DNA from: an uncultured Oscillospiraceae bacterium | GTDB lineage: Bacteria > Bacillota > Clostridia > Christensenellales > CAG-138 | Assembly: GCA_964393095.1 (NCBI GenBank) | Contig: CAYMSL010000002.1 | Location: 1 to 43,622, forward strand | Direction of reading: 5' to 3' | Length of the DNA stretch: 43,622 nucleotides | Part shown: piece after piece, positions 1 through 43,622 of the stretch | Numbering within the stretch: the first letter of the stretch is position 1 | Layout of the letters: every line of letters starts with the position of its first letter | Position numbers and translations under genes: made by a program | The notes under the pieces: generated by a model | What the model was told of the DNA's origin: nothing | Database searches by the model: none | Seen by the model: only the letters and a program-made list of their open reading frames with translations

Positions 1-789
1 CGCAAGACTTCCGCTTGGGCTTGGCGTGGCGGTTGGCTTTGGAGTCGGCGTGGCGGCCGCGGAGGTGATCCGAACGAAGCTCGCAAATACATAGCCGGTC
101 TTGTTTGTGCCCTTGGTTGTCACCTTATACCAGTTGCCGTTCTTTTCAAGTATGGTCAGCGCCGTACCCTTTTTGAGCGTACCCTGGCTTTTGTAGCTCG
201 TTCCCGGGCCGGTGCGGAAGTTGACGCCGCTTGTAATGATTTCGCCGGCCGCCAAGGCGTAGCCGCTCGCCGGGTCCACCTTTGAGACGATCTTGATATA
301 CAGCGGCGAGATGTAGCCCTCCTTGCCGGTCGCGTGTACTTTTACCCTGTACCAGCCGGTTTTCGCGTCGGCGGAGTAGAGCGTCAGCCCTGCGTTGGCG
401 GATACGACCGCAAGGCGTTCGCTCTGCTTCGTGGCTTCCTTGCGCAAATTGACGCTGGAGGTGGTTACGCCAAGCGCGTAGGCCGCGAGACTTGCGCCGT
501 TGACGCTGATGTATTTCCCGCTCACATAGCCGCTTTTGCCCGTTGAAGGCACATCGATGCGCAGCCAGGCGCCGGATATCTCGTAGATGTTGACGGCGGT
601 GTTTTTTTTGAGCGTATCCACAATGGAGCTGCCCGTACCGGCGCCTTTGCGCATATTGAGCTTCGCGGCGTTGACATACCCCGTTGCAAGCGTGCTCGCG
701 GCGTGCGCCGCGCGCACGGGCAGCGCGGCCGGCAGCAGCGCAAGGCACAATAGCACCGTCATGAGCTGTAGCGTCCGTCGTTTCCGCAT
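1..789 (-). CDS. Secreted protein with tandem bacterial SH3 (SH3b) repeats; partial, 3' end lies beyond the window start
   Basis: Not in the supplied ORF track (no stop inside the window). Reverse-strand ATG at 789-787 is preceded by GGAGGA (803-798). It translates to MRKRRTLQLMTVLLCLALLPAALPVRAAHA, a signal peptide. About four SH3b-type repeats follow (GYV..a.LNmRkG.gT...v..l.k.t.v.i....g.WyrV....G..GYv...Yi). A Pro/Thr linker (TPTPKPTATPSPS) lies at the window edge. The frame is open over all 263 codons. Confidence 0.8.
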   Translation of the reverse strand, partial: MRKRRTLQLMTVLLCLALLPAALPVRAAHAASTLATGYVNAAKLNMRKGAGTGSSIVDTLKKNTAVNIYEISGAWLRIDVPSTGKSGYVSGKYISVNGASLAAYALGVTTSSVNLRKEATKQSERLAVVSANAGLTLYSADAKTGWYRVKVHATGKEGYISPLYIKIVSKVDPASGYALAAGEIITSGVNFRTGPGTSYKSQGTLKKGTALTILEKNGNWYKVTTKGTNKTGYVFASFVRITSAAATPTPKPTATPSPSGSLA

Positions 790-1085
790 GGTGTTTATCC
801 TCCTTGCGGCGTGCGCCGCATCTGGTGTAGTATGCATTCCAATATACTTATATGCTTGTCCATCGGCCAATATTTGTCGATACAAAAAGAACGAGAATTT
901 GTGCCCGTTTCGCACGCCGCGGCATACGTAAAATGTGGTGTAATCAGGCGGCGGACGGGAAACGCGGGCAGGAAGAGTCTCTTGTTACATGCGGGCCAAT
1001 CCGCGGGCGTGAGGCGCAGGCGTTACAGGCTAGCGCACTATTCTGCCTAATTATACAAGTATTGTCACAAATATGTAACTTTCAC

Positions 1086-1114
1086 TTGACAACATGGTTT
1101 CTTCGTGTTAGTTT
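1086..1114 (+). promoter_or_regulatory. Candidate sigma-70 promoter for the riboswitch/Tad transcript
   Basis: TTGACA at 1086-1091, a 17-nt spacer, then TAGTTT at 1109-1114 (keeps the TA...T core). It sits in the AT-rich part of the 790-1333 divergent intergenic region. Transcription would start about 15 nt before the aptamer. Confidence 0.35.
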
Positions 1115-1134
1115 ACATGTATATTATGGAAGTC

Positions 1135-1232
1135 TTAATCGCACAGGCAAACCCCGTGAAAGCGGGCGACGCAAAGCTACAGGGCCTAACGACGCAGCCG
1201 CGTTTATGGCAGCCAGTTGCCGAATGGGTAGA
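1135..1232 (+). promoter_or_regulatory. c-di-GMP-I (GEMM-I) riboswitch aptamer
   Basis: CGCACAGGCAAACC starts at 1140. A hairpin CCCGU-GAAA-GCGGG (1153-1166) carries a GNRA tetraloop. The conserved core ACGCAAAGC is at 1169-1177. The second hairpin carries both halves of a GAAA tetraloop receptor: CCUAAC at 1185-1190 and UAUGG at 1205-1209. The closing segment is GCCGAAUGGG at 1219-1228. Order and sequence parallel the V. cholerae Vc2 aptamer as I recall it. It lies 100 nt upstream of the tadV start. Confidence 0.8.
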
Positions 1233-1333
1233 TGACCGCTTATTTTCCTATGCGGGATTCTTTTGTTGGGCAGCTTGACAAACAAGGTGTCCTTTTGTGC
1301 ACCCGGCGAATGCTTTGAAAGGAGGTTAAACGC

Positions 1334-1954
1334 ATGGTAAAACTCTGGATCATCCTCATCGGTGCGGCCGCAGGCGCGGCGCTGATTGTTCCGGTTGAGT
1401 TCCTTTGCGCCCGCCTCCTTCGGCAGCGCGGCAGGGAGTTTAGCATGACAAAAAAACACCGCCTATGGATGCTGCTCTGCCTTACGCTCTGCGGCGCTCT
1501 GATCGGCTGGCGCGCGAGTGTTACGTGGCGGGCGCTGTATCTTTTGCTCATGCTCGGGGTCGCCGCAAGCGTGGCCTATATCGACGCGACCACGCGGTTG
1601 ATTCCAAACGAACTTGTGCTCTCCGTCATCGCGCTGGCGGCGATATTTGGGTTTAGCGGGGCCATCACGTTTCGCATCGGCTCCTCGCTGCTGGGATTTG
1701 CCGTTTGCCTCATCGTGTTTTTGCTGCCCGCGCTGTTTCGTAAAGCGGTCGGCGAAGGCGACGTCAAGCTCGCGGCGGCGATGGGATTTGCGCTCGGTCT
1801 GACCAACAGCCTTTACGCGATCGTCTGCATGGGCATACTCGTGTTCCTCTATTTCATCATAGAGCGGAAGGCGCCGCTTGTGGCGAGTTTGAAGGCGATG
1901 ATCCCGATGGGACCGTTTCTTGCGGCGGCGCTTGTGGTTGTGTCGGCGTTATGA
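1334..1954 (+). CDS. tadV: Prepilin peptidase, A24 family (TadV/CpaA-type)
   Basis: ATG 1334 follows GAAAGGAGG (1317-1325). The protein is polytopic. It carries both aspartyl-protease motifs: AYIDATTRLIPNEL and GEGDVKLAAAMGFALG (the GxGD type). Confidence 0.85.
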   Translation: MVKLWIILIGAAAGAALIVPVEFLCARLLRQRGREFSMTKKHRLWMLLCLTLCGALIGWRASVTWRALYLLLMLGVAASVAYIDATTRLIPNELVLSVIALAAIFGFSGAITFRIGSSLLGFAVCLIVFLLPALFRKAVGEGDVKLAAAMGFALGLTNSLYAIVCMGILVFLYFIIERKAPLVASLKAMIPMGPFLAAALVVVSAL

Positions 1955-2162
1955 TATGACGGGCCGCGCGCGGTGCGCGCCAGGCGCCCGGTTTGGGTTT
2001 CGATTCATAAGGGGGTGGTCGGGGGTTTTTGCGATCGGGTTTGCGGGTATGGCTGGTGTGCCCGCGTCGGACAACGTCCCGCATGGCGCGGGACATGCAG
2101 CGTCGTATACCGGGGGAGGGGTCTCCCCATCAAAAAATAAAAGCAAATGGAGGAATCTTATC

Positions 2163-2339
2163 ATGAAAAACTTCTTCAAGGGTGAAAGCGGTCAGGGCAT
2201 GGTCGAGTACGGCCTGATCATCGCGCTCGTTGCCGTCGCCGTTCTCGTCGCACTCGGCGCGCTGGGCACAAGCACCAGCGGTATCTTCGATAAGATCACG
2301 GCCAAGCTCGGCGGCGGCGAAGCCGCGCCAGTCGATTGA
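2163..2339 (+). CDS. flp: Flp-family pilin 1 (58 aa)
   Basis: Internal ATG 2163 of track ORF 1920-2339, after TGGAGGA (2147-2153). Sequence MKNFFKGESGQGMVEYGLIIALVAVAVLVALGALG... has the Flp prepilin signature: G then xxxEY followed by a hydrophobic helix. Confidence 0.9.
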   Translation: MKNFFKGESGQGMVEYGLIIALVAVAVLVALGALGTSTSGIFDKITAKLGGGEAAPVD

Positions 2340-2366
2340 TTTGTTTCGGACGCGCGGGCGGTCATC

Positions 2367-2528
2367 ATGAGACGCTTTTTAACCAACGAAAGCGGGCAGG
2401 GCTTGGTCGAGTACGGCCTGATTATTGCGCTTGTCGCCGTCATAGCGTTGGTCGGCCTCACCGCGTTTCGGGACGAAACCGGCGTTCTCTTCAGCGGCAT
2501 CGAAGCAAAGCTGCCGCCGGGATTCTAA
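2367..2528 (+). CDS. flp: Flp-family pilin 2 (53 aa)
   Basis: Too short for the ORF track. ATG 2367, TAA 2526-2528. It translates to MRRFLTNESGQGLVEYGLIIALVAVIALVGLTAFRDETGVLFSGIEAKLPPGF. The Flp motif is the same as in pilin 1, but the C-terminus diverges. Confidence 0.85.
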   Translation: MRRFLTNESGQGLVEYGLIIALVAVIALVGLTAFRDETGVLFSGIEAKLPPGF

Positions 2529-2620
2529 GCGAGCCTGCGAGCGCGCGGCCGGTTGGCACGAAGTACTTTTGCGAACAAAAGCCGCCGGAGCCGGCGTTCC
2601 TGCCGTACGGCAAAGACATC

Positions 2621-2649
2621 GGCTTGCCCTTCGGTATCGGGGGCAAGCC
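2621..2649 (+). terminator. Stem-loop between pilin genes and tadE (possible attenuator or mRNA-stabilising hairpin)
   Basis: GGCTTGCCC (2621-2629) pairs perfectly with GGGCAAGCC (2641-2649) across an 11-nt loop. Only TT follows, so it is not a canonical intrinsic terminator. Confidence 0.3.
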
Positions 2650-2695
2650 TTCAGCGAAAGCGGCAGCGAAAAGACACGTAAGGGAGGGAGCACAG

Positions 2696-3109
2696 GTGCA
2701 AAAGAGATGGACCGGGCGGCGTGAAAACGGACAGTCGGTCGTCGAGCTTGCGCTGACGCTCCCTTTTCTGCTCCTTTTGATCTGCGGCATGATCGAGATG
2801 GGCTGGCTCGCGGCCAACCGACTCGTGCTCGACAACATTACGCGCGAAGGCGTTCGCGCCGGCATCGTCGCGAGCAGCGCGGCGAGTAACACCGCCGATG
2901 TCGTCGCGCGCATCAACGACATGAAGCCGGATTATATGAGCGACGAACTGGGCATCGCGGTGACGTACTCGAACCCCTCGAACTTCCGCGACGGGGACAT
3001 CACGGTCGTCACCACCTACGACCTGCCGACGATTACGCCGCTGACCGAGTTCCTGGCCGAAGACGGCGCGTTTCATCTGCGCGCCGAGTGTACGATGAAG
3101 ATGAGCTAG
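2696..3109 (+). CDS. tadE: TadE-like pseudopilin / pilus assembly protein
   Basis: In-frame GTG 2696 after AGGGAGGGAG (2681-2690) within track ORF 2336-3109. The N-terminus (V)QKRWTGRRENGQSVVELALTLPFLLLLICGMIEMG matches the TadE/TadF N-terminal motif (G..vVEfal.lP.ll.l). Confidence 0.75.
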   Translation: MQKRWTGRRENGQSVVELALTLPFLLLLICGMIEMGWLAANRLVLDNITREGVRAGIVASSAASNTADVVARINDMKPDYMSDELGIAVTYSNPSNFRDGDITVVTTYDLPTITPLTEFLAEDGAFHLRAECTMKMS

Positions 3110-3212
3110 CCATGCGGCGGTTCGGCGGCGGTTCTACGATCGTCCGGCTCGCCGTGTTTGTGTCTTTTCGGAGGGCGGCGCGCCGGCAAACGGGCGCGGG
3201 AAGGGCATCGCG

Positions 3213-4232
3213 ATGGAAAAACGGATCTTACGGCGCTGGAAGCGGTTTGCGGCGAAGGAACGCGGCGAGTCGCTGTTTATCATCGCGTTTGCGTTGACGG
3301 CGCTTATCGGCGTAACCGCGCTCGTAACGGATTTGGGCATGGCCTACGTCAAAACGGCGCAAACGCAGACCGCTGCGGACGCGGCGGCGCTGGCCGCAGG
3401 GATGAAGCTGCCGATTAAAAGCTCCGACACGGCGGCGATCGCCCAGGCAACGGCGATTGCGCAGGACTACCTCACAAAAAACGGCGTTTCCGATCCGTCC
3501 GCCGCGGAGATTACCTTTGGCGAACTCAGCGACGGCGCCTATCACGCGATCGCCGTTTCGCAGCCCGCGGTATCCGAAACGGCATTTGCGAAGATATTCA
3601 GCATCGACGAGATCGCGTTCAGCCGGATGGCGGAGGCGCGGGTGCTGCCCTGCGGGGCGCTTTCCGACCTCGTTCCCCTCTCGATTGAGGAGAGCACGCT
3701 CGACGGGATGATCGCAAGCGGCTCAACCGAGCATGCGATCCTCAAATACGGCAAGAAGACGGATGAAGTCCAGCACGGCTCGTTTGGTGCGATCGACCTC
3801 GACGGCGTGCAGGGCGGCGGGGCGAACGACTATAAAAACTGGCTCGCCAACGGATATCAATCGAAGCTCACCATCGGCACGACGCTGCCGGTCGAATCCG
3901 GCAACATGGCCGGTCCGACCTATTCCGGCATCGTGCAGCGATACAACGCCTGCACGCATTACCCTTCGAGCGGCGGGTGCAATTTGCACCGCTATGTCGA
4001 CGACTGCCCGCGCGTGATGAAGGTGCCGGTGATCGTCTATACGACAAGCCAGCACAAGTACGTAAAAGACGTCGGGTTTGCCGCGTTTGTACTCGAGGAC
4101 TATGCGACCTATGAGAGCAAGGGCTGCGTGGTCGGCTCCTATGTCAACATGGTCAACATCGGCGCGGCGGACGCGAACCTGAGCGGCAGCGCGGAAAACT
4201 ACGGCGTATACAGCCTCGTACTAAGCAAATAG
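3213..4232 (+). CDS. tadG: TadG-like Flp pilus assembly protein
   Basis: N-terminus ...ERGESLFIIAFALTALIGVTALVTDLGMAYVKTAQTQTAADAAALAAGM matches the TadG/Tad_N signature: a TM helix, then D.g, then L/Q.aADaAALAa. A large extracytoplasmic domain follows. Confidence 0.7.
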   Translation: MEKRILRRWKRFAAKERGESLFIIAFALTALIGVTALVTDLGMAYVKTAQTQTAADAAALAAGMKLPIKSSDTAAIAQATAIAQDYLTKNGVSDPSAAEITFGELSDGAYHAIAVSQPAVSETAFAKIFSIDEIAFSRMAEARVLPCGALSDLVPLSIEESTLDGMIASGSTEHAILKYGKKTDEVQHGSFGAIDLDGVQGGGANDYKNWLANGYQSKLTIGTTLPVESGNMAGPTYSGIVQRYNACTHYPSSGGCNLHRYVDDCPRVMKVPVIVYTTSQHKYVKDVGFAAFVLEDYATYESKGCVVGSYVNMVNIGAADANLSGSAENYGVYSLVLSK

Positions 4233-4238
4233 AAGCCG

Positions 4239-4266
4239 GGAATCTCCCGGGGAGGTTCCGCTTTTG
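4239..4266 (+). terminator. Intrinsic terminator after tadG
   Basis: GGAATCTCC (4239-4247) pairs with GGAGGTTCC (4251-4259), with one G-U pair and a 3-nt loop. GCTTTTG follows directly. A 170-nt untranslated gap then precedes cpaB. Confidence 0.5.
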
Positions 4267-4434
4267 CGCCCGATCGAAGCCGCGGCATATACGCTGAAGC
4301 TGCGGCGCTTGATCCGCGCAGGGCTTAAAAGAGTGAAAATTTATGCGGGTTAAGCCGCCTTTGAATATGGCTACATAGGCCCGCGGACAATTCGCAGGCG
4401 CCGCGTGCAGCCTTGTTATTCGGAGAGAAGGTTT

Positions 4435-5235
4435 ATGAAGAAGGTCGTTATCTTTGCCTTGATCGCCGCGCTCGCCGCGGGTACGATGCTCTATCTCTAT
4501 CTTGACAAGCTCGAGCAGACAAAGGAGATCCCGCTCGTCTACGAGGACGTGCTTGTCGCCGCGCGGGATATCCCGGCGTTTTCGGAGATTACGGTCGATA
4601 TGGTGGTCGTTAAGCAGGTGCTGCAGGGATCGTCGCATCCGCGCGCCGCGCGCGCGAGCGACGAGGCGGTGGGCTTTGTTACCGAGGGCCTCATCGTGGA
4701 GGGCGAGGAGATTCTCCCGGCCAAACTCAAACAGCAAGGGCAGGAGGAAAGCGGGCTTTCCTACCTTGTGCCGCAGGGCATGCGCGCGCTCACCGTCGCG
4801 GTGGATGAAATCTCCGGCGTCGCGGGATTTTTGCAGCGCGGGGACTATGTGGATGTGATCGCCTACACCACGACGAGCTATTCGCTCGAGGATGCGGCGC
4901 AGCCGGAGGGCGCGGGCGGGGACGCGGCGCAGCCGGAGGGCGCGGCCGAGAACGCGGCAGCGCGGGCGACGCAAAGCACGAGCGTCGTTGCCGCCCAAAA
5001 CGTCCGCGTGGCGGCGGTCGGCAGGACGCTTCAGCGCGCCGCAGCAGGCAGTGGCGGGGCGTCGGGAGAGGTCTACGGCAGCGTTACGCTCTTTCTCACG
5101 CCTACGGATGTCATGCGCGTGCTTCAGGCCGCAAAGGGCGGCATCATCACGATCGTTCTGCGCGCGTCGGGCGACCACGCGCCGCTTGTCGAAGAGCCTG
5201 TTGTAAACGATACGCTGCTCGATCGCGCCGAATGA
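4435..5235 (+). CDS. cpaB: CpaB/RcpC-family Flp pilus assembly protein (N-terminal TM anchor, SAF domain, RcpC domain)
   Basis: ATG 4435 after GGAGAGAAGG (4422-4431). Sequence MKKVVIFALIAALAAGTMLYLYL forms the membrane anchor. VLVAARDIPAFSEIT is SAF-like. GMRALTVAVDEISGVAGFLQRGDYVDVIAY is RcpC/CpaB-like. Confidence 0.8.
   Translation: MKKVVIFALIAALAAGTMLYLYLDKLEQTKEIPLVYEDVLVAARDIPAFSEITVDMVVVKQVLQGSSHPRAARASDEAVGFVTEGLIVEGEEILPAKLKQQGQEESGLSYLVPQGMRALTVAVDEISGVAGFLQRGDYVDVIAYTTTSYSLEDAAQPEGAGGDAAQPEGAAENAAARATQSTSVVAAQNVRVAAVGRTLQRAAAGSGGASGEVYGSVTLFLTPTDVMRVLQAAKGGIITIVLRASGDHAPLVEEPVVNDTLLDRAE
4891..4950 (+). repeat. In-frame 30-bp tandem duplication inside cpaB
   Basis: gatgcggcgcagccggagggcgcgggcggg is followed by gacgcggcgcagccggagggcgcggccgag (27/30 identical). 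They encode DAAQPEGAGG and DAAQPEGAAE in a low-complexity linker. Confidence 0.9.
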
Positions 5236-5245
5236 GGAGAAGAGG

Positions 5246-6373
5246 ATGGACAGCGTAAGGATCATGCTGGCGGCGTTTTCCGCCGAGGATAGAAAGGCGG
5301 CGGCGGCGCTGTTGCAGGACGAATCCCTGCGCATCGTCTGCACACTCCGCCCGGATAAGGACGGACTCAGGAAGGCGGGCACGCAGCCGGCGGATGTATT
5401 GCTGCTCTGCACGCGCGGCGCACCGGAGGCGGAGTTCGACTTTGCCGAGCGTATGTACACAAGCCGCAGCGACATCACGACGCTGCTGCTGATGCAGCGC
5501 CCCAGGATGAGCGATATCGAGCGGGCGATGAGCAGCGGCATCGCGCGCGTGCTCGATATCGCAAGCGGCGTCGACGCAATCAAGTCCGAGATCGTTCTTG
5601 CCGCGAGGCGCGACCAGCACCGGCGCAGCAGCATGACGAAGGTGGCGAGCTACGACGCGCGCGTCATCGCGTTTTTTTCGCCGAAAGGCGGCGTGGGCAA
5701 GACGACGCTCGCGGTCAACACCGCCTGCGCGCTGGCGGCATTGAATAAAAAAGTCGCGCTCGTCGACCTGAATTTGCAATTTGGCGACGTGGGCGTCTTT
5801 CTTGATGTTCCGAAGGGCGATACCATTGCGGACATGGTCGAGGAGCAGACTTTTGAGCTTGCCACGGTAAAGAGCTACCTCATACAGCACCAAAGCGGCG
5901 TGATGGTGCTGCTTTCGAGCAGTTCGCCGGAGTACGCCGAACTGATCCGCCCCGAGCACATCGAGGCGATTCTTTCGGTGCTGCGGCCGGAGTTTGACTA
6001 TGTTGTTGTGGATCTCGGTACGGCGCTTTCGGACTGCGCCGTCTCGGCCCTCGAGCTTGCGGACACGATCTACCTTGTGGTGAACGAGGATATCGCGGCC
6101 CTGCACGGCACCAAGCGCAGCATGAAGGTGCTCGAGGCGCTCAACCTCGGCGACAAGATCAAGATCGTGGTCAACAAGGACGGCGGTTCGAGCATCCGGG
6201 TCAAGGACGTTGCGAATCTTCTTGAGAGCGCGCCCGTGCTGAGCGTCCCGAACGATCCAAAAGCCGCGATTCACGCGATCAACCGCGGCATTGCCCTCGT
6301 GGAATGCGTGCCGCGCTCAAAGGTGTCCGCCGCGATACGCATGTTCGCCAAGTCTTTGATCAGGGGGGTATAG
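5246..6373 (+). CDS. tadZ: TadZ/CpaE-type pilus localisation ATPase (atypical receiver domain + ParA/MinD-like ATPase)
   Basis: Deviant Walker A FFSPKGGVGKTTLAVNTA. The N-terminal ~125 aa are receiver-like, but the phospho-acceptor position reads VLLLCTRG (Cys instead of Asp). This is typical of the TadZ pseudo-receiver. Confidence 0.8.
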   Translation: MDSVRIMLAAFSAEDRKAAAALLQDESLRIVCTLRPDKDGLRKAGTQPADVLLLCTRGAPEAEFDFAERMYTSRSDITTLLLMQRPRMSDIERAMSSGIARVLDIASGVDAIKSEIVLAARRDQHRRSSMTKVASYDARVIAFFSPKGGVGKTTLAVNTACALAALNKKVALVDLNLQFGDVGVFLDVPKGDTIADMVEEQTFELATVKSYLIQHQSGVMVLLSSSSPEYAELIRPEHIEAILSVLRPEFDYVVVDLGTALSDCAVSALELADTIYLVVNEDIAALHGTKRSMKVLEALNLGDKIKIVVNKDGGSSIRVKDVANLLESAPVLSVPNDPKAAIHAINRGIALVECVPRSKVSAAIRMFAKSLIRGV

Positions 6374-6376
6374 CGC

Positions 6377-7687
6377 GTGGGACTGCTCGAACGGCTGGAT
6401 AAGAAAAGCCCGTCGGCGTCCGCCGCTACGGCGCCGTCGTCCAAGACGGACGAATCGTACCTGCTGCGCGATCGCGTACAGCTGCAGGTCATCGAAACGA
6501 TCAACAAGCGCGAGGAAAAGCAGGGCGGCAACACAAACGAAACGGAGACGCGCTCCATCATCGAATCCACGCTTGAAGAGCAGGCCGCGAACATGGCGCG
6601 GCCGGAGCGCACACGGCTTGCCGGGGAGATATTCGATTCGATTCGCGGTCTCGGCCCGCTCGAAAAACTGCTTGCCGACGATACGATCACCGAGATCATG
6701 GTCAACGGCGCAAAGCAGGTATTCATCGAACGCCAGGGCAAGCTTGTGCTCACCGACGTGACGTTTTTTGACGACGACCAGCTGCTTAACGTCATCGATC
6801 GCATCGTTTCCCCGCTGGGCAGGCACGTCGACGAGGCGATGCCGATGGTCGACGCGCGTTTGCTTGACGGCTCGCGCGTGAACGCGCTGATCCCGCCGCT
6901 CTCGCTCAAGGGGCCGCTGCTCACGATCCGAAAATTTTCCCGTAATCCGCTGACCATGGAAAACCTTGTCGGCTTTGGCAGCCTGACGATCAAGATGGCG
7001 ACATTCCTCGAAGCCTGCGTAAAGGGCCGGCTCAACATTGTGATCTCAGGCGGGACCGGCAGCGGCAAAACCACGCTGCTCAACGCGCTGTCGGCGTATA
7101 TTCCGCATGGCGAGCGCATCATCACGATCGAGGACGCGGCGGAGATCCAACTGCAGCAAAGGCACGTTTTGACGCTGGAGGCGCGCCCCGCAAACCTCGA
7201 GGGAACCGGACAGATCTCCATACGCGACCTCGTGCGCAACGCGCTGCGCATGCGGCCCGACCGGATCGTCGTCGGCGAGGTGCGCGGCGGCGAGGCGCTG
7301 GACATGTTGCAGGCCATGAACACCGGCCACGACGGCTCCATGACGACCGGCCATGCCAATTCCACGCGCGATATGCTCGCGCGGCTTGAAACCATGGTGC
7401 TCATGGCGGGGATGAACCTGCCGATTCCCGCGATCCGGCAGCAGGTCGCCTCGGCGATCGATCTGATCGTGCAGCAGTCGCGTCTGCGCGACGGCAGCCG
7501 CAAGGTCACGAGCATCAGCGAGGTGGTCGGCATGGAGGGCGACGTCATCGTTACCCAGGAGATCTTTACCTACGACTACGGCGACGGCCGCTCGCCCGGG
7601 CGCTTTCGCGCGACGGGCATCAAGCCGCACTGCTGCGATAAGCTCGCGGCAAGCGGCGCGGGCGTCAAGGAAGAATGGTTTTCCTGA
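6377..7687 (+). CDS. tadA: TadA/CpaF secretion ATPase
   Basis: GTG start after AGGGGGG. Walker A ISGGTGSGKTTLLNAL. VirB11/GspE-type Asp and His boxes (RPDRIVVGEVRGGEA, GHDGSMTTGHAN). Confidence 0.9.
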   Translation: MGLLERLDKKSPSASAATAPSSKTDESYLLRDRVQLQVIETINKREEKQGGNTNETETRSIIESTLEEQAANMARPERTRLAGEIFDSIRGLGPLEKLLADDTITEIMVNGAKQVFIERQGKLVLTDVTFFDDDQLLNVIDRIVSPLGRHVDEAMPMVDARLLDGSRVNALIPPLSLKGPLLTIRKFSRNPLTMENLVGFGSLTIKMATFLEACVKGRLNIVISGGTGSGKTTLLNALSAYIPHGERIITIEDAAEIQLQQRHVLTLEARPANLEGTGQISIRDLVRNALRMRPDRIVVGEVRGGEALDMLQAMNTGHDGSMTTGHANSTRDMLARLETMVLMAGMNLPIPAIRQQVASAIDLIVQQSRLRDGSRKVTSISEVVGMEGDVIVTQEIFTYDYGDGRSPGRFRATGIKPHCCDKLAASGAGVKEEWFS

Positions 7688-7743
7688 GCGGACGCGTCCG
7701 CGTGCTCGGAAGGGCAGGGCGGGCAAGGAGGTGAAGCCGCCAC

Positions 7744-8673
7744 ATGTTGAAACTGGTTGTCGTATCGGTAAGCGGCGTCGCGGCGTTTTTTTTCTTTTAC
7801 CTGCTGGCGTTGATCAACACACGCAAAAGCCGCGCCATGGAGCAGCGCCTTAAGACGCTCTTTGGCAGCGGGCTCGAGAGCGCACGCGCCCGCCGGATCA
7901 AGAGCGAAAAGGAGCGCGTCCGCCTCCGCTGGCTCGATCAACTGGCGGACGAGCTTTACGTTGCCGGCATCGCGCTGCGCGCCGAGGAATTCATCGCCAT
8001 CTGGTTCATCGTTGGGGCGGCGATTCCGGCGGTGGCGCTGTTTCTCGGCGTTCCGCTGAGCTTTGCCATCGGCATGGCGATCGTTGGCGCCGCCGCGCCG
8101 ATCGGGTTTGTAACGATCAAACGAAACCGCAGGCTTACGCTGCTTGGCAAGCAGCTTTCAGATGCGCTGAACATCATCTGCGGTGCGCTGCGCGCCGGAC
8201 TCTCCTTCCAAACCGCTATGAAGAACGTCGCCGACGAAATGGAAGAGCCGATCTCGCGCGAATTCATGCGCGTCTACCGGGAAACGCAGCTCGGCATGCC
8301 GCTTGAGGCGAGCCTGAACCGGCTTGTGCAGCGCACGCACAATCAGGATTTGGATCTCGTGTGCTCCGCCGTTGTCATTCAGCGCCAAATCGGCGGCAAT
8401 CCCGCGATGATCCTCGAGAACATCTCCGACACGATCAACCAGCGCATTCAGCTGCGCGGCGAGATCAAAACCCTGACGTCCGCGGGTACGCTCAGCGGCT
8501 ATATCGTCGGCGGGCTGCCCGTCTTCATCATCGTGCTTTTGATGTTTATCAATCCCGATTATGTGGACATGTTTTTCACCACCGAAACGGGACGGATCAT
8601 GCTCATCGTCTCCGTTGTGCTGGAAGCGGTCGGTTTTACCATCGTACGCAGAATCGTCAACATCAAGATGTAG
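7744..8673 (+). CDS. tadB: TadB (T2SS-F family inner-membrane platform protein)
   Basis: AAGGAGGTG lies 10 nt upstream. N-terminal TM helix, then a cytoplasmic T2SSF domain (LSDALNIICGALRAGLSFQTAM), then C-terminal TM helices. Confidence 0.8.
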   Translation: MLKLVVVSVSGVAAFFFFYLLALINTRKSRAMEQRLKTLFGSGLESARARRIKSEKERVRLRWLDQLADELYVAGIALRAEEFIAIWFIVGAAIPAVALFLGVPLSFAIGMAIVGAAAPIGFVTIKRNRRLTLLGKQLSDALNIICGALRAGLSFQTAMKNVADEMEEPISREFMRVYRETQLGMPLEASLNRLVQRTHNQDLDLVCSAVVIQRQIGGNPAMILENISDTINQRIQLRGEIKTLTSAGTLSGYIVGGLPVFIIVLLMFINPDYVDMFFTTETGRIMLIVSVVLEAVGFTIVRRIVNIKM

Positions 8674-8685
8674 GGGGGAGTCGCT

Positions 8686-9612
8686 TTGCGGTACGTCGTA
8701 TTGGCCTGCACCATCGCAATATTCCTTGTTTTGATCGCGCTGCTCAGCGGCCTCGGCCGCAGGGGCGACGCGATGCTCCGCCGTTTTGCGCTGGTAAAGG
8801 ACGCCGAACGCTCCTATGGCGACGAGGAGCTGAAAAAGTCCTTTACGGAGCGTGTGTTCCGCCCGACCGTGAGGCGTATCACGGAGCGGGTCAAGCGGCT
8901 CGCCGGCAAGGGCAAAGCGCCGGGCGCGAGCAAGGCCAACCAAAAGCTCGACAGGCAGCTCAAAAGCGCGGGAATCGGCCTAACCGTACAGGAGTATACG
9001 TTCGTCAAGAGCCTGCTTTCACTCGTGTTTCTGCTTGGCGGCGTAGCGCTCTATCTGCTGCTGCCGATCGAGCAGATATACCGCCTGCTCATCGTGCTCG
9101 TGCTGCTTTGCATCCCCGTCTATGGCTCGAATTTCTTTCTGCGGGCGAAGGTCAAGGCGAGGCAGGAGGCCATCGTGCGCGACCTGCCGGATGTAATGGA
9201 CTTGCTTGTTGTAAGCGTGGAAGCCGGGCTAGGACTTGACGCGGCGATCGTGCGCCAGTATGCGAAGAACAAAAGCCCGGTGCTCAGCGAGCTCAACGGC
9301 GCGATCCGCGAGGTGCAGATGGGCGTTTTGCGCAAAAACGCGTTCAAGGAAATGGCCGACCGCTGCGATGTGAAGCAGCTTTCCGCGTTTGTAACGGCCT
9401 TCCTGCAGGCCGATCAGCTCGGCGTCTCGCTCAAGAGCGTGCTAAAGACGCAATCCGAACGCCTGCGCGTGGAGCGCAAGCAGCTTATTCAGGCCAAGGC
9501 GGCCAAGGCGCCGATCAAGATCATGCTGCCGACGGTGTTCTTTATCTTTCCCGTGATATTCATTATTTTGCTCGGCCCCGCCGCCGTCAGCCTGATCGCG
9601 GCGTTTCAATAG
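8686..9612 (+). CDS. tadC: TadC (T2SS-F family inner-membrane platform protein)
   Basis: TTG start 13 nt after the tadB stop. T2SSF-type domain (LPDVMDLLVVSVEAGLGLDAAI) and a terminal TM pair. It is the paralogous partner of tadB. Confidence 0.8.
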   Translation: MRYVVLACTIAIFLVLIALLSGLGRRGDAMLRRFALVKDAERSYGDEELKKSFTERVFRPTVRRITERVKRLAGKGKAPGASKANQKLDRQLKSAGIGLTVQEYTFVKSLLSLVFLLGGVALYLLLPIEQIYRLLIVLVLLCIPVYGSNFFLRAKVKARQEAIVRDLPDVMDLLVVSVEAGLGLDAAIVRQYAKNKSPVLSELNGAIREVQMGVLRKNAFKEMADRCDVKQLSAFVTAFLQADQLGVSLKSVLKTQSERLRVERKQLIQAKAAKAPIKIMLPTVFFIFPVIFIILLGPAAVSLIAAFQ

Positions 9613-9695
9613 CGGTTCATATCGGCGCGACTCCTCCGGTTTTGCCCGGATCAGCCGCCGCCGGCCAGTGACAGCGATTCTATAAGGAGCCTGCG

Positions 9696-10040
9696 ATGAA
9701 GGTGATTCCGATCAAACGAAACGGCGATACGATTGCGCATGTTTGGGATGCAAACAGCTATTTTACGCGCCTGCGCGGCCTGCTTGGGCGCGCGCTTCCC
9801 CGGGGCGGCGGGCTGATTTTGACGCCCTGCAACAGCATTCATACCTTTGGCATGCGGTATGCGATCGACGCGGTCTACCTCGATTGTAACGGCGTCGTGC
9901 TGCGCGTTGACGTCGATCTGCCGCGCGGCAGGGCCTGGCGGCCCCAGCGCGGGGCAAGAAGCGTTCTTGAGCTGGCGGCGGGAGAGGCGGCAGCGTATAA
10001 CATCCGTGCGGGCGATCGATTGGAGGTATGCCATGGTTAG
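9696..10040 (+). CDS. DUF192 (COG1430) domain protein
   Basis: AAGGAG (9684-9689) precedes ATG 9696. The motif block RLRGLLGR....GGLILTPCNSIHTFGMRYAIDAVYLDCNGVVLRV is typical of DUF192. Confidence 0.7.
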   Translation: MKVIPIKRNGDTIAHVWDANSYFTRLRGLLGRALPRGGGLILTPCNSIHTFGMRYAIDAVYLDCNGVVLRVDVDLPRGRAWRPQRGARSVLELAAGEAAAYNIRAGDRLEVCHG

Positions 10041-10920
10041 GGAGCCGGAATGGCGCGAGGAGAGCGTGGACACCCTGCGCAGCCGCATGGACGCGGAAGC
10101 GCGCTTTCATCGCGCGCTCGCGGGTTATGATCCGAATGAGGTGCGATCGTATCTTGAAGAGATCAAGCTTACGTTTGCCAAGCAGGCCAAGGCCGCAAAG
10201 CATGAGCAGGAGACGCTGATCGCCGACCTGAGCGCGGCTAAAACCGAGATCGATTCGCGCAACTGCGCGATCAAAGCCCTGCGGGAAACGATCAGCTCCC
10301 GCGAGGCGGAGCTGGCCGGCGCGAAGGAGCGCATCGCGGCGCTGCTGCAAAAGACAAAGGATTCCAAAGCGGAGTACGACGGCTACGATCGCCTGCGCGC
10401 GGCGATGAACAGCATGCGCGCTTCAAACGAGCGTACGCAGTTGCTTGAACGGGAGGTGCAGCAGCTTCGCGCAGCGCTTTCGCAGGCAAATGCCGTTTTC
10501 GAAGCGTGGAAGACCGAGCGGACGCACCTTAGCAGCGAACATGCGCGTCTCGGCGAAGAAAACGCGCGTTTATGCGAGGAGCTTTCGCAGCTGCGTGCGG
10601 AGATTGCGCAGATGCACGCCGCGCGGGACGCGGCTTGCGTAAGCGCCATGCCGAGCCCGGCGAACGAGTACTTGCCCGCTGAACAACCGGCATACTGGGG
10701 CGCGGCCTTTGAGCCGGCGCAGCCGGAGCCGTCAAGGGACACGGCGCCCCAGCTTGCGGACCGCCTTGCGAATATGCTTGATGAGGCTTCTGCCCTGATG
10801 GCCCAACTGCGGAGTCAGGAACTGCAGCGCGAGCCGGCCCCACAGCGCGCCGCGCAGCCGCGTATGCAGGTGCTTAGGCCCGACAAATCGTTTGGTGATC
10901 ATGGCACGGGAGGCAAGTAG
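10033..10920 (+). CDS. DivIVA-domain coiled-coil protein
   Basis: ATG 10033 after TGGAGG (10021-10026) overlaps the DUF192 stop by 8 nt. The motif FHRALAGYDPNEVRSYLEEI matches the DivIVA N-terminal signature (F....rGYd..eVd.fLd). About 170 aa of heptad-like, Ala/Glu/Arg/Leu-rich coiled coil follow, then a Pro/Gln-rich tail. Confidence 0.7.
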   Translation: MVREPEWREESVDTLRSRMDAEARFHRALAGYDPNEVRSYLEEIKLTFAKQAKAAKHEQETLIADLSAAKTEIDSRNCAIKALRETISSREAELAGAKERIAALLQKTKDSKAEYDGYDRLRAAMNSMRASNERTQLLEREVQQLRAALSQANAVFEAWKTERTHLSSEHARLGEENARLCEELSQLRAEIAQMHAARDAACVSAMPSPANEYLPAEQPAYWGAAFEPAQPEPSRDTAPQLADRLANMLDEASALMAQLRSQELQREPAPQRAAQPRMQVLRPDKSFGDHGTGGK

Positions 10921-10928
10921 CCGATCAG

Positions 10929-10955
10929 AAGCCGCCTAAACAGGGCGGCTTTTTA
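10929..10955 (+). terminator. Intrinsic terminator ending the Tad transcription unit
   Basis: AGCCGCC (10930-10936) pairs with GGCGGCT (10944-10950) across a 7-nt loop. TTTT follows. It lies 9 nt after the stop at 10920. Confidence 0.75.
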
Positions 10956-11226
10956 ATCGGCAGCCTCGCGGGGGTGGGTTCCTGACGCTACGGCGGATAC
11001 GGGACACGGGACAACGATCGCCTGTTCCATCAAAGAGCTGTTTTTTAACGAACCGGCGGGGCATGCTTTTGGGCAGGCCTCGCTTTTTTGCACGAAGTAA
11101 TGGGCGGATACAAGGCGGCAAGAAACGTTGCAGGATACCCGTTTGCGCGAAGGTTGCCGTATGGATGGAAACAATGCAGTAAATACTCGAATGGAAAGTA
11201 TTACGATGGAAATGAAAAAAACCATA

Positions 11227-11235
11227 TGGTATCAT
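11227..11235 (+). promoter_or_regulatory. Candidate extended -10 promoter element (TGgTATCAT) upstream of the EPS operon
   Basis: TGG-TATCAT lies in an AT-rich island (11160-11260). No convincing -35 was found. It would leave a leader of about 230 nt before ATG 11466. Confidence 0.25.
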
Positions 11236-11465
11236 GGACGCGAAAAACTGCAATGGATGGTAGGTGTACCTGCAAAACGGGCGAGGGGGCAGCTGTCGGT
11301 ACGAAATTCGGCCATGGTACGGCGCGGCCTCGGGCGAGACAAACGGTGTGCGTAAGACGGTCGAAAATTGGAATATGCGCGCGGTACGGGCAGAGTAGGG
11401 TTGCTTTCAATGGGGCAGCCGTATCTGACGGATTGGACGTGCAGGATAAAAAGCTGGTGGAGCGG

Positions 11466-14400
11466 ATGGCGCGGGAGGCCAAGCGGATTCTCATGATCAT
11501 GTTCGGCGCCGCTATGGCGCTGATTGCCGCGTGCGCGCCGCCCCAAAAGCGCGAGGCGCAAATCACGGCGTCACCGATTCCGCAGGTTACGGCGGCGCCG
11601 ACGGCGTATGTCTGGGAACCGAACGAATCCGCCCACGCGCTCGACGGTTACGGAATCATCAACGCCGCGTCCTATACCGGCTATCGATACGTTACGCGCG
11701 AGATCGCGGCGCGCCTGATCGCCGATATCACGGGTCTCGGTGCGGAGGCAAAGGCGGGGGAAGCGCATCCGTTCGTCGACGTTACGGGCGGCGCGGAGGC
11801 GCCGATCGCCCTATTGTATCGCCTTGATATCGTCGAGGGGCTGTCAAGCAACCGCTTCGGCGGGGACGAGCTCTGCGATCGCGAGACGTTCCTGCTTTAT
11901 TTATTAAGGGCGCTCGAGGTCGCAGGCGGCGCGCCGGCGACGCTCATGCAGGACGGCGTCGCGGCGGCTGCGGCGGAGCGGGGACTGACGGCGGATGCGG
12001 CGGCCGGTGACGAAATGCTCTCTATCGACCAGGCGTTCGACATCTGCTATAACGCGCTGTTCGTCCATATCGGAGACGGCACCCAGACGCTGCTTACGCA
12101 TTTGTATGCCCGGGGAATTTCCAACACGTCGGGCTGCGACATCGGCGAGGCCTATCGGATCGAGGGTGTCGAGGCGGCGCCGTTCTGGCGGGAAACGTTC
12201 GACGGCAAGACGCTCTTCGACGGCAACGTCGTCAATGCGGACAACAGGATTGATTGGTACGGCAGCAATACCCAAGGCGCGGAGAACCGGATTACCCGGG
12301 AAGGCCGCCTCGAACTTTCGGGTAACGATCAGTATCTTGTGGACAACCAGTGGATCGCGCTGCGAAAGGGGATTTTGCAGGGGCGCGAGAGCTTTGGCAT
12401 GAGTTTTACGCTCAACGTGCAGAACATGGCAAACGAGGGGAACGAGGCGCGCGCCGTGTTCCGCGTGATCCCGCGCACGGCCGACGCGAGGTTTACGAGG
12501 TATTACGCGGTCAATTATTATATGACGCTGCCGCTCGGGCCTTATCAATCGAACCTCGCGCGCTGCAAGTGGTCGATTACAAACACGAACGCGCCGAGCG
12601 GCACAAAACCGCTTGCCGAGGCGTATTTCCTGCTTGAAGAGGGCGTGGATTACGCCGCGCGCCTGCTGATTGAAAACACCGACGACGGCGTGCGCCTTTC
12701 GTTCTACATCGATGGGCCGGATCATGACGGCGCGGCAGGCCCGCTGCTTACATATACGGATAACTCGGAATATCGCATTTTGCAAAACGCCGCCGGCCCC
12801 GCCTTCGGCAGTTCGGGCTACCTTACCGCCGGCTGGGGCTACGCTTCTACGGTGCATGTTGACGACGTTGCGCTCTACGACCCTCTAGAGTTCGCCGCCG
12901 AAACGGCGCAGCTTGCCGCGTACGTAAACACGCCGCTCGTGCTAAACGGCGATGCGGCCGATGCGAGCCAAATGAGATATCTGGTGCGCCGCGGCGTGCT
13001 CCGGCCGTGCGGGCGCAATCTGGACTTTGAGGGCACCGTCGAGGTCGGGCAGCTTCTGGCCTCCGCACGCTATTTTGCCGGCGAGCATCTCTCTGCGGGA
13101 GAAACGCTTGCGGCGTTTACCGGAGCAATGCACCGCACGTTGTTTGGCGGCGCGGCGGAGGCGGATCTTACGCGTGACGTGACGCGTTATGAGGCGGCGC
13201 AGGTTGCCCTGCGCCTTCTGCCCGGCGAGCCGGCGACGGGCGACTACCGCGCTTTGTATGGGGACGCGCTGAACGAAACCTACCGAAGCGCCGTCTATTT
13301 CGCCGTGCAGAACAGCTACCTTCTGCTCGACGAAAACAACCGCTTTCGCGGCGACGAGCCGCTGACGCGCCGGGAGCTGCTGCATTTCTTTGCCTGCGCC
13401 GCGGACGCGCGGCTTCGGACGCTCAACCGCGCGCTGCAACTGCCCGCAATCCTCTCCGACAACGCCGTTTTGCAGGCCGACAAGCCAATTCCCATCAGCG
13501 GCAGGGGCATGAGCGGGGATACCGTGACCGTGACGTTTCACAAGCAGACCAAAAGGGCGAAGGTCGTCGACGGCCGTTGGTCGGTCGAGCTTGAAAGCGA
13601 ACCGTACGGCGGGCCGTACCGCCTCAGCGTCAGGGATTCTGGGCATAAGCTCTCGTTCGGCGGCATCTACGTCGGCGAGGTGATCGTCGTCGCCGGGCAG
13701 TCGAACGCGGAGATGTCCGTCTACGAGTCCGCAAACAACGCCGATACGCTCAGGCGGTTCAACAACCAGACGCGGGTAAGGCTGTTTCGCCCGGAGAGCC
13801 GCATGGCGGTTACGCCTCTAGCGGATACAAAGACGCGCTGGCAGGTCGCGGGGGACCCGTACAGCGAATATATTCTCGGATCGGCAAGCGCCATCGGCGT
13901 ATTCTGCGTGCAGGAACTGTTTGCGCTCAAGCCGGCGCTGAAAAACGTGCGTATCGGCATCATCCAGATCACCTACGGCGGCACGAGCATCGAGATGTTT
14001 CTGCCGTCCTCCGTAACGCAAACGCCGCGTTCCGACGACGAGGTGCTCGTTTCCGGCTTTTGGAACGGCTTCATGGCGGGGCTTACCCCCTACGCCGCGC
14101 GGGCGCTCGTCTACTATCAGGGCGAAAACAGCGCGCATTTGGGCTATCGTTACGAGCCGCTGCTCAACGACTACATCCGCGGCGTGCGCGATGCGTTTTA
14201 TGACGCGGCCTTGCCCGTACTGCTCGTGCAGCTTTCCGGATACGGCGACAACTACGCGCAGGACAACGACCTTTGGCCCGAGATACGCGAGGTGCAGATG
14301 CGTGTGGCGAACACGACGGAAAACGTCGGACTCGTAACCGCGATCGACCTCTCCGATCGAAACCCGCAGGAGATTCACCCTGTGCGTAAGCGGCCCGTCG

Positions 14401-15188
14401 GAAAACGGCTTGCATGCCTTGCGATGAAACTCGCCTATAGCGAGGATATCGGCGGGCTATCCGCACGGCTGACAAACGCGGTACTAAACGGCAAGACCTA
14501 CAGCTTAAGCTTCAGCGCGGCGGCGTTGACGCTCCGTGACGACGCGTACGGCGACGTGGCCTTTGAGGTGCTCGATTCGCAGGGCAGGTGGGTAGCGGCG
14601 CAGGCGCGCGTGGAGCGGGATACGCTATTGGTCTGGAGCGAACATGTGGATTTGCCGCGGGGCGTGCGCTACGCCTGGGCAAACTACCCGAAGGCCTGCC
14701 TCTTTGACGGGGCCGGATTGCCGGTGCTGCCGTTCAACACGACGAAGGACCTCGATACGCCGGTGGACGCGAAGCTGTTTACAACGAACGAACGACAGCT
14801 CAAGAAGGCGTATCACCTGCTCGAAACGGGCGATCTCGTCGTCAACCTTTCAAGGAATAACGCGGCGCGGCGCGTGCGGTTTGTCGACGCCTATGTCGTG
14901 GAATACAGCGACGGCGGCATCGCGGGCCAGTCGAGCGGGGACCGCGTGGCGCTGCTCGAAAAGCGCGGCGAGTGCGCGGGCGGAGGCGGTACCACAAGCG
15001 AGGTCGTCAGCCTTATGGGACACGGCTTAAAGGCGGGCGATTGGCTGCTCAACACAAAGCGGGAGGCGCTCACCGAGGTGATCGAGGTGCTCGATGGCGA
15101 TACGCTGCGGGTGCGTCCCGTTATGGGGCAGGGGGAGGGCGACATCTTTGAGCTTTATGAATGCAGGCGAATCATCACGGCGGAGTAA
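11466..15188 (+). CDS. Giant lipoprotein with SLH-like repeats, a beta-rich central region and a SASA-type (sialate O-acetylesterase-like) carbohydrate esterase domain
   Basis: I place the start at ATG 11466 (GGTGGAG lies 5 nt upstream), not at the track start 11088. This gives MAREAKRILMIMFGAAMALIAAC, a lipoprotein signal with lipobox IAAC. SLH-like segments are HPFVDVTGGAEAPIALLYRLDIVEGLSSNRFGGDELCDRETFLLYLLRAL and YFAVQNSYLLLDENNRFRGDEPLTRRELLHFF. The esterase motif is GEVIVVAGQSNAEMS, with a later GENSA. Confidence 0.7.
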   Translation: MAREAKRILMIMFGAAMALIAACAPPQKREAQITASPIPQVTAAPTAYVWEPNESAHALDGYGIINAASYTGYRYVTREIAARLIADITGLGAEAKAGEAHPFVDVTGGAEAPIALLYRLDIVEGLSSNRFGGDELCDRETFLLYLLRALEVAGGAPATLMQDGVAAAAAERGLTADAAAGDEMLSIDQAFDICYNALFVHIGDGTQTLLTHLYARGISNTSGCDIGEAYRIEGVEAAPFWRETFDGKTLFDGNVVNADNRIDWYGSNTQGAENRITREGRLELSGNDQYLVDNQWIALRKGILQGRESFGMSFTLNVQNMANEGNEARAVFRVIPRTADARFTRYYAVNYYMTLPLGPYQSNLARCKWSITNTNAPSGTKPLAEAYFLLEEGVDYAARLLIENTDDGVRLSFYIDGPDHDGAAGPLLTYTDNSEYRILQNAAGPAFGSSGYLTAGWGYASTVHVDDVALYDPLEFAAETAQLAAYVNTPLVLNGDAADASQMRYLVRRGVLRPCGRNLDFEGTVEVGQLLASARYFAGEHLSAGETLAAFTGAMHRTLFGGAAEADLTRDVTRYEAAQVALRLLPGEPATGDYRALYGDALNETYRSAVYFAVQNSYLLLDENNRFRGDEPLTRRELLHFFACAADARLRTLNRALQLPAILSDNAVLQADKPIPISGRGMSGDTVTVTFHKQTKRAKVVDGRWSVELESEPYGGPYRLSVRDSGHKLSFGGIYVGEVIVVAGQSNAEMSVYESANNADTLRRFNNQTRVRLFRPESRMAVTPLADTKTRWQVAGDPYSEYILGSASAIGVFCVQELFALKPALKNVRIGIIQITYGGTSIEMFLPSSVTQTPRSDDEVLVSGFWNGFMAGLTPYAARALVYYQGENSAHLGYRYEPLLNDYIRGVRDAFYDAALPVLLVQLSGYGDNYAQDNDLWPEIREVQMRVANTTENVGLVTAIDLSDRNPQEIHPVRKRPVGKRLACLAMKLAYSEDIGGLSARLTNAVLNGKTYSLSFSAAALTLRDDAYGDVAFEVLDSQGRWVAAQARVERDTLLVWSEHVDLPRGVRYAWANYPKACLFDGAGLPVLPFNTTKDLDTPVDAKLFTTNERQLKKAYHLLETGDLVVNLSRNNAARRVRFVDAYVVEYSDGGIAGQSSGDRVALLEKRGECAGGGGTTSEVVSLMGHGLKAGDWLLNTKREALTEVIEVLDGDTLRVRPVMGQGEGDIFELYECRRIITAE

Positions 15189-16861
15189 TGGCGATGGATA
15201 GCGGCGGCGGAGGGCCCGGCGGGGCCGCAATCGGGGGGGTAAAGGGCGCAAGGGCGGGTGCGTTTCCGTCGGCGCGCCAATGGACGCAGACGGCCGGCAC
15301 AGCGCCGTCCGGCAAACGGGAGCGCTTGCTCGCGCCGTTTCTCGCGGTGGCGGCGGCGCTTGTGATCCTGACGCTCGTGTTGTTTCTGCCGCCGTATGTC
15401 GGGATGGAGGACAACGGCGACTTCGCCCGCGTGACCTATGCCGAGGGGCTTTACGACCTGCCGGAAAACATAGACACGCGCTTTGACGGTTATTTCATCA
15501 AGGAATACGGCATTATGCGCTACTACAACGAGCACACGGGCACGGTCTTCTCCTCGCAGTTTTTGTTCCTCCGGCCCGCCATACTGCTCGATTGCCTGCT
15601 GACCTGCGACGACGTGTTCGACCTGCGGTTTCTCGCCGCCCTGACGTCGGCCTTCTTTCTTGCCACCCTTTGGTTTCTTGTCGATGCTTTGACCCGGCGC
15701 CTCTCGCGCGGCGCGGCGCTGCTGATTGCGGCCGTGAGCGTCTTTGTCTTTGCGGATACGGGCTATACGGCGTATTTCAACTCCTTCTACGCCGAGGCGC
15801 TGGCGTTTGCGAGCCTGCTTGGCTGCGCCGCCTGCGCCCTGCTCTACGAAGAGGGGCGCTATAACCGCTATGCGCTGCTCGGCGGCTTTTTCCTCTGCGG
15901 CATGCTGCTGACCTTTTCCAAGCAGCAGTACGCGCCGGTCGGCATACTGCTGGGCCTGCTCGGGCTGATCATCTGCCTGCGCGCGAACGGCCGGCTGTTT
16001 CGCTCGCTGGCCGCGGCGGCGGCGGCGGCGCTCGCGGTGGCGGGCGTCGTTACGTATCTGCTCATCTCCACCGAGTTTACGCACATCAACCTCTACCACG
16101 CGATGACGCGCGGCGTGCTGATCACCGCGGAAAGCCCGCCGGCGGCGCTTGCGGAGTTTGACATCGAGCCGCGCTACGAGCTGCTCGACGGCACGATCTA
16201 CTTCGATAAATACCCGGAGATCGATCCGGAAAGCGAGCTGCTGGAGCGGGAGTTTTACGATCGCTACAGCGTGTTTTCCATCGTGCGCTACTACGCCGGG
16301 CACCCGGCCGCCTTTACAGACATGCTCAGGCTCGCGGCGCGCAGCGCCTACCAAAACCGGCCGAGCATGGGCAACTATGAGCGCGGCAGCGGATATGGCC
16401 CGAACGCCGTTTCGCAGGTGTTTTCGCTGCATAGCCTGCTGAAGGCCGATGCGACGCCGCGTACGCTTGGCTATATCGTCATCTGGATGCTGGTGATGCT
16501 CGGCGTTCTCTATAAAAGACGCCTAAAGCAGCTGATCGTGGCGGACCTGATACTGTTGGGGTTATCGCAGATCGTCGTATCGATCATCGGGGCGGGGGAC
16601 GCCGACCTCGCCAAGCACATATTTCTCTATAACGCGGCCTACGACCTCGTCAACGTAATACTCTTTGCGCACGTTGTGCGTTTCTTCGACGGGCGGATAC
16701 AGGCGCGGCGGCTGCGCAGGATGGCGGACGCGATCGCCGAACGACCGGACGCGGCCGCACGTGAGACGCCCGCCGCCCTGGCGGCGGGATGCGGGAGCGC
16801 GCCAGGCATATCCGCAAACCTCGCGGTATGCGTCGATGACGGACGGGGGCGAAGGTGTTGA
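15188..16861 (+). CDS. Polytopic membrane protein, possibly a GT-C-fold glycosyltransferase (family not recognised)
   Basis: ATG 15188 overlaps the upstream TAA (TAATG). There are about 10 predicted hydrophobic helices. The first loop carries an acidic motif (PPYVGMEDNGDFARV). The Gly-rich first ~45 aa make the true start uncertain; an in-frame TTG near 15324 is possible. Confidence 0.55.
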   Translation: MAMDSGGGGPGGAAIGGVKGARAGAFPSARQWTQTAGTAPSGKRERLLAPFLAVAAALVILTLVLFLPPYVGMEDNGDFARVTYAEGLYDLPENIDTRFDGYFIKEYGIMRYYNEHTGTVFSSQFLFLRPAILLDCLLTCDDVFDLRFLAALTSAFFLATLWFLVDALTRRLSRGAALLIAAVSVFVFADTGYTAYFNSFYAEALAFASLLGCAACALLYEEGRYNRYALLGGFFLCGMLLTFSKQQYAPVGILLGLLGLIICLRANGRLFRSLAAAAAAALAVAGVVTYLLISTEFTHINLYHAMTRGVLITAESPPAALAEFDIEPRYELLDGTIYFDKYPEIDPESELLEREFYDRYSVFSIVRYYAGHPAAFTDMLRLAARSAYQNRPSMGNYERGSGYGPNAVSQVFSLHSLLKADATPRTLGYIVIWMLVMLGVLYKRRLKQLIVADLILLGLSQIVVSIIGAGDADLAKHIFLYNAAYDLVNVILFAHVVRFFDGRIQARRLRRMADAIAERPDAAARETPAALAAGCGSAPGISANLAVCVDDGRGRRC

Positions 16862-18153
16862 GACGTGTGTTTGCGGCAATCTTGGTTGCGGTCGCATTGG
16901 CTGCGCTGTTGCCCGTGCGGCCGGCGCGGGCGGAGGCGGCGCAGGCGCTCCTCGTCTATGAAGACGAGGAGCAGCGCAACGTGCTTAGCGGCCTCATCGA
17001 GGCCTGCGGGCTAAGGGTTGCGGCGGTTCGGGCGGGCGATTATATGGAAGGGCTGGCCGCGGGATATCCGTATGTGGTGCTTGGAAACGCCGGGCCGCTC
17101 AACGACGTGCTCAACCTCGGCAAGCGGGTCGTCTGCATCGGCGATTCGTTTGAGAGCATGCCGGGCGGCGAGGTGCGCGTGCTTCGGCAGGCGGTGCGCG
17201 CAAAGCTTTCGGCGTGCGGCAACAACCAGTCGGCGCTGCTTAAGCCGGGTACGCCGTATATCGCGGGTTACGGCGGGGAGACGATCGGCAGCGTGACGAT
17301 CCACGGCCAGGAATACCCGCTCTGTACCGTCGGCGAGACGATTTTTTACGCGCCCTATCTCAACGGCAACGATCTTTCGCTCTTTGCCGCGGCGCAATTG
17401 CTCAAGCGGTATTTCGGCTTGCCGGAGGGCGGTAAGCTGTATGTATTGGTGGATGCGGTGACCCCGTTCCACGACGCGTCCATGCTCGAGCGTACGGCGC
17501 GGCGCCTGTATGAAAACGGCATTCCCTTTATCATGAGCTTAATGCCCGTCTATTACAACACCGGCTATCCATCCTTTACGCGCTATACGGATGCGCTGAG
17601 GTACATACAGTCTCTGAGCGGTTCGTTTGTGCTCCATGAGCCGATCGTTACCGGCAACGAGCTTGTGGGCGACGACCTTGAAACGCGCATGAACAAGGCG
17701 CGCGCGGCTTTTAAAGAAAACGGCGTGCATGTCTTTAGCGCCGAGGCGTTTCCCTACCGGGTTCCCTTGGCGCTGCTTGAGGCGGTTGAACCGGTCGATG
17801 AGGTATTTATCCGCATGCCGCTCGATATGGCGGCCACATTCGACGTGCCGGGCGACGAGGATTCGCTCGACGCCGCGATCGGGTTTGTGCAGCGAAACCG
17901 CCTGCAGTTCGGGGATTACCGGCGCTTTTTTACAAACGCGTCGTATTCCTATATGGAGGAGCCGCCCGAAGAGGATTTTGTCTACCGTAAAAAAGAGGAG
18001 TCCCGCTATGCGTTCCTCGTCAACGCCGGCAATCGCATGCTGCTTGCCGTCGTGCTCCTCAGCGCCGCCCTGATCATCGGGCTGATGCTGCGGGGTCGGC
18101 GCTTGTACCGGGAGAAGTTTTTCCGCGAAAAACCCGCGCGAAAGGGGGAGTGA
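16855..18153 (+). CDS. Exported DUF2334-like (polysaccharide-deacetylase-fold, YdaL-like) protein with a C-terminal TM anchor
   Basis: GTG 16855 overlaps the upstream stop by 7 nt. Signal peptide AAILVAVALAALLPVRPARAEA. The block LYVLVDAVTPFHDASMLERTARRLYENGIPFIMSLMPVYYN resembles the DUF2334 core (R.EDVsp......l..i...L...giPf.iavIP.y.n). C-terminal TM helix MLLAVVLLSAALIIGLML. Confidence 0.55.
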   Translation: MLRRVFAAILVAVALAALLPVRPARAEAAQALLVYEDEEQRNVLSGLIEACGLRVAAVRAGDYMEGLAAGYPYVVLGNAGPLNDVLNLGKRVVCIGDSFESMPGGEVRVLRQAVRAKLSACGNNQSALLKPGTPYIAGYGGETIGSVTIHGQEYPLCTVGETIFYAPYLNGNDLSLFAAAQLLKRYFGLPEGGKLYVLVDAVTPFHDASMLERTARRLYENGIPFIMSLMPVYYNTGYPSFTRYTDALRYIQSLSGSFVLHEPIVTGNELVGDDLETRMNKARAAFKENGVHVFSAEAFPYRVPLALLEAVEPVDEVFIRMPLDMAATFDVPGDEDSLDAAIGFVQRNRLQFGDYRRFFTNASYSYMEEPPEEDFVYRKKEESRYAFLVNAGNRMLLAVVLLSAALIIGLMLRGRRLYREKFFREKPARKGE

Positions 18154-18157
18154 ACGC

Positions 18158-19402
18158 ATGCTGGTTGATCCGCTCGGGCTGATCTCGCTCATCTGCATCT
18201 GGTTTTTGCTCATGGTCAACCAGATTCTCGTGGTTGCGGGCTATATCTACTATATGCATGAGGAAAAAGCCGCGCCGAAGCAGCTTACGCGCCACCCGTA
18301 TTTGAGCGTTCTCGTGCCTGCGCACAACGAGGAAAAGGTGATCGTGCGCACCGTCGAATCGCTGCTTGCTTTCGACTACCCGCCCGATCGCTATGAGATC
18401 ATCGTCATCAACGACAACTCGTCCGATGGGAGCCGCGAACTGCTCGAAGGCGTTCAAGCGGCGCACCCGCAGCGCGCGCTGCACATCATCCATACGGACG
18501 CCGTGACGGGCGGCAGGGGCAAGTCCAACGCGCTCAACATCGGTTTTCGCGCCGCACTCGGCAGCTATGTGGCGGTGTACGACGCGGACAACACGCCCGA
18601 GGCGGACGCGCTAAGCCGCCTTGTGGCCGAGATCGAAAGCGACCCCACGCTCGGGGCCGTGATCGGCAAATTCCGCACGCGCAACCGAAACGTCAACCTG
18701 CTCACGCGCTTTATCAACATCGAGACGCTCTCGTTCCAGTGGATGGCGCAGGCGGGCAGATGGCAGCTCCTGGAACTCTGCACGATACCCGGCACAAACT
18801 TTCTCATACGCCGCTCAATCCTCGACGCAATCGGCGGCTGGGACGTGTGCGCGATGGCGGAGGACACCGAGCTGAGCTTTCGCATCTACGCGATGGGCTA
18901 CAAGATCAAGCTCGTGCCGCGCGCCGTGACCTGGGAGCAGGAGCCGCAGACGCTTAAGGTCTGGTTTCAGCAGCGGGTGCGCTGGGTCAAGGGCAACCTC
19001 TATGTGCTCTTCAAGAACTTCCCCCTGCTTTTTCGTAAAAAGGCGCAGCGCATCAAGTTTGACCTATTGTACTTTATGTCGATCTACTTTTTGCTGCTCG
19101 GGGCGCTCGTGACCTCCGACGCGCTGTTTTTACTCAACGCGCTCGGATTGATTCGTCTGACGCTCGTGAGCCTGAGTATATTCCTCTGGCTTATGGCGAT
19201 CTTCCTCTTCGTCATCAGCGTGTTTGTTACGCTGACGACCGAAAAGGGGGAGATGCGCCTGTCAAACCTGTTTATCACCGTGCTCATGTACTTTACGTAC
19301 TGCAAACTATGGATGGTGGTAGCCGCCTACGGGCTTGGGCGGTATCTTTTGGACGCACTGTTTAGGAAGGAATTTCACTGGTACAAGACGGAACGCTTCT
19401 AG
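18158..19402 (+). CDS. Processive family-2 glycosyltransferase (polysaccharide synthase, YdaM/PgaC/BcsA-like catalytic core without a PilZ domain)
   Basis: AAGGGGGAG RBS. One N-terminal TM segment. Motifs VPAHNEE, INDNSSDGS, YDADN (DxD), PGTN, AEDTEL and QQRVRW (QxxRW). About four C-terminal TM helices follow. The protein ends right after the membrane domain. Confidence 0.85.
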   Translation: MLVDPLGLISLICIWFLLMVNQILVVAGYIYYMHEEKAAPKQLTRHPYLSVLVPAHNEEKVIVRTVESLLAFDYPPDRYEIIVINDNSSDGSRELLEGVQAAHPQRALHIIHTDAVTGGRGKSNALNIGFRAALGSYVAVYDADNTPEADALSRLVAEIESDPTLGAVIGKFRTRNRNVNLLTRFINIETLSFQWMAQAGRWQLLELCTIPGTNFLIRRSILDAIGGWDVCAMAEDTELSFRIYAMGYKIKLVPRAVTWEQEPQTLKVWFQQRVRWVKGNLYVLFKNFPLLFRKKAQRIKFDLLYFMSIYFLLLGALVTSDALFLLNALGLIRLTLVSLSIFLWLMAIFLFVISVFVTLTTEKGEMRLSNLFITVLMYFTYCKLWMVVAAYGLGRYLLDALFRKEFHWYKTERF

Positions 19403-19420
19403 GCGAAAAGGAGAGACGAT

Positions 19421-21595
19421 ATGAGGAGAACGACGACGCTGCTATTGGCCATATGCGCGCTGGCGCTGATATGGCCGGTCAACGCGCAGGCCGCGGGCAT
19501 TGAGGCGGGAGGAGCGGCCCAAGGCGGCGCGCTGGCCGAAACGGAGGAGGAAACGGGGCAGCCGGAAACGGCGGCGCCCGCCGTAAGCACCGCACCGCCT
19601 GTGCTGCAACTGCAGGAGGGCGGCTATGTTTCGACGACGCCCTTTGGCGCGGAGCATTACATGACGGGCCTTTTTTCAACGATCACCGAGGGGTTTAGCG
19701 TCGGCGACTGGACGATAGCGGACGCGCTGCTGACATTGAGCCTTTCGACGACGCAGCTGGCCTCGGAGTACCTCTCCACGCTCACAATTTCGATCAACGG
19801 CGTGCGCTTTTACTCGGAAACCGTACCGCCAAGCGACGGGCTGAGGCGGGAGCTGGCCGTGAGAATCCCCGTCGAGCACATCGTTGGCGGCTATAACGTG
19901 ATCGGGATCGAAGGCTACATCCGCACGTATAACGGCCTTCCGTGCGTGGACGACGTGACCAATGCAAACTGGCTCAACGTCTTTAGCGAATCGCTCGTTG
20001 AGGTTTCTTATACGCCGAACGCCGCATGCAGGACGATCGGGGAATTCTACGACTGCTTTACTTCGATCGACGCGCTCGAAAACAGCCAGAGCGCGGTGAT
20101 CGTGCCGACGGATTTTGACGACGACGAACTTGCGGCCGCCTTTGTCACGCTTGCGGGCGTCTCTAAACAGGCCACAAAGAGCTACCGCAACATCGAGCTG
20201 CTCGCGGCCGACAGCCTGAAAGCGGCGGCGGACAGGAAGTATATCATCTGCATCGCGAAGCCCGGCTGGCTGCCGGCGGAGCTGCAAACGCCGCTTGCCG
20301 AGGCCGGCGGCACGGGAGGCGAGATGGCGACGCTGCTATTCGTACCCGGTACGCCGAACGTGCTCATCGTGACGGCGGAGGACGGTGCGGGACTCAAAAA
20401 AGCTGCGGCGGCGCTCGCCAATGCGGCGTTCATGCGCCAGATGACGGGGCCGCTCAAGCGCATCGGCGTGAACGAGGACGTTCTGATGAGAACGGCGGGT
20501 GTCGCGCAATATACCGCGCTTACCGAAAACGGCACCTACCTCGACGGCGCCTTCCGGCAGGAGGCGGCCTACTTCATCGACTTTGCGAACAACCGCAAGC
20601 TCGCCTCCGGCAGCGAGATCGAACTCGTGTTTCGCTATTCGAAAAACCTCGATTTTGACCGCTCGCTCGTGACGGTATACGTTAACGACGTGCCCGTTGG
20701 CAGCAGAAAACTCTCGGCGGAGCGGGCGGACGGCGACCGCCTCGTGCTGAGCATACCGACCGACGCCGAAACGACGGGCAGCTTTACGCTGAAGGCGGCC
20801 TTCGACCTTGAGATCAAAGACCTTTGGTGCACGCTTCGCCAGGGCGAGACGCCATGGGCGTACATCTCGCCCGAATCGACGCTCCGGCTCAACTCCGCCG
20901 AAACGCCGTACTATCTCTTTGAAAACTACCCGTATCCGTTTGTTTCGGACGGCGCGTTCAACCGCCTTGTGCTCGTGCTGCCGCAGAGCAACGCGGCCGT
21001 CGATCTTGCCCTGACGGGCAGATTGATGCTTACGCTCGGACGCTTTATCAAATACAACACCGGCGAGCTAAGCGTCGTGCGCGCGTCGCAGCCGGGCAGT
21101 CTCGAGGGCAAAAATGTGATCGCGCTCGGCACGCCCGGCAACAACGCCGTGATCAAAGGCCTCAACGAACATCTGTATTTCCGCTTCGACGAAACGGGCG
21201 GCGCGATACAATCCAACGAGAAGCTGCTCATCGAGGCAAACTATGGGCGTACGCTTGCAAGTGCGCAGCTCATCGAATCGCCGTATTCGACAGACGAGCG
21301 AAACGCGATACTCGTCCTGGCGAGCGCCGACGGGGCCGACCTTGGCAAGGCGCTTACCCGCTTTGGCGATACGGCGGAACTCTGGAAACTCTATGGAGAC
21401 GGCTTTGTGACCGACGGCGAAGCGCTGATGCAATACCGCTTCAAGCAGGAGAACGCGAAAGCGTTGCGCAGCGGCGACCGGCTCGGCGAACGCTCCGACG
21501 TAAGACGGCTGCTTTGCATCGCGCTTGCGGCGGCGCTGCTGCTGGCGACAGCCGCCGTATTGCTGTTTGTCCGCTACAGGAGGAAGGTCAAATGA
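19421..21595 (+). CDS. BcsB-like (YdaN-like) synthase partner protein
   Basis: AAAGGAGAG RBS. Signal peptide MRRTTTLLLAICALALIWPVNAQA. A ~680-aa extracytoplasmic region follows. A single C-terminal TM anchor LLCIALAAALLLATAAVLLFVRYRRK matches BcsB topology. Size and position next to the GT2 synthase support the call. Confidence 0.65.
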   Translation: MRRTTTLLLAICALALIWPVNAQAAGIEAGGAAQGGALAETEEETGQPETAAPAVSTAPPVLQLQEGGYVSTTPFGAEHYMTGLFSTITEGFSVGDWTIADALLTLSLSTTQLASEYLSTLTISINGVRFYSETVPPSDGLRRELAVRIPVEHIVGGYNVIGIEGYIRTYNGLPCVDDVTNANWLNVFSESLVEVSYTPNAACRTIGEFYDCFTSIDALENSQSAVIVPTDFDDDELAAAFVTLAGVSKQATKSYRNIELLAADSLKAAADRKYIICIAKPGWLPAELQTPLAEAGGTGGEMATLLFVPGTPNVLIVTAEDGAGLKKAAAALANAAFMRQMTGPLKRIGVNEDVLMRTAGVAQYTALTENGTYLDGAFRQEAAYFIDFANNRKLASGSEIELVFRYSKNLDFDRSLVTVYVNDVPVGSRKLSAERADGDRLVLSIPTDAETTGSFTLKAAFDLEIKDLWCTLRQGETPWAYISPESTLRLNSAETPYYLFENYPYPFVSDGAFNRLVLVLPQSNAAVDLALTGRLMLTLGRFIKYNTGELSVVRASQPGSLEGKNVIALGTPGNNAVIKGLNEHLYFRFDETGGAIQSNEKLLIEANYGRTLASAQLIESPYSTDERNAILVLASADGADLGKALTRFGDTAELWKLYGDGFVTDGEALMQYRFKQENAKALRSGDRLGERSDVRRLLCIALAAALLLATAAVLLFVRYRRKVK

Positions 21596-22437
21596 AGCCG
21601 TTACGAAAGAACCTGCGCACGGATCTGGCCTTTCTTCTATTGCTCGGGCTGCTTTTCGCGTTTTGCGTGTTTTTTCTCGAGCAGCCCTATCGCATGGAGA
21701 ATTTTCTGCTCGCGGCGGCGGTGCTGATCGTGGTGCTGATCGCGTATTTTACAAACCTCACCGTTGGGCTTGCCGTCAATGCCGCGCTGATTCTGCTCTA
21801 TGGCGCCTATGTTGTGTTTCAGAGCCTTACGCGAGGCGTCGCGGTGCGATCGCATGTGTATTTCTGGCTTGTGATGTCGCCCGCGCTGACGACGGCCTTC
21901 TCGCTTTTTACGATGTCGTCGGCCGACCTGCAGGCGCGTACGATAGAACTGGAACAGAGGCTCGAGGCGAGCGCGACGCTCCACGAGGACACGAAGCTCA
22001 AAAACCTGCGGGCGTTTGAACACGACGCGCATATCTATCAAAGCATCGCGCGGCGCTACGGCCTCGACCTTGGCGTGCTGACGATTTGCTTTCAATATGA
22101 GAAAGAGCTTGAGCGGCTCTCCCATCGGGAGGGCATGCGCCGGGTGGTGCTGCGCGTAGCCGAGACGGTGAGGGCGGCCACACGCGCGGAGGACGAGCTG
22201 TATCAACTGGACGGGGACGAGATTACGTTCGCGCTGCTGCTGCTAACGAAGCAAGAGGGCGGCGTCGCGCTGCGCGCGCGCATTCGGGAGCAAATCGCGC
22301 AGATCGATACAAACGACATCCTCAATACGCGGCAACTGGTGCTGGATATGCGCCTGGGCCTCGCGTTTGACGACGGCACGGGAAACGCGCTTGAACTGCT
22401 GGCGGCCGCGAAGGATACGATGCAGTATGACGTGTAG
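21592..22437 (+). CDS. 4-TM degenerate GGDEF-domain protein with intact I-site (YdaK-like candidate c-di-GMP receptor)
   Basis: The start overlaps the upstream stop as ATGA (21592-21595). Four N-terminal hydrophobic helices. The GGDEF-fold landmarks are degenerate: TKLKNLRAFEHD replaces D.LT.L.NRRaf, LTICFQYEKE replaces the DxDhFK metal site, and DGDEI (22210-22224) replaces GGDEF. RAED (22183-22194) sits exactly five residues upstream, the canonical RxxD I-site spacing. Confidence 0.75.
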   Translation: MKPLRKNLRTDLAFLLLLGLLFAFCVFFLEQPYRMENFLLAAAVLIVVLIAYFTNLTVGLAVNAALILLYGAYVVFQSLTRGVAVRSHVYFWLVMSPALTTAFSLFTMSSADLQARTIELEQRLEASATLHEDTKLKNLRAFEHDAHIYQSIARRYGLDLGVLTICFQYEKELERLSHREGMRRVVLRVAETVRAATRAEDELYQLDGDEITFALLLLTKQEGGVALRARIREQIAQIDTNDILNTRQLVLDMRLGLAFDDGTGNALELLAAAKDTMQYDV

Positions 22438-23977
22438 GGCCGCGCGGCGGCGATGGCAGTCATGGGCCGTTTTCCCGGCATTTCTGCTGCTGATGGCGTG
22501 CACGGGGCAAGGCGCGCCGCAAGCCGCCGAAAGCGCTGTGCCCGAGGACGCGGCGGCCGTCGCGGCGGCGGATAGCGAATGGCACTACGAGGCGGAGGAG
22601 GCCGAGCGCTCCGATCTATGCCGCTATGCGCGCACGGAGGACGGCGGCTTTGTCGAGGCGGAGGACGGCGGCTATGTCGGCCTCTGGGCGGACAGCGCGT
22701 GCAGCCTGACCTTCCACGTGCTCGCGCCCGTCGACGGCGTGTACGAGCTGGATTTTCTCGCGGCCGCCTGCAAGACGGAAAGCTACGATACGGTACGCGT
22801 CAACGAGCGTACGCTTTACGAAGCGCTCCATATCGCGGCATCAACGCCCGGCAGCGCCACGATCAAGGCGCGCCTCAAAGAGGGCGGCAACACGGTAAGC
22901 GTATTCGCGGGCTGGGGCTGGTTTTACCTCGACCGTCTCAGCGTACGCCCGGGCGAAGGCATCTCCGACGACGTCTACCGCTCCGCGTTCCGGCTCTCGA
23001 ACAAAAACGCCTCCGCGAACGCCCGGCGGCTCATGCGCTATCTTGCCAGCGAGTATGGCGTACGCACGCTCTCCGGCCAGTACGCCTCCGAAGGCGGCAT
23101 AGATTCGCCGGAGGTGCGGGCGATCCACGCGCTGACGGGGAAATACCCGGCGATCCTCGGCTTTGATTTGATGGACTATTCGCCGAGCCGGGTGATGCGC
23201 GGCGCGCAGACAAAGCAGGTCGACGACGCGCTCGCCTGGGCGAATCAAGGCGGTATCGTCGCGCTGATCTGGCACTGGAACGCGCCGAAAGACCTCGTCG
23301 ATTCCGCCGGTCAGCCCTGGTGGCGCGGGTTCTACACCGAGGCCACGACGTTTGACCTCGACGCGGCGCTCAATGGGCGCGACCCTGCGGGCTACCGGCT
23401 GATCTTGCGCGATCTTGACGCGATCGCCGAGGCGCTCAAGCCGCTTGCGGCCGCGGACGTACCCGTATTGTGGCGGCCGCTCCACGAGGCAAGCGGCGGC
23501 TGGTTTTGGTGGGGCGCATACGGGGCCGACAACTACATCGCGCTCTGGCGGCTCATGTACGAGCGCTTTACCCGCATGCACGGCCTCGACAACCTGCTCT
23601 GGGTCTACAACGGGCAGGACGCGGCCTGGTATCCGGGCGACGCGTACGTCGACCTCATCGGCGAGGACGTCTATACGGCGCCGCGGGACTACGAAAGCCA
23701 CTATAACCGCTTCGAACGGGCGCTTTCCTATACCGATGTGCCGAAGATCATCGGTCTTTCGGAAAACGGCGCGATTCCCGACCCGGAACTGCTCGCGGCG
23801 GACAACGCGCGCTGGTCGTTTTTTATCACCTGGTGCGAGCGCTACGCCGTCGATGCGGAAAGCGGCGCCATTTCGGATGTGTATAACGACCTCGCGCACT
23901 GGAAAAGGGTCTACGAAGACGAGGCCGTCGTCACGCTCGACGAGCTGCCGCGTCGTGCGTTTTACTTGCCGGGTTGA
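22427..23977 (+). CDS. Lipoprotein with an N-terminal CBM6/35-like module and a GH26 (beta-mannanase family) catalytic domain
   Basis: ATG 22427 overlaps the upstream gene by 11 nt. Lipobox FLLLMAC. CBM-like pattern WHYEAEEAE....GGYVG....[17 protein letters not shown]....GGNTVSV....YLDRLSV. GH26 signatures [24 protein letters not shown] (acid/base HE) and IIGLSENG (candidate nucleophile). Confidence 0.8.
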
Positions 23978-24000
23978 ATAGAACAAGATCGTGGAGGGCT

Positions 24001-24401
24001 ATGAGGAAAGCGCTGCTGGTATTCGGCACAAGACCCGAGGCGGTTAAAATGTGCCCGCTTGTCAACGAACTGAGGCGGCGGGCGGGCATTACCGCCGTCG
24101 TATGCGTGCCGGCAAGGGCATATCTTGTGCTGACCGACAGCGGCGGCGTGCAGGAGGAGGCAACTTCGCTTGGCAAACCTACGCTCGTGCTGCGCGCGAC
24201 CACCGAGCGCCCGAGGGCATCGCCGCGGGGACGCTGAAGCTTGTGGATACCGAAACAGAGGATATCCGCCGCGCTTGTATGCGCCTACTGACCTCCGCGG
24301 AGGCCTGCCGGCACATGAGCGTGACGGCAAACCCCTACGGCGACGGCTTTGCTTCACGGCGGATCGCCGATATCCTCGAGCGTGGAGAAGATTGGATATA
24401 G
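24001..24401 (+). pseudogene. wecB: UDP-N-acetylglucosamine 2-epimerase (wecB/mnaA) relic: large internal deletion plus a frameshift
   Basis: ATG 24001 after GTGGAGGG. The first 36 aa [36 protein letters not shown] form the WecB N-terminus. At about 24105-24115 they join directly to the C-terminal block [30 protein letters not shown]. The reading frame then shifts near 24211-24214 (cgcccgagggc where ccggagggc is expected). It continues as [11 protein letters not shown]...NPYGDGFASRRIADIL. About 230 central residues of a normal ~380-aa enzyme are missing. Confidence 0.8.
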
Positions 24402-24427
24402 CGCGCGGCGGCCAAGGCGTCCGCGGC

Positions 24428-24472
24428 AAAAAGACCTCCCGGCGGGCCGAAACCCTGCCGGAAGGTCTTTTT
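24428..24472. terminator. Bidirectional intrinsic terminator between the wecB relic and the P-type ATPase gene
   Basis: AAAAAGACCTCCCGGC pairs with GCCGGAAGGTCTTTTT (one mismatch). The A-run and T-run flanks allow it to terminate both convergent transcripts. Confidence 0.8.
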
Positions 24473-24486
24473 CATGTGAAAACGGT

Positions 24487-27207
<2,721 letters not shown>

Positions 27208-27456
27208 GGAATCCTACCTTTCTTGTGCGTTGAACTGGATGCCGGATACGACGATACGCTCGTTGATCCGGCTGCCCGGCGCCGCGGCCGGGAGTATGAC
27301 TGCCGTATGTGGAACCTGTTTGAATTTACTTCCACCTTACATTTTTTTTGGTCGTCTGTCCAGACCTGCGCCGATGTTTGCGCGGAAAAATTTGCGGAAT
27401 GATTCAAAGGCAAACGCCGCCGCGGCGGAATTTCGGCTTCCACGCGCCGCCGGACG

Positions 27457-27465
27457 TGATACAAT
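27457..27465 (+). promoter_or_regulatory. Candidate extended -10 promoter (TGaTACAAT) for the isomerase gene
   Basis: TGATACAAT lies 52 nt upstream of ATG 27517. No good -35 was found. Confidence 0.3.
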
Positions 27466-27516
27466 GATAGAAACAGCGCTGCCGCGGCAGGATCGCCGGA
27501 TAAGGAGAACATCGCG

Positions 27517-28434
27517 ATGAAGGAATCCATCCACAAGTATTTCAAAGTTGGGCTGATCAGCTTTATGGCGTACCCGCAGAGCATGCGCGGGACGGACGAA
27601 AACGTACTTACGTTCTTGAAGAAAACGGCGGCGGACGACTACTTCGACGCCGTCGAGGTGACGTGGATACGCGACGGCGCGCTGCGCCGGAAAGCGGCGG
27701 AGCTGCTTCGATGCGCGCACATGACTATCTGTTACGGCGCGCAGCCGCGGCTTTTGACAACGGGCCTCAACCCCAACGACCTCGAAGAGGCGGGGCGCAG
27801 CGCGGCGGAGCAGACGCTGCTCGAAGCCATCGACGAGGCCGAGGCGCTTGGCAGCAAGGGCATCGCGTTTCTCGCCGGCAGGTGGACAGAGGAGACGAAA
27901 GAGCAGGCGTATCGGCAGCTTTTAAAGACCACGCGTAACCTTTGCGCCTATGCCAAAACAAAGGGCATGATGGTCGAGCTTGAGGTGTTCGATTACGACA
28001 TTGCCAAGCGCTCGCTCATCGGGCCCGCGCCGTACGCGGCGCAGTTTGCGGCGGACGTGCGCAGAACATACGATAATTTCGGGTTGCTCGTCGATCTTTC
28101 GCACATACCCATGACCCGCGAGGACAGCGCGTTCGTCGTGCGTACGCTGCGGCCGTATCTGACGCATTTCCACATCGGCAACACGGTTTGCCAGGACCCT
28201 GCCGCCGAAGGCTACGGCGACGAACACCAGCGCTTCGGCTTCCCCTGCGGCAGCAACGATACCGGCGAGGTGCTCGGCTTCCTGCGCGCGCTCAAAGCCG
28301 AGGGCTTTTTCAACGCGGAGCAGCCCTATGTGCTCTCCTTCGAGGTCAAGCCCTGGCACGACGAGGATTCCGACCTTGTGGTCGCGAATGCCAAGCGCGT
28401 GCTCAACCGCGCGTGGGCGCTGCTCGAGGACTAG
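27517..28434 (+). CDS. Sugar phosphate isomerase/epimerase (xylose-isomerase-like TIM barrel family)
   Basis: AAGGAG RBS (27501-27506). The length and the alternating pattern with conserved E/D/H positions (MVELEVFDYD, LLVDLSHIP, THFHIGN) are typical of the AP-endonuclease-2/xylose-isomerase-like fold. The substrate is unknown. Confidence 0.6.
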   Translation: MKESIHKYFKVGLISFMAYPQSMRGTDENVLTFLKKTAADDYFDAVEVTWIRDGALRRKAAELLRCAHMTICYGAQPRLLTTGLNPNDLEEAGRSAAEQTLLEAIDEAEALGSKGIAFLAGRWTEETKEQAYRQLLKTTRNLCAYAKTKGMMVELEVFDYDIAKRSLIGPAPYAAQFAADVRRTYDNFGLLVDLSHIPMTREDSAFVVRTLRPYLTHFHIGNTVCQDPAAEGYGDEHQRFGFPCGSNDTGEVLGFLRALKAEGFFNAEQPYVLSFEVKPWHDEDSDLVVANAKRVLNRAWALLED

Positions 28435-28567
28435 CGGGAAAAGGAGAAGAGCCGCTTCGGTCCCGGGGGCGCGGGGGAGATGGCCTGAGGTTTTGCGGAG
28501 GGCAAGCCATCCCGCAATTTTGCCGCGGGGGCTTGCGCGCGTTCTGTTTTTTGCCGCGAAGCGCGGC

Positions 28568-30121
28568 TTAGGAGAATTTTACGAACAATACGCCGTCGAT
28601 CACCCGGCACGATCCGACGTCCGGAAAGGCGGGCATGGCGCGGATATCCGCCCGCTCGCCGTAGCGCGCGATCTCTTCCCTGTCCGCAATCAAGAGAGCC
28701 GGGTATCCGAGAATGCCGTTTATGAAGTTCCGGTATGTCTGCGAATACGTAACGGAGAAATTGCCGTGCATGCCGACCGCTTCGAGCCCTTCAAAGCCCT
28801 GACGGCTTGCGGATAGTTTCGAGTTGCTTAGCTTGCCGATGATGGCAACCGGCGTTTGGTCGACGACGTATCCTTCCGTCTGCTCCATCCGGTCGATGAC
28901 TCTGGTCATGATCGATAGCGTGGCCTGGTATTCGAGATCCTTCTTGAGGTATAGCTGGTTGGCGTAGACGACGTTGTTGAGTATAAGCAATGCGGCGGCA
29001 AAAACGGCGGCCGTTCTCGCGGCGGAGGCGAGGCGCGCTTTCTGAACGTTGACGTGCGCAACCTCGATCTGCTCCTCGAGCGCAAACTTATGCTCCAGTA
29101 TCAGGAAGACAAAGACATAGACGAAATTGAAGGAATAGGACATCAGCACATGCTTGAGGCCCTTTGCGAGGAAATAGACGATATCCATTCCGAGCGGCAT
29201 CAAAGCGATGATCAGCGCGAGCAGGCCGATATTCTGCGGCGGCAGCCGACGGGCCCGCACGATCTGGATCAGGCTCACGCCCGCAAACAAGATCAGGGCG
29301 ACGTTGAGCACCGCGGCGAATACCGGGTGGAAGGTGTTCGGCAAAACAAAGTATTTCCCGGGGAAGATATATGTTTTTACAAGGAGTTCCGGGATGGATG
29401 CCTGCGTGTAATCCCCAAGTTCGGAAAGTCCGTTATAGGAGTTTGCGAGGCCAATGCCGGTAAGCCGCAGCACGACCTGCAGGCTGATATAATAGAGAAC
29501 CAGGCCGAGCAGCAACGTGGCGAGCGCTTTTAGGCCGCGCACAACGATGGCCCTTGCCTCGGTTTTATCGAAACAATCCCTGGCAAGCAGAATTAGAAAC
29601 AGCAGGATTGCGGACTCGATATAGCTTTGATATAACGCGAGCGAAAAACAAAGCGGAATCGCCCCGAGCAGGAATCCAAACCGCCGGGTTCGGCACAGGT
29701 GGACGGCCAGAACGCTGCATAGAAGCGCCATGGTATACATATCCGTCCAGGGAATATAGGTTGCGTTGGCCAAAGCAAGAACGGCGTTTGTCGAGAGAAT
29801 GCCGCAGGTAAGGGCGATTGATCCGTGTGTGCGAAGCCCCAGCAGCTTGATTACGAGATAGATGGCTGCGGCCAGCCATGTGAGCGAGAAGAGCCCGATC
29901 AGCCACGGCGCGCACAATTGGCCGCGCAGCAGCAAATAGACCGGTTGAAGAAAGCGGCCGAAGGCGATCTGCCCCTGCGCCTCGTTTTGAAAGACCATGG
30001 TGGAATCGTGCGAGTTGCTTGTGCTGAAATATCGAAACGCATGCGCGGCCAGCCCGAATAAAAACGTCAGCGCAGCCACCCGTTTTGCCATTGGGCGGTC
30101 GATGGCACTTGCTTTTTTCAT
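28568..30121 (-). CDS. GtrII-like polytopic glucosyltransferase-domain membrane protein
   Basis: I prefer ATG 30121 (AAAGAGG lies 5 nt upstream; MKKASAIDRP...) over the track start 30160. About 11 hydrophobic helices are followed by a C-terminal soluble domain. The N-terminal pattern AHAFRYF..SNSHDS........GRFLQP resembles the Glucos_trans_II family. GC content is visibly lower than in the flanks. Confidence 0.55.
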   Translation of the reverse strand: MKKASAIDRPMAKRVAALTFLFGLAAHAFRYFSTSNSHDSTMVFQNEAQGQIAFGRFLQPVYLLLRGQLCAPWLIGLFSLTWLAAAIYLVIKLLGLRTHGSIALTCGILSTNAVLALANATYIPWTDMYTMALLCSVLAVHLCRTRRFGFLLGAIPLCFSLALYQSYIESAILLFLILLARDCFDKTEARAIVVRGLKALATLLLGLVLYYISLQVVLRLTGIGLANSYNGLSELGDYTQASIPELLVKTYIFPGKYFVLPNTFHPVFAAVLNVALILFAGVSLIQIVRARRLPPQNIGLLALIIALMPLGMDIVYFLAKGLKHVLMSYSFNFVYVFVFLILEHKFALEEQIEVAHVNVQKARLASAARTAAVFAAALLILNNVVYANQLYLKKDLEYQATLSIMTRVIDRMEQTEGYVVDQTPVAIIGKLSNSKLSASRQGFEGLEAVGMHGNFSVTYSQTYRNFINGILGYPALLIADREEIARYGERADIRAMPAFPDVGSCRVIDGVLFVKFS

Positions 30122-30370
30122 ACAAACCTCTTTTACAGATGTCCGTTGTCTGGTAAGCACTCATGTGCAGTATAACACGCAAAGAGGACAAACGGAACGC
30201 TTTCCTGTGCGGCGGCCTGTTAAACGCACGCGAAGATAACAGGATACGGCGCGCGGGAAAGCGCGCTCCGGCGGCGCGGCAAAGGCCCGCGGCGTTATCG
30301 ACGACCTGTGAAATACATTTATTCTTGAATCGTGCGATATTTCGCGTATAATCTCCTTGAGGAGCGTGAC

Positions 30371-31975
30371 ATGCTGAAAAAGGTCGTCTGGTTCATCTCC
30401 GTATTATTGCTGGCTTGCATTGCCGTCGGGGCTTTCTATCTCGAGGGGTTTCTTTCGTTTCCCGAAGCGCATTACCTGCGCGAGATCAGCGCCCTAAGCC
30501 AGGACGGGTTAGACGCGATGATCGCCGGGCGCAGTCCGTCCGGGAGAAAATTTCTTTCCCTTTCCTACGATACCTATGAATTGCCCGTATTGGACGGCGA
30601 AACGGACGTTTTTCTGTTTTGCGGCGATTTGGCGGACGGCATTCTGGTCGATCGCAACCTCAGTTGCAGCGTCGCGCAGGTGCGCGGCGAGCACGACGTT
30701 ACGCTGGTTGCGTGGAACGACAGCGCGTATCGAATCTATCGGCTCGAGTTTACGCAACTGCCCATCGTCACGATCGAACTAGCGGGAAGACCGATGGCAA
30801 GGTGGGCGGCGGATGAATACCGCGACGGGGTTCTTACGGTGTTCGACGACAACACGGGGGAGGCGCGGCGCCTGTATGCGAGCTTTAAGGTGCGCGGCAC
30901 TTCGAGCGCTTATCAACTGAAGAAAAGCTATACGATCAAACTCAGGGATGTCAACAGCGGCGGAGAAACGCGCGCCTCCATCTTGGGCATGGACGAAAAC
31001 ACCCGCTTCGCGCTGAACTCGCTGTATGAGGACGATTCCAAGATCCGGGATTTCGCCTCGATGACGCTCTGGCGAAAAATGACGCAAAGCGGGGACTACG
31101 AAGCGGGAAACGGCTTTGGCATAACGCCCGCGGAGGTCTTTTACGAGGGGGAATACTGGGGACTGTACGGCTTTCAGGAGGTTAGCAACCGTGACGCGCT
31201 GGCCATGAGCAAGACGCGGGCAACGGCGCTTTTTAAGGTGCTGTCCCATCTGCCGCCGCCGGAGGACAAGCCCGACGCGCGGGCGAAGCTTTGGGGCGAC
31301 ATCGAGCTTGCGGATGCCAAAGCAGGCGGCTCCTGGGACTTTTTTGCCGCGTATGCGCATCTGGCCTACTATGAATCGGACGAAGCGTTTGTAAAAAACG
31401 TCTGGACTTATTTAAATGCAAACAACTGCGCGGACTATTGCCTGCTGGTTTCGGCGCTGTATGCGAGCGACAACACCTGGAAGAATACGGCGATTGTGCA
31501 GACGGCGGACGATCGGGGGCGGGAAAGCCTGCTCCTCGTACCCTGGGACATGGATCTTTCGTGGGGCGCGGCGTGGGACAACAGCGTTTCAACAAAAGCA
31601 AGCCTCGATCTTTCGCGGGCGACGGCCGGGCCGTTCATGTGGGATCGCAGCGCCCCGGTAAACGCAGGCTGCGAGCCCTCGCTGGCAGCGGAACTGCCGC
31701 TTATAACGACAAGATTGTGGGCGCTCGACCTGGATGGCTTTCGCAACAGGGTTGCCACGCGCTGGTTCGAATTAAGAAAGGGCCCGTTTTCGGAGCGGAA
31801 TCTGCTGAACCTTGTCAACGCGGCGTACGACGAGATCACAAGCAGCGGCGCAAGGCGGCGGGACGCGGCCCGCTGGCCGGAGGGCGCTCTCAGCGAGGAC
31901 AATTCCTTTATGCAAACGTTTATCGTGTTGCGGCTGCGCTATCTCGACGCGTTTTTTGCCGACTACGCGCTTTGA
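30371..31975 (+). CDS. CotH-family atypical kinase-like protein, membrane-anchored and extracytoplasmic
   Basis: ATG 30371 after GAGGAG. N-terminal anchor VVWFISVLLLACIAVGAFYL. CotH-like blocks KKSYTIKLRD, FALNSLYEDDSKIRDFASMTLWRKM, VFYEGEYWGLYGFQEV and LLVPWDMDLSWG. Confidence 0.7.
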   Translation: MLKKVVWFISVLLLACIAVGAFYLEGFLSFPEAHYLREISALSQDGLDAMIAGRSPSGRKFLSLSYDTYELPVLDGETDVFLFCGDLADGILVDRNLSCSVAQVRGEHDVTLVAWNDSAYRIYRLEFTQLPIVTIELAGRPMARWAADEYRDGVLTVFDDNTGEARRLYASFKVRGTSSAYQLKKSYTIKLRDVNSGGETRASILGMDENTRFALNSLYEDDSKIRDFASMTLWRKMTQSGDYEAGNGFGITPAEVFYEGEYWGLYGFQEVSNRDALAMSKTRATALFKVLSHLPPPEDKPDARAKLWGDIELADAKAGGSWDFFAAYAHLAYYESDEAFVKNVWTYLNANNCADYCLLVSALYASDNTWKNTAIVQTADDRGRESLLLVPWDMDLSWGAAWDNSVSTKASLDLSRATAGPFMWDRSAPVNAGCEPSLAAELPLITTRLWALDLDGFRNRVATRWFELRKGPFSERNLLNLVNAAYDEITSSGARRRDAARWPEGALSEDNSFMQTFIVLRLRYLDAFFADYAL

Positions 31976-31986
31976 GGCAGGTTGGA

Positions 31987-32682
31987 ATGACGGAGTATCG
32001 AAACGAGCACAAATTTATCTGCCAGCAGCGGCAAATCGAGGTGCTGAAGGCGCGGCTGGGGCCGGTTTTGCGGCCTGACGCGCACCAAGCGGGCGAGAGC
32101 TACCGCGTAAGAAGCCTTTACTTTGACGACGAGGACGACTCCGCCTTTTACGACAACGACGCGGGAACCGACAACCGCAAGAAGTTTCGTATCCGCGTGT
32201 ACGACCGTCCCGAAGAGACGATCCGCCTCGAGATCAAGTATAAAAAGCGCGGCGGAACCCATAAGGAATCCTGCTCGCTGCCCCGGGAGCTCTGCGAAGA
32301 TATTCTCGCGGGGCGCGGCCTTAAATGGCGTGCGGATTTTCCGTTTCCGCTGCAGGAGCTCTATCGGCAGATCGGCCTAAACGGGCTGCGGCCGCGCGTC
32401 ATCGTTGAATATGAAAGAAGCGCGTATGTCTGCCGGGCCGGCAACGTTCGGGTCACGTTTGACCGAAACATCGCCTGCTCCGAGCGGATCGGGATGTTTT
32501 TGCAGGATGCCATACCGCTCTTTCCCATACTTCCGCCGAACGTACACCTGCTCGAGGTAAAGTACGACGAATTCATACCGGACTACATACTCCAATTGCT
32601 CGAAACGGGCGAGTTGACCCGCACCACGTTTTCGAAATATTATCTTGCCTGCCTGGCGCAGAAGGGGGAATACATATGGTAA
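31987..32682 (+). CDS. VTC-domain (polyphosphate-polymerase-like, CYTH-like tunnel fold) protein
   Basis: Internal ATG 31987 of track ORF 31438-32682, 11 nt after the CotH stop. Blocks YRNEHKF, YRVRSLYFDD, RKKFRIRVYD, IRLEIKYKK and LLEVKYDEFIP match bacterial VTC-domain proteins. Confidence 0.75.
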   Translation: MTEYRNEHKFICQQRQIEVLKARLGPVLRPDAHQAGESYRVRSLYFDDEDDSAFYDNDAGTDNRKKFRIRVYDRPEETIRLEIKYKKRGGTHKESCSLPRELCEDILAGRGLKWRADFPFPLQELYRQIGLNGLRPRVIVEYERSAYVCRAGNVRVTFDRNIACSERIGMFLQDAIPLFPILPPNVHLLEVKYDEFIPDYILQLLETGELTRTTFSKYYLACLAQKGEYIW

Positions 32683-33335
32683 CCGAGATACTCAAGCGCT
32701 TCACCGAAACGGGAGGATACAGCTACCAGCACATGCTGCTGATACTGCTGCTGAGCTGTTTGATTGCCCTGTATATCTTCATCATCTACAGGGTGATTGC
32801 GAAGGCGACGGTCTTTTCCAAGACATACGGCATAACCGTCGGCGGCATCGGGATCGTGACGACATCGATCATTCTCGCGATGCAATCGAGCCTCGCCATC
32901 GCTTTGGGCATGGTCGGCGCGCTTTCGATCGTGCGCTTCCGCACGGCGATCAAGGACCCGCTAGATCTGCTGTTTTTGTTCTGGGCAGTCGGCGAGGGGA
33001 TCATCTGCGGCTCCGACCTGCTGGGGCTCGCGCTGATTATGTGCGTGGTGATGACGGTGGCGCTGCTTGTTTTCGACAAATTTCCCGTGAAAAGGGCGCC
33101 GTATCTCGTGGTGATCAACAGCCAGGACCGCCGGGCGGACGAGCAGGTGGAGCAGGCGCTGCGGGAGGTCAAGTGCAGCTACAAGGTCAAGTCGAAAAAT
33201 ATAACGCGGCACGGCGTGGATATGATCGTCGAACTGCGCGCAAAGGACCCGCGGGAAATTCTCGAGCGCTTGCTTGCGCTGGAGGCGACGGAAAATGTTA
33301 CGCTGCTTGCGCACGACGGCGAAACGCGGTATTGA
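32676..33335 (+). CDS. DUF4956 membrane protein
   Basis: The ATG overlaps the VTC stop by 7 nt and follows GAAGGGGGAA. TM helices plus the signature LGMVGALSIVRFRTAIKDPLDLLFLFWAVGEGI. A C-terminal soluble domain follows. Confidence 0.75.
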   Translation: MVTEILKRFTETGGYSYQHMLLILLLSCLIALYIFIIYRVIAKATVFSKTYGITVGGIGIVTTSIILAMQSSLAIALGMVGALSIVRFRTAIKDPLDLLFLFWAVGEGIICGSDLLGLALIMCVVMTVALLVFDKFPVKRAPYLVVINSQDRRADEQVEQALREVKCSYKVKSKNITRHGVDMIVELRAKDPREILERLLALEATENVTLLAHDGETRY

Positions 33336-33372
33336 AGAGGCGGCGGTTACCCGCGCAAGCACGTTGAGCGGC

Positions 33373-33402
33373 TTGGCAATATACGTCGAAACGTAGTATA
33401 CT
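33373..33402 (+). promoter_or_regulatory. Candidate sigma-70 promoter for the 33429-38120 operon
   Basis: TTGGCA (33373-33378), an 18-nt spacer, then TATACT (33397-33402). It lies 27 nt upstream of the ATG. Confidence 0.5.
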
Positions 33403-33428
33403 CATGGCACTAGAGAGGATTGCCGCTC

Positions 33429-34799
33429 ATGCTCATCAACCCCTTTCGCGCAAAGCGAAGCTGGCCGCTGCTTTTGCTTCTGGCCGCTGTTTTTCTCGGG
33501 CTGTTCGCGCGCTATGGCGTGGTGTTTGCCAACGATTCGTATACCTATATCAATGGCAGCGTGCGGGTGAGTCCACTGTATCCGGCCCTGATCGCGCTCT
33601 TTCGCGCGGTGTTTCCGGCAGAGTGGCATCTCGAAGCCCTCGTCGTTACGCAGGAGCTTTTGGCCGCCTACGCGATCTTTTCCCTGATGGCATACCTGCG
33701 CGAGCGCTTTTCCATCGGCGCGGCGCTTGGGACGATCCTATCCCTTGGTTTTACGGGCGCGTATATGCTAAGGCTCGTGCTCGTGGGAGAGGAGGCGCTC
33801 TACTGCAACGCCATCCTCACCGAGGCGATCACCTATCCGCTCTATTTCCTGTTTGTAAAGTACGCGTTTGCGGCGTTTGATCAAGCCGACCTGCGGCCGC
33901 TTGTCACCGCGTTCATCCTGGCGTTTCTGCTTGCCTGTACGCGCGGGCAGATGCTCTTTCTCTTGCCGGTTCTGCTCGTCGTGTTTTTGCTGATTTTGCG
34001 CGGGCGTCGTCCGCAAAAGGGAGAAAAGCGTTTGCTTTGGCTGCACGCTCTGCTCATGGGGGCCGGTTTTTTTGCGGGGATATCGCTTACGTCCGCCGCT
34101 TATAACGCCGCGTTAAGCGGCGTAGCCGCCCAGACGACGATGGGCGCGGAGGCGGTCTTCGGCGCGCTGCTCTACAACAGCGGCGCGGAGGACGCGGCGC
34201 TCTTTGCCGAGGGTTCCGAGGAGCGGGAGATCCTATTTGAGACGCTGACGCGCGGCGAAACGGAAGGGCTTACGTACAAGAGCGCGCCGAAGGACGTGCT
34301 CGGGCATTTTCAGCACTACGAAGCCTCGCACGATCCGCTGCGCGGCGTCCTGCTCGAGGTCATCGGCGAGCGGTATCGAAGCGAGCTGCCCAACGACGAC
34401 GCGACGCGCCTGATCCTTGTCGATTACGCGGGCGCGGTGTTCCCGGCGCTTCTTGCCGACAACCTTGGCGAGTACCTTTACAACGCCCTGATCAACTGCT
34501 TTGGCGGACTCGTGCGCGCGAACTCCATCATGCGGCGCGCGGGCGTGCTCTGGAGCGCGCTGGTCTACGCGCTCTGCGCCGGCTTTTTGCTCCTTTCTCG
34601 CGGGCGCATATCGCTCGATCCCGAACGCAGATTGATGCAATTGATCCTGCTGAGCGCGCTGGCAAACGCCGCGTTCTGCGCTTTCGGCGTATTCGCACTC
34701 TCGCGCTATGTATACTATAATTTCCCCTGCATGTACCTTGCGCTGGCGCTCTATGCAATCGCGCTGTGGAAGCGGCGCCGGAAGGGCGTGCGCGTATGA
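33429..34799 (+). CDS. Polytopic membrane protein, GT-C-like (family not recognised)
   Basis: ATG 33429 lies 9 nt after GAGAGGA; TTG 33420 is an alternative start. At least 10 hydrophobic helices. The first-loop motif is FANDSYTYINGS. A ~110-aa loop lies near residues 240-350. Confidence 0.5.
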   Translation: MLINPFRAKRSWPLLLLLAAVFLGLFARYGVVFANDSYTYINGSVRVSPLYPALIALFRAVFPAEWHLEALVVTQELLAAYAIFSLMAYLRERFSIGAALGTILSLGFTGAYMLRLVLVGEEALYCNAILTEAITYPLYFLFVKYAFAAFDQADLRPLVTAFILAFLLACTRGQMLFLLPVLLVVFLLILRGRRPQKGEKRLLWLHALLMGAGFFAGISLTSAAYNAALSGVAAQTTMGAEAVFGALLYNSGAEDAALFAEGSEEREILFETLTRGETEGLTYKSAPKDVLGHFQHYEASHDPLRGVLLEVIGERYRSELPNDDATRLILVDYAGAVFPALLADNLGEYLYNALINCFGGLVRANSIMRRAGVLWSALVYALCAGFLLLSRGRISLDPERRLMQLILLSALANAAFCAFGVFALSRYVYYNFPCMYLALALYAIALWKRRRKGVRV

Positions 34800-36682
34800 T
34801 GGCGGCTTTCGCTCTCTTTTTCGTGCTGTGTTCGGGCAGCGCGCTTGCCTGCGCGTTTAGATACCGCTTCGAGCGGATACTGCCGCTTACGGTGCTGGCA
34901 TCGATCCTTGTTCTGTATTGCGCCGGGTTATTCGACGCGCTGCGCGCCGGCGCTGTCGCCGTTTCCGTCGGCGCGGCGTTCTGCTGGGCTGTCACGTTCA
35001 TTCGGCTCGTTCGCCTGCGCGCGTGGCATGCGTTTATGCGGCGCTTCTTTACGCCCGCGTTCGGCATCTATGCGGCGCTGTTTATCGTCTCGCTGATTGG
35101 CAACTATGGCCGCGAGGTATCCGCCTGGGACGATCTGACCCACTGGGCGGATACGGTCAAGCAGATGTGCCATCTTCACGCGTTCGGCGCGAGCGAGGGC
35201 GGGTTTGCACTCTATCCCAACTACCCGCCCGCCATGGCGCTGATGCAGTATTACGCGCAGATGCTAAATTGCCTGTTTACCGGAACGGACTTTTGCGAAT
35301 GGCTGCTGTTCCTCGCGTATTCGGCGGCGCTGTATGCGTTTCTCGTGCCGTTTATGGAAAGGCTCGGCTGCCGAAACTGGTTTACGAACCTTTGCCTGCT
35401 CGCCGCCGTATTTCTATTGCCCGGCATGTTGCACCGAAGCCAGTTCCGCCTTCTCGACATCGATCCGTTTTTAGGCGTGCTCGCGGGCTACGGGCTCTCG
35501 CTCGCGGCGCTTGGCAGGCAAGATGACGGCGCGGATATCGCCGCGGGCGCGCTCGGCGCGTTTGTGCTGACGCTCGCCAAGGAGTCCGGTTTGTATTTTG
35601 CGGCGGTCATATGCGCCGCGCAGCTGCTTTCCGCCCTGATAAAGGAAGGCGCGCCGGGATATCGCAGCAGGCGTTTTCTTGCGCCGGGGCTCGGGGCGCT
35701 GCTCGCCGCCTTCGGCTATCTGAGCTGGCAGGGGTATCTGGACGCAAACGGCGCCTATCGGGCCTTTTCCGAACCGGCGCGATTCGATGTGCTTTGGCGC
35801 GTGCTGCGCGGGACGGAGGGCGGGTATCGCCAGCGGGTCTTAGCGGCGCTGGGACCGCGGCTGTTTGCGCCGGGTTATCCGATCGGCGTAGCCGAGGTTG
35901 GCGTGAGCGCCGCGGCGCTGTTTGTGCTGCTGATTGCGCTGTTTCTTCTCTTTGCGCTGCTGCGGCGGCGAAAGAACCCCGTCCGGCGGCTCGTCTGCGT
36001 CGCCGCTCTCGGCGGCGCGGCGGCGCTGCTGTTTGTGCCCGGCATCGGGATTATGTACCTCTTTAAGTTTACGGAGGCGGAAGCGCTGGCGCTGGCCTCG
36101 TTTGAACGGTACATGGGCGTACCGCTCATGATGCTCATGACGCTTCTGTTTCACGCGGGCGTCGACGCGATGGCGGATGGCGGGCCGGAGAAGCGGCGCG
36201 TTATCGCGGTGCTTGCCGCGCTGCTGATATGCTTTGCGCCGGCGCAGGAGGCGGCGAGTTTTCTGCTCGGGCGAAACCGCGCCTATGCGGCGAACGTGCG
36301 CGCGCAGGCGGACGAGGACGCCGCAGGCGTGTTTGCGCTATTGGTCGGGCAGACGCGCAAGATCAACGTCGTCTCTTTGGAAAACGACGGCCTGGATTTC
36401 CTGATGATGCGCTTTGCGCTGCGGCCAAACCGCGTTGCGGGCGCCTGGTATATCAAGGAGCAGCGATTCAACCCCGAGGATATCTGGGAAAACCCGCCCC
36501 AAAGCGCGTACGAGTGGAGCCAACGGCTGCTCGCGGAGGGTTACGACTACGTGCTGCTCTACCAGTTTGATGACGCATTTTGCGAAACCTTCGCCGCAGC
36601 CTTTGCAGACGGCGCGGCGATGCGCGAGCATACGCTCTACGCCGTGGATCCGGCGACGGGGCTTTTAAAGGAGGCCGGCTAG
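34796..36682 (+). CDS. Polytopic membrane protein, GT-C-like (family not recognised)
   Basis: ATG 34796 overlaps the upstream TGA (ATGATG). About 12 helices. An acidic loop motif SAWDDLTHWADTVKQM follows TM3. The C-terminal ~150 aa are soluble. Confidence 0.5.
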   Translation: MMAAFALFFVLCSGSALACAFRYRFERILPLTVLASILVLYCAGLFDALRAGAVAVSVGAAFCWAVTFIRLVRLRAWHAFMRRFFTPAFGIYAALFIVSLIGNYGREVSAWDDLTHWADTVKQMCHLHAFGASEGGFALYPNYPPAMALMQYYAQMLNCLFTGTDFCEWLLFLAYSAALYAFLVPFMERLGCRNWFTNLCLLAAVFLLPGMLHRSQFRLLDIDPFLGVLAGYGLSLAALGRQDDGADIAAGALGAFVLTLAKESGLYFAAVICAAQLLSALIKEGAPGYRSRRFLAPGLGALLAAFGYLSWQGYLDANGAYRAFSEPARFDVLWRVLRGTEGGYRQRVLAALGPRLFAPGYPIGVAEVGVSAAALFVLLIALFLLFALLRRRKNPVRRLVCVAALGGAAALLFVPGIGIMYLFKFTEAEALALASFERYMGVPLMMLMTLLFHAGVDAMADGGPEKRRVIAVLAALLICFAPAQEAASFLLGRNRAYAANVRAQADEDAAGVFALLVGQTRKINVVSLENDGLDFLMMRFALRPNRVAGAWYIKEQRFNPEDIWENPPQSAYEWSQRLLAEGYDYVLLYQFDDAFCETFAAAFADGAAMREHTLYAVDPATGLLKEAG

Positions 36683-36731
36683 CTTCGCGCGGACCGGCAA
36701 TCGAAGCGTAAACGAGGGGAGGAGAGAACAG

Positions 36732-38120
36732 GTGGTCAAACGCTGGCAGCAGCTGCTCAACCAGTTTAACCGGCTGATCGATTTTGTGCTGATCGCTGCG
36801 TCTTATTTTGCGGCGGTCTATTTCTGGCTGCTTGTTGTGCGGCAGGATCAGGTAAACATCGCGTTGAAGCTCACGCGTTCGGGATGGATTGCCCTCGCGC
36901 TCGCGGCAATCGTCGTGCTGCTCTATCAACTGACCGGGCTGTACGATTCGGTGCGGGCCAAGCCGCTTGGTCACGGCGTAAAGTGGATACTTTTTATCCA
37001 TGCGATCGTATCGCTCATCGGCGCGGCGGCATTGTTCGTCTTTCGCCTGGAGGACTTTTCGCGCGGCGTCATCGTGTCGTTCTTCGCGATATCGAGCGCG
37101 CTTGCGATCATCAAGCGGGCGGCGATGCGGCGGATGCTTTCGCTCGCGCGCAGCCGCGGGCTCAACCAGAAGCATGTGATTCTGGTCGGCAGCGGCCATC
37201 TCGCGCAGAAGTACGTCGAGATGGTTCGCCGTTATCCCCACTTCGGTTTTACGATTGACGGCTATATCGGGCGCGCGGACGCGCTGAAGGACGTGCGCTG
37301 CTACGGCTCGTGGGAGAGCGCCGGCGCGCAGCTCGACCGGGCCGGTCTTGACGAGGTGGTCGCGGCGCTGGATCAGGATGAGATCGGCCTCCTGCCCGCC
37401 GTCATCGCGGCAACGGAAAAGTACGGCACGAAAGTTTCGATTATACCGTATTTCAACGACTACATACCCGCAAGCACGACGCTTGAAACCGTCGGCGAGT
37501 GCAAGCTGCTCAACGTGCGCACAACACCGCTTGATTTCCCCGCGAACGCGCTGCTCAAGCGTACGGCCGACATCCTCGCGTCGCTTTTCTTCATCATTTT
37601 TGCAAGCCCCGTGCTGCTCATCGCCGACATCGGCGTTAAGCTCTCAAGCCCCGGGCCGGTCATCTTCCGCCAGACGCGCGTGGGCAGGCGCAAAAAGACC
37701 TTCCAGATGTATAAGTTCCGCTCCATGCGCGTCAACGAAGCGGAGGACACCGCGTGGACAAAGGATGCCGACCCGCGCAAGACGAAGTTCGGCAGCTTCA
37801 TTCGCAAGACCAGCATCGATGAACTGCCCCAGTTTTTCAACGTGCTCAAGGGGGATATGAGTATCGTCGGCCCAAGGCCGGAGATACCGCACTTTGTCGA
37901 ACAGTTTAAGGAGACGGTCCCGCTGTATATGCTCAAGCATCTCGTGCGCCCCGGCATCACTGGCTGGGCGCAGGTGCACGGCTACCGCGGCGATACGTCC
38001 ATCGCGGGGCGCATCGAGCACGACATCTGGTACATCGAGCACTGGACGATGGGGCTGGATTTGCGCATTTGCCTGATGACCGTGTTCGGCGGCATGGTCA
38101 ACAAGGAGAAGACCGTTTGA
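36732..38120 (+). CDS. Polyprenyl-phosphate sugar-phosphate transferase (large WcaJ/CpsE-type priming phosphoglycosyl transferase)
   Basis: GTG start after GAGGGGAGGAGAG. Four or five N-terminal TM helices and a central Rossmann-like segment (VILVGSGHLAQ). The C-terminal bacterial sugar-transferase domain carries PGPVIFRQTRVGRRKKTFQMYKFRSM and DELPQFFNVLKGDMSIVGPRPE. Confidence 0.85.
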   Translation: MVKRWQQLLNQFNRLIDFVLIAASYFAAVYFWLLVVRQDQVNIALKLTRSGWIALALAAIVVLLYQLTGLYDSVRAKPLGHGVKWILFIHAIVSLIGAAALFVFRLEDFSRGVIVSFFAISSALAIIKRAAMRRMLSLARSRGLNQKHVILVGSGHLAQKYVEMVRRYPHFGFTIDGYIGRADALKDVRCYGSWESAGAQLDRAGLDEVVAALDQDEIGLLPAVIAATEKYGTKVSIIPYFNDYIPASTTLETVGECKLLNVRTTPLDFPANALLKRTADILASLFFIIFASPVLLIADIGVKLSSPGPVIFRQTRVGRRKKTFQMYKFRSMRVNEAEDTAWTKDADPRKTKFGSFIRKTSIDELPQFFNVLKGDMSIVGPRPEIPHFVEQFKETVPLYMLKHLVRPGITGWAQVHGYRGDTSIAGRIEHDIWYIEHWTMGLDLRICLMTVFGGMVNKEKTV

Positions 38121-38285
38121 GCAACAGCCCGTGCCGCGCCGCATAAACGGTGGTATCCGAACATAACGACGCGGCGTCAAACGCCGAGAAGCGCCGCCGG
38201 CAGGAGAGCGGCGCCCGGCCGTGTTCACGCAATAGAATCAAACCGATCAAAGAGACAGGCCGCGCGGCCATCTCTCCGGGGCATA

Positions 38286-38320
38286 TCAAAACGGCCGCCA
38301 CCCGGTTACCGGGGGCGGCC
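38286..38320 (-). terminator. Intrinsic terminator of the O-antigen-ligase-like gene
   Basis: GGCCGCC (38293-38299) pairs with GGCGGCC (38314-38320), with an inner CCCGG/CCGGG helix. On the minus strand it is followed by GTTTTGAT. Confidence 0.65.
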
Positions 38321-38352
38321 GAATGATGGCGCGGCGGCGAATTCCGCCCGCG

Positions 38353-39816
38353 CTATGCTTTTTGCGTCTCCTTGCGGGCGCGGTAGAAGCGGAAGAGGAA
38401 GCCCGCGGCCAGCATAAGCCAGACCCATACGAGCGTCGGCATGGGGTCGACAAAGAGCATCTGCTCCATCATCCCCACAATGACCGAAAGCAGCACGACG
38501 GCGGGCAGCAGGCGCACATGGAGACTGGCGGGGCTGGAAAAGTCCGAGAACATCAGGCGCAGGCTGATCAGCGCGACCGCGGCCAAAAACAGCAGGATGA
38601 ACAGGAGCCCGATCACGCCAAGGCCGACCAACGCCGCGACGAGGGAATTGTGGAAATTATACTGCGGTACATGCGCCGGGAAATAGGGCGTCATCAACTG
38701 GCCCGCGATCAGCGGCGTCGCGCCGGTGAGCAGGATCGACGGATTGTCCATAAGCCCCCTGAACGTGGCAAGCCAGATATCGACGCGGCCATTGAACGTG
38801 CCGGCGTCGGAGTAGTCGCGCTGGGAGGCCTGCTGATACACGGAATCGCTCGCGGGCGCGGCGTTGGGATCGCTTGCCGGCGCGGCTTCGGAATCGCTCG
38901 CGGGCGCGGCTTCGGCTTCGATTGCGGCCGTCGCCCTGAGTTCGGCGTAGCGGTTGTATCCGCCGCGCACAAGGAGCGTGCCAAGGTAGAAGAGGACGGC
39001 GGCAAGCAGCGCGACGGCAAGGCAGAGCAGGATGCGGGGGTTCTTTTTCGCGTGCCGAAAGAGGAACGCCCCGCCGATGAGCAGGGCCTCGAGCCCGAAT
39101 GCGAGCGCGCTGCCGAGTATTCCCGTGCGGCTGTCCGTCAGCGAGAGCGCAACAAAGCAGATCAGGAAGGCGAGCGTAACGAGCACGCGGAATCGGCGTT
39201 TTTTTACCGTGCAGAAGAGGTAGACGCACAGCAGCAGGCTGATGCCGCACATCGACGCCGCGGCGTTTGCATGACAGAAGAGCTCCAGCCTGCCGTCGCT
39301 GCTCATGCCAAGCACACCTTCAACGCCGTCAAGGGCAAACGTCCGGCCCAACGCGACAAACACGAGCGAACCCGCGGCAAACAGCGTCGTCGTGACGATC
39401 GTGACCGCCGCAAGGCCGCTCAGCACCCCCTGCCATTTGGCGCGTTCGAACGCGTAGGGCAGCGAGAAGCACAGGAAGCTGATTGCAAGCTGGCTCTGAA
39501 ACCAACTGCTTGAAAGCGCGCCGTCGGCGCGGCCGCTGTTGAGCACGGCGACGATGGCCGTCCACAAAAGAAAGGCGCCGAGCCAGCGGATTTCGGGAAA
39601 GCGGGCATAATCGCGGGTAAAGACCAAGAGGGCCATGATACACAGGGCCGCGGGATACAGCAGGTATGCAACCACAGCCCCGCCGTGCGCCGCGTCGACA
39701 AAGCGGAAGAAGGACATGAGGATGCAACCGGCCGCGCCGAGCACGGCAAGGGCCCGCCAGATGCGCGCCCGATCGCGCAAAAACGCGCGCGGGGTATGGA
39801 GCGAATCTTGCTTCAA
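38353..39816 (-). CDS. O-antigen ligase / Wzy-like polymerase family membrane protein
   Basis: TTG start after GAGGGGGA. At least 10 TM helices. The Wzy_C-type block LTDSRTGILGSALAFGLEALL is followed by a large extracytoplasmic loop. Confidence 0.7.
   Translation of the reverse strand: MKQDSLHTPRAFLRDRARIWRALAVLGAAGCILMSFFRFVDAAHGGAVVAYLLYPAALCIMALLVFTRDYARFPEIRWLGAFLLWTAIVAVLNSGRADGALSSSWFQSQLAISFLCFSLPYAFERAKWQGVLSGLAAVTIVTTTLFAAGSLVFVALGRTFALDGVEGVLGMSSDGRLELFCHANAAASMCGISLLLCVYLFCTVKKRRFRVLVTLAFLICFVALSLTDSRTGILGSALAFGLEALLIGGAFLFRHAKKNPRILLCLAVALLAAVLFYLGTLLVRGGYNRYAELRATAAIEAEAAPASDSEAAPASDPNAAPASDSVYQQASQRDYSDAGTFNGRVDIWLATFRGLMDNPSILLTGATPLIAGQLMTPYFPAHVPQYNFHNSLVAALVGLGVIGLLFILLFLAAVALISLRLMFSDFSSPASLHVRLLPAVVLLSVIVGMMEQMLFVDPMPTLVWVWLMLAAGFLFRFYRARKETQKA
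38843..38914 (-). repeat. 3 x 24-bp imperfect in-frame tandem repeat inside the ligase-like gene
   Basis: Plus-strand units start at 38843, 38867 and 38891 (gaatcgctcgcgggcgcggc...). They encode AAPASDSE / AAPASDPN / AAPASDS in the large loop. Confidence 0.85.
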
Positions 39817-39975
39817 GGTTTGTTCCCCCTCTGTTGCTCAATGGAGCGAAATGGGACGTCCGTACGGCGGAAAACAGGCGGCCCGGCATCGACCGCACCG
39901 GCGCGCAGCCCGGGCGAATGCACGCGCCGCAGGCGATTCGCGGCGGCGGGTTACCTGGCCGCGCGATCTATGGCT

Positions 39976-40004
39976 ATTTTAGATAAACAGCGGCGATTTG
40001 TCAA
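39976..40004 (-). promoter_or_regulatory. Near-consensus sigma-70 promoter for the ligase-like gene
   Basis: The minus strand reads TTGACA-aatcgccgctgtttatc-TAAAAT with a 17-nt spacer. It lies about 160 nt upstream of the TTG start at 39816. Confidence 0.65.
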
Positions 40005-40284
40005 TTTATACGCACGGCGGGCCGGTGCGCTCGGGCAAACACGCGTGTCGCGCCGCACGCCGGCTGATCCCTGAAAAACGGCGGCGCGCAAAGAACAGCC
40101 CGATCTTACGCGATCGCTTTGCCGCGGACGACGCAATAAGTTTCGAGGAGTTCATCTTTCAGCCGCTGACGTTTCTCTTTACCTTCACGGCCGACCTGAT
40201 CATACGCCGAAAGCTCGGCGCAATCGACATGGTGGAGTCGCTCAAGGCGATCGAATAGCGGCCCGGCGGCCCCCTAGGTCGCGC

Positions 40285-40812
40285 CTACAGGCGAATCTTT
40301 GCCTTGACGGCCTTCTCGCGGATGAAGCGCTCGAACGCCGAGCGCTCGCCGCCTACGAACCCGTCTTTGTCGACGGGCACGACGAGCTGCCGCCGCAATC
40401 GCAATAGATAGAGGTGCTTTGTCTCTAAGAGCGCCGTCAGCTGCGTGTATTCAAGGCGCAGTTCGCCCTTGGTTTGCTCGTTTGTGTTCAAGATGTAATC
40501 GTCGTAGAAAAACGTCCGGCTTTCGAGCGGGGCGTGATAGAGCTCCTGATATCGCTGCAGCGTGCTCCGGACGGAAAGGCGGAGAACGAGCGCTTCATAC
40601 GCGGCAAACAGCGCGGCGAGGGCGGCGCAGACGGCGGTCATCAGGGAGTCGCCGAGGTAAAACCAATAGAGCGCCGCGCAGGCGAGCAGAACCGCGACGC
40701 AGACGAGCATGACGATGCGCGCGGGCCGCCGGATGCGGTTCGACATTTCGAGGAGGATCGCCCTCGTGTAGCGGCATCTGTTTTCAAACAGGGTTTCGTT
40801 CAACGTTTCCAT
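40285..40812 (-). CDS. YcxB-like membrane protein
   Basis: ATG after ATGGAGG. Two central TM helices (IVMLVCVAVLLACAALYWFYL, LMTAVCAALAALFAAY) are followed by a YcxB-type C-terminal region (..LLETKHLYLLRL...LVVPVDKDGF). Confidence 0.55.
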   Translation of the reverse strand: METLNETLFENRCRYTRAILLEMSNRIRRPARIVMLVCVAVLLACAALYWFYLGDSLMTAVCAALAALFAAYEALVLRLSVRSTLQRYQELYHAPLESRTFFYDDYILNTNEQTKGELRLEYTQLTALLETKHLYLLRLRRQLVVPVDKDGFVGGERSAFERFIREKAVKAKIRL

Positions 40813-40913
40813 CTCAAAACCTCCATTGCCTTTCTTGCGGATATCGCGGCTGAGCTTGCGTATAGCATGACCCGGATGATATGAAAAACGCGTGGGCGCG
40901 GCTACAAACCGAT

Positions 40914-40949
40914 GCGAAAACGGCAGCGGACGGCCTTCGGGCCGTCCGG
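40914..40949 (-). terminator. Intrinsic terminator of tcdA
   Basis: GGACGGCC (40928-40935), loop TTCG, GGCCGTCC (40940-40947). On the minus strand it is followed by GCTGCCGTTTTCG. Confidence 0.6.
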
Positions 40950-40976
40950 CTTGCGCAGCGAAGCGCTATGAGCGCG

Positions 40977-41717
40977 CTATGCCTGCGGCGCGGCGGGCGC
41001 GGCAAGCGCGCGTATCGCCACGGACGCGAGGAGGAAGCCCGCAACGGGCGGCACAAAGGATACGCTGCCCGGAACCTCCCGGCGGGCGGAGCCGGGCGCG
41101 ATCGCCGTATGCGCGCCGCCGGGGCGGGGCCTGACGGGCGCCTCGCGCGAGTAGACGACCGGGAGCGAAGCGACGCCGCGCTTCTTGAGCTCGCGCCGCA
41201 TGACGCGCGCAAGCGGGCATACGGACGTGTCGAAGAGATCCGCGACCTCGAGCCGCGCCGGGTCGAGCTTGTTGCCCGCGCCCATGCTGCTGACGATGCG
41301 CGCGCCCGATCGCAGCGCGCGTTCGATGAGCGTAAGCTTGGAGGAGACGGTGTCGATTGCGTCGATGATGTAGTCGTAGCGGCTTAGATCGAACGCGTCC
41401 GCGTTATTCGCGGCGTAGAAGCAGGCGTGGGCCGTAACCGCGCAGCGCGGATTGATCGCGAGAATACGCTCGCGCATGACCTCGACCTTAAGACGGCCGA
41501 GCGTTTCGTGCGTGGCGATAAGCTGGCGGTTGATGTTGGTAAGATTGACCGCGTCGTTGTCGAAGAGGTCGATCGCGCCGACGCCGGCGCGTGCGACGGC
41601 CTCCGCTGCGAACGAGCCCACGCCGCCGATGCCGAATACGGCGACGCGCGCGGCCGCGAGCCGATGCATGGCGTCTTGCCCAAGCAGGAGCTCCGTGCGG
41701 GAGAATTCGTTGAGCAT
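40977..41717 (-). CDS. tcdA: tRNA threonylcarbamoyladenosine dehydratase (ThiF/E1-like, TcdA/CsdL family)
   Basis: FSRTELLLGQDAMHRLAAARVAVFGIGGVGSFAAEAVARAGVGAIDLFDNDAVNLTNINRQ carries the Rossmann GxGGxG and NRQ motifs. The 246-aa length is typical of TcdA. Confidence 0.8.
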   Translation of the reverse strand: MLNEFSRTELLLGQDAMHRLAAARVAVFGIGGVGSFAAEAVARAGVGAIDLFDNDAVNLTNINRQLIATHETLGRLKVEVMRERILAINPRCAVTAHACFYAANNADAFDLSRYDYIIDAIDTVSSKLTLIERALRSGARIVSSMGAGNKLDPARLEVADLFDTSVCPLARVMRRELKKRGVASLPVVYSREAPVRPRPGGAHTAIAPGSARREVPGSVSFVPPVAGFLLASVAIRALAAPAAPQA

Positions 41718-41779
41718 ACGTTTCCTTTCGGCAGCCGGCGGGCGGCTCTGTGCCGCCGGGGAGGGGTCGATTCCCCGGC

Positions 41780-41808
41780 ATCATATCGCCGATTCCGCCG
41801 TGCGTCAA
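41780..41808 (-). promoter_or_regulatory. Near-consensus sigma-70 promoter for tcdA
   Basis: The minus strand reads TTGACG-cacggcggaatcggcga-TATGAT with a 17-nt spacer. It lies about 60 nt upstream of ATG 41717. The -35 lies inside copy A of the 24-bp repeat. Confidence 0.55.
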
Positions 41809-41824
41809 GCAGCGTCTGCCGGGC
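41801..41824. repeat. 24-bp perfect direct repeat, copy A
   Basis: tgcgtcaagcagcgtctgccgggc contains the dyad GCAG-CGT-CTGC. It is identical to copy B, which lies 140 bp downstream. Confidence 0.95.
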
Positions 41825-41940
41825 CGTCAAAGCGGCGCATGCGGGGGTCCTTGCGCACAGGGACGAAGCTGGCTTACCGCGGCGGAGAGAAAGCGCGATT
41901 ACCCCCGGAACGGGGAGTCATCCCGGGGGCGTGTTCTTTA

Positions 41941-41964
41941 TGCGTCAAGCAGCGTCTGCCGGGC
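41941..41964. repeat. 24-bp perfect direct repeat, copy B
   Basis: tgcgtcaagcagcgtctgccgggc, identical to 41801-41824. The flanking bases differ on both sides. Confidence 0.95.
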
Positions 41965-42073
41965 AGCACGCCGTATCGGGGGCGGCGTACTTCGCGTGAC
42001 CAAACGGTGACCGCGCCGTGGGAATGCCGTGCGAAACGCGAAAAAAATTCACGAATCGCGGGGGGAGGGGGGC

Positions 42074-42102
42074 TTTACTTTTCAAAAACACAGCGCTATG
42101 AT
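42074..42102 (+). promoter_or_regulatory. Candidate sigma-70 promoter of the atp operon
   Basis: TTTACT (42074-42079), a 17-nt spacer, then TATGAT (42097-42102). Confidence 0.5.
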
Positions 42103-42117
42103 ATGCGTGTTCTGGGC

Positions 42118-42480
42118 ATGCGAACCGTCGCCTGCCTTGCGTTATTTCACGGGAACACGCCTATCGGGCGCGAAAGCGCCCGGTGGAACGTCCGAGGGAC
42201 GGGGGCGAGGGATTTGATCGGCTTCTTGATCGGCTTTTCCTGCGGGGCGGGCGAACTGCTGCTGCTTAGACGGCTGGCGCCTGCCGTACAGGACGGCAAA
42301 ATTCAGCGGATATTGGGCATCTTATTTTTAAAACTGGCTTTGTTCGCCTGCGCGCTTGTGCCGGTGATCCTCTTTGCGCGCGCGGATCTGGTCTGGTGCG
42401 GCGTGGGAATCCCCGCCGCGCTCGTGCCGGGGGCGTTCTTCCTCAACTGGAGAAGCCGGCGCGGACAAAAGGGGGAGTAA
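42118..42480 (+). CDS. atpI: ATP synthase protein I-like small membrane protein (AtpI/AtpZ family); start uncertain
   Basis: Only the last ~120 codons of track ORF 41452-42480 are plausible coding sequence. Hydrophobic helices are LIGFLIGFSCGAGELLLL, ILGILFLKLALFACALVPVILF and VWCGVGIPAALVPGAFFL. It lies directly upstream of atpB. ATG 42103 falls inside the predicted -10. ATG 42118 has no RBS. In-frame TTG codons at 42214 and 42226 after GAGGGA are alternatives. Confidence 0.45.
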   Translation: MRTVACLALFHGNTPIGRESARWNVRGTGARDLIGFLIGFSCGAGELLLLRRLAPAVQDGKIQRILGILFLKLALFACALVPVILFARADLVWCGVGIPAALVPGAFFLNWRSRRGQKGE

Positions 42481-42483
42481 GCG

Positions 42484-43380
42484 ATGCAGACGCCGTCTGT
42501 TGGGAAATGGATTGCCATCGCCGCGGCGCTTGTCGTGGGCGCTGCCGCGCTGCTCGTGCGCGCCCGGATCGCGCTGCCGGCCGGGGACGACGCGCGCTTC
42601 CGTTCGGCCAAAAAGAAGCGGCGCTTCCTTCTGATCTTCGGCGTGCTCGGGCTATGGGCATTTACGGGCCTTGCGCTCGGGCTGTTTTCCACGGGAAGCC
42701 GCGTATTCGAGGTGACCATCAGCCCTGCGCGCGCGGAGATTTTCAGCCTTTCGATCAGCACCTCGGTTATTGTAGCATGGATCGTGATGGCCGCGCTGAT
42801 CTTGTGCGCCGCGCTGCTGCGCGTCTTCGTGATTCCGAAATTTACGGAAACGCCGCGCGGCTTGCAGCTCGTGCTCGAAACGCTGGTAGGCGCCGTTTCG
42901 GATTTTACGCGCGAGAAGTTTGGCCGCAGCAACGAGATGCTTTCCTCCTATTTCTTCGCGCTCGCATCGCTGTTTATCGGCTGTGCGCTCATCGAGCTGC
43001 TTGGCGTGCGCCCGCCGACGGCGGATTTGACGATGACGCTTTCCTATGCGCTCGTGACGTTTTTCCTCATCAACTATTCCGGTATCCGGGCAAAGGGGGT
43101 CGGCGGGCGCGTACGGATGCTGCTGAAACCGAGTCCGATGATTCTGCCGTTTCGCCTGCTATCGGACATCGCCGTGCCGGTTTCGCTCGCTTGCCGGCTC
43201 TTCGGCAACATGCTCGGCGGCATGATCGTCATGGAGCTTCTTTATTTTGCGCTCGGCGCGTTTTCGGTGGGAATCCCCGCGGTGCTGGGGCTGTATTTCA
43301 ACGCCTTCCACCCGCTGATTCAGTTCTTTATCTTCATCAACCTCTCGCTGACGTTTATCGGCGAGGCCGTGGAAGAATAG
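42484..43380 (+). CDS. atpB: F-type ATP synthase subunit a
   Basis: Polytopic protein with the conserved stator arginine block [17 protein letters not shown] and the C-terminal [13 protein letters not shown]. It starts 4 nt after the atpI stop. Confidence 0.9.
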
Positions 43381-43411
43381 GCAACCTTATTTTCAAGGAG
43401 GGTTTTTTATC

Positions 43412-43622
43412 ATGACGGATATCGGTGTGGTCGCGTTGGCGGCGGGTATCTCGGTGCTTACGGGCCTCGGCGCGGGCCTTGGCATGGGTCTTGCGACCGC
43501 GCGCGCGGTGGAGGCGGTGGCGCGCCAGCCCGAGGCGAGCGGCAAGATCAACTCGCTTCTGATTCTCGGCCTTGCGCTGACGGAGTCCACCGCGATCTAC
43601 GGCTTTGTCACCGCGCTCGTGA
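43412..43622 (+). CDS. atpE: F-type ATP synthase subunit c, partial (runs off the window end)
   Basis: AAGGAGG (43395-43401) precedes ATG 43412. Sequence [70 protein letters not shown] has the GxGxGxG helix 1, the RQPE loop and the ion-binding Glu in helix 2. Confidence 0.9.

Follow-up and report, generated by a model that had tools for sequence, protein, structure and literature searches.

A class I c-di-GMP riboswitch before a Tad/Flp pilus operon of an uncultured Christensenellales bacterium, with a probable transcription-termination OFF platform

The 43.6-kb stretch of DNA analysed here as a whole (hereafter the window), from an uncultured wastewater Christensenellales bacterium, carries on its forward strand a locus for a Tad/Flp (type IVc) pilus; this assignment, proposed before from the sequence alone, is borne out by Pfam matches to Peptidase_A24, Flp_Fap, TadE, Tad, RcpC, T2SSE and, twice, T2SSF. 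The genes are the following:

1334-1954, + strand: tadV/cpaA prepilin peptidase, first gene of the regulated operon (Pfam Peptidase_A24, 5e-14)
2164-2339, + strand: flp pilin 1 (Pfam Flp_Fap search and translation)
2367-2528, + strand: flp pilin 2 (Pfam Flp_Fap search and translation)
2690-10040, + strand: rest of the tad cluster (Pfam), made up of the genes below
ending at 3109, start approximate, + strand: TadE-like (Pfam)
3213-4232, + strand: TadG-like (Pfam)
4405-5235, + strand: CpaB/RcpC (Pfam)
5246-6373, + strand: TadZ/CpaE-like ATPase (Pfam AAA_31/ParA-like)
6377-7687, + strand: TadA/CpaF (Pfam T2SSE)
7744-8673, + strand: TadB (Pfam T2SSF)
8686-9612, + strand: TadC (Pfam T2SSF)
9696-10040, + strand: DUF192 (Pfam)

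The Tad/Flp set is complete, comprising Flp, the A24 peptidase, TadA/CpaF, TadB/TadC, TadZ/CpaE, CpaB and TadE/G; the tadV ORF aligns from residue 1 with homologues of 207 aa, and the motif G/(M,L)VEYGLII is present in both flp genes. Should the 209-nt spacer between tadV and flp contain another promoter, control from the leader would reach tadV only; neither significant structure nor a sigma-70-like promoter was found in this spacer (1955-2163).

The gene on the other side of the leader, which starts near 786 on the minus strand and codes for a protein with SH3-like repeats, is divergent, so that the leader would need a promoter of its own. The co-directional 5' leader of tadV (1121-1333) contains an aptamer and a candidate expression platform (1212-1299) and is followed by the ATG at 1334; its features, in order, are these:

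1086-1114, + strand: putative promoter, with -35 TTGACA (1086-1091), a 17-nt spacer and extended -10 TGtTAGTTT (1106-1114)
1128-1143, + strand: tentative 5' strand of the closing helix P1, drawn by analogy with ACUC/GAGU of relatives
1136-1224, + strand: c-di-GMP-I (GEMM-I) aptamer, RF01051, full-length model
1146, + strand: G equivalent to Vc2 G20 (Rfam alignment column 11)
1147-1172, + strand: P2 hairpin, with the GAAA tetraloop at 1158-1161 (Rfam structure line)
1173, + strand: A equivalent to Vc2 A47, after GACGC (Rfam alignment)
1175-1218, + strand: P3 hairpin, with the receptor halves CCUAAC (1185-1190) and UAUGG (1205-1209) (Rfam structure)
1212-1233, + strand: predicted switching strand, comprising the P3 3' strand, C1220 and the P1 3' strand (MFE folds)
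1236-1255, + strand: hairpin 1, predicted apex of the antiterminator, CCGC 1236-1239 with GCGG 1252-1255 (-6.1 kcal/mol)
1258-1279, + strand: predicted 3' strand of the antiterminator, overlapping the terminator 5' arm (MFE folds)
1268-1299, + strand: predicted intrinsic terminator, stem 1268-1277/1283-1292, loop ACAAA, then UUUUGUG (1293-1299)
1317-1336, + strand: strong Shine-Dalgarno sequence GAAAGGAGG (1317-1325) and start codon ATG (1334-1336)

The sequence-only reading had placed an aptamer in the tadV 5' leader and a ribosome-binding site at 1317-1325; the coordinates of the gene and of the RF01051 match agree with the former and GAAAGGAGG, followed by the ATG at 1334, with the latter. 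TTGACA and TGtTAGTTT would represent the promoter of the leader, with a predicted transcription start at about 1121; indeed, an extended -10 of the TGTGATAnTT type occurs in the same place in those relatives that share this type of leader (class B, described below). The putative promoter at 1086-1114 was not listed by a consensus promoter scan of the window. As to P1, by analogy with the relatives it may form between GUCU 1132-1135 and AGAU 1230-1233, or between CUU 1134-1136 and GGG 1226-1228; a P1 register drawn by hand was rejected, 44% of the family cells being paired in it and its enforcement costing about 11 kcal/mol.

The aptamer was identified by Rfam cmscan, which matches RF01051 to 1136-1224 of the forward strand over the entire model (1-87 of 87) with 69.9 bits and E 8e-12. 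This score is twice the gathering threshold of 35, and the class I c-di-GMP identity put forward in the sequence-only reading, which had itself proposed a scoring against RF01051, stands unrefuted. The nucleotides of the ligand contacts and of the tertiary contacts are all present. The match is the only one to Rfam across the whole 43.6-kb window, and a cmscan of 700-3400 with a permissive filter returned no RNA family beyond RF01051. All the elements that had been listed from the sequence (GAAA, the core, CCUAAC, UAUGG and the closing strand) are found within 1135-1333: the GAAA tetraloop sits on the stem 1153-1157/1162-1166, the core ACGCAAAGC occupies 1169-1177 and the closing GCCGAAUGGG occupies 1219-1228. 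In a comparison of 20 relatives, the P2 pairs are retained in 99-100% of cases, with compensatory changes present, and the P3 helices are paired in 100%, with changes on both sides at 4 of the 4 pairs of the distal stem; the 3' strand of P3 is one nucleotide short of the Rfam consensus. The presence of these elements suggests that the tetraloop/tetraloop-receptor contact is formed in this aptamer as well.

In the Vc2 aptamer, c-di-GMP is contacted by G20, A47 and C92, with G20 recognising one guanine of the ligand (PMC5888326, PMC4744006). In addition to G1146 and A1173, the Rfam alignment assigns C1220, within the 3' GCC, as the equivalent of C92, and C1170-G1212 as the equivalent of the interhelical C44-G83 pair; the 27-nt spacing between G1146 and A1173 is that of G20-A47 in Vc2 and of G12-A39 in Vc1. 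In the GEMM-I variants that sense c-AMP-GMP, an A at the G20 position of the pocket is the main difference (PMC9481103). This hallmark of GEMM-Ib is absent from the window and, because G1146 rather than an A occupies the position, c-di-GMP is the expected ligand. A different cyclic dinucleotide, for instance c-AMP-GMP, is extremely improbable as the ligand: variants that sense c-AMP-GMP are known, differing mainly in that single pocket nucleotide, and the relatives include tadV leaders with the A form, but the window carries both G1146 and the C92 equivalent. What lies in the tad leader is very probably a real c-di-GMP-I riboswitch controlling it.

As to the assembly of this segment, wastewater metagenomes contain Logan contigs identical to the window over 1000-1182 and over 1213-1487, and no identical Logan contig was found across 1183-1212. 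Contig breaks inside the conserved core of the aptamer are to be expected because the motif is repeated; the join within the aptamer (1183-1212) would rest on the consistent pairing and on the class features found on both of its sides.

The homologues of TadV belong to metagenome-assembled genomes of Christensenellaceae/Christensenellales, the best identity being 64%, and the contig index held no exact copy of the TadV protein of the window. Among species-representative genomes, an RF01051 aptamer lies upstream of tadV in 36 of 38 Christensenellales loci; the placing of the tad locus under a riboswitch is thus conserved in this group. The leaders fall into two classes. Class A, which is the tadV-proximal riboswitch of the relatives, is marked by a long P1 (GGUUCUUC/GAAGAAC), a middle hairpin, a terminator of the form GCGGUUC...GAACCGCUUUUUU, and AGCACA or GGCACA at the site of GGCAAAC. 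Class B keeps the canonical core, GGCAAAC...GACGCAAAGC, and continues with a CCGC/GCGG hairpin and an GGCAGCUUGGC...GCCAAGCUGCUUUUUU terminator. The aptamer and leader of the window belong to class B. The closest TadV relative (P0002, 64% identity) has a class A leader and was for this reason ruled out as direct support for the platform; the derivation of an ON/OFF logic for class A from folding was rejected too, since P1 and the terminator are both present in the ligand-free MFE structure. The class B type of leader, composed of aptamer, small hairpin and intrinsic terminator, is a distinct one, present at 19 other loci, and the leader of the window matches it. The family collection consists of 12 class B leaders from tadV loci and of 8 from a metagenome pattern scan, a loose scan in which a real aptamer stood beside the pattern in only 8 of the returned loci.

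The predicted terminator is a hairpin of GGGCAGCUUG-ACAAA-CAAGGUGUCC (1268-1292), with an energy of -11.3 to -12.5 kcal/mol and UUUUGUG directly on its 3' side, and it lies wholly outside the aptamer (1136-1224). The weak AU-rich hairpin around 1258-1290, the only one that the sequence-only reading had noted in this region, gives way to this one. Energies of the family terminators range from -11.4 to -18.5 kcal/mol, and the terminator stem is 96% paired in the 20 family sequences, among which the G1273 x G1287 mismatch of the window is the sole unpaired cell at that position. Indeed, the terminator of the window is the most degenerate of the family, with four consecutive U only; those of the relatives have clean stems and 5-6 U, with UUUU tails in three of them. 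A simple consensus terminator scan of the window did not list 1268-1299.

The second half of the candidate platform is a predicted antiterminator, in which 1269-1279 pairs with 1212-1221, made up of the basal P3 strand, C1220 and C1221, and 1258-1267 pairs with 1222-1233, around hairpin 1 (paired in 82.5% of cells when the family is roughly aligned). Two mutually exclusive partners are thus open to the switching strand 1212-1233, one within the aptamer and the other at 1258-1279. Across 20 family members, 99.5% of the cells of the antiterminator core, in which the aptamer 3' strand meets the 5' arm of the terminator, are paired, and the structure forms in the MFE fold of the isolated segment in 20 of 20 sequences, at -22 to -31 kcal/mol. 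These figures include 8 sequences, of the 20, that were gathered with a DNA pattern fixing both strands of the antiterminator, so that the independent evidence for the pairing comes from the other 12, tadV-derived, leaders and from the window; most of the pairs are invariant, and covariation support is weak. The segment 1212-1279 of the window folds at -23.9 kcal/mol, compared with -16.1 +/- 2.9 for its shuffles (z = -2.7). Its antiterminator core has 7-9 pairs, compared with 10-11 in the relatives, and contains the only core mismatch of the family.

A covariance model was built from the platforms of 19 relatives, from the end of the aptamer onward, with the aptamer and the window excluded. 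Its best match in the 43.6-kb window is at 1224-1298, with 24.3 bits and E of about 0.003 over the whole model (1-85 of 85), the runner-up in the window scoring 8.1 bits; the model aligns hairpin 1 (1236-1239/1252-1255), both terminator arms and the U-tract. The platform is recognised only through this comparison with relatives. Folding of the leader alone was discarded as an indicator, since the MFE of 1136-1345 has z = -0.44 against shuffles and the aptamer is misfolded in it. The expression platform, for which the sequence-only reading had found no convincing fold, looks like a terminator/antiterminator pair similar to that of Cd1, a riboswitch in the flgB leader of C. difficile in which aptamer and terminator coexist, both compete with the antiterminator, and an OFF switch was established by experiment (PMC9262584).

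Modelling of the transcript 1121-1300 gave, in the unconstrained ensemble, a mean pair probability of 0.46 for the terminator and of 0.52 for the antiterminator; with P2 and P3 enforced, these became 0.995 and 0.001, respectively. Since the ligand-free model is already 46% terminator, the switch could be leaky. In this model the ensemble competent for the aptamer is 3.6 kcal/mol less stable than the full one, and ligand binding could plausibly make up the difference. The mechanism that we propose begins with the aptamer (1136-1224), which would be transcribed first. Upon binding of c-di-GMP, the aptamer would retain its own 3' strand (1212-1233), leaving 1268-1277 free to pair with 1283-1292; the resulting hairpin, with UUUUGUG, would halt RNA polymerase about 35 nt before the ATG of tadV, and the operon would be OFF. 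When no ligand is present, the aptamer 3' strand would pair with 1258-1279 around hairpin 1 (1236-1255), and this antiterminator would use up the 5' arm of the terminator, allowing read-through into tadV, flp and the assembly genes, that is, the ON state. It is probable, in our judgement, that 1121-1333 is a complete class I riboswitch acting on the tad operon by transcription termination with OFF logic, a sign predicted because the strand order and the coexistence of terminator and aptamer match those of Cd1. The analysis shows that the aptamer belongs to its class, that the platform is homologous to those of the relatives, and that the two pairings exclude each other and are conserved; from this we infer ligand binding and actual termination, and hence the regulatory sign.

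Caution about OFF logic is called for by the imperfect terminator and by the sign itself: c-di-GMP is usually linked positively with adhesion, and an adhesive pilus repressed by it is contrary to common expectation. A search for RNA-seq runs covering the locus found none. The contrary reading is an ON switch, in which c-di-GMP would prevent the 1268-1292 hairpin, or free the ribosome-binding site through some unrecognised pairing, and so induce the Tad pilus. It draws on the imperfection of the terminator, on the usual promotion of adhesion and pili by c-di-GMP, exemplified by the type IV pili of C. difficile, whose induction depends on an ON switch of class II (PMC11477304), and on the existence of ON examples in class I, of the pilM type and Bc2. 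The ON terminators of the class, however, use a strand of the aptamer and exclude it (in the pilM switch, aptamer and terminator are mutually exclusive; PMC9262584), whereas that of the window shares no strand with its aptamer; moreover, the terminator is present in 99.5% of structures once the aptamer is enforced, and the conserved alternative partner of the aptamer 3' strand is the terminator 5' arm, a pairing with no U-tract after it. An ON switch is thus rather unlikely.

Control at the level of translation, alone or in addition to termination, would require CCUUUU 1291-1296 to pair with the GAAAGG of the Shine-Dalgarno region (1317-1322) when the antiterminator forms. There is indeed a complementarity of 6 nt, and 1286-1330 folded alone shows the pairing, at -8.4 kcal/mol; but in the ensembles of the full leader the GGAGG lies in a local hairpin (1312-1316/1322-1326), and the unpaired probability of 1322-1325 is 0.01-0.09 whether the fold is unconstrained or has P2 and P3, or the antiterminator, enforced, which makes the accessibility of the Shine-Dalgarno sequence (1322-1325) independent of the state of the switch under those three folds. 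With the tentative P1 also enforced, the unpaired probability of 1324-1325 rises to 0.24-0.5. Furthermore, relatives in which 55-67 nt separate the terminator from the next start do not have such a pairing, and complementarity to a purine-rich Shine-Dalgarno sequence is trivial for any U-tract. We regard this reading as very improbable, the modelled ensembles making translational control appear unlikely.

The arrangement of the two leader classes among the relatives bears on the origin of the leader and on its integrity. In 21 loci, class A has a G at the G20 position and the class B unit is absent within about 2.6 kb upstream; in loci bearing class B, the G20 position of class A is an A in 12 of 12, and in three more A-type loci the class B unit is absent from the available upstream sequence (the calls at this position were made by regex, one locus, L017, being set to G by eye). 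Seven loci have class B, with its own terminator, in tandem upstream of class A before tadV; in five others the order is class B, then genes for a conserved secreted protein (~125 aa), NTase, HD and HEPN, then class A and tadV. In the window there is a single riboswitch, and the class B terminator lies within 35 nt of the tadV start. The small secreted protein associated with class B matches no Pfam family, and the window encodes no homologue of it. The simplest account would be the loss, by deletion or recombination, of the class A unit together with the genes in between; no junction could be located, the window having little in common with the relatives' tadV leaders outside a stretch of about 25 nt at the Shine-Dalgarno sequence.

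Such a rearrangement raises the possibility of a remnant switch, leaky or in decay, in which defects accumulated after it was brought before tadV and expression from the leader promoter is nearly constitutive. The window does hold the only mismatch of the family in the terminator stem as well as the only one in the antiterminator core, its U-tract is short, its distance from aptamer to ATG is the shortest seen (110 nt, compared with 150-280 nt in the tadV leaders of relatives), and the closest TadV relative bears the other riboswitch class. An aptamer that scores 69.9 bits with all key nucleotides intact argues against decay, as do a terminator energy within the family range, the 4-U tails found in three relatives, and a modelled ensemble that is still bistable and still responsive to aptamer formation; we thus hold a remnant to be distinctly unlikely, and retain the termination OFF switch as the preferred reading.

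A further possible input of c-di-GMP lies in the same window. The protein encoded at 21592-22437 has an intact RxxD site, RAED, which precedes a degenerate DGDEI motif by five residues, and it adjoins a GT2 synthase and a BcsB-like protein; from these sequence features, it is plausible that this I-site receptor represents a second c-di-GMP input to surface structures. A wider reading, which we advance tentatively and at somewhat less than even chances, is that c-di-GMP represses the Tad operon through the OFF riboswitch and activates the exopolysaccharide synthase through the receptor at 21592-22437, with pili made at low and matrix at high c-di-GMP, the leader having been fused to tadV by deletion. 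If true, c-di-GMP would order two stages of attachment within one surface island of 43 kb, and the deletion would have joined a riboswitch of the type associated with the small secreted protein to tadV, with loss of the A20-type GEMM-I of the closest relatives. If the OFF logic is true, an adhesive pilus would be shut down by c-di-GMP, opposite to the usual picture, and one operon would be under different GEMM-I modules across related lineages; the prediction for this uncultured wastewater Christensenellales is a termination at 1293-1299 that rises with c-di-GMP.

Among known systems, the occurrence of GEMM upstream of cpaA (that is, tadV), as of other pilus genes, was already tabulated in 2007 (Weinberg et al., Table 2; PMC1950547). 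The cpaA of that table is a Flp prepilin peptidase, of the same family as the first gene of the window, and the listing gives neither organism, platform nor logic. In our literature search, no paper was found that joins Christensenellaceae, c-di-GMP and riboswitch, or GEMM, riboswitch, tad and pili. In comparison with Vc2 of Vibrio cholerae, the window has a GNRA tetraloop with its receptor and the equivalents of G20, A47, C92 and of the interhelical C-G pair; the window differs in phylum, in the downstream gene and in a longer P1 of tentative register. Pilus genes controlled by transcription termination are also known from the class II riboswitch of pilA1 in C. difficile and from the c-GAMP GEMM-Ib riboswitch of pilM in Geobacter; these are, however, ON switches, the former with another class of aptamer and the latter with another ligand, and the pili concerned are type IVa-like and not Tad/Flp. 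Tandem c-di-GMP-I riboswitches have been reported as 347 doublets, and as the Bc3-5 triplet in Bacillus thuringiensis; the seven related loci with class B in tandem before tadV resemble them, whereas the window has a single unit and the units of the relatives are of different subclasses, the second having an A at the G20 position.

The closest likeness in architecture drawn here is with Cd1, which shares with the window the class of aptamer, the order of strands (aptamer 5', aptamer 3', switching, terminator), the level of action, namely transcription (predicted for the window), and a host among the Clostridia; in both, the terminator is outside the aptamer and the aptamer 3' strand is complementary to the terminator 5' arm. 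The class I c-di-GMP switches of C. difficile are all OFF (PMC11477304). The differences are that Cd1 targets flagellar genes and is OFF by experiment, whereas the switch of the window targets a Tad pilus operon with a logic that is predicted, and that the platform sequences are unrelated, the predicted antiterminator of the window being capped by a small hairpin that is conserved. The position of a GEMM before cpaA/tadV is thus already known, and in other respects this is an ordinary textbook riboswitch; what would be new, as drawn from the comparison of related leaders, is the assignment of its platform and the testable prediction of OFF logic.

Seven genomes of Christensenellales carry a tandem of two complete GEMM-I riboswitches before tadV; the two units differ in GEMM-I subclass and have one terminator each (examples below; L numbers denote loci of relatives, in their own coordinates).

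Tandem GEMM-I units before tadV, examples
L016, 2357-2849
L018, 2525-2847
L023/L024, 2354-2848
L007, 1980-2836
L035, 1921-2793
L036, 2296-2849

Wherever the riboswitch class of the window is found upstream (12 of 12 loci), the tadV-proximal aptamer carries an A at the position equivalent to G20, a ligand contact in Vc2, and this change is typical of c-AMP-GMP-sensing variants; within the roughly 2.6 kb of upstream sequence covered, a second riboswitch unit is present in none of the 21 loci with a G at this position. The tandem pair could constitute a two-ligand logic gate acting on the Tad pilus. Directly 5' of the tadV-proximal aptamers of relatives L005-L033, at about 35-10 nt upstream, a conserved motif, cacCTTGATAGCtGTATATaaGTGCGATTCTTC, is observed; its spacing is unsuitable for a sigma-70 promoter, and it may represent an operator or an alternative-sigma promoter.

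The gene most commonly found downstream of the riboswitch class of the window encodes a secreted, conserved protein about 125 residues long (MSRKILSILISVML...YIDGQYVLIDPLRVIPL), to which no Pfam family corresponds and which is absent from the window.

Loci of the secreted protein behind this riboswitch class
L002, 410-787
Further loci: L003, L034, L037, L038, L057, L122, L160, L161

Its gene precedes NTP_transf_2, HD_5 and HEPN genes in L002 and L044.

In the leader of the window itself, GCACA (1141-1145), in the 5' flank of the aptamer, is complementary to UGUGC (1296-1300), just past the U-tract of the terminator; this long-range pairing is predicted in all minimum-free-energy folds of the full leader, and the complementarity may be due to chance. 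Further downstream, the G+C-rich spacer of 209 nt that separates tadV from the first flp gene (1955-2163) contains a long hairpin (about 1961-1989) followed by GUUUGGGUUUCGAUU; a scan of the spacer revealed no sigma-70-like promoter, and its fold is no better than those of shuffled sequences. An attenuator, or an internal promoter serving the pilin genes, could lie in the spacer, and either would restrict the range of control of the riboswitch.

The window is a cell-surface island, which also includes an exopolysaccharide module.

Cell-surface island: 1-786 (-); 11088-16861; 28568-39513
1-786 (-), divergent SH3-like repeat protein
SLH/SASA protein, 1366 aa
WsfD-type glycan transferase
GtrII, CotH and Bac_transf genes
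Exopolysaccharide module: 18158-23977
GT2 synthase, PgaC/IcaA-like
BcsB-like protein
21592 (true start), membrane protein whose GGDEF domain is degenerate
GH26/CBM35 hydrolase

The ORF at 146-748 (-) is an Arg-rich shadow, in another frame, of the real minus-strand gene. The degenerate GGDEF protein carries an I-site, RAED, five residues ahead of DGDEI; the sequence-only reading had proposed it as a second c-di-GMP input besides the riboswitch, and this role appears plausible, backed by the similarity of the module to synthases activated via c-di-GMP I-site receptors.

Follow-up and report, generated by a model that had tools for sequence, protein, structure and literature searches.

A Pss-type exopolysaccharide operon with two added surface enzymes and two lost partner genes in an uncultured Oscillospiraceae bacterium

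The window analysed here is a stretch of 43,622 nucleotides from an uncultured Oscillospiraceae bacterium. Between 11466 and 23977 it carries seven + strand genes, g1 to g7, whose features are collected in Table 1. As an earlier note on this DNA had proposed, the genes are tightly packed; all ORFs are intact and the junction gaps are, in order, -1, -7, +4, +18, -4 and -11 nt. The reported overlaps (TAATG at 15186-15190, 7 nt at 16855-16861, ATGA at 21592-21595 and 11 nt at 22427-22437) were all verified in the letters. Start choice is uncertain by a few codons for g1, where a public gene call uses a GTG at 11439, and for g2, where the Shine-Dalgarno spacing favours an ATG at 15194 over that at 15188. 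The packing stays tight either way.

Table 1. Features of the operon and its flanks, in window coordinates
Feature	Coordinates	Strand	ORF	Length (aa)	Description
Sigma-70-type promoter (weak candidate)	11207..11235	+			TGGAAA, 17 nt spacer, TATCAT, extended TG; consensus scan only
g1	11466..15188	+	intact	1240	Lipoprotein, lipobox LIAAC; two sets of helical repeats, ConA-like lectin domain, Ig-like domain, SASA/CE20-type SGNH esterase, C-terminal domain
g2	15188..16861	+	intact	557	PssA orthologue; WsfD-family, GT-C-like polytopic hexosyltransferase, ~8-9 TM (TM scan)
g3	16855..18153	+	intact	432	PssB/YdaL-like exported protein; signal peptide, C-terminal TM anchor
g4	18158..19402	+	intact	414	PssC/YdaM-type processive GT2 synthase; TM helices at both N- and C-terminus
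g5	19421..21595	+	intact	724	PssD/YdaN-type BcsB-like protein; signal peptide, one C-terminal TM anchor (TM scan)
g6	21592..22437	+	intact	281	PssE/YdaK-type c-di-GMP receptor candidate; multi-pass TM N-terminus, degenerate GGDEF
g7	22427..23977	+	intact	516	Lipoprotein, lipobox LLMAC; CBM35 and GH26 endo-beta-1,4-mannanase-type catalytic domain
Dead UDP-GlcNAc 2-epimerase (wecB/mnaA type)	24001..24401	+			Three-frame translation; tblastn with epimerases of L001, L002, L003
Bidirectional intrinsic terminator	24439..24461	+			8-bp stem, 7 GC pairs, T-run; -26.2 kcal/mol, z = -4.8

A strong hairpin with a T-run at 10926-10954 (z = -5.0) ends the gene upstream of the operon. The promoter candidate lies ~230 nt 5' of g1, and such scan matches are as frequent in shuffled sequence. 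The g1 leader was searched and neither a riboswitch nor an unusual structure was found. Terminator-like matches within the operon are not enriched (21 versus 17.2 +/- 3.6 in shuffles). The only strong hairpin and T-run is the terminator in Table 1, in agreement with the earlier claim that none occurs before 24428; it also serves a convergent P-type ATPase gene (24487-27207, minus strand). These seven genes are a genuine operon. The arrangement is not due to chance because the neighbourhood comparison called for in the earlier note found the core order kept in 47 of 74 classifiable loci of other genomes. The organism uses c-di-GMP, since a c-di-GMP-I riboswitch is present at 1136-1224.

The proposal of a synthase-dependent exopolysaccharide (EPS) operon is supported: the locus encodes a GT2 synthase with a BcsB-like partner, an exported protein of the DUF2334 type and a degenerate GGDEF protein anchored in the membrane. 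The synthase g4 scores 119 bits with the Pfam GT2 families, above threshold, and contains the processive motifs DAD (residue 142), AEDTE (234) and QQRVRW (271). Its C-terminal TM helices and the absence of a PilZ domain are as first described. It is 63-76% identical to its orthologues and retains every residue invariant across Clostridia, Carnobacterium and Acetobacterium. The expected placement of g5 in BcsB holds (139 bits, 1.7e-40, above threshold), with PF03170 in all 108 homologues. With DUF2334, g3 itself scores 22.7 bits, slightly below the cut-off of 26, but PF10096 (DUF2334) is carried by 12 of 14 homologues and also, at 29.9 bits, by Listeria marthii PssB. The deacetylase-fold DUF2334 domain of g3 is preceded by an N-terminal alpha/beta domain that is glutamine-amidotransferase-like. 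In fold, the AF2 model (pLDDT 73.7) matches the amidotransferase domains of HisH and GuaA as well as 6NWZ, the carbohydrate deacetylase Agd3. Both the Listeria and the B. subtilis system require a protein of this type. Pfam GGDEF recognises g6 (27 bits, above threshold). The degenerate domain and membrane anchor described for it are borne out, although of the four TM helices claimed only three are clear at the scan threshold. Its I-site, RAED (residues 198-201), is followed five residues on by DGDEI (207-211), an arrangement shared with PssE and YdaK, both proven c-di-GMP receptors. The R and D of RxxD are each conserved in 73 of 78 family members, in which the GGDEF motif is degenerate throughout. 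In YdaK, R202A and D205A abolish EPS production (PMC5422440).

This kind of machinery is already characterised (Listeria Pss, Bacillus Yda) and is found in hundreds of Firmicute species, with a Pss-type core in at least 563 species-representative genomes. The present locus is set apart by two additional surface enzymes and by having lost two of the usual partner genes. The earlier note named YdaKLMN as the matching system; the order and content of g2-g6 are instead those of pssA-E of L. marthii and L. fleischmannii. Identity to L. marthii is 64-65% for GT2, 45% for PssA, 41% for GGDEF, 38% for BcsB and 29% for PssB. The five core proteins also stand in the same order in Listeria monocytogenes (pssA-E, lmo0527-0531, plus pssZ). 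In Listeria, pssC encodes the GT2, pssD the BcsB orthologue and the last gene, pssE, an I-site receptor essential for EPS (PMC4125290). A further likeness is the GH126 PssZ-type hydrolase and UDP-GlcNAc 2-epimerase linked in relatives. This locus differs from Listeria Pss in the g1 lipoprotein upstream and the g7 lipoprotein downstream, in lacking GH126, in its dead epimerase and in its host, which belongs to the Clostridia, is uncultured and has a high GC content. Its PssB is also ~70-90 residues shorter than the ~501-522 aa of Listeria and Carnobacterium. The family's polymer, described earlier as chemically unidentified, has a known structure in Listeria, where a beta-1,4-ManNAc backbone bears branches of alpha-1,6-Gal: {4)-b-ManNAc-(1-4)-[a-Gal-(1-6)]-b-ManNAc-(1-} (PMC13492145).

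Bacillus subtilis YdaJKLMN shares YdaK (4-TM degenerate GGDEF with RxxD, c-di-GMP receptor), YdaL (DUF2334), YdaM (GT2) and YdaN (BcsB-like), a comparison of layout and components rather than identities as the loci compared contained no B. subtilis sequences. That operon has no PssA-type gene and runs hydrolase-GGDEF-YdaL-GT2-BcsB, a layout found in a Bacillales bacterium (L085), whereas here the receptor lies 3' of BcsB, PssA is present and a YdaJ-type hydrolase is absent. Cellulose synthase BcsA-BcsB (with BcsZ) likewise pairs a processive GT2 (D, DxD, ED, QxxRW) with a BcsB-family partner under c-di-GMP activation. In contrast, the synthase here has no PilZ and the receptor is a separate degenerate GGDEF protein, the NCBIfam CelA/BcsA models fall far below cut-off for g4 (82 versus 699 bits), and the hydrolase is GH26 (GH126 in relatives) instead of the GH8 BcsZ. 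The top NCBIfam match of g4 is PgaC_IcaA, from the poly-N-acetylglucosamine synthases (IcaADBC, PgaABCD), and a hexosamine-type donor is common to both. However, it reaches 180 bits against a cut-off of 422, and the IcaD/PgaD and IcaB/PgaB partners are absent, with a BcsB-like subunit instead (PMC4125290).

Three additions to the core were originally claimed. The GT-C-like g2 is not one of them: its profile matches and distribution identify it as the PssA orthologue, a canonical part of Pss-type operons. It scores 462 bits (1.9e-138) with the NCBIfam WsfD model NF051875, on which L. marthii PssA scores 565 bits, and a PssA-type gene was found in 78 of 86 loci. An EDNGDF motif directly follows TM1 (residue 74), and the tail beyond ~residue 520 has no counterpart in relatives. 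Relatives contain Pfam YfdI_N; YfdI is a prophage GtrS-type transferase. WsfD is a putative alpha-1,6-glucosyltransferase, with lipid-linked glucose as donor for the branch on a ManNAc residue (PMC2943079). The predicted reaction of g2, alpha-1,6 hexose transfer onto ManNAc from a lipid-linked donor, resembles WsfD/WsfH branching of the S-layer glycan in Paenibacillus alvei and the Gtr glucosylation of O-antigen. The acceptor there is the S-layer glycan or O-antigen, whereas here it would be a synthase-made exopolysaccharide, and no WsfH/GtrB-type donor synthase or GtrA flippase was seen in this operon.

The other two additions, the SASA lipoprotein g1 and the CBM35-GH26 lipoprotein g7, are real and clade-specific. 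The lectin domain of g1 lies between the two sets of helical, weakly SLH-like repeats; the Ig-like domain and the esterase (GQSNAE at residue 744) follow, and a C-terminal domain without an assigned type ends the protein. The SASA assignment is sound (48 bits, above threshold), with PDB matches to 7KMM (1e-41) and 9H4U, a 'carbohydrate esterase'. The SLH label is weak. Full-length g1 scores 25 bits against a cut-off of 20.8, but no single stretch passes alone, the N-terminal segment is under the cut-off at 19.3 bits, and none of 36 full-length relatives has an SLH annotation on record. Residues 46-695 (AF2 model, pLDDT 80.7) have legume lectins and BoNT Hc as top fold matches. An SGNH esterase requires an O-acetylated substrate; the operon encodes no O-acetyltransferase. 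g7 scores 254 bits (3.7e-75) with Pfam GH26, above threshold, together with CBM35, and keeps both catalytic Glu motifs (PLHE 351-354, SENG 445-448). Its catalytic domain shares ~50% identity both with bona fide beta-mannanases and with GH26 genes from catabolic mannan loci. The full-length g1 architecture occurs in only ~37 protein clusters. The combination of g1-type and GH26 genes is limited to the clade of the window (these ~37 clusters) and, in rearranged form, to Petroclostridium.

Two losses, absent from the earlier note, accompany these gains. The epimerase gene is intact in the nearest relatives (TIGR00236 wecB, 506 bits) and is the last operon gene in loci L001, L002, L006 and L087-L089. 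Among 85 related loci, 26 have a wecB-type epimerase no more than 10 kb away (27 of 86 with the window's own remnant). The remnant fuses residues 1-32 to ~269-357, with a frameshift near 24215. The GH126 (PssZ/YdaJ-type) hydrolase is absent here and present in all nearest relatives; the ~370-aa gene that separates PssA and PssB in relatives is GH126 (3REN 8e-55; PssZ 6R2M 6e-9; PMC7479077). Both losses are common to a second assembly, strain L086, 95.5% identical. With dN/dS at 0.14-0.27 for g2-g7 and at 0.13 for the ATPase gene next to them, the operon probably still functions despite being trimmed. Koseoglu et al. reportedly found in 2015 that pssZ is needed for EPS production in Listeria. 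If so, the absence of GH126 here could mean reduced or altered function.

This locus and the Listeria Pss (pssABCDE) system are, in our view, likely to be orthologous. Its gene content, order, motifs, distribution, losses and selection on retained genes are observations, whereas its polymer chemistry, c-di-GMP binding and the g1 and g7 substrates are inferred. By homology, g4 and g5 would polymerise and export a beta-1,4-linked N-acetylmannosamine chain from UDP-ManNAc, a polymer suggested by the synthase identity to Listeria PssC and by the dead epimerase gene. Binding of c-di-GMP at the I-site of g6 would switch the complex on. At the external face of the membrane g2 may add an alpha-1,6 hexose branch to ManNAc from a lipid-phosphate-linked sugar. 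No Und-P-hexose synthase, flippase or diguanylate cyclase was seen in the window. With the operon-linked epimerase lost, some other epimerase encoded elsewhere in the genome would have to supply UDP-ManNAc. The most likely task of the membrane-tethered g1 and g7 is to trim the mannan-like polymer or to release it. Because GH126 is lost and the other seven genes are under purifying selection, the GH26 of g7 probably now provides the hydrolase function; against this, a literature search found no ManNAc-cleaving GH26.

The original reading was of a YdaKLMN-like core with three non-canonical partners (GT-C-like, SLH/SASA, GH26) making a chemically different, uncharacterised polymer. All YdaK/L/M/N-type domains are present, two of the partners are indeed additions confined to one clade, and loss of the linked epimerase makes a changed sugar donor conceivable. 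Gene order and the canonical standing of PssA nevertheless speak against it, as do the invariant residues retained by the synthase and the intact wecB inside the operon of the nearest relatives, and we judge it quite improbable. It is also unlikely, if less strikingly so, that g1 and g7 are ordinary plant-hemicellulose enzymes (acetyl esterase and endo-beta-mannanase for acetylated galactoglucomannan) merely co-transcribed with an adhesion EPS and not acting on it. GH26 and an acetyl esterase are the classic pair for acetylated mannan, and g7 matches the fungal mannanase PaMan26A (3ZM8, 5e-90), which has the same CBM35-GH26 layout. GH26 relatives of 37-53% identity are encoded outside Pss operons; one such locus (L107) has ABC permeases and a GH2 beta-mannosidase. 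Yet every relative at 55% identity or more lies within a Pss operon, and Pss linkage is confined to these. SASA and GH26 genes adjoin Pss cores in two independent layouts, that of the window's clade and that of Petroclostridium L084, and g1-type proteins share contigs with a BcsB-like gene. Here g1 and g7 stand at either end of the EPS genes, overlapping them by 1 nt and 11 nt, and the neighbourhood has no mannan transporter, GH2/GH130 gene or regulator. Synthase-dependent EPS operons normally have a dedicated hydrolase, and GH126 could be lost here.

The same losses could be the first steps of pseudogenisation in a decaying, non-functional operon. Two genes that every one of the nearest relatives keeps are either absent or dead here, and deletion is further advanced in strain L086, where the segment corresponding to 24003-24362 is gone. 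This is very improbable, since two independent assemblies both show all seven ORFs intact, dN/dS values are near that of the housekeeping-type ATPase gene, and the catalytic and I-site motifs are preserved.

Seven intact + strand ORFs (g1 to g7) fill positions 11466-23977, and every overlap named in the earlier note was recovered. The junctions between consecutive genes measure -1, -7, +4, +18, -4 and -11 nt. Start-codon choice leaves a minor uncertainty for g2 (15194 or 15188) and g1 (11439 or 11466). The GC content of the window is 57-64%. The operon had been described as free of internal terminators, and terminator-like matches indeed occur at background level (21 vs 17.2 +/- 3.6). Strong hairpins with T-runs flank the genes and set the limits of the unit at approximately 10955 and 24461. 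A search for a riboswitch or structured leader 5' of g1 was negative: Rfam gave no match with the threshold relaxed to E <= 1, and the region folds with a z-score of +0.46.

Coordinates of the operon and of other features in the window
Feature	Positions	Strand	Remarks
c-di-GMP-I riboswitch (RF01051)	1136-1224	+	69.9 bits vs gathering score 35; about 110 nt 5' of Tad operon
Complete Tad/Flp pilus operon	1334-9612	+	A24 prepilin peptidase, TadE, TadG-like, RcpC/CpaB, TadZ-like ParA ATPase, CpaF/TadA ATPase, TadB, TadC
ORF, 114 aa	9696-10040	+	between Tad and EPS operons
ORF, 357 aa	9847-10920	+	between Tad and EPS operons; no Pfam match
Strong hairpin and T-run	10926-10954		end of upstream gene (357-aa ORF)
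g1, lipoprotein	11466-15188	+
g7, CBM35-GH26 lipoprotein	22427-23977	+
Dead UDP-GlcNAc 2-epimerase	24001-24401	+	residues 1-32 fused to ~269-357; frameshift near 24215
Strong hairpin and T-run	24439-24461		common to operon and convergent P-type ATPase gene
Second glycan-related area	28568-30160, 30332-31975, 32676-33335, 36732-38120	-, +, +, +	GtrII-type polytopic glucosyltransferase (PF14264), CotH kinase, DUF4956, Bac_transf priming sugar transferase with CoA_binding_3

Relatives of g5 and g4 were collected, and tblastn was used to map 85 loci taken from MAGs and isolate genomes, making 86 sequences with the window. By the genome scan alone, at least 563 species-representative genomes of Firmicutes encode a relative of the g4 synthase, and the range of the Pss/Yda machinery takes in uncultured high-GC Clostridia. 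The closest relative of g4 (76% identity) is from a MAG labelled 'uncultured Christensenella sp.'. In Listeria marthii and L. fleischmannii the gene order is PssA>PssB>GT2>BcsB>GGDEF, identical in content and order to g2-g6. Identities to L. marthii are 64-65% for GT2, 45% for PssA, 41% for GGDEF, 38% for BcsB and 29% for PssB. The pssA-E operon was described by Chen et al. 2014, with pssC as the GT2 gene, pssD as the BcsB orthologue and pssE as the last gene, which encodes an I-site c-di-GMP receptor needed for Listeria EPS (PMC4125290). Judged by this order and content and by the Listeria matches, the locus belongs to the Pss type within the Pss/Yda family. All features of a Pss locus that can be read from sequence are present, the GH126 hydrolase (PssZ) found in Listeria being the one exception.

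The layout ending in PssB>GT2>BcsB>GGDEF is found in 47 of the 74 classifiable loci. Approximately 22 of the 74, from Clostridium and Lachnospiraceae, are arranged as PssA>GGDEF>PssB>GT2>BcsB. A few lack PssA and open with hydrolase>GGDEF, as does the B. subtilis ydaJKLMN operon (PMC13274460). The earlier note had proposed a YdaKLMN-like core. Its domain set (GGDEF, DUF2334-like, GT2 and BcsB) is present, but the layout is different: ydaJKLMN runs hydrolase (ydaJ), GGDEF (ydaK), ydaL, GT2 (ydaM) and BcsB (ydaN), whereas the window has PssA-PssB-GT2-BcsB-GGDEF and no YdaJ-type gene. The B. subtilis operon falls outside the 80 best genome loci, and the comparison with Yda is one of order and domains. 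Two other types of synthase were considered for the operon and rejected. A Bcs cellulose synthase is ruled out by the lack of a PilZ match and by TIGR03030, on which the score is 82 bits where 699 are required. A PNAG synthase (PgaC/IcaA) is ruled out by TIGR03937, with 180 bits where 422 are required, and no IcaD/PgaD or IcaB/PgaB partners were found.

The individual products agree with this classification. The g4 protein is a GT2 enzyme (Pfam GT2, 119 bits) lacking a PilZ domain, as had been read from the sequence, with the motifs DAD at 142, AEDTE at 234 and QQRVRW at 271. The g5 protein, which starts 18 nt after g4, is placed in BcsB by profile search (PF03170, 1.7e-40). The g3 protein alone is borderline for DUF2334 (22.7 bits, cut-off 26). 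Of its 14 homologues in the database 12 pass, as does the L. marthii PssB, and g3 was matched to PssB in 80 loci by tblastn. A failure to place these two proteins in the BcsB and DUF2334-like families, which had been named in advance as counting against the operon's identity, thus did not occur. In the AF2 model of g3 (pLDDT 73.7) an amidotransferase-like alpha/beta domain occupies the N-terminal part and precedes a barrel resembling the carbohydrate deacetylase Agd3. PDB sequence searches with g2 and g3 gave no useful match.

The polytopic g2 protein had been interpreted as a non-canonical 'GT-C-like' addition. This is not the case; g2 is the canonical PssA. It has no match in the Pfam copy used, its relatives carry YfdI_N, and it scores 462 bits on the NCBIfam model NF051875 ('glycan biosynthesis hexose transferase WsfD'), to which the L. 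marthii PssA scores 565 bits. It has about 8-9 hydrophobic segments and the motif EDNGDF directly after TM1. The pattern [DN][DN]GD[FY] occurs at this place in 54 of the 78 family members, and most of the others have a related D/N-D/N-G variant there; a few sequences lack part of the N-terminus.

The g6 gene, which shares an ATGA overlap with g5, encodes the expected membrane-anchored, degenerate GGDEF protein (Pfam GGDEF, 27 bits). Its I-site reads RAED (198-201), the five residues ELYQL and then DGDEI. Across the family, 73 of 78 members keep the R of RxxD and 73 of 78 keep its D, and the GGDEF motif is degenerate everywhere. In YdaK, mutation of the equivalent positions (R202A and D205A) abolishes EPS production (PMC5422440). 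Motif conservation makes g6 a candidate c-di-GMP receptor.

Two genes of the family are missing or broken in the window. The nearest relatives (loci L001, L002, L006, L007, L025, L026 and L087-L089) all have a gene for a lipoprotein of ~370 residues between PssA and PssB. This protein matches PDB 3REN (CPF_2247, 8e-55) and the Listeria PssZ structure 6R2M (6e-9), which places it in GH126, the family of hydrolases specific for Pss (PMC7479077). In L001 the GH126 gene occupies the PssA-PssB interval at 6024-7136, and the same is true of L002 and L006. In 68 of the 86 loci a GH126 gene is found at a distance of 10 kb or less; tblastn gave no match to it anywhere in the window. In its place (16745-16861) g2 has a C-terminal tail of ~40 residues without counterpart in the relatives, which extends 7 nt into g3. 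In Listeria pssZ lies apart from the pss operon, so a GH126 copy could still be present outside the window in this genome. The second gene, for a non-hydrolysing UDP-GlcNAc 2-epimerase of wecB type (TIGR00236, 506 bits), is the last one of the operon in the nearest relatives. Of the 85 related loci, 26 carry such a gene no more than 10 kb away, or 27 of 86 when the remnant in the window is counted.

The same region in a second, independent assembly (L086, ERZ15184953, 95.5% nucleotide identity) has the same 7-nt overlap of PssA and PssB, and the equivalent of 24003-24362 is deleted. Because both changes recur there, with the epimerase deletion even larger, an assembly artefact is excluded, and the GH126 and epimerase losses are real and lineage-specific. 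Pseudogenisation of the whole operon is likewise rejected, by dN/dS between the window and L086: 0.19 for g2, 0.23 for g3, 0.14 for g4, 0.14 for g5, 0.19 for g6 and 0.27 for g7, with 0.13 for the neighbouring ATPase gene. The remaining operon is maintained and not decaying. The window is a natural experiment, in which PssA, PssB, the synthase, its BcsB-like partner and the receptor are kept under purifying selection, GH126 and the linked epimerase have been discarded, and a GH26 and an esterase have been gained. The first reading of the locus is partly supported. It was right about the EPS core domains and the GH26 and SASA additions and wrong in taking YdaKLMN as the model for the core and in counting the GT-C-like protein as an addition. 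It missed both losses, which tblastn and the comparison with L086 have brought out and which make the operon a trimmed Pss variant.

With g2 assigned to PssA, the three additions originally claimed are reduced to two genuine ones, g1 and g7. The g1 lipoprotein matches Pfam SASA (PF03629, 48 bits) as proposed, and its C-terminal half resembles CE20-type 'sialate O-acetylesterases' (7KMM, 1e-41); the motif GQSNAE at 744 is almost invariant in the alignment. In the AF2 model (pLDDT 80.7) the N-terminal half consists of two helical-repeat blocks around a concanavalin-A-like jelly roll, whose top fold matches are legume lectins. The proposed SLH identity of the g1 repeats is weakly supported: against PF00395 the full-length protein reaches 25 bits (cut-off 20.8), no single stretch passes by itself, and with 19.3 bits the N-terminal segment stays below the cut-off. 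An SLH match is on record for 0 of 36 g1 relatives, and no SLH structure is among the top 50 fold matches of the model. The full architecture occurs in only ~37 protein clusters, on contigs that also carry a BcsB-like gene. The assignment of g7 as a CBM and GH26 lipoprotein was borne out (GH26 PF02156, 3.7e-75, and a CBM35 match). Both catalytic Glu motifs are present (PLHE 351-354 and SENG 445-448), and the GH26 domain is close to bona fide endo-beta-1,4-mannanases (PaMan26A 3ZM8, 5e-90).

In the clade of the window the Pss core lies between the SASA gene and the GH26 gene. In Petroclostridium sp. X23 (L084), which has the layout PssA>GGDEF>PssB>GT2>BcsB, the BcsB gene is followed on its own strand by genes for GH126, GH26 and a g1-like SASA protein of 1040 aa (13733-19782). 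The occurrence of SASA and GH26 genes with Pss cores of two operon layouts makes two independent associations, and suggests that the two travel as a module. In a metagenome scan, relatives of g7 with at least 55% identity lie inside Pss operons, while those with 37-53% identity do not. One of the latter (L107) lies in what looks like a locus for mannan catabolism, which also encodes ABC permeases and a GH2 beta-mannosidase. This distribution, together with the mannanase relatives, indicates that the GH26 was recruited from ordinary mannanases. At L107 (4329-12750) and at another GH26 locus, L141 (2456-5029), a GH26 with ~50% identity to the g7 catalytic domain adjoins DUF5696 proteins (720-740 bits), and both look like catabolic mannan loci.

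The Listeria Pss polymer is {4)-b-ManNAc-(1-4)-[a-Gal-(1-6)]-b-ManNAc-(1-} (PMC13492145; PMC5422440). By homology, the product here would be a beta-1,4-ManNAc chain, made by g4, with alpha-1,6-Gal branches as in Listeria. The founder of the PssA family, WsfD, is a putative alpha-1,6-glucosyltransferase, with lipid-linked glucose as donor and a ManNAc residue as the branching point (PMC2943079). This chemistry is compatible with side branches of alpha-1,6-linked hexose on a ManNAc backbone, and g2 would be expected to add such a branch from a lipid-linked sugar donor. The operon-linked epimerase of the relatives is consistent with UDP-ManNAc as the donor. Binding of c-di-GMP by g6 would control synthesis, again by analogy with the known members of the family.

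The g7 enzyme may now cut the mannan-like ManNAc backbone, as the tolerated loss of GH126 would favour, or it may still cut plant mannan. Caution is called for by its high similarity to mannanases and by the fact that the operon has no O-acetyltransferase gene. A literature search found no relevant work on GH26 acting on ManNAc polymers. We put forward only tentatively, as the less probable outcome, that a mannanase-type GH26 and the lectin-bearing CE20-type esterase were recruited as dedicated extracellular processors of a ManNAc-based Pss polymer, in the Christensenella-like clade and independently in Petroclostridium, and that this made the ancestral GH126 PssZ dispensable, leading to its loss. 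Such recruitment would imply that the GH26 has a new specificity, for beta-1,4-ManNAc linkages, and that this variant of Pss is O-acetylated or otherwise esterified.

In Listeria, polymers of the Pss/Yda type drive aggregation and tolerance of desiccation and disinfectants; in B. subtilis they drive spore adhesion. Should the GH26 cut poly-ManNAc, the activity would be new for an enzyme, and g7 would be a candidate reagent for attacking biofilms through Listeria Pss. Such a finding would also show that unrelated GH families can take the place of the hydrolase in synthase-dependent EPS systems. If it does not, the locus is one more Pss-family operon.

The riboswitch ahead of the Tad pilus genes, the only one found in the window, indicates c-di-GMP signalling in this organism. 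A riboswitch-controlled Tad pilus locus thus adjoins an EPS locus predicted to be receptor-gated. The second glycan-related area further downstream also holds several long ORFs without a Pfam match. In Carnobacterium maltaromaticum (L004, 13124-15553) a PAS-GGDEF-EAL protein, of which no equivalent was seen in the window, is encoded directly 3' of the PssE-like gene and is a candidate for a dedicated c-di-GMP source or sink of that operon.

Follow-up and report, generated by a model that had tools for sequence, protein, structure and literature searches.

The 43,622-nt stretch of uncultured Oscillospiraceae DNA that was analysed here (the window) contains three adjoining genes for a CotH-family kinase-like protein, a VTC-domain protein and a DUF4956 membrane protein, and the best explanation of this trio is that it forms one self-contained envelope cassette. 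The new observation is that the trio is a stand-alone cassette, without pel genes, in the window and in 5/5 further annotated loci (L082, L083, L085, L086 and L087), where it lies amid unrelated genes. The association itself is not a new discovery because it has already been published: cotH, a 'poly-phosphate polymerase' (PPP) gene and DUF4956 were described as accessory to the pel loci of Gram-positive bacteria (Whitfield et al. 2020; PMC7112168), and the Streptococcus intermedius trio SIR_1594/1593/1592 is part of a pel operon (bioRxiv 10.1101/2024.04.20.589940). In the 2024 study of S. intermedius, the trio was not found outside pel operons (bioRxiv 10.1101/2024.04.20.589940). Neither the 2020 nor the 2024 description assigns a function to the trio, and an initial sequence-only reading of the window was right that the bacterial VTC/DUF4956/CotH association lacks an experimentally defined one.

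Organization of the locus

The ORFs, starts and spacing of the three + strand genes are exactly as that reading had claimed. An 11-nt gap (31976-31986) separates the CotH and VTC genes, and the stop of the VTC gene and the start of the DUF4956 gene overlap by 7 nt (32676-32682). The genes and sites discussed below are as follows.

28568-30160, - strand: GtrII-type polytopic glucosyltransferase, divergent from the trio (Pfam PF14264, E 4.4e-29)
30325-30352, + strand: sigma-70-like promoter match TTGAAT-16-TATAAT, a consensus match only, 19 nt 5' of the CotH start
30371-31975, + strand: CotH-family kinase-like protein, 534 aa (Pfam PF08757)
31987-32682, + strand: VTC-domain (triphosphate-tunnel) protein, soluble, 231 aa (Pfam PF09359)
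32676-33335, + strand: DUF4956 membrane protein, 219 aa (Pfam PF16316)
33420-34799 and 34766-36682, + strand: two overlapping genes for polytopic membrane proteins, 85 nt 3' of DUF4956
36732-38120, + strand: Bac_transf phosphoglycosyl transferase, for the first step of undecaprenyl-phosphate-linked glycan synthesis (Pfam PF02397, E 1.7e-67)

Purine runs resembling Shine-Dalgarno sequences precede all three starts (GAGGAG for CotH, GAGG for VTC and AAGGGGG for DUF4956). The promoter-like match at 30325-30352 is located in a 210-nt divergent intergenic region common to the trio and the GtrII gene; since 6 promoter-consensus matches were observed in the scanned region against 2.9 expected, the evidence for this site is weak.

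The three family assignments proposed earlier were confirmed by Pfam, with E values of 5.6e-30 (CotH), 1.4e-38 (VTC) and 1.7e-12 (DUF4956). The N-terminal anchor, membrane-segment counts and AF2 models also bore out the topologies, namely an anchored, outward-facing CotH protein, a soluble VTC protein and a DUF4956 membrane protein with a soluble tail. Judging from their sequences, all three proteins look functional.

Conservation and genomic context of the trio

Co-occurrence was surveyed in 80 loci from 80 genomes, each of a different species. The VTC and DUF4956 genes adjoined in 79 of the 80 loci, the lone exception being cut by a contig end, with a median gap of 14 nt and frequent overlaps of 4-11 nt. 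A CotH gene was present in 75/80 loci and lay within 300 nt in 72/80; two of the five loci from which it was missing were cut at a contig edge. The linkage is thus conserved and non-random, and the chance co-occurrence that would have counted against a coupled module is not what the genomes show. The gene order varied (C, CotH; V, VTC; D, DUF4956), with CVD in 44 loci, VDC in 7, cVD in 5 and DVC in 3, and 17/80 loci carried two or three CotH genes in arrays such as CCVD, VDCC and CCCVD around a single VTC/DUF4956 pair. The median identity to the window proteins was 25% for CotH, as against 45% for VTC and 43% for DUF4956. No VTC-DUF4956 fusion was found among the best 150 representatives. By sequence, VTC and DUF4956 form an obligate, translationally coupled pair, which can go with one to three fast-evolving CotH genes. 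The loci belong to Bacillota (Lachnospiraceae, Oscillospiraceae and Bulleidia) and Treponema. The trio occurs in many gut and wastewater bacteria.

The sequence-only reading had placed the module among surface-glycan genes. This is partly true: in the window, the GtrII gene lies divergently upstream, the Bac_transf gene and a gene for a Wzy_C protein lie downstream and a GT2/BcsB/GGDEF/GH26 cluster lies 6-14 kb upstream; in relatives, the trio is also found amid unrelated housekeeping genes, and a glycan setting is common without being required. Homologues of the Bac_transf gene occurred near the trio in 17/80 loci, and likewise in L082. The recurrent neighbours (GT2, Bac_transf, LCP, YfhO, MBOAT, GtrA and DUF6056) are predicted to act outside the membrane in the synthesis or modification of wall glycopolymers. 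The GtrII gene lies outside the conserved unit, because no homologue adjoined the trio in the 80 loci. Homologues of the membrane-protein pair at 33420-36682 were likewise not found near the trio in those loci, and neither protein had a Pfam match even at E <= 1. The interval between 33335 and 33420 showed a promoter-like match at 33373-33402 and no terminator-like site; the pair may be co-transcribed with DUF4956. A Pfam scan of about 40 window ORFs yielded no Pel families, and no DUF4832 hydrolase gene was found alongside the trio in the window.

Features of the three proteins

The CotH protein matched PF08757 at residues 173-525 (105.4 bits, the cut-off being 23.8; 2-322 of the 322 model positions) and was divided as follows.

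30374-30445, + strand: membrane anchor, a hydrophobic helix preceded by KK (residues 2-25)
30467-30895, + strand: beta-sandwich (residues 33-175)
30896-31972, + strand: kinase-like domain (residues 176-534)
31469-31486, + strand: catalytic motif D367-x4-N372
31541-31555, + strand: catalytic motif P391-W-D393-x-D395

The best Foldseek matches of its AF2 model (pLDDT 86) were the Bacillus cereus CotH structures 5jda and 5jd9 (E 1e-16; TM 0.74-0.76 normalised to the target). A profile match to 5jd9 (E 1.4e-12) aligned D367-x4-N372 and W392-D393-x-D395 to both Asp motifs. By numbering, with an offset of 4, we infer that D367 and D393 are equivalent to D228 and D251, the catalytic and metal-binding Asp residues of B. 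subtilis CotH, which is inactivated by the mutation D228Q or D251A (PMC7821199). Among trio-linked CotHs, D367 was kept in 84/86 and D393 in 85/86; the same N-terminal anchor was present in 85/89 trio-linked CotH ORFs of other loci, and divergent members bear the extracellular modules Fn3_assoc, CHB_HEX_C and LRR. The protein is therefore predicted to be a membrane-anchored, outward-facing enzyme with the CotH kinase fold and both catalytic Asp motifs intact.

The VTC protein matched PF09359 end to end (residues 5-222; 133.2 bits, the cut-off being 23; 2-231 of the 235 model positions), with no match to any further Pfam family at E <= 0.01. Among solved structures its profile matched yeast Vtc4 (3g3q) at E 6.4e-6, with the inactive Vtc2 behind at E 0.012. 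None of the trio-linked VTC proteins (0/84) had a membrane segment. The tunnel residues (R5, E7, K9, R68, R70, E82, K84, K93, Y142, R144, R155, E190, K192, S216 and K217) were 97-100% conserved in 145 VTC cluster representatives. The Vtc4 positions R196, K200, R264, R266, K281, K294, Y359, R361 and R373 could be mapped onto the protein; K9, R68, R70, K84, Y142 and R144, conserved at 98-100%, align residue by residue to the triphosphate-binding K200, R264, R266, K281, Y359 and R361. In Vtc4, E426 binds Mn, and K458, which is absent from the inactive Vtc2 and Vtc3, separates the active Vtc4 from them (bioRxiv 10.1101/2023.01.27.525886). The invariant E190-x-K192 and S216-K217 (K217 in 145/145 representatives) resemble Vtc4 E426-x-K428 and S457-K458 by motif and spacing only, as no alignment spanned the C-terminal part and a PDB search with the C-terminal sub-profile gave no match. 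At the position of Vtc4 Thr198, the bacterial family has an invariant Glu7, which is nearer to the ExExK motif of hydrolytic CYTH enzymes. By sequence, we regard the VTC protein as a soluble, cytoplasmic triphosphate-tunnel enzyme that keeps the Mn-triphosphate-binding residues of yeast Vtc4, and as a Vtc4-like candidate polyphosphate polymerase.

The DUF4956 protein was modelled by AF2 (pLDDT 73) as five helices followed by a beta-alpha-beta-beta-alpha-beta tail, with these parts.

32724-33080, + strand: helical membrane bundle (residues 17-135)
32934-32954, + strand: invariant loop R87-x-R89-x3-K93
33102-33311, + strand: cytoplasmic ACT-like tail (residues 143-212)

Trio-linked DUF4956 proteins had 3-5 membrane segments. 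R87, R89, K93, D97 and W103 were 100% conserved in the 80 loci, and the ACT tail 70-91%. The protein is accordingly predicted to be a small membrane protein of 4-5 helices with an invariant Arg/Arg/Lys loop at the cytoplasmic face and a cytoplasmic ACT-like tail. Foldseek matched the tail to ACT domains, including the C-terminal domain of MgtC (2lqj); the membrane part gave no channel-like match and none to VTC membrane chains. A sub-threshold match to MgtC (PF02308) was obtained for 34/37 DUF4956 homologues (best E 0.0062); the window protein scored 10.4 bits, below the cut-off of 31.4, and hhalign aligned it co-linearly to Escherichia coli YhiD at a probability of 12%. The architecture, a membrane bundle with an ACT tail, resembles that of MgtC, a conclusion also reached in the study of the streptococcal trio (bioRxiv 10.1101/2024.04.20.589940). 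Kinship of DUF4956 with the yeast VTC channel was considered and rejected in view of the MgtC-like architecture and the lack of a Foldseek match.

Possible roles of the trio

We tentatively propose synthesis of polyphosphate at the membrane, from where it is passed outward to the CotH enzyme. This somewhat doubtful reading fits the anatomy of the trio, while the export and the use as a donor are purely what we infer. The VTC enzyme would dock on the tail and basic loop of DUF4956 and, at the inner membrane face, form polyphosphate by polymerising the gamma-phosphate of ATP; a DUF4956 oligomer would let the chain, or phosphoryl groups from it, through to the outer face; and the CotH enzyme would there transfer phosphate to a wall glycopolymer or surface protein. 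In a compartment without ATP, the VTC/DUF4956 pair would serve as a common source of phosphoryl donor, and the CotH paralogues would be its substrate-specific users.

This model is favoured by the linkage (79/80 and 72/80) in several gene orders, across a spread of taxa and in stand-alone loci, by the compartments (an anchor in 85/89 CotHs and none in VTC, and extracellular modules on divergent CotHs), by the residue conservation of VTC and CotH together with the fold match to 5jda, and by the recurrent neighbours, which serve wall glycopolymers outside the membrane. The 17 multi-CotH loci around a single pair and the lower identity of CotH (25% as against 45% and 43%) argue for one supplier with many users. 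Several points count against it: DUF4956 has no kinship with the membrane domain of yeast VTC, and its membrane part has no channel-like Foldseek match; MgtC, the nearest characterised architecture, is known as a regulator and not a transporter; Glu7 at the Thr198 position is closer to the CYTH motif; the equivalences of E190, K192, S216 and K217 are by motif pattern and spacing only; and the best 150 representatives include no VTC-DUF4956 fusion. To our knowledge, no enzyme with a protein-kinase fold uses polyphosphate as a donor, and the B. cereus crystal structure 5jda contains a nucleotide, as Mg2+/AMP, in complex with CotH. The authors of the streptococcal study also thought that the polyphosphate probably stays cytoplasmic (bioRxiv 10.1101/2024.04.20.589940). 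A stronger form of the export reading, which we consider improbable, is that the pair is a two-piece bacterial counterpart of VTC, in which a Vtc4-like polymerase on an MgtC-like oligomer extrudes polyphosphate and surface CotHs use it instead of ATP on wall glycopolymers or surface proteins.

In the main rival to export, the VTC protein is an active polymerase at the membrane whose polyphosphate stays in the cytoplasm, with DUF4956 as an anchor or regulator that only tethers or controls this enzyme, an ACT tail that senses a metabolite, similar to the control of ATP and phosphate by proteins of the MgtC type, and an indirect link to CotH, for example through common regulation of the envelope or biofilm state or of the phosphate economy. 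Both the architecture of DUF4956 and its weak sequence signal point to MgtC, which regulates ATP synthase and PhoR, and a cytoplasmic location is favoured by the S. intermedius authors (bioRxiv 10.1101/2024.04.20.589940). ACT domains are typically ligand-binding regulatory modules, and in the window, L082 and L086 the trio has GGDEF genes and exopolysaccharide loci in its vicinity. However, a cytoplasmic product leaves unexplained why an extracytoplasmic enzyme is adjacent in 72/80 loci, in several gene orders and unrelated contexts, and why one pair is accompanied by differing numbers of CotH genes; moreover, conservation of DUF4956 is highest in the membrane bundle and basic loop (100% in the 80 loci) rather than in the ACT tail (70-91%). 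On this balance we rate the cytoplasmic reading as rather unlikely.

The triphosphate-tunnel superfamily consists mostly of hydrolases and cyclases (CYTH/YgiF, CyaB and ThTPase), and the VTC protein could instead be a tripolyphosphatase, nucleotide triphosphatase or cyclase whose product or activity acts on or through DUF4956. The invariant Glu7, like that of an ExExK metal site, and the lack of the SPX and membrane domains of Vtc4 agree with this. It is nevertheless quite unlikely in view of the end-to-end PF09359 match (E 1e-38) with no other family at E <= 0.01, the rank of Vtc4 as the best solved relative (E 6e-6, as against E 0.012 for the inactive Vtc2), and the retention of the Vtc4 triphosphate-binding residues, the lysine missing from Vtc2 and Vtc3 being kept by motif pattern and spacing only. 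We judge it very unlikely that CotH is the real effector, using extracellular or released ATP or acting as a non-catalytic surface or adhesin protein, while VTC/DUF4956 serves an unrelated need and was co-inherited by happenstance. ATP is the donor of B. subtilis CotH, the CotH proteins of Mucorales are surface invasins, and CotH is missing from 5/80 loci, two of which are truncated by a contig edge. B. subtilis CotH is a Ser/Thr kinase found in a search for atypical protein kinases (PMC7821199). A purely structural role is unlikely, though, because the catalytic Asp residues are kept in 84-85/86 trio-linked CotHs, and functionless co-inheritance would not outlast the observed rearrangements and changes of context.

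Proteins of the CotH family are common at the surfaces of bacteria and fungi, and the question raised by the trio is how a kinase-fold enzyme outside the cell is supplied with a phosphoryl donor. VTC-domain proteins abound in bacteria (11,412 cluster representatives at E <= 0.001), in which polyphosphate is attributed to PPK1 and PPK2. With its strict VTC-DUF4956 pairing and almost constant ecto-CotH neighbour, the trio is a compact three-gene system that also occurs in tractable relatives (streptococci and Clostridium perfringens), and it bears on VTC-type polymerases in bacteria, the role of the MgtC fold and the fuelling of extracytoplasmic phosphorylation. If the trio were a two-piece VTC counterpart, it would explain in general how enzymes with a kinase fold are powered outside the bacterial membrane and give the MgtC fold its first transport-type role; if the pair makes only cytoplasmic polyphosphate, it would be a modest addition to polyphosphate metabolism.

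Comparison with known systems

Bacillus CotH works in the mother-cell cytoplasm, where ATP is available. In CYTH-CHAD proteins such as YgiF, a tripolyphosphatase of the CYTH type (PF01928) is fused to a CHAD domain that binds polyphosphate; these proteins are likewise tunnel-fold enzymes tied to bacterial polyphosphate biology, but the window protein is of the VTC type, lacks CHAD and has a membrane partner. The window CotH shares with the Bacillus spore-coat kinase (PDB 5jd9/5jda; PMC7821199) its fold (Foldseek E 1e-16, TM 0.76 to the target) and both Asp motifs at a sequence identity of about 16%, but differs in being membrane-anchored and outward-facing and in its extra N-terminal beta-sandwich.

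DUF4956 resembles MgtC/SapB/YhiD (PF02308) in having a membrane bundle of about 135 aa and an ACT-like tail of about 80 aa that matches 2lqj; all DUF4956 sequence scores, however, fall under the family thresholds, and MgtC has no known tunnel-enzyme or CotH partner. What is known of MgtC is the regulation of ATP synthase and PhoR, rather than transport (summary in bioRxiv 10.1101/2024.04.20.589940).

The yeast VTC complex (Vtc4/Vtc3 or Vtc2/Vtc1) is a eukaryotic polyphosphate polymerase-translocase (PMC9911596; bioRxiv 10.1101/2023.01.27.525886). Like it, the trio has a tunnel domain of the same Pfam family with the triphosphate-binding residues kept, a small membrane-protein partner and basic residues at the putative tunnel exit (K93, R155 and K192, similar to Vtc4 K294, R373 and K428). 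In contrast, the window VTC protein has Glu7 for Thr198 and neither an SPX sensor domain nor a fused membrane domain, its partner is an MgtC-like DUF4956 protein with an ACT tail instead of a three-helix VTC membrane domain, and the target compartment would be the cell exterior instead of the vacuole. Membership of the eukaryotic complex, a hetero-pentameric channel, was rejected, as the 231-aa window protein is a VTC domain alone, with no SPX or membrane segment, and DUF4956 has no Foldseek match to VTC membrane chains. The trio may work like VTC, yet it is not a member of the VTC complex.

The trio is also like the pel accessory set, in which the same three families are contiguous and a secreted CotH and a cytoplasmic VTC-like polymerase, both with catalytic residues, accompany an MgtC-like membrane domain with an ACT tail. 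The window trio differs in lacking contiguity to pelDEA(DA)FG and is free-standing, as it is in five other annotated loci.

Organization of the trio

The trio consists of three adjoining genes on the plus strand, and only one copy of each family was found within the window.

Genes of the trio, with the E values of their Pfam matches
30371-31975, plus strand: CotH protein (E 5.6e-30)
31987-32682, plus strand: VTC-domain protein (E 1.4e-38)
32676-33335, plus strand: DUF4956 protein (E 1.7e-12)

Our ORF check reproduced the coordinates and strand previously proposed from the sequence alone, including the 11-nt gap between CotH and VTC and the 7-nt overlap between VTC and DUF4956, and the family assignments were borne out by Pfam HMM matches with scores that far exceeded the curated cut-offs for all three families. 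A search of NCBIfam with the three proteins returned no model for any of them. Each of the three starts was preceded by a purine-rich ribosome-binding stretch, and a promoter-like match was located 19 nt 5' of the CotH start; no terminator-like site was found between DUF4956 and the next gene (33420). The G+C content was approximately 60%. DNA nearly identical to positions 30300-33400 was confined to metagenome runs from wastewater and anaerobic digesters, which contained at most 67% of the sampled words, and a search for transcript runs containing the trio sequence returned only these DNA runs. The nearest protein relatives of the trio belonged to uncultured Eubacteriales, and the DNA therefore probably comes from an uncultured member of the Clostridia.

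Linkage of the trio among relatives

The best 80 loci encoding a VTC relative, which originated from genomes of different species and represent the closest relatives (39-49% identity), were scored for ORFs matching models of the three families. VTC adjoined DUF4956 in 79 of the 80 loci, the lone exception stopping at a contig edge; the median gap between the two genes was 14 nt, and overlaps of 4-11 nt were numerous. A first, narrow model detected CotH in only 60 loci. The seemingly CotH-less loci held divergent CotHs bearing Fn3_assoc and CHB_HEX_C modules, and a broader model that included these forms detected CotH in 75 loci, at a distance of no more than 300 nt in 72; of the five loci still lacking CotH, two were cut at a contig edge. 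The gene orders (C, CotH; V, VTC; D, DUF4956) were CVD (44 loci), VDC (7), cVD (5) and DVC (3), plus multi-CotH arrays, and the hosts included Lachnospiraceae, Oscillospiraceae, Bulleidia and Treponema. Few CotH genes occur per genome. Since frequent adjacency persisted through these rearrangements, the linkage cannot be attributed to chance, nor merely to shared ancestry; the coupled triad described in the sequence-only reading is confirmed, and its co-occurrence goes far beyond chance.

Two or three CotH genes were present in 17 loci, where orders such as CCVD, VDCC and CCCVD place several CotH genes beside a single VTC/DUF4956 pair. Sequence identities indicate that CotH evolves much faster than the pair: the median identity to the window protein was 25% for CotH versus 45% for VTC and 43% for DUF4956, and the best non-self matches were 42% versus 71% and 74%, respectively.

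Some genomes carry two- or three-gene CotH arrays before one pair, and others carry two complete trios within less than 10 kb. Such loci include L046 (3122-10109), L026 (6698-11439), L067 (665-5395), L002, L018, L050 and L076, the last with two complete trios in inverted orientation.

The CotH protein

An AlphaFold2 model of the CotH protein (pLDDT 86) comprised three parts.

Parts of the CotH protein in the AlphaFold2 model
residues 2-25: transmembrane helix, with Lys-Lys just before it
residues 33-175: beta-sandwich
residues 176-534: CotH domain

A Foldseek search with this model retrieved the Bacillus cereus CotH kinase (5jda and 5jd9, E 1e-16) and nothing else notable. A search of the PDB with the single sequence found nothing relevant, and a profile was needed; in the family profile, D367-x4-N372 and P-W-D393-x-D395 aligned with both Asp motifs of 5jd9. 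The activity of Bacillus subtilis CotH is abolished by the substitutions D228Q and D251A at those aspartates (PMC7821199). We conclude that most of the protein is extracytoplasmic and seems competent for catalysis, and the model agrees with the earlier description of CotH as membrane-anchored and outward-facing.

The VTC-domain protein

A PDB search with the single VTC sequence also returned nothing relevant, and again a profile was needed. With a 29-sequence profile, we retrieved the catalytic domain of yeast Vtc4, the active polyphosphate polymerase (3g3q, E 6.4e-6), with the inactive Vtc2 behind it (E 0.012).

Residue-by-residue map of the VTC protein onto yeast Vtc4
R5: Vtc4 R196
K9: Vtc4 K200
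R68: Vtc4 R264
R70: Vtc4 R266
K84: Vtc4 K281
K93: Vtc4 K294
Y142: Vtc4 Y359
R144: Vtc4 R361
R155: Vtc4 R373

All of the mapped tunnel positions, together with E190, K192, S216 and K217, were 97-100% conserved among 145 cluster representatives of the family. In Vtc4, triphosphate is coordinated by K200, R264, R266, K281, Y359, R361, S457 and K458, the mutation of which reduces polyphosphate; R196, K294 and R373 are basic residues close to the tunnel exit, E426 is a Mn2+ ligand, and K458 is the sole residue missing from Vtc2 and Vtc3 (bioRxiv 10.1101/2023.01.27.525886; PMC9911596). The invariant E190-x-K192 and S216-K217 of the bacterial protein resemble E426-x-K428 and S457-K458 by motif and spacing only, and a PDB search for E426, S457 and K458 with a family profile covering the last 82 residues gave only chance matches. 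Since no alignment covered this C-terminal part, we infer from the pattern that E190, K192, S216 and K217 are the equivalents of E426, K428, S457 and K458.

Glu7 (window 32005-32007) was invariant in the bacterial family (142 of 145 representatives, the remainder being gaps), whereas yeast Vtc4 has Thr198 at this position. In hydrolytic CYTH enzymes the metal motif is ExExK, to which the R-x-E-x-K strand of the bacterial protein is nearer, and Glu7 hints at hydrolytic chemistry. The VTC proteins were 176-286 aa long in all of the best 150 cluster representatives, among which no fusion with DUF4956 or CotH was found. Pfam reported no SPX or other domain, and the absence of a membrane segment bears out the claim that the protein is soluble.

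The DUF4956 protein

The DUF4956 model (pLDDT 73) showed five helices within residues 17-135, followed by a beta-alpha-beta-beta-alpha-beta tail, which fits the earlier view of a membrane protein with a soluble tail. In a Foldseek search against the PDB, the tail alone gave matches, to ACT domains including the C-terminal domain of Mycobacterium tuberculosis MgtC. A sub-threshold Pfam MgtC match, weak and consistent, covered the membrane part in 34 of 37 DUF4956 homologues, and an hhalign comparison with Escherichia coli YhiD was co-linear and weak (probability 12%). Therefore, DUF4956 is MgtC-like in architecture, perhaps through distant kinship, and on these weak scores we did not assign it to the MgtC family. 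Homology to the VTC membrane channel was rejected because Foldseek matched only ACT domains to the tail and no VTC membrane chain; DUF4956 is not a VTC channel, and the two could be alike by analogy.

R87, R89, K93, D97 and W103 were 100% conserved in the 80 loci, and the tail was conserved less (70-91%). According to the positive-inside rule, the R87-x-R89-x3-K93 loop and the ACT tail would face the cytoplasm.

Genomic surroundings

In the window, the trio is preceded by a divergent GtrII gene. Downstream lie genes for two polytopic membrane proteins without a family match, followed by those for a Bac_transf phosphoglycosyl transferase and a Wzy_C protein; further upstream is a GT2/BcsB/GGDEF/GH26 cluster. 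Recurrent neighbours in the 80 loci were GT2 enzymes, Bac_transf, LytR-CpsA-Psr, YfhO, MBOAT, GtrA and DUF6056, enzymes that assemble or modify wall glycopolymers, several acting on the outer side of the membrane. Of the window neighbours tested, only Bac_transf clearly recurred (17 loci). GtrII, the two membrane proteins without a Pfam family, a TIM-barrel protein, a P-type ATPase, BcsB and GH26 showed no clear recurrence in the 80 loci, and the GT2 synthase gave only weak matches (about 22-26% identity, 11 loci). In five loci (L082, L083, L085, L086 and L087), the trio stood alone amid unrelated genes, including those for pyrimidine synthesis, iron transport, CorA and acetate kinase, and therefore the three genes form a conserved unit. 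The earlier placement of the trio among surface-glycan genes is partly borne out: at least 30 of the 80 loci carry any one of three GT2 clusters, Bac_transf, LytR-CpsA-Psr, YfhO or MBOAT, and glycan surroundings are frequent, not required.

Other features of the window
1136-1224, plus strand: c-di-GMP-I riboswitch RF01051 (69.9 bits, E 8e-12), about 110 nt ahead of the next feature
1334-9612: Tad/Flp pilus operon (prepilin peptidase, TadE, TadG-like protein, CpaB/RcpC, TadZ-like ATPase, T2SSE ATPase, two T2SSF)
11088-15188, plus strand: 1366-aa protein (S-layer homology repeat, SASA-type carbohydrate esterase domain) that probably acts as a glycan deacetylase anchored to the wall
16855-23977, plus strand: synthase-type exopolysaccharide cluster, not a pel locus (DUF2334-like protein, GT2 synthase, BcsB-like subunit, GGDEF protein, CBM35-GH26 hydrolase)
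24487-27207, minus strand: P-type cation ATPase
33420-34799 and 34766-36682, plus strand: overlapping gene pair encoding large polytopic membrane proteins (no Pfam match at E <= 1)
38353-39816, minus strand: ORF carrying Wzy_C (O-antigen ligase/polymerase)
38323-39513, plus strand: ORF without a match, overlapping the preceding one
42484-43380, plus strand: ATP synthase subunit a (PF00119), at the right end of the window and presumably the start of the atp operon

The minus-strand P-type ATPase gene, the TIM-barrel gene and GtrII separate the exopolysaccharide cluster from the trio. The products of 33420-34799 and 34766-36682, which had no relatives beside the trio in the 80 other loci, may represent GT-C-like glycosyltransferases or polymerases that have yet to be catalogued. 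Since Wzy_C is carried by the minus-strand ORF and the plus-strand ORF has no match, 38353-39816 is probably the real gene. MgtC has been reported to act on ATP synthase subunit a in Salmonella. Divalent-cation transport genes also occur near the trio elsewhere (CorA in L086, 9767-10708; CNNM/CorC in L087, 3416-4687), and polyphosphate chelates Mg2+ and Ca2+; since the 80 loci lack a counterpart of the window's P-type ATPase, this proximity may be coincidental.

Possible mechanism

Our analysis places the trio products in three compartments, with a kinase-fold enzyme outside, a tunnel enzyme inside and a membrane protein between them, and the functional motifs of all three appear intact at the sequence level. 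In our best model, the VTC enzyme would dock on DUF4956 and polymerise ATP phosphate into polyphosphate at the membrane; DUF4956, probably oligomeric, would hand the polyphosphate outward, and CotH would move phosphate onto a wall polymer or surface protein. As a whole, this model is inferred, and we propose it tentatively. Several CotH genes can share a single pair, in a pattern of one supplier with many users, the pair evolves slowly and CotH fast, and CotH paralogues bear extracellular modules; all of this favours a direct functional dependence, and it seems very unlikely that CotH works independently of the pair.

Several points count against this model. To our knowledge, no kinase-fold enzyme uses polyphosphate. 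The precedent of MgtC is regulatory, and polyphosphate might stay in the cytoplasm with DUF4956 as a tether or sensor, which we consider possible, if rather unlikely. The hint of hydrolytic chemistry from Glu7 raises the prospect that the VTC protein is a hydrolytic or cyclising tunnel enzyme; with its tunnel positions mapped onto Vtc4, we regard this as quite improbable. The sequence-only reading, in which VTC and DUF4956 thread polyphosphate outward as a donor or scaffold for CotH, is partly supported: its components and their linkage hold, and export and donor use are a proposal. That the trio is a split bacterial VTC powering ecto-CotH enzymes appears improbable to us.

Comparison with known systems

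The CotH/VTC/DUF4956 association has already been described, is functionally uncharacterised and is not new. In streptococci, clostridia and bifidobacteria, the genes cotH, 'poly-phosphate polymerase', DUF4956 and DUF4832 have been reported as accessory genes that directly adjoin Gram-positive pel operons (Whitfield et al., PMC7112168). In NELoc-2 of Clostridium perfringens, a gene annotated as 'tubulin/FtsZ' follows each of two VTC-domain genes, and a CotH is also listed (PMC2879425). DUF4956 or a CotH domain is named in studies of Streptococcus mutans, of Bacteroides thetaiotaomicron and of the Zetaproteobacteria Sfz6, none of which gives functional data on the trio. The papers found report no experiment on it, so the claim that the association has no experimentally defined function holds.

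A 2024 preprint on Streptococcus intermedius described CotH as secreted and the VTC-like polymerase as cytoplasmic, both having catalytic residues, and assigned DUF4956 a membrane domain of the MgtC family followed by an ACT tail; its authors proposed that polyphosphate remains in the cytoplasm and did not find the trio outside pel operons (10.1101/2024.04.20.589940). Their domain reading is much like ours. Our search for pel families found none, either in the window or across the five loci that were annotated (L082, L083, L085, L086 and L087), and our analysis adds these pel-free trios, the near-obligate pairing of VTC with DUF4956, the finding that several CotH genes can share one pair, and a quantification of catalytic-residue conservation for all three proteins.
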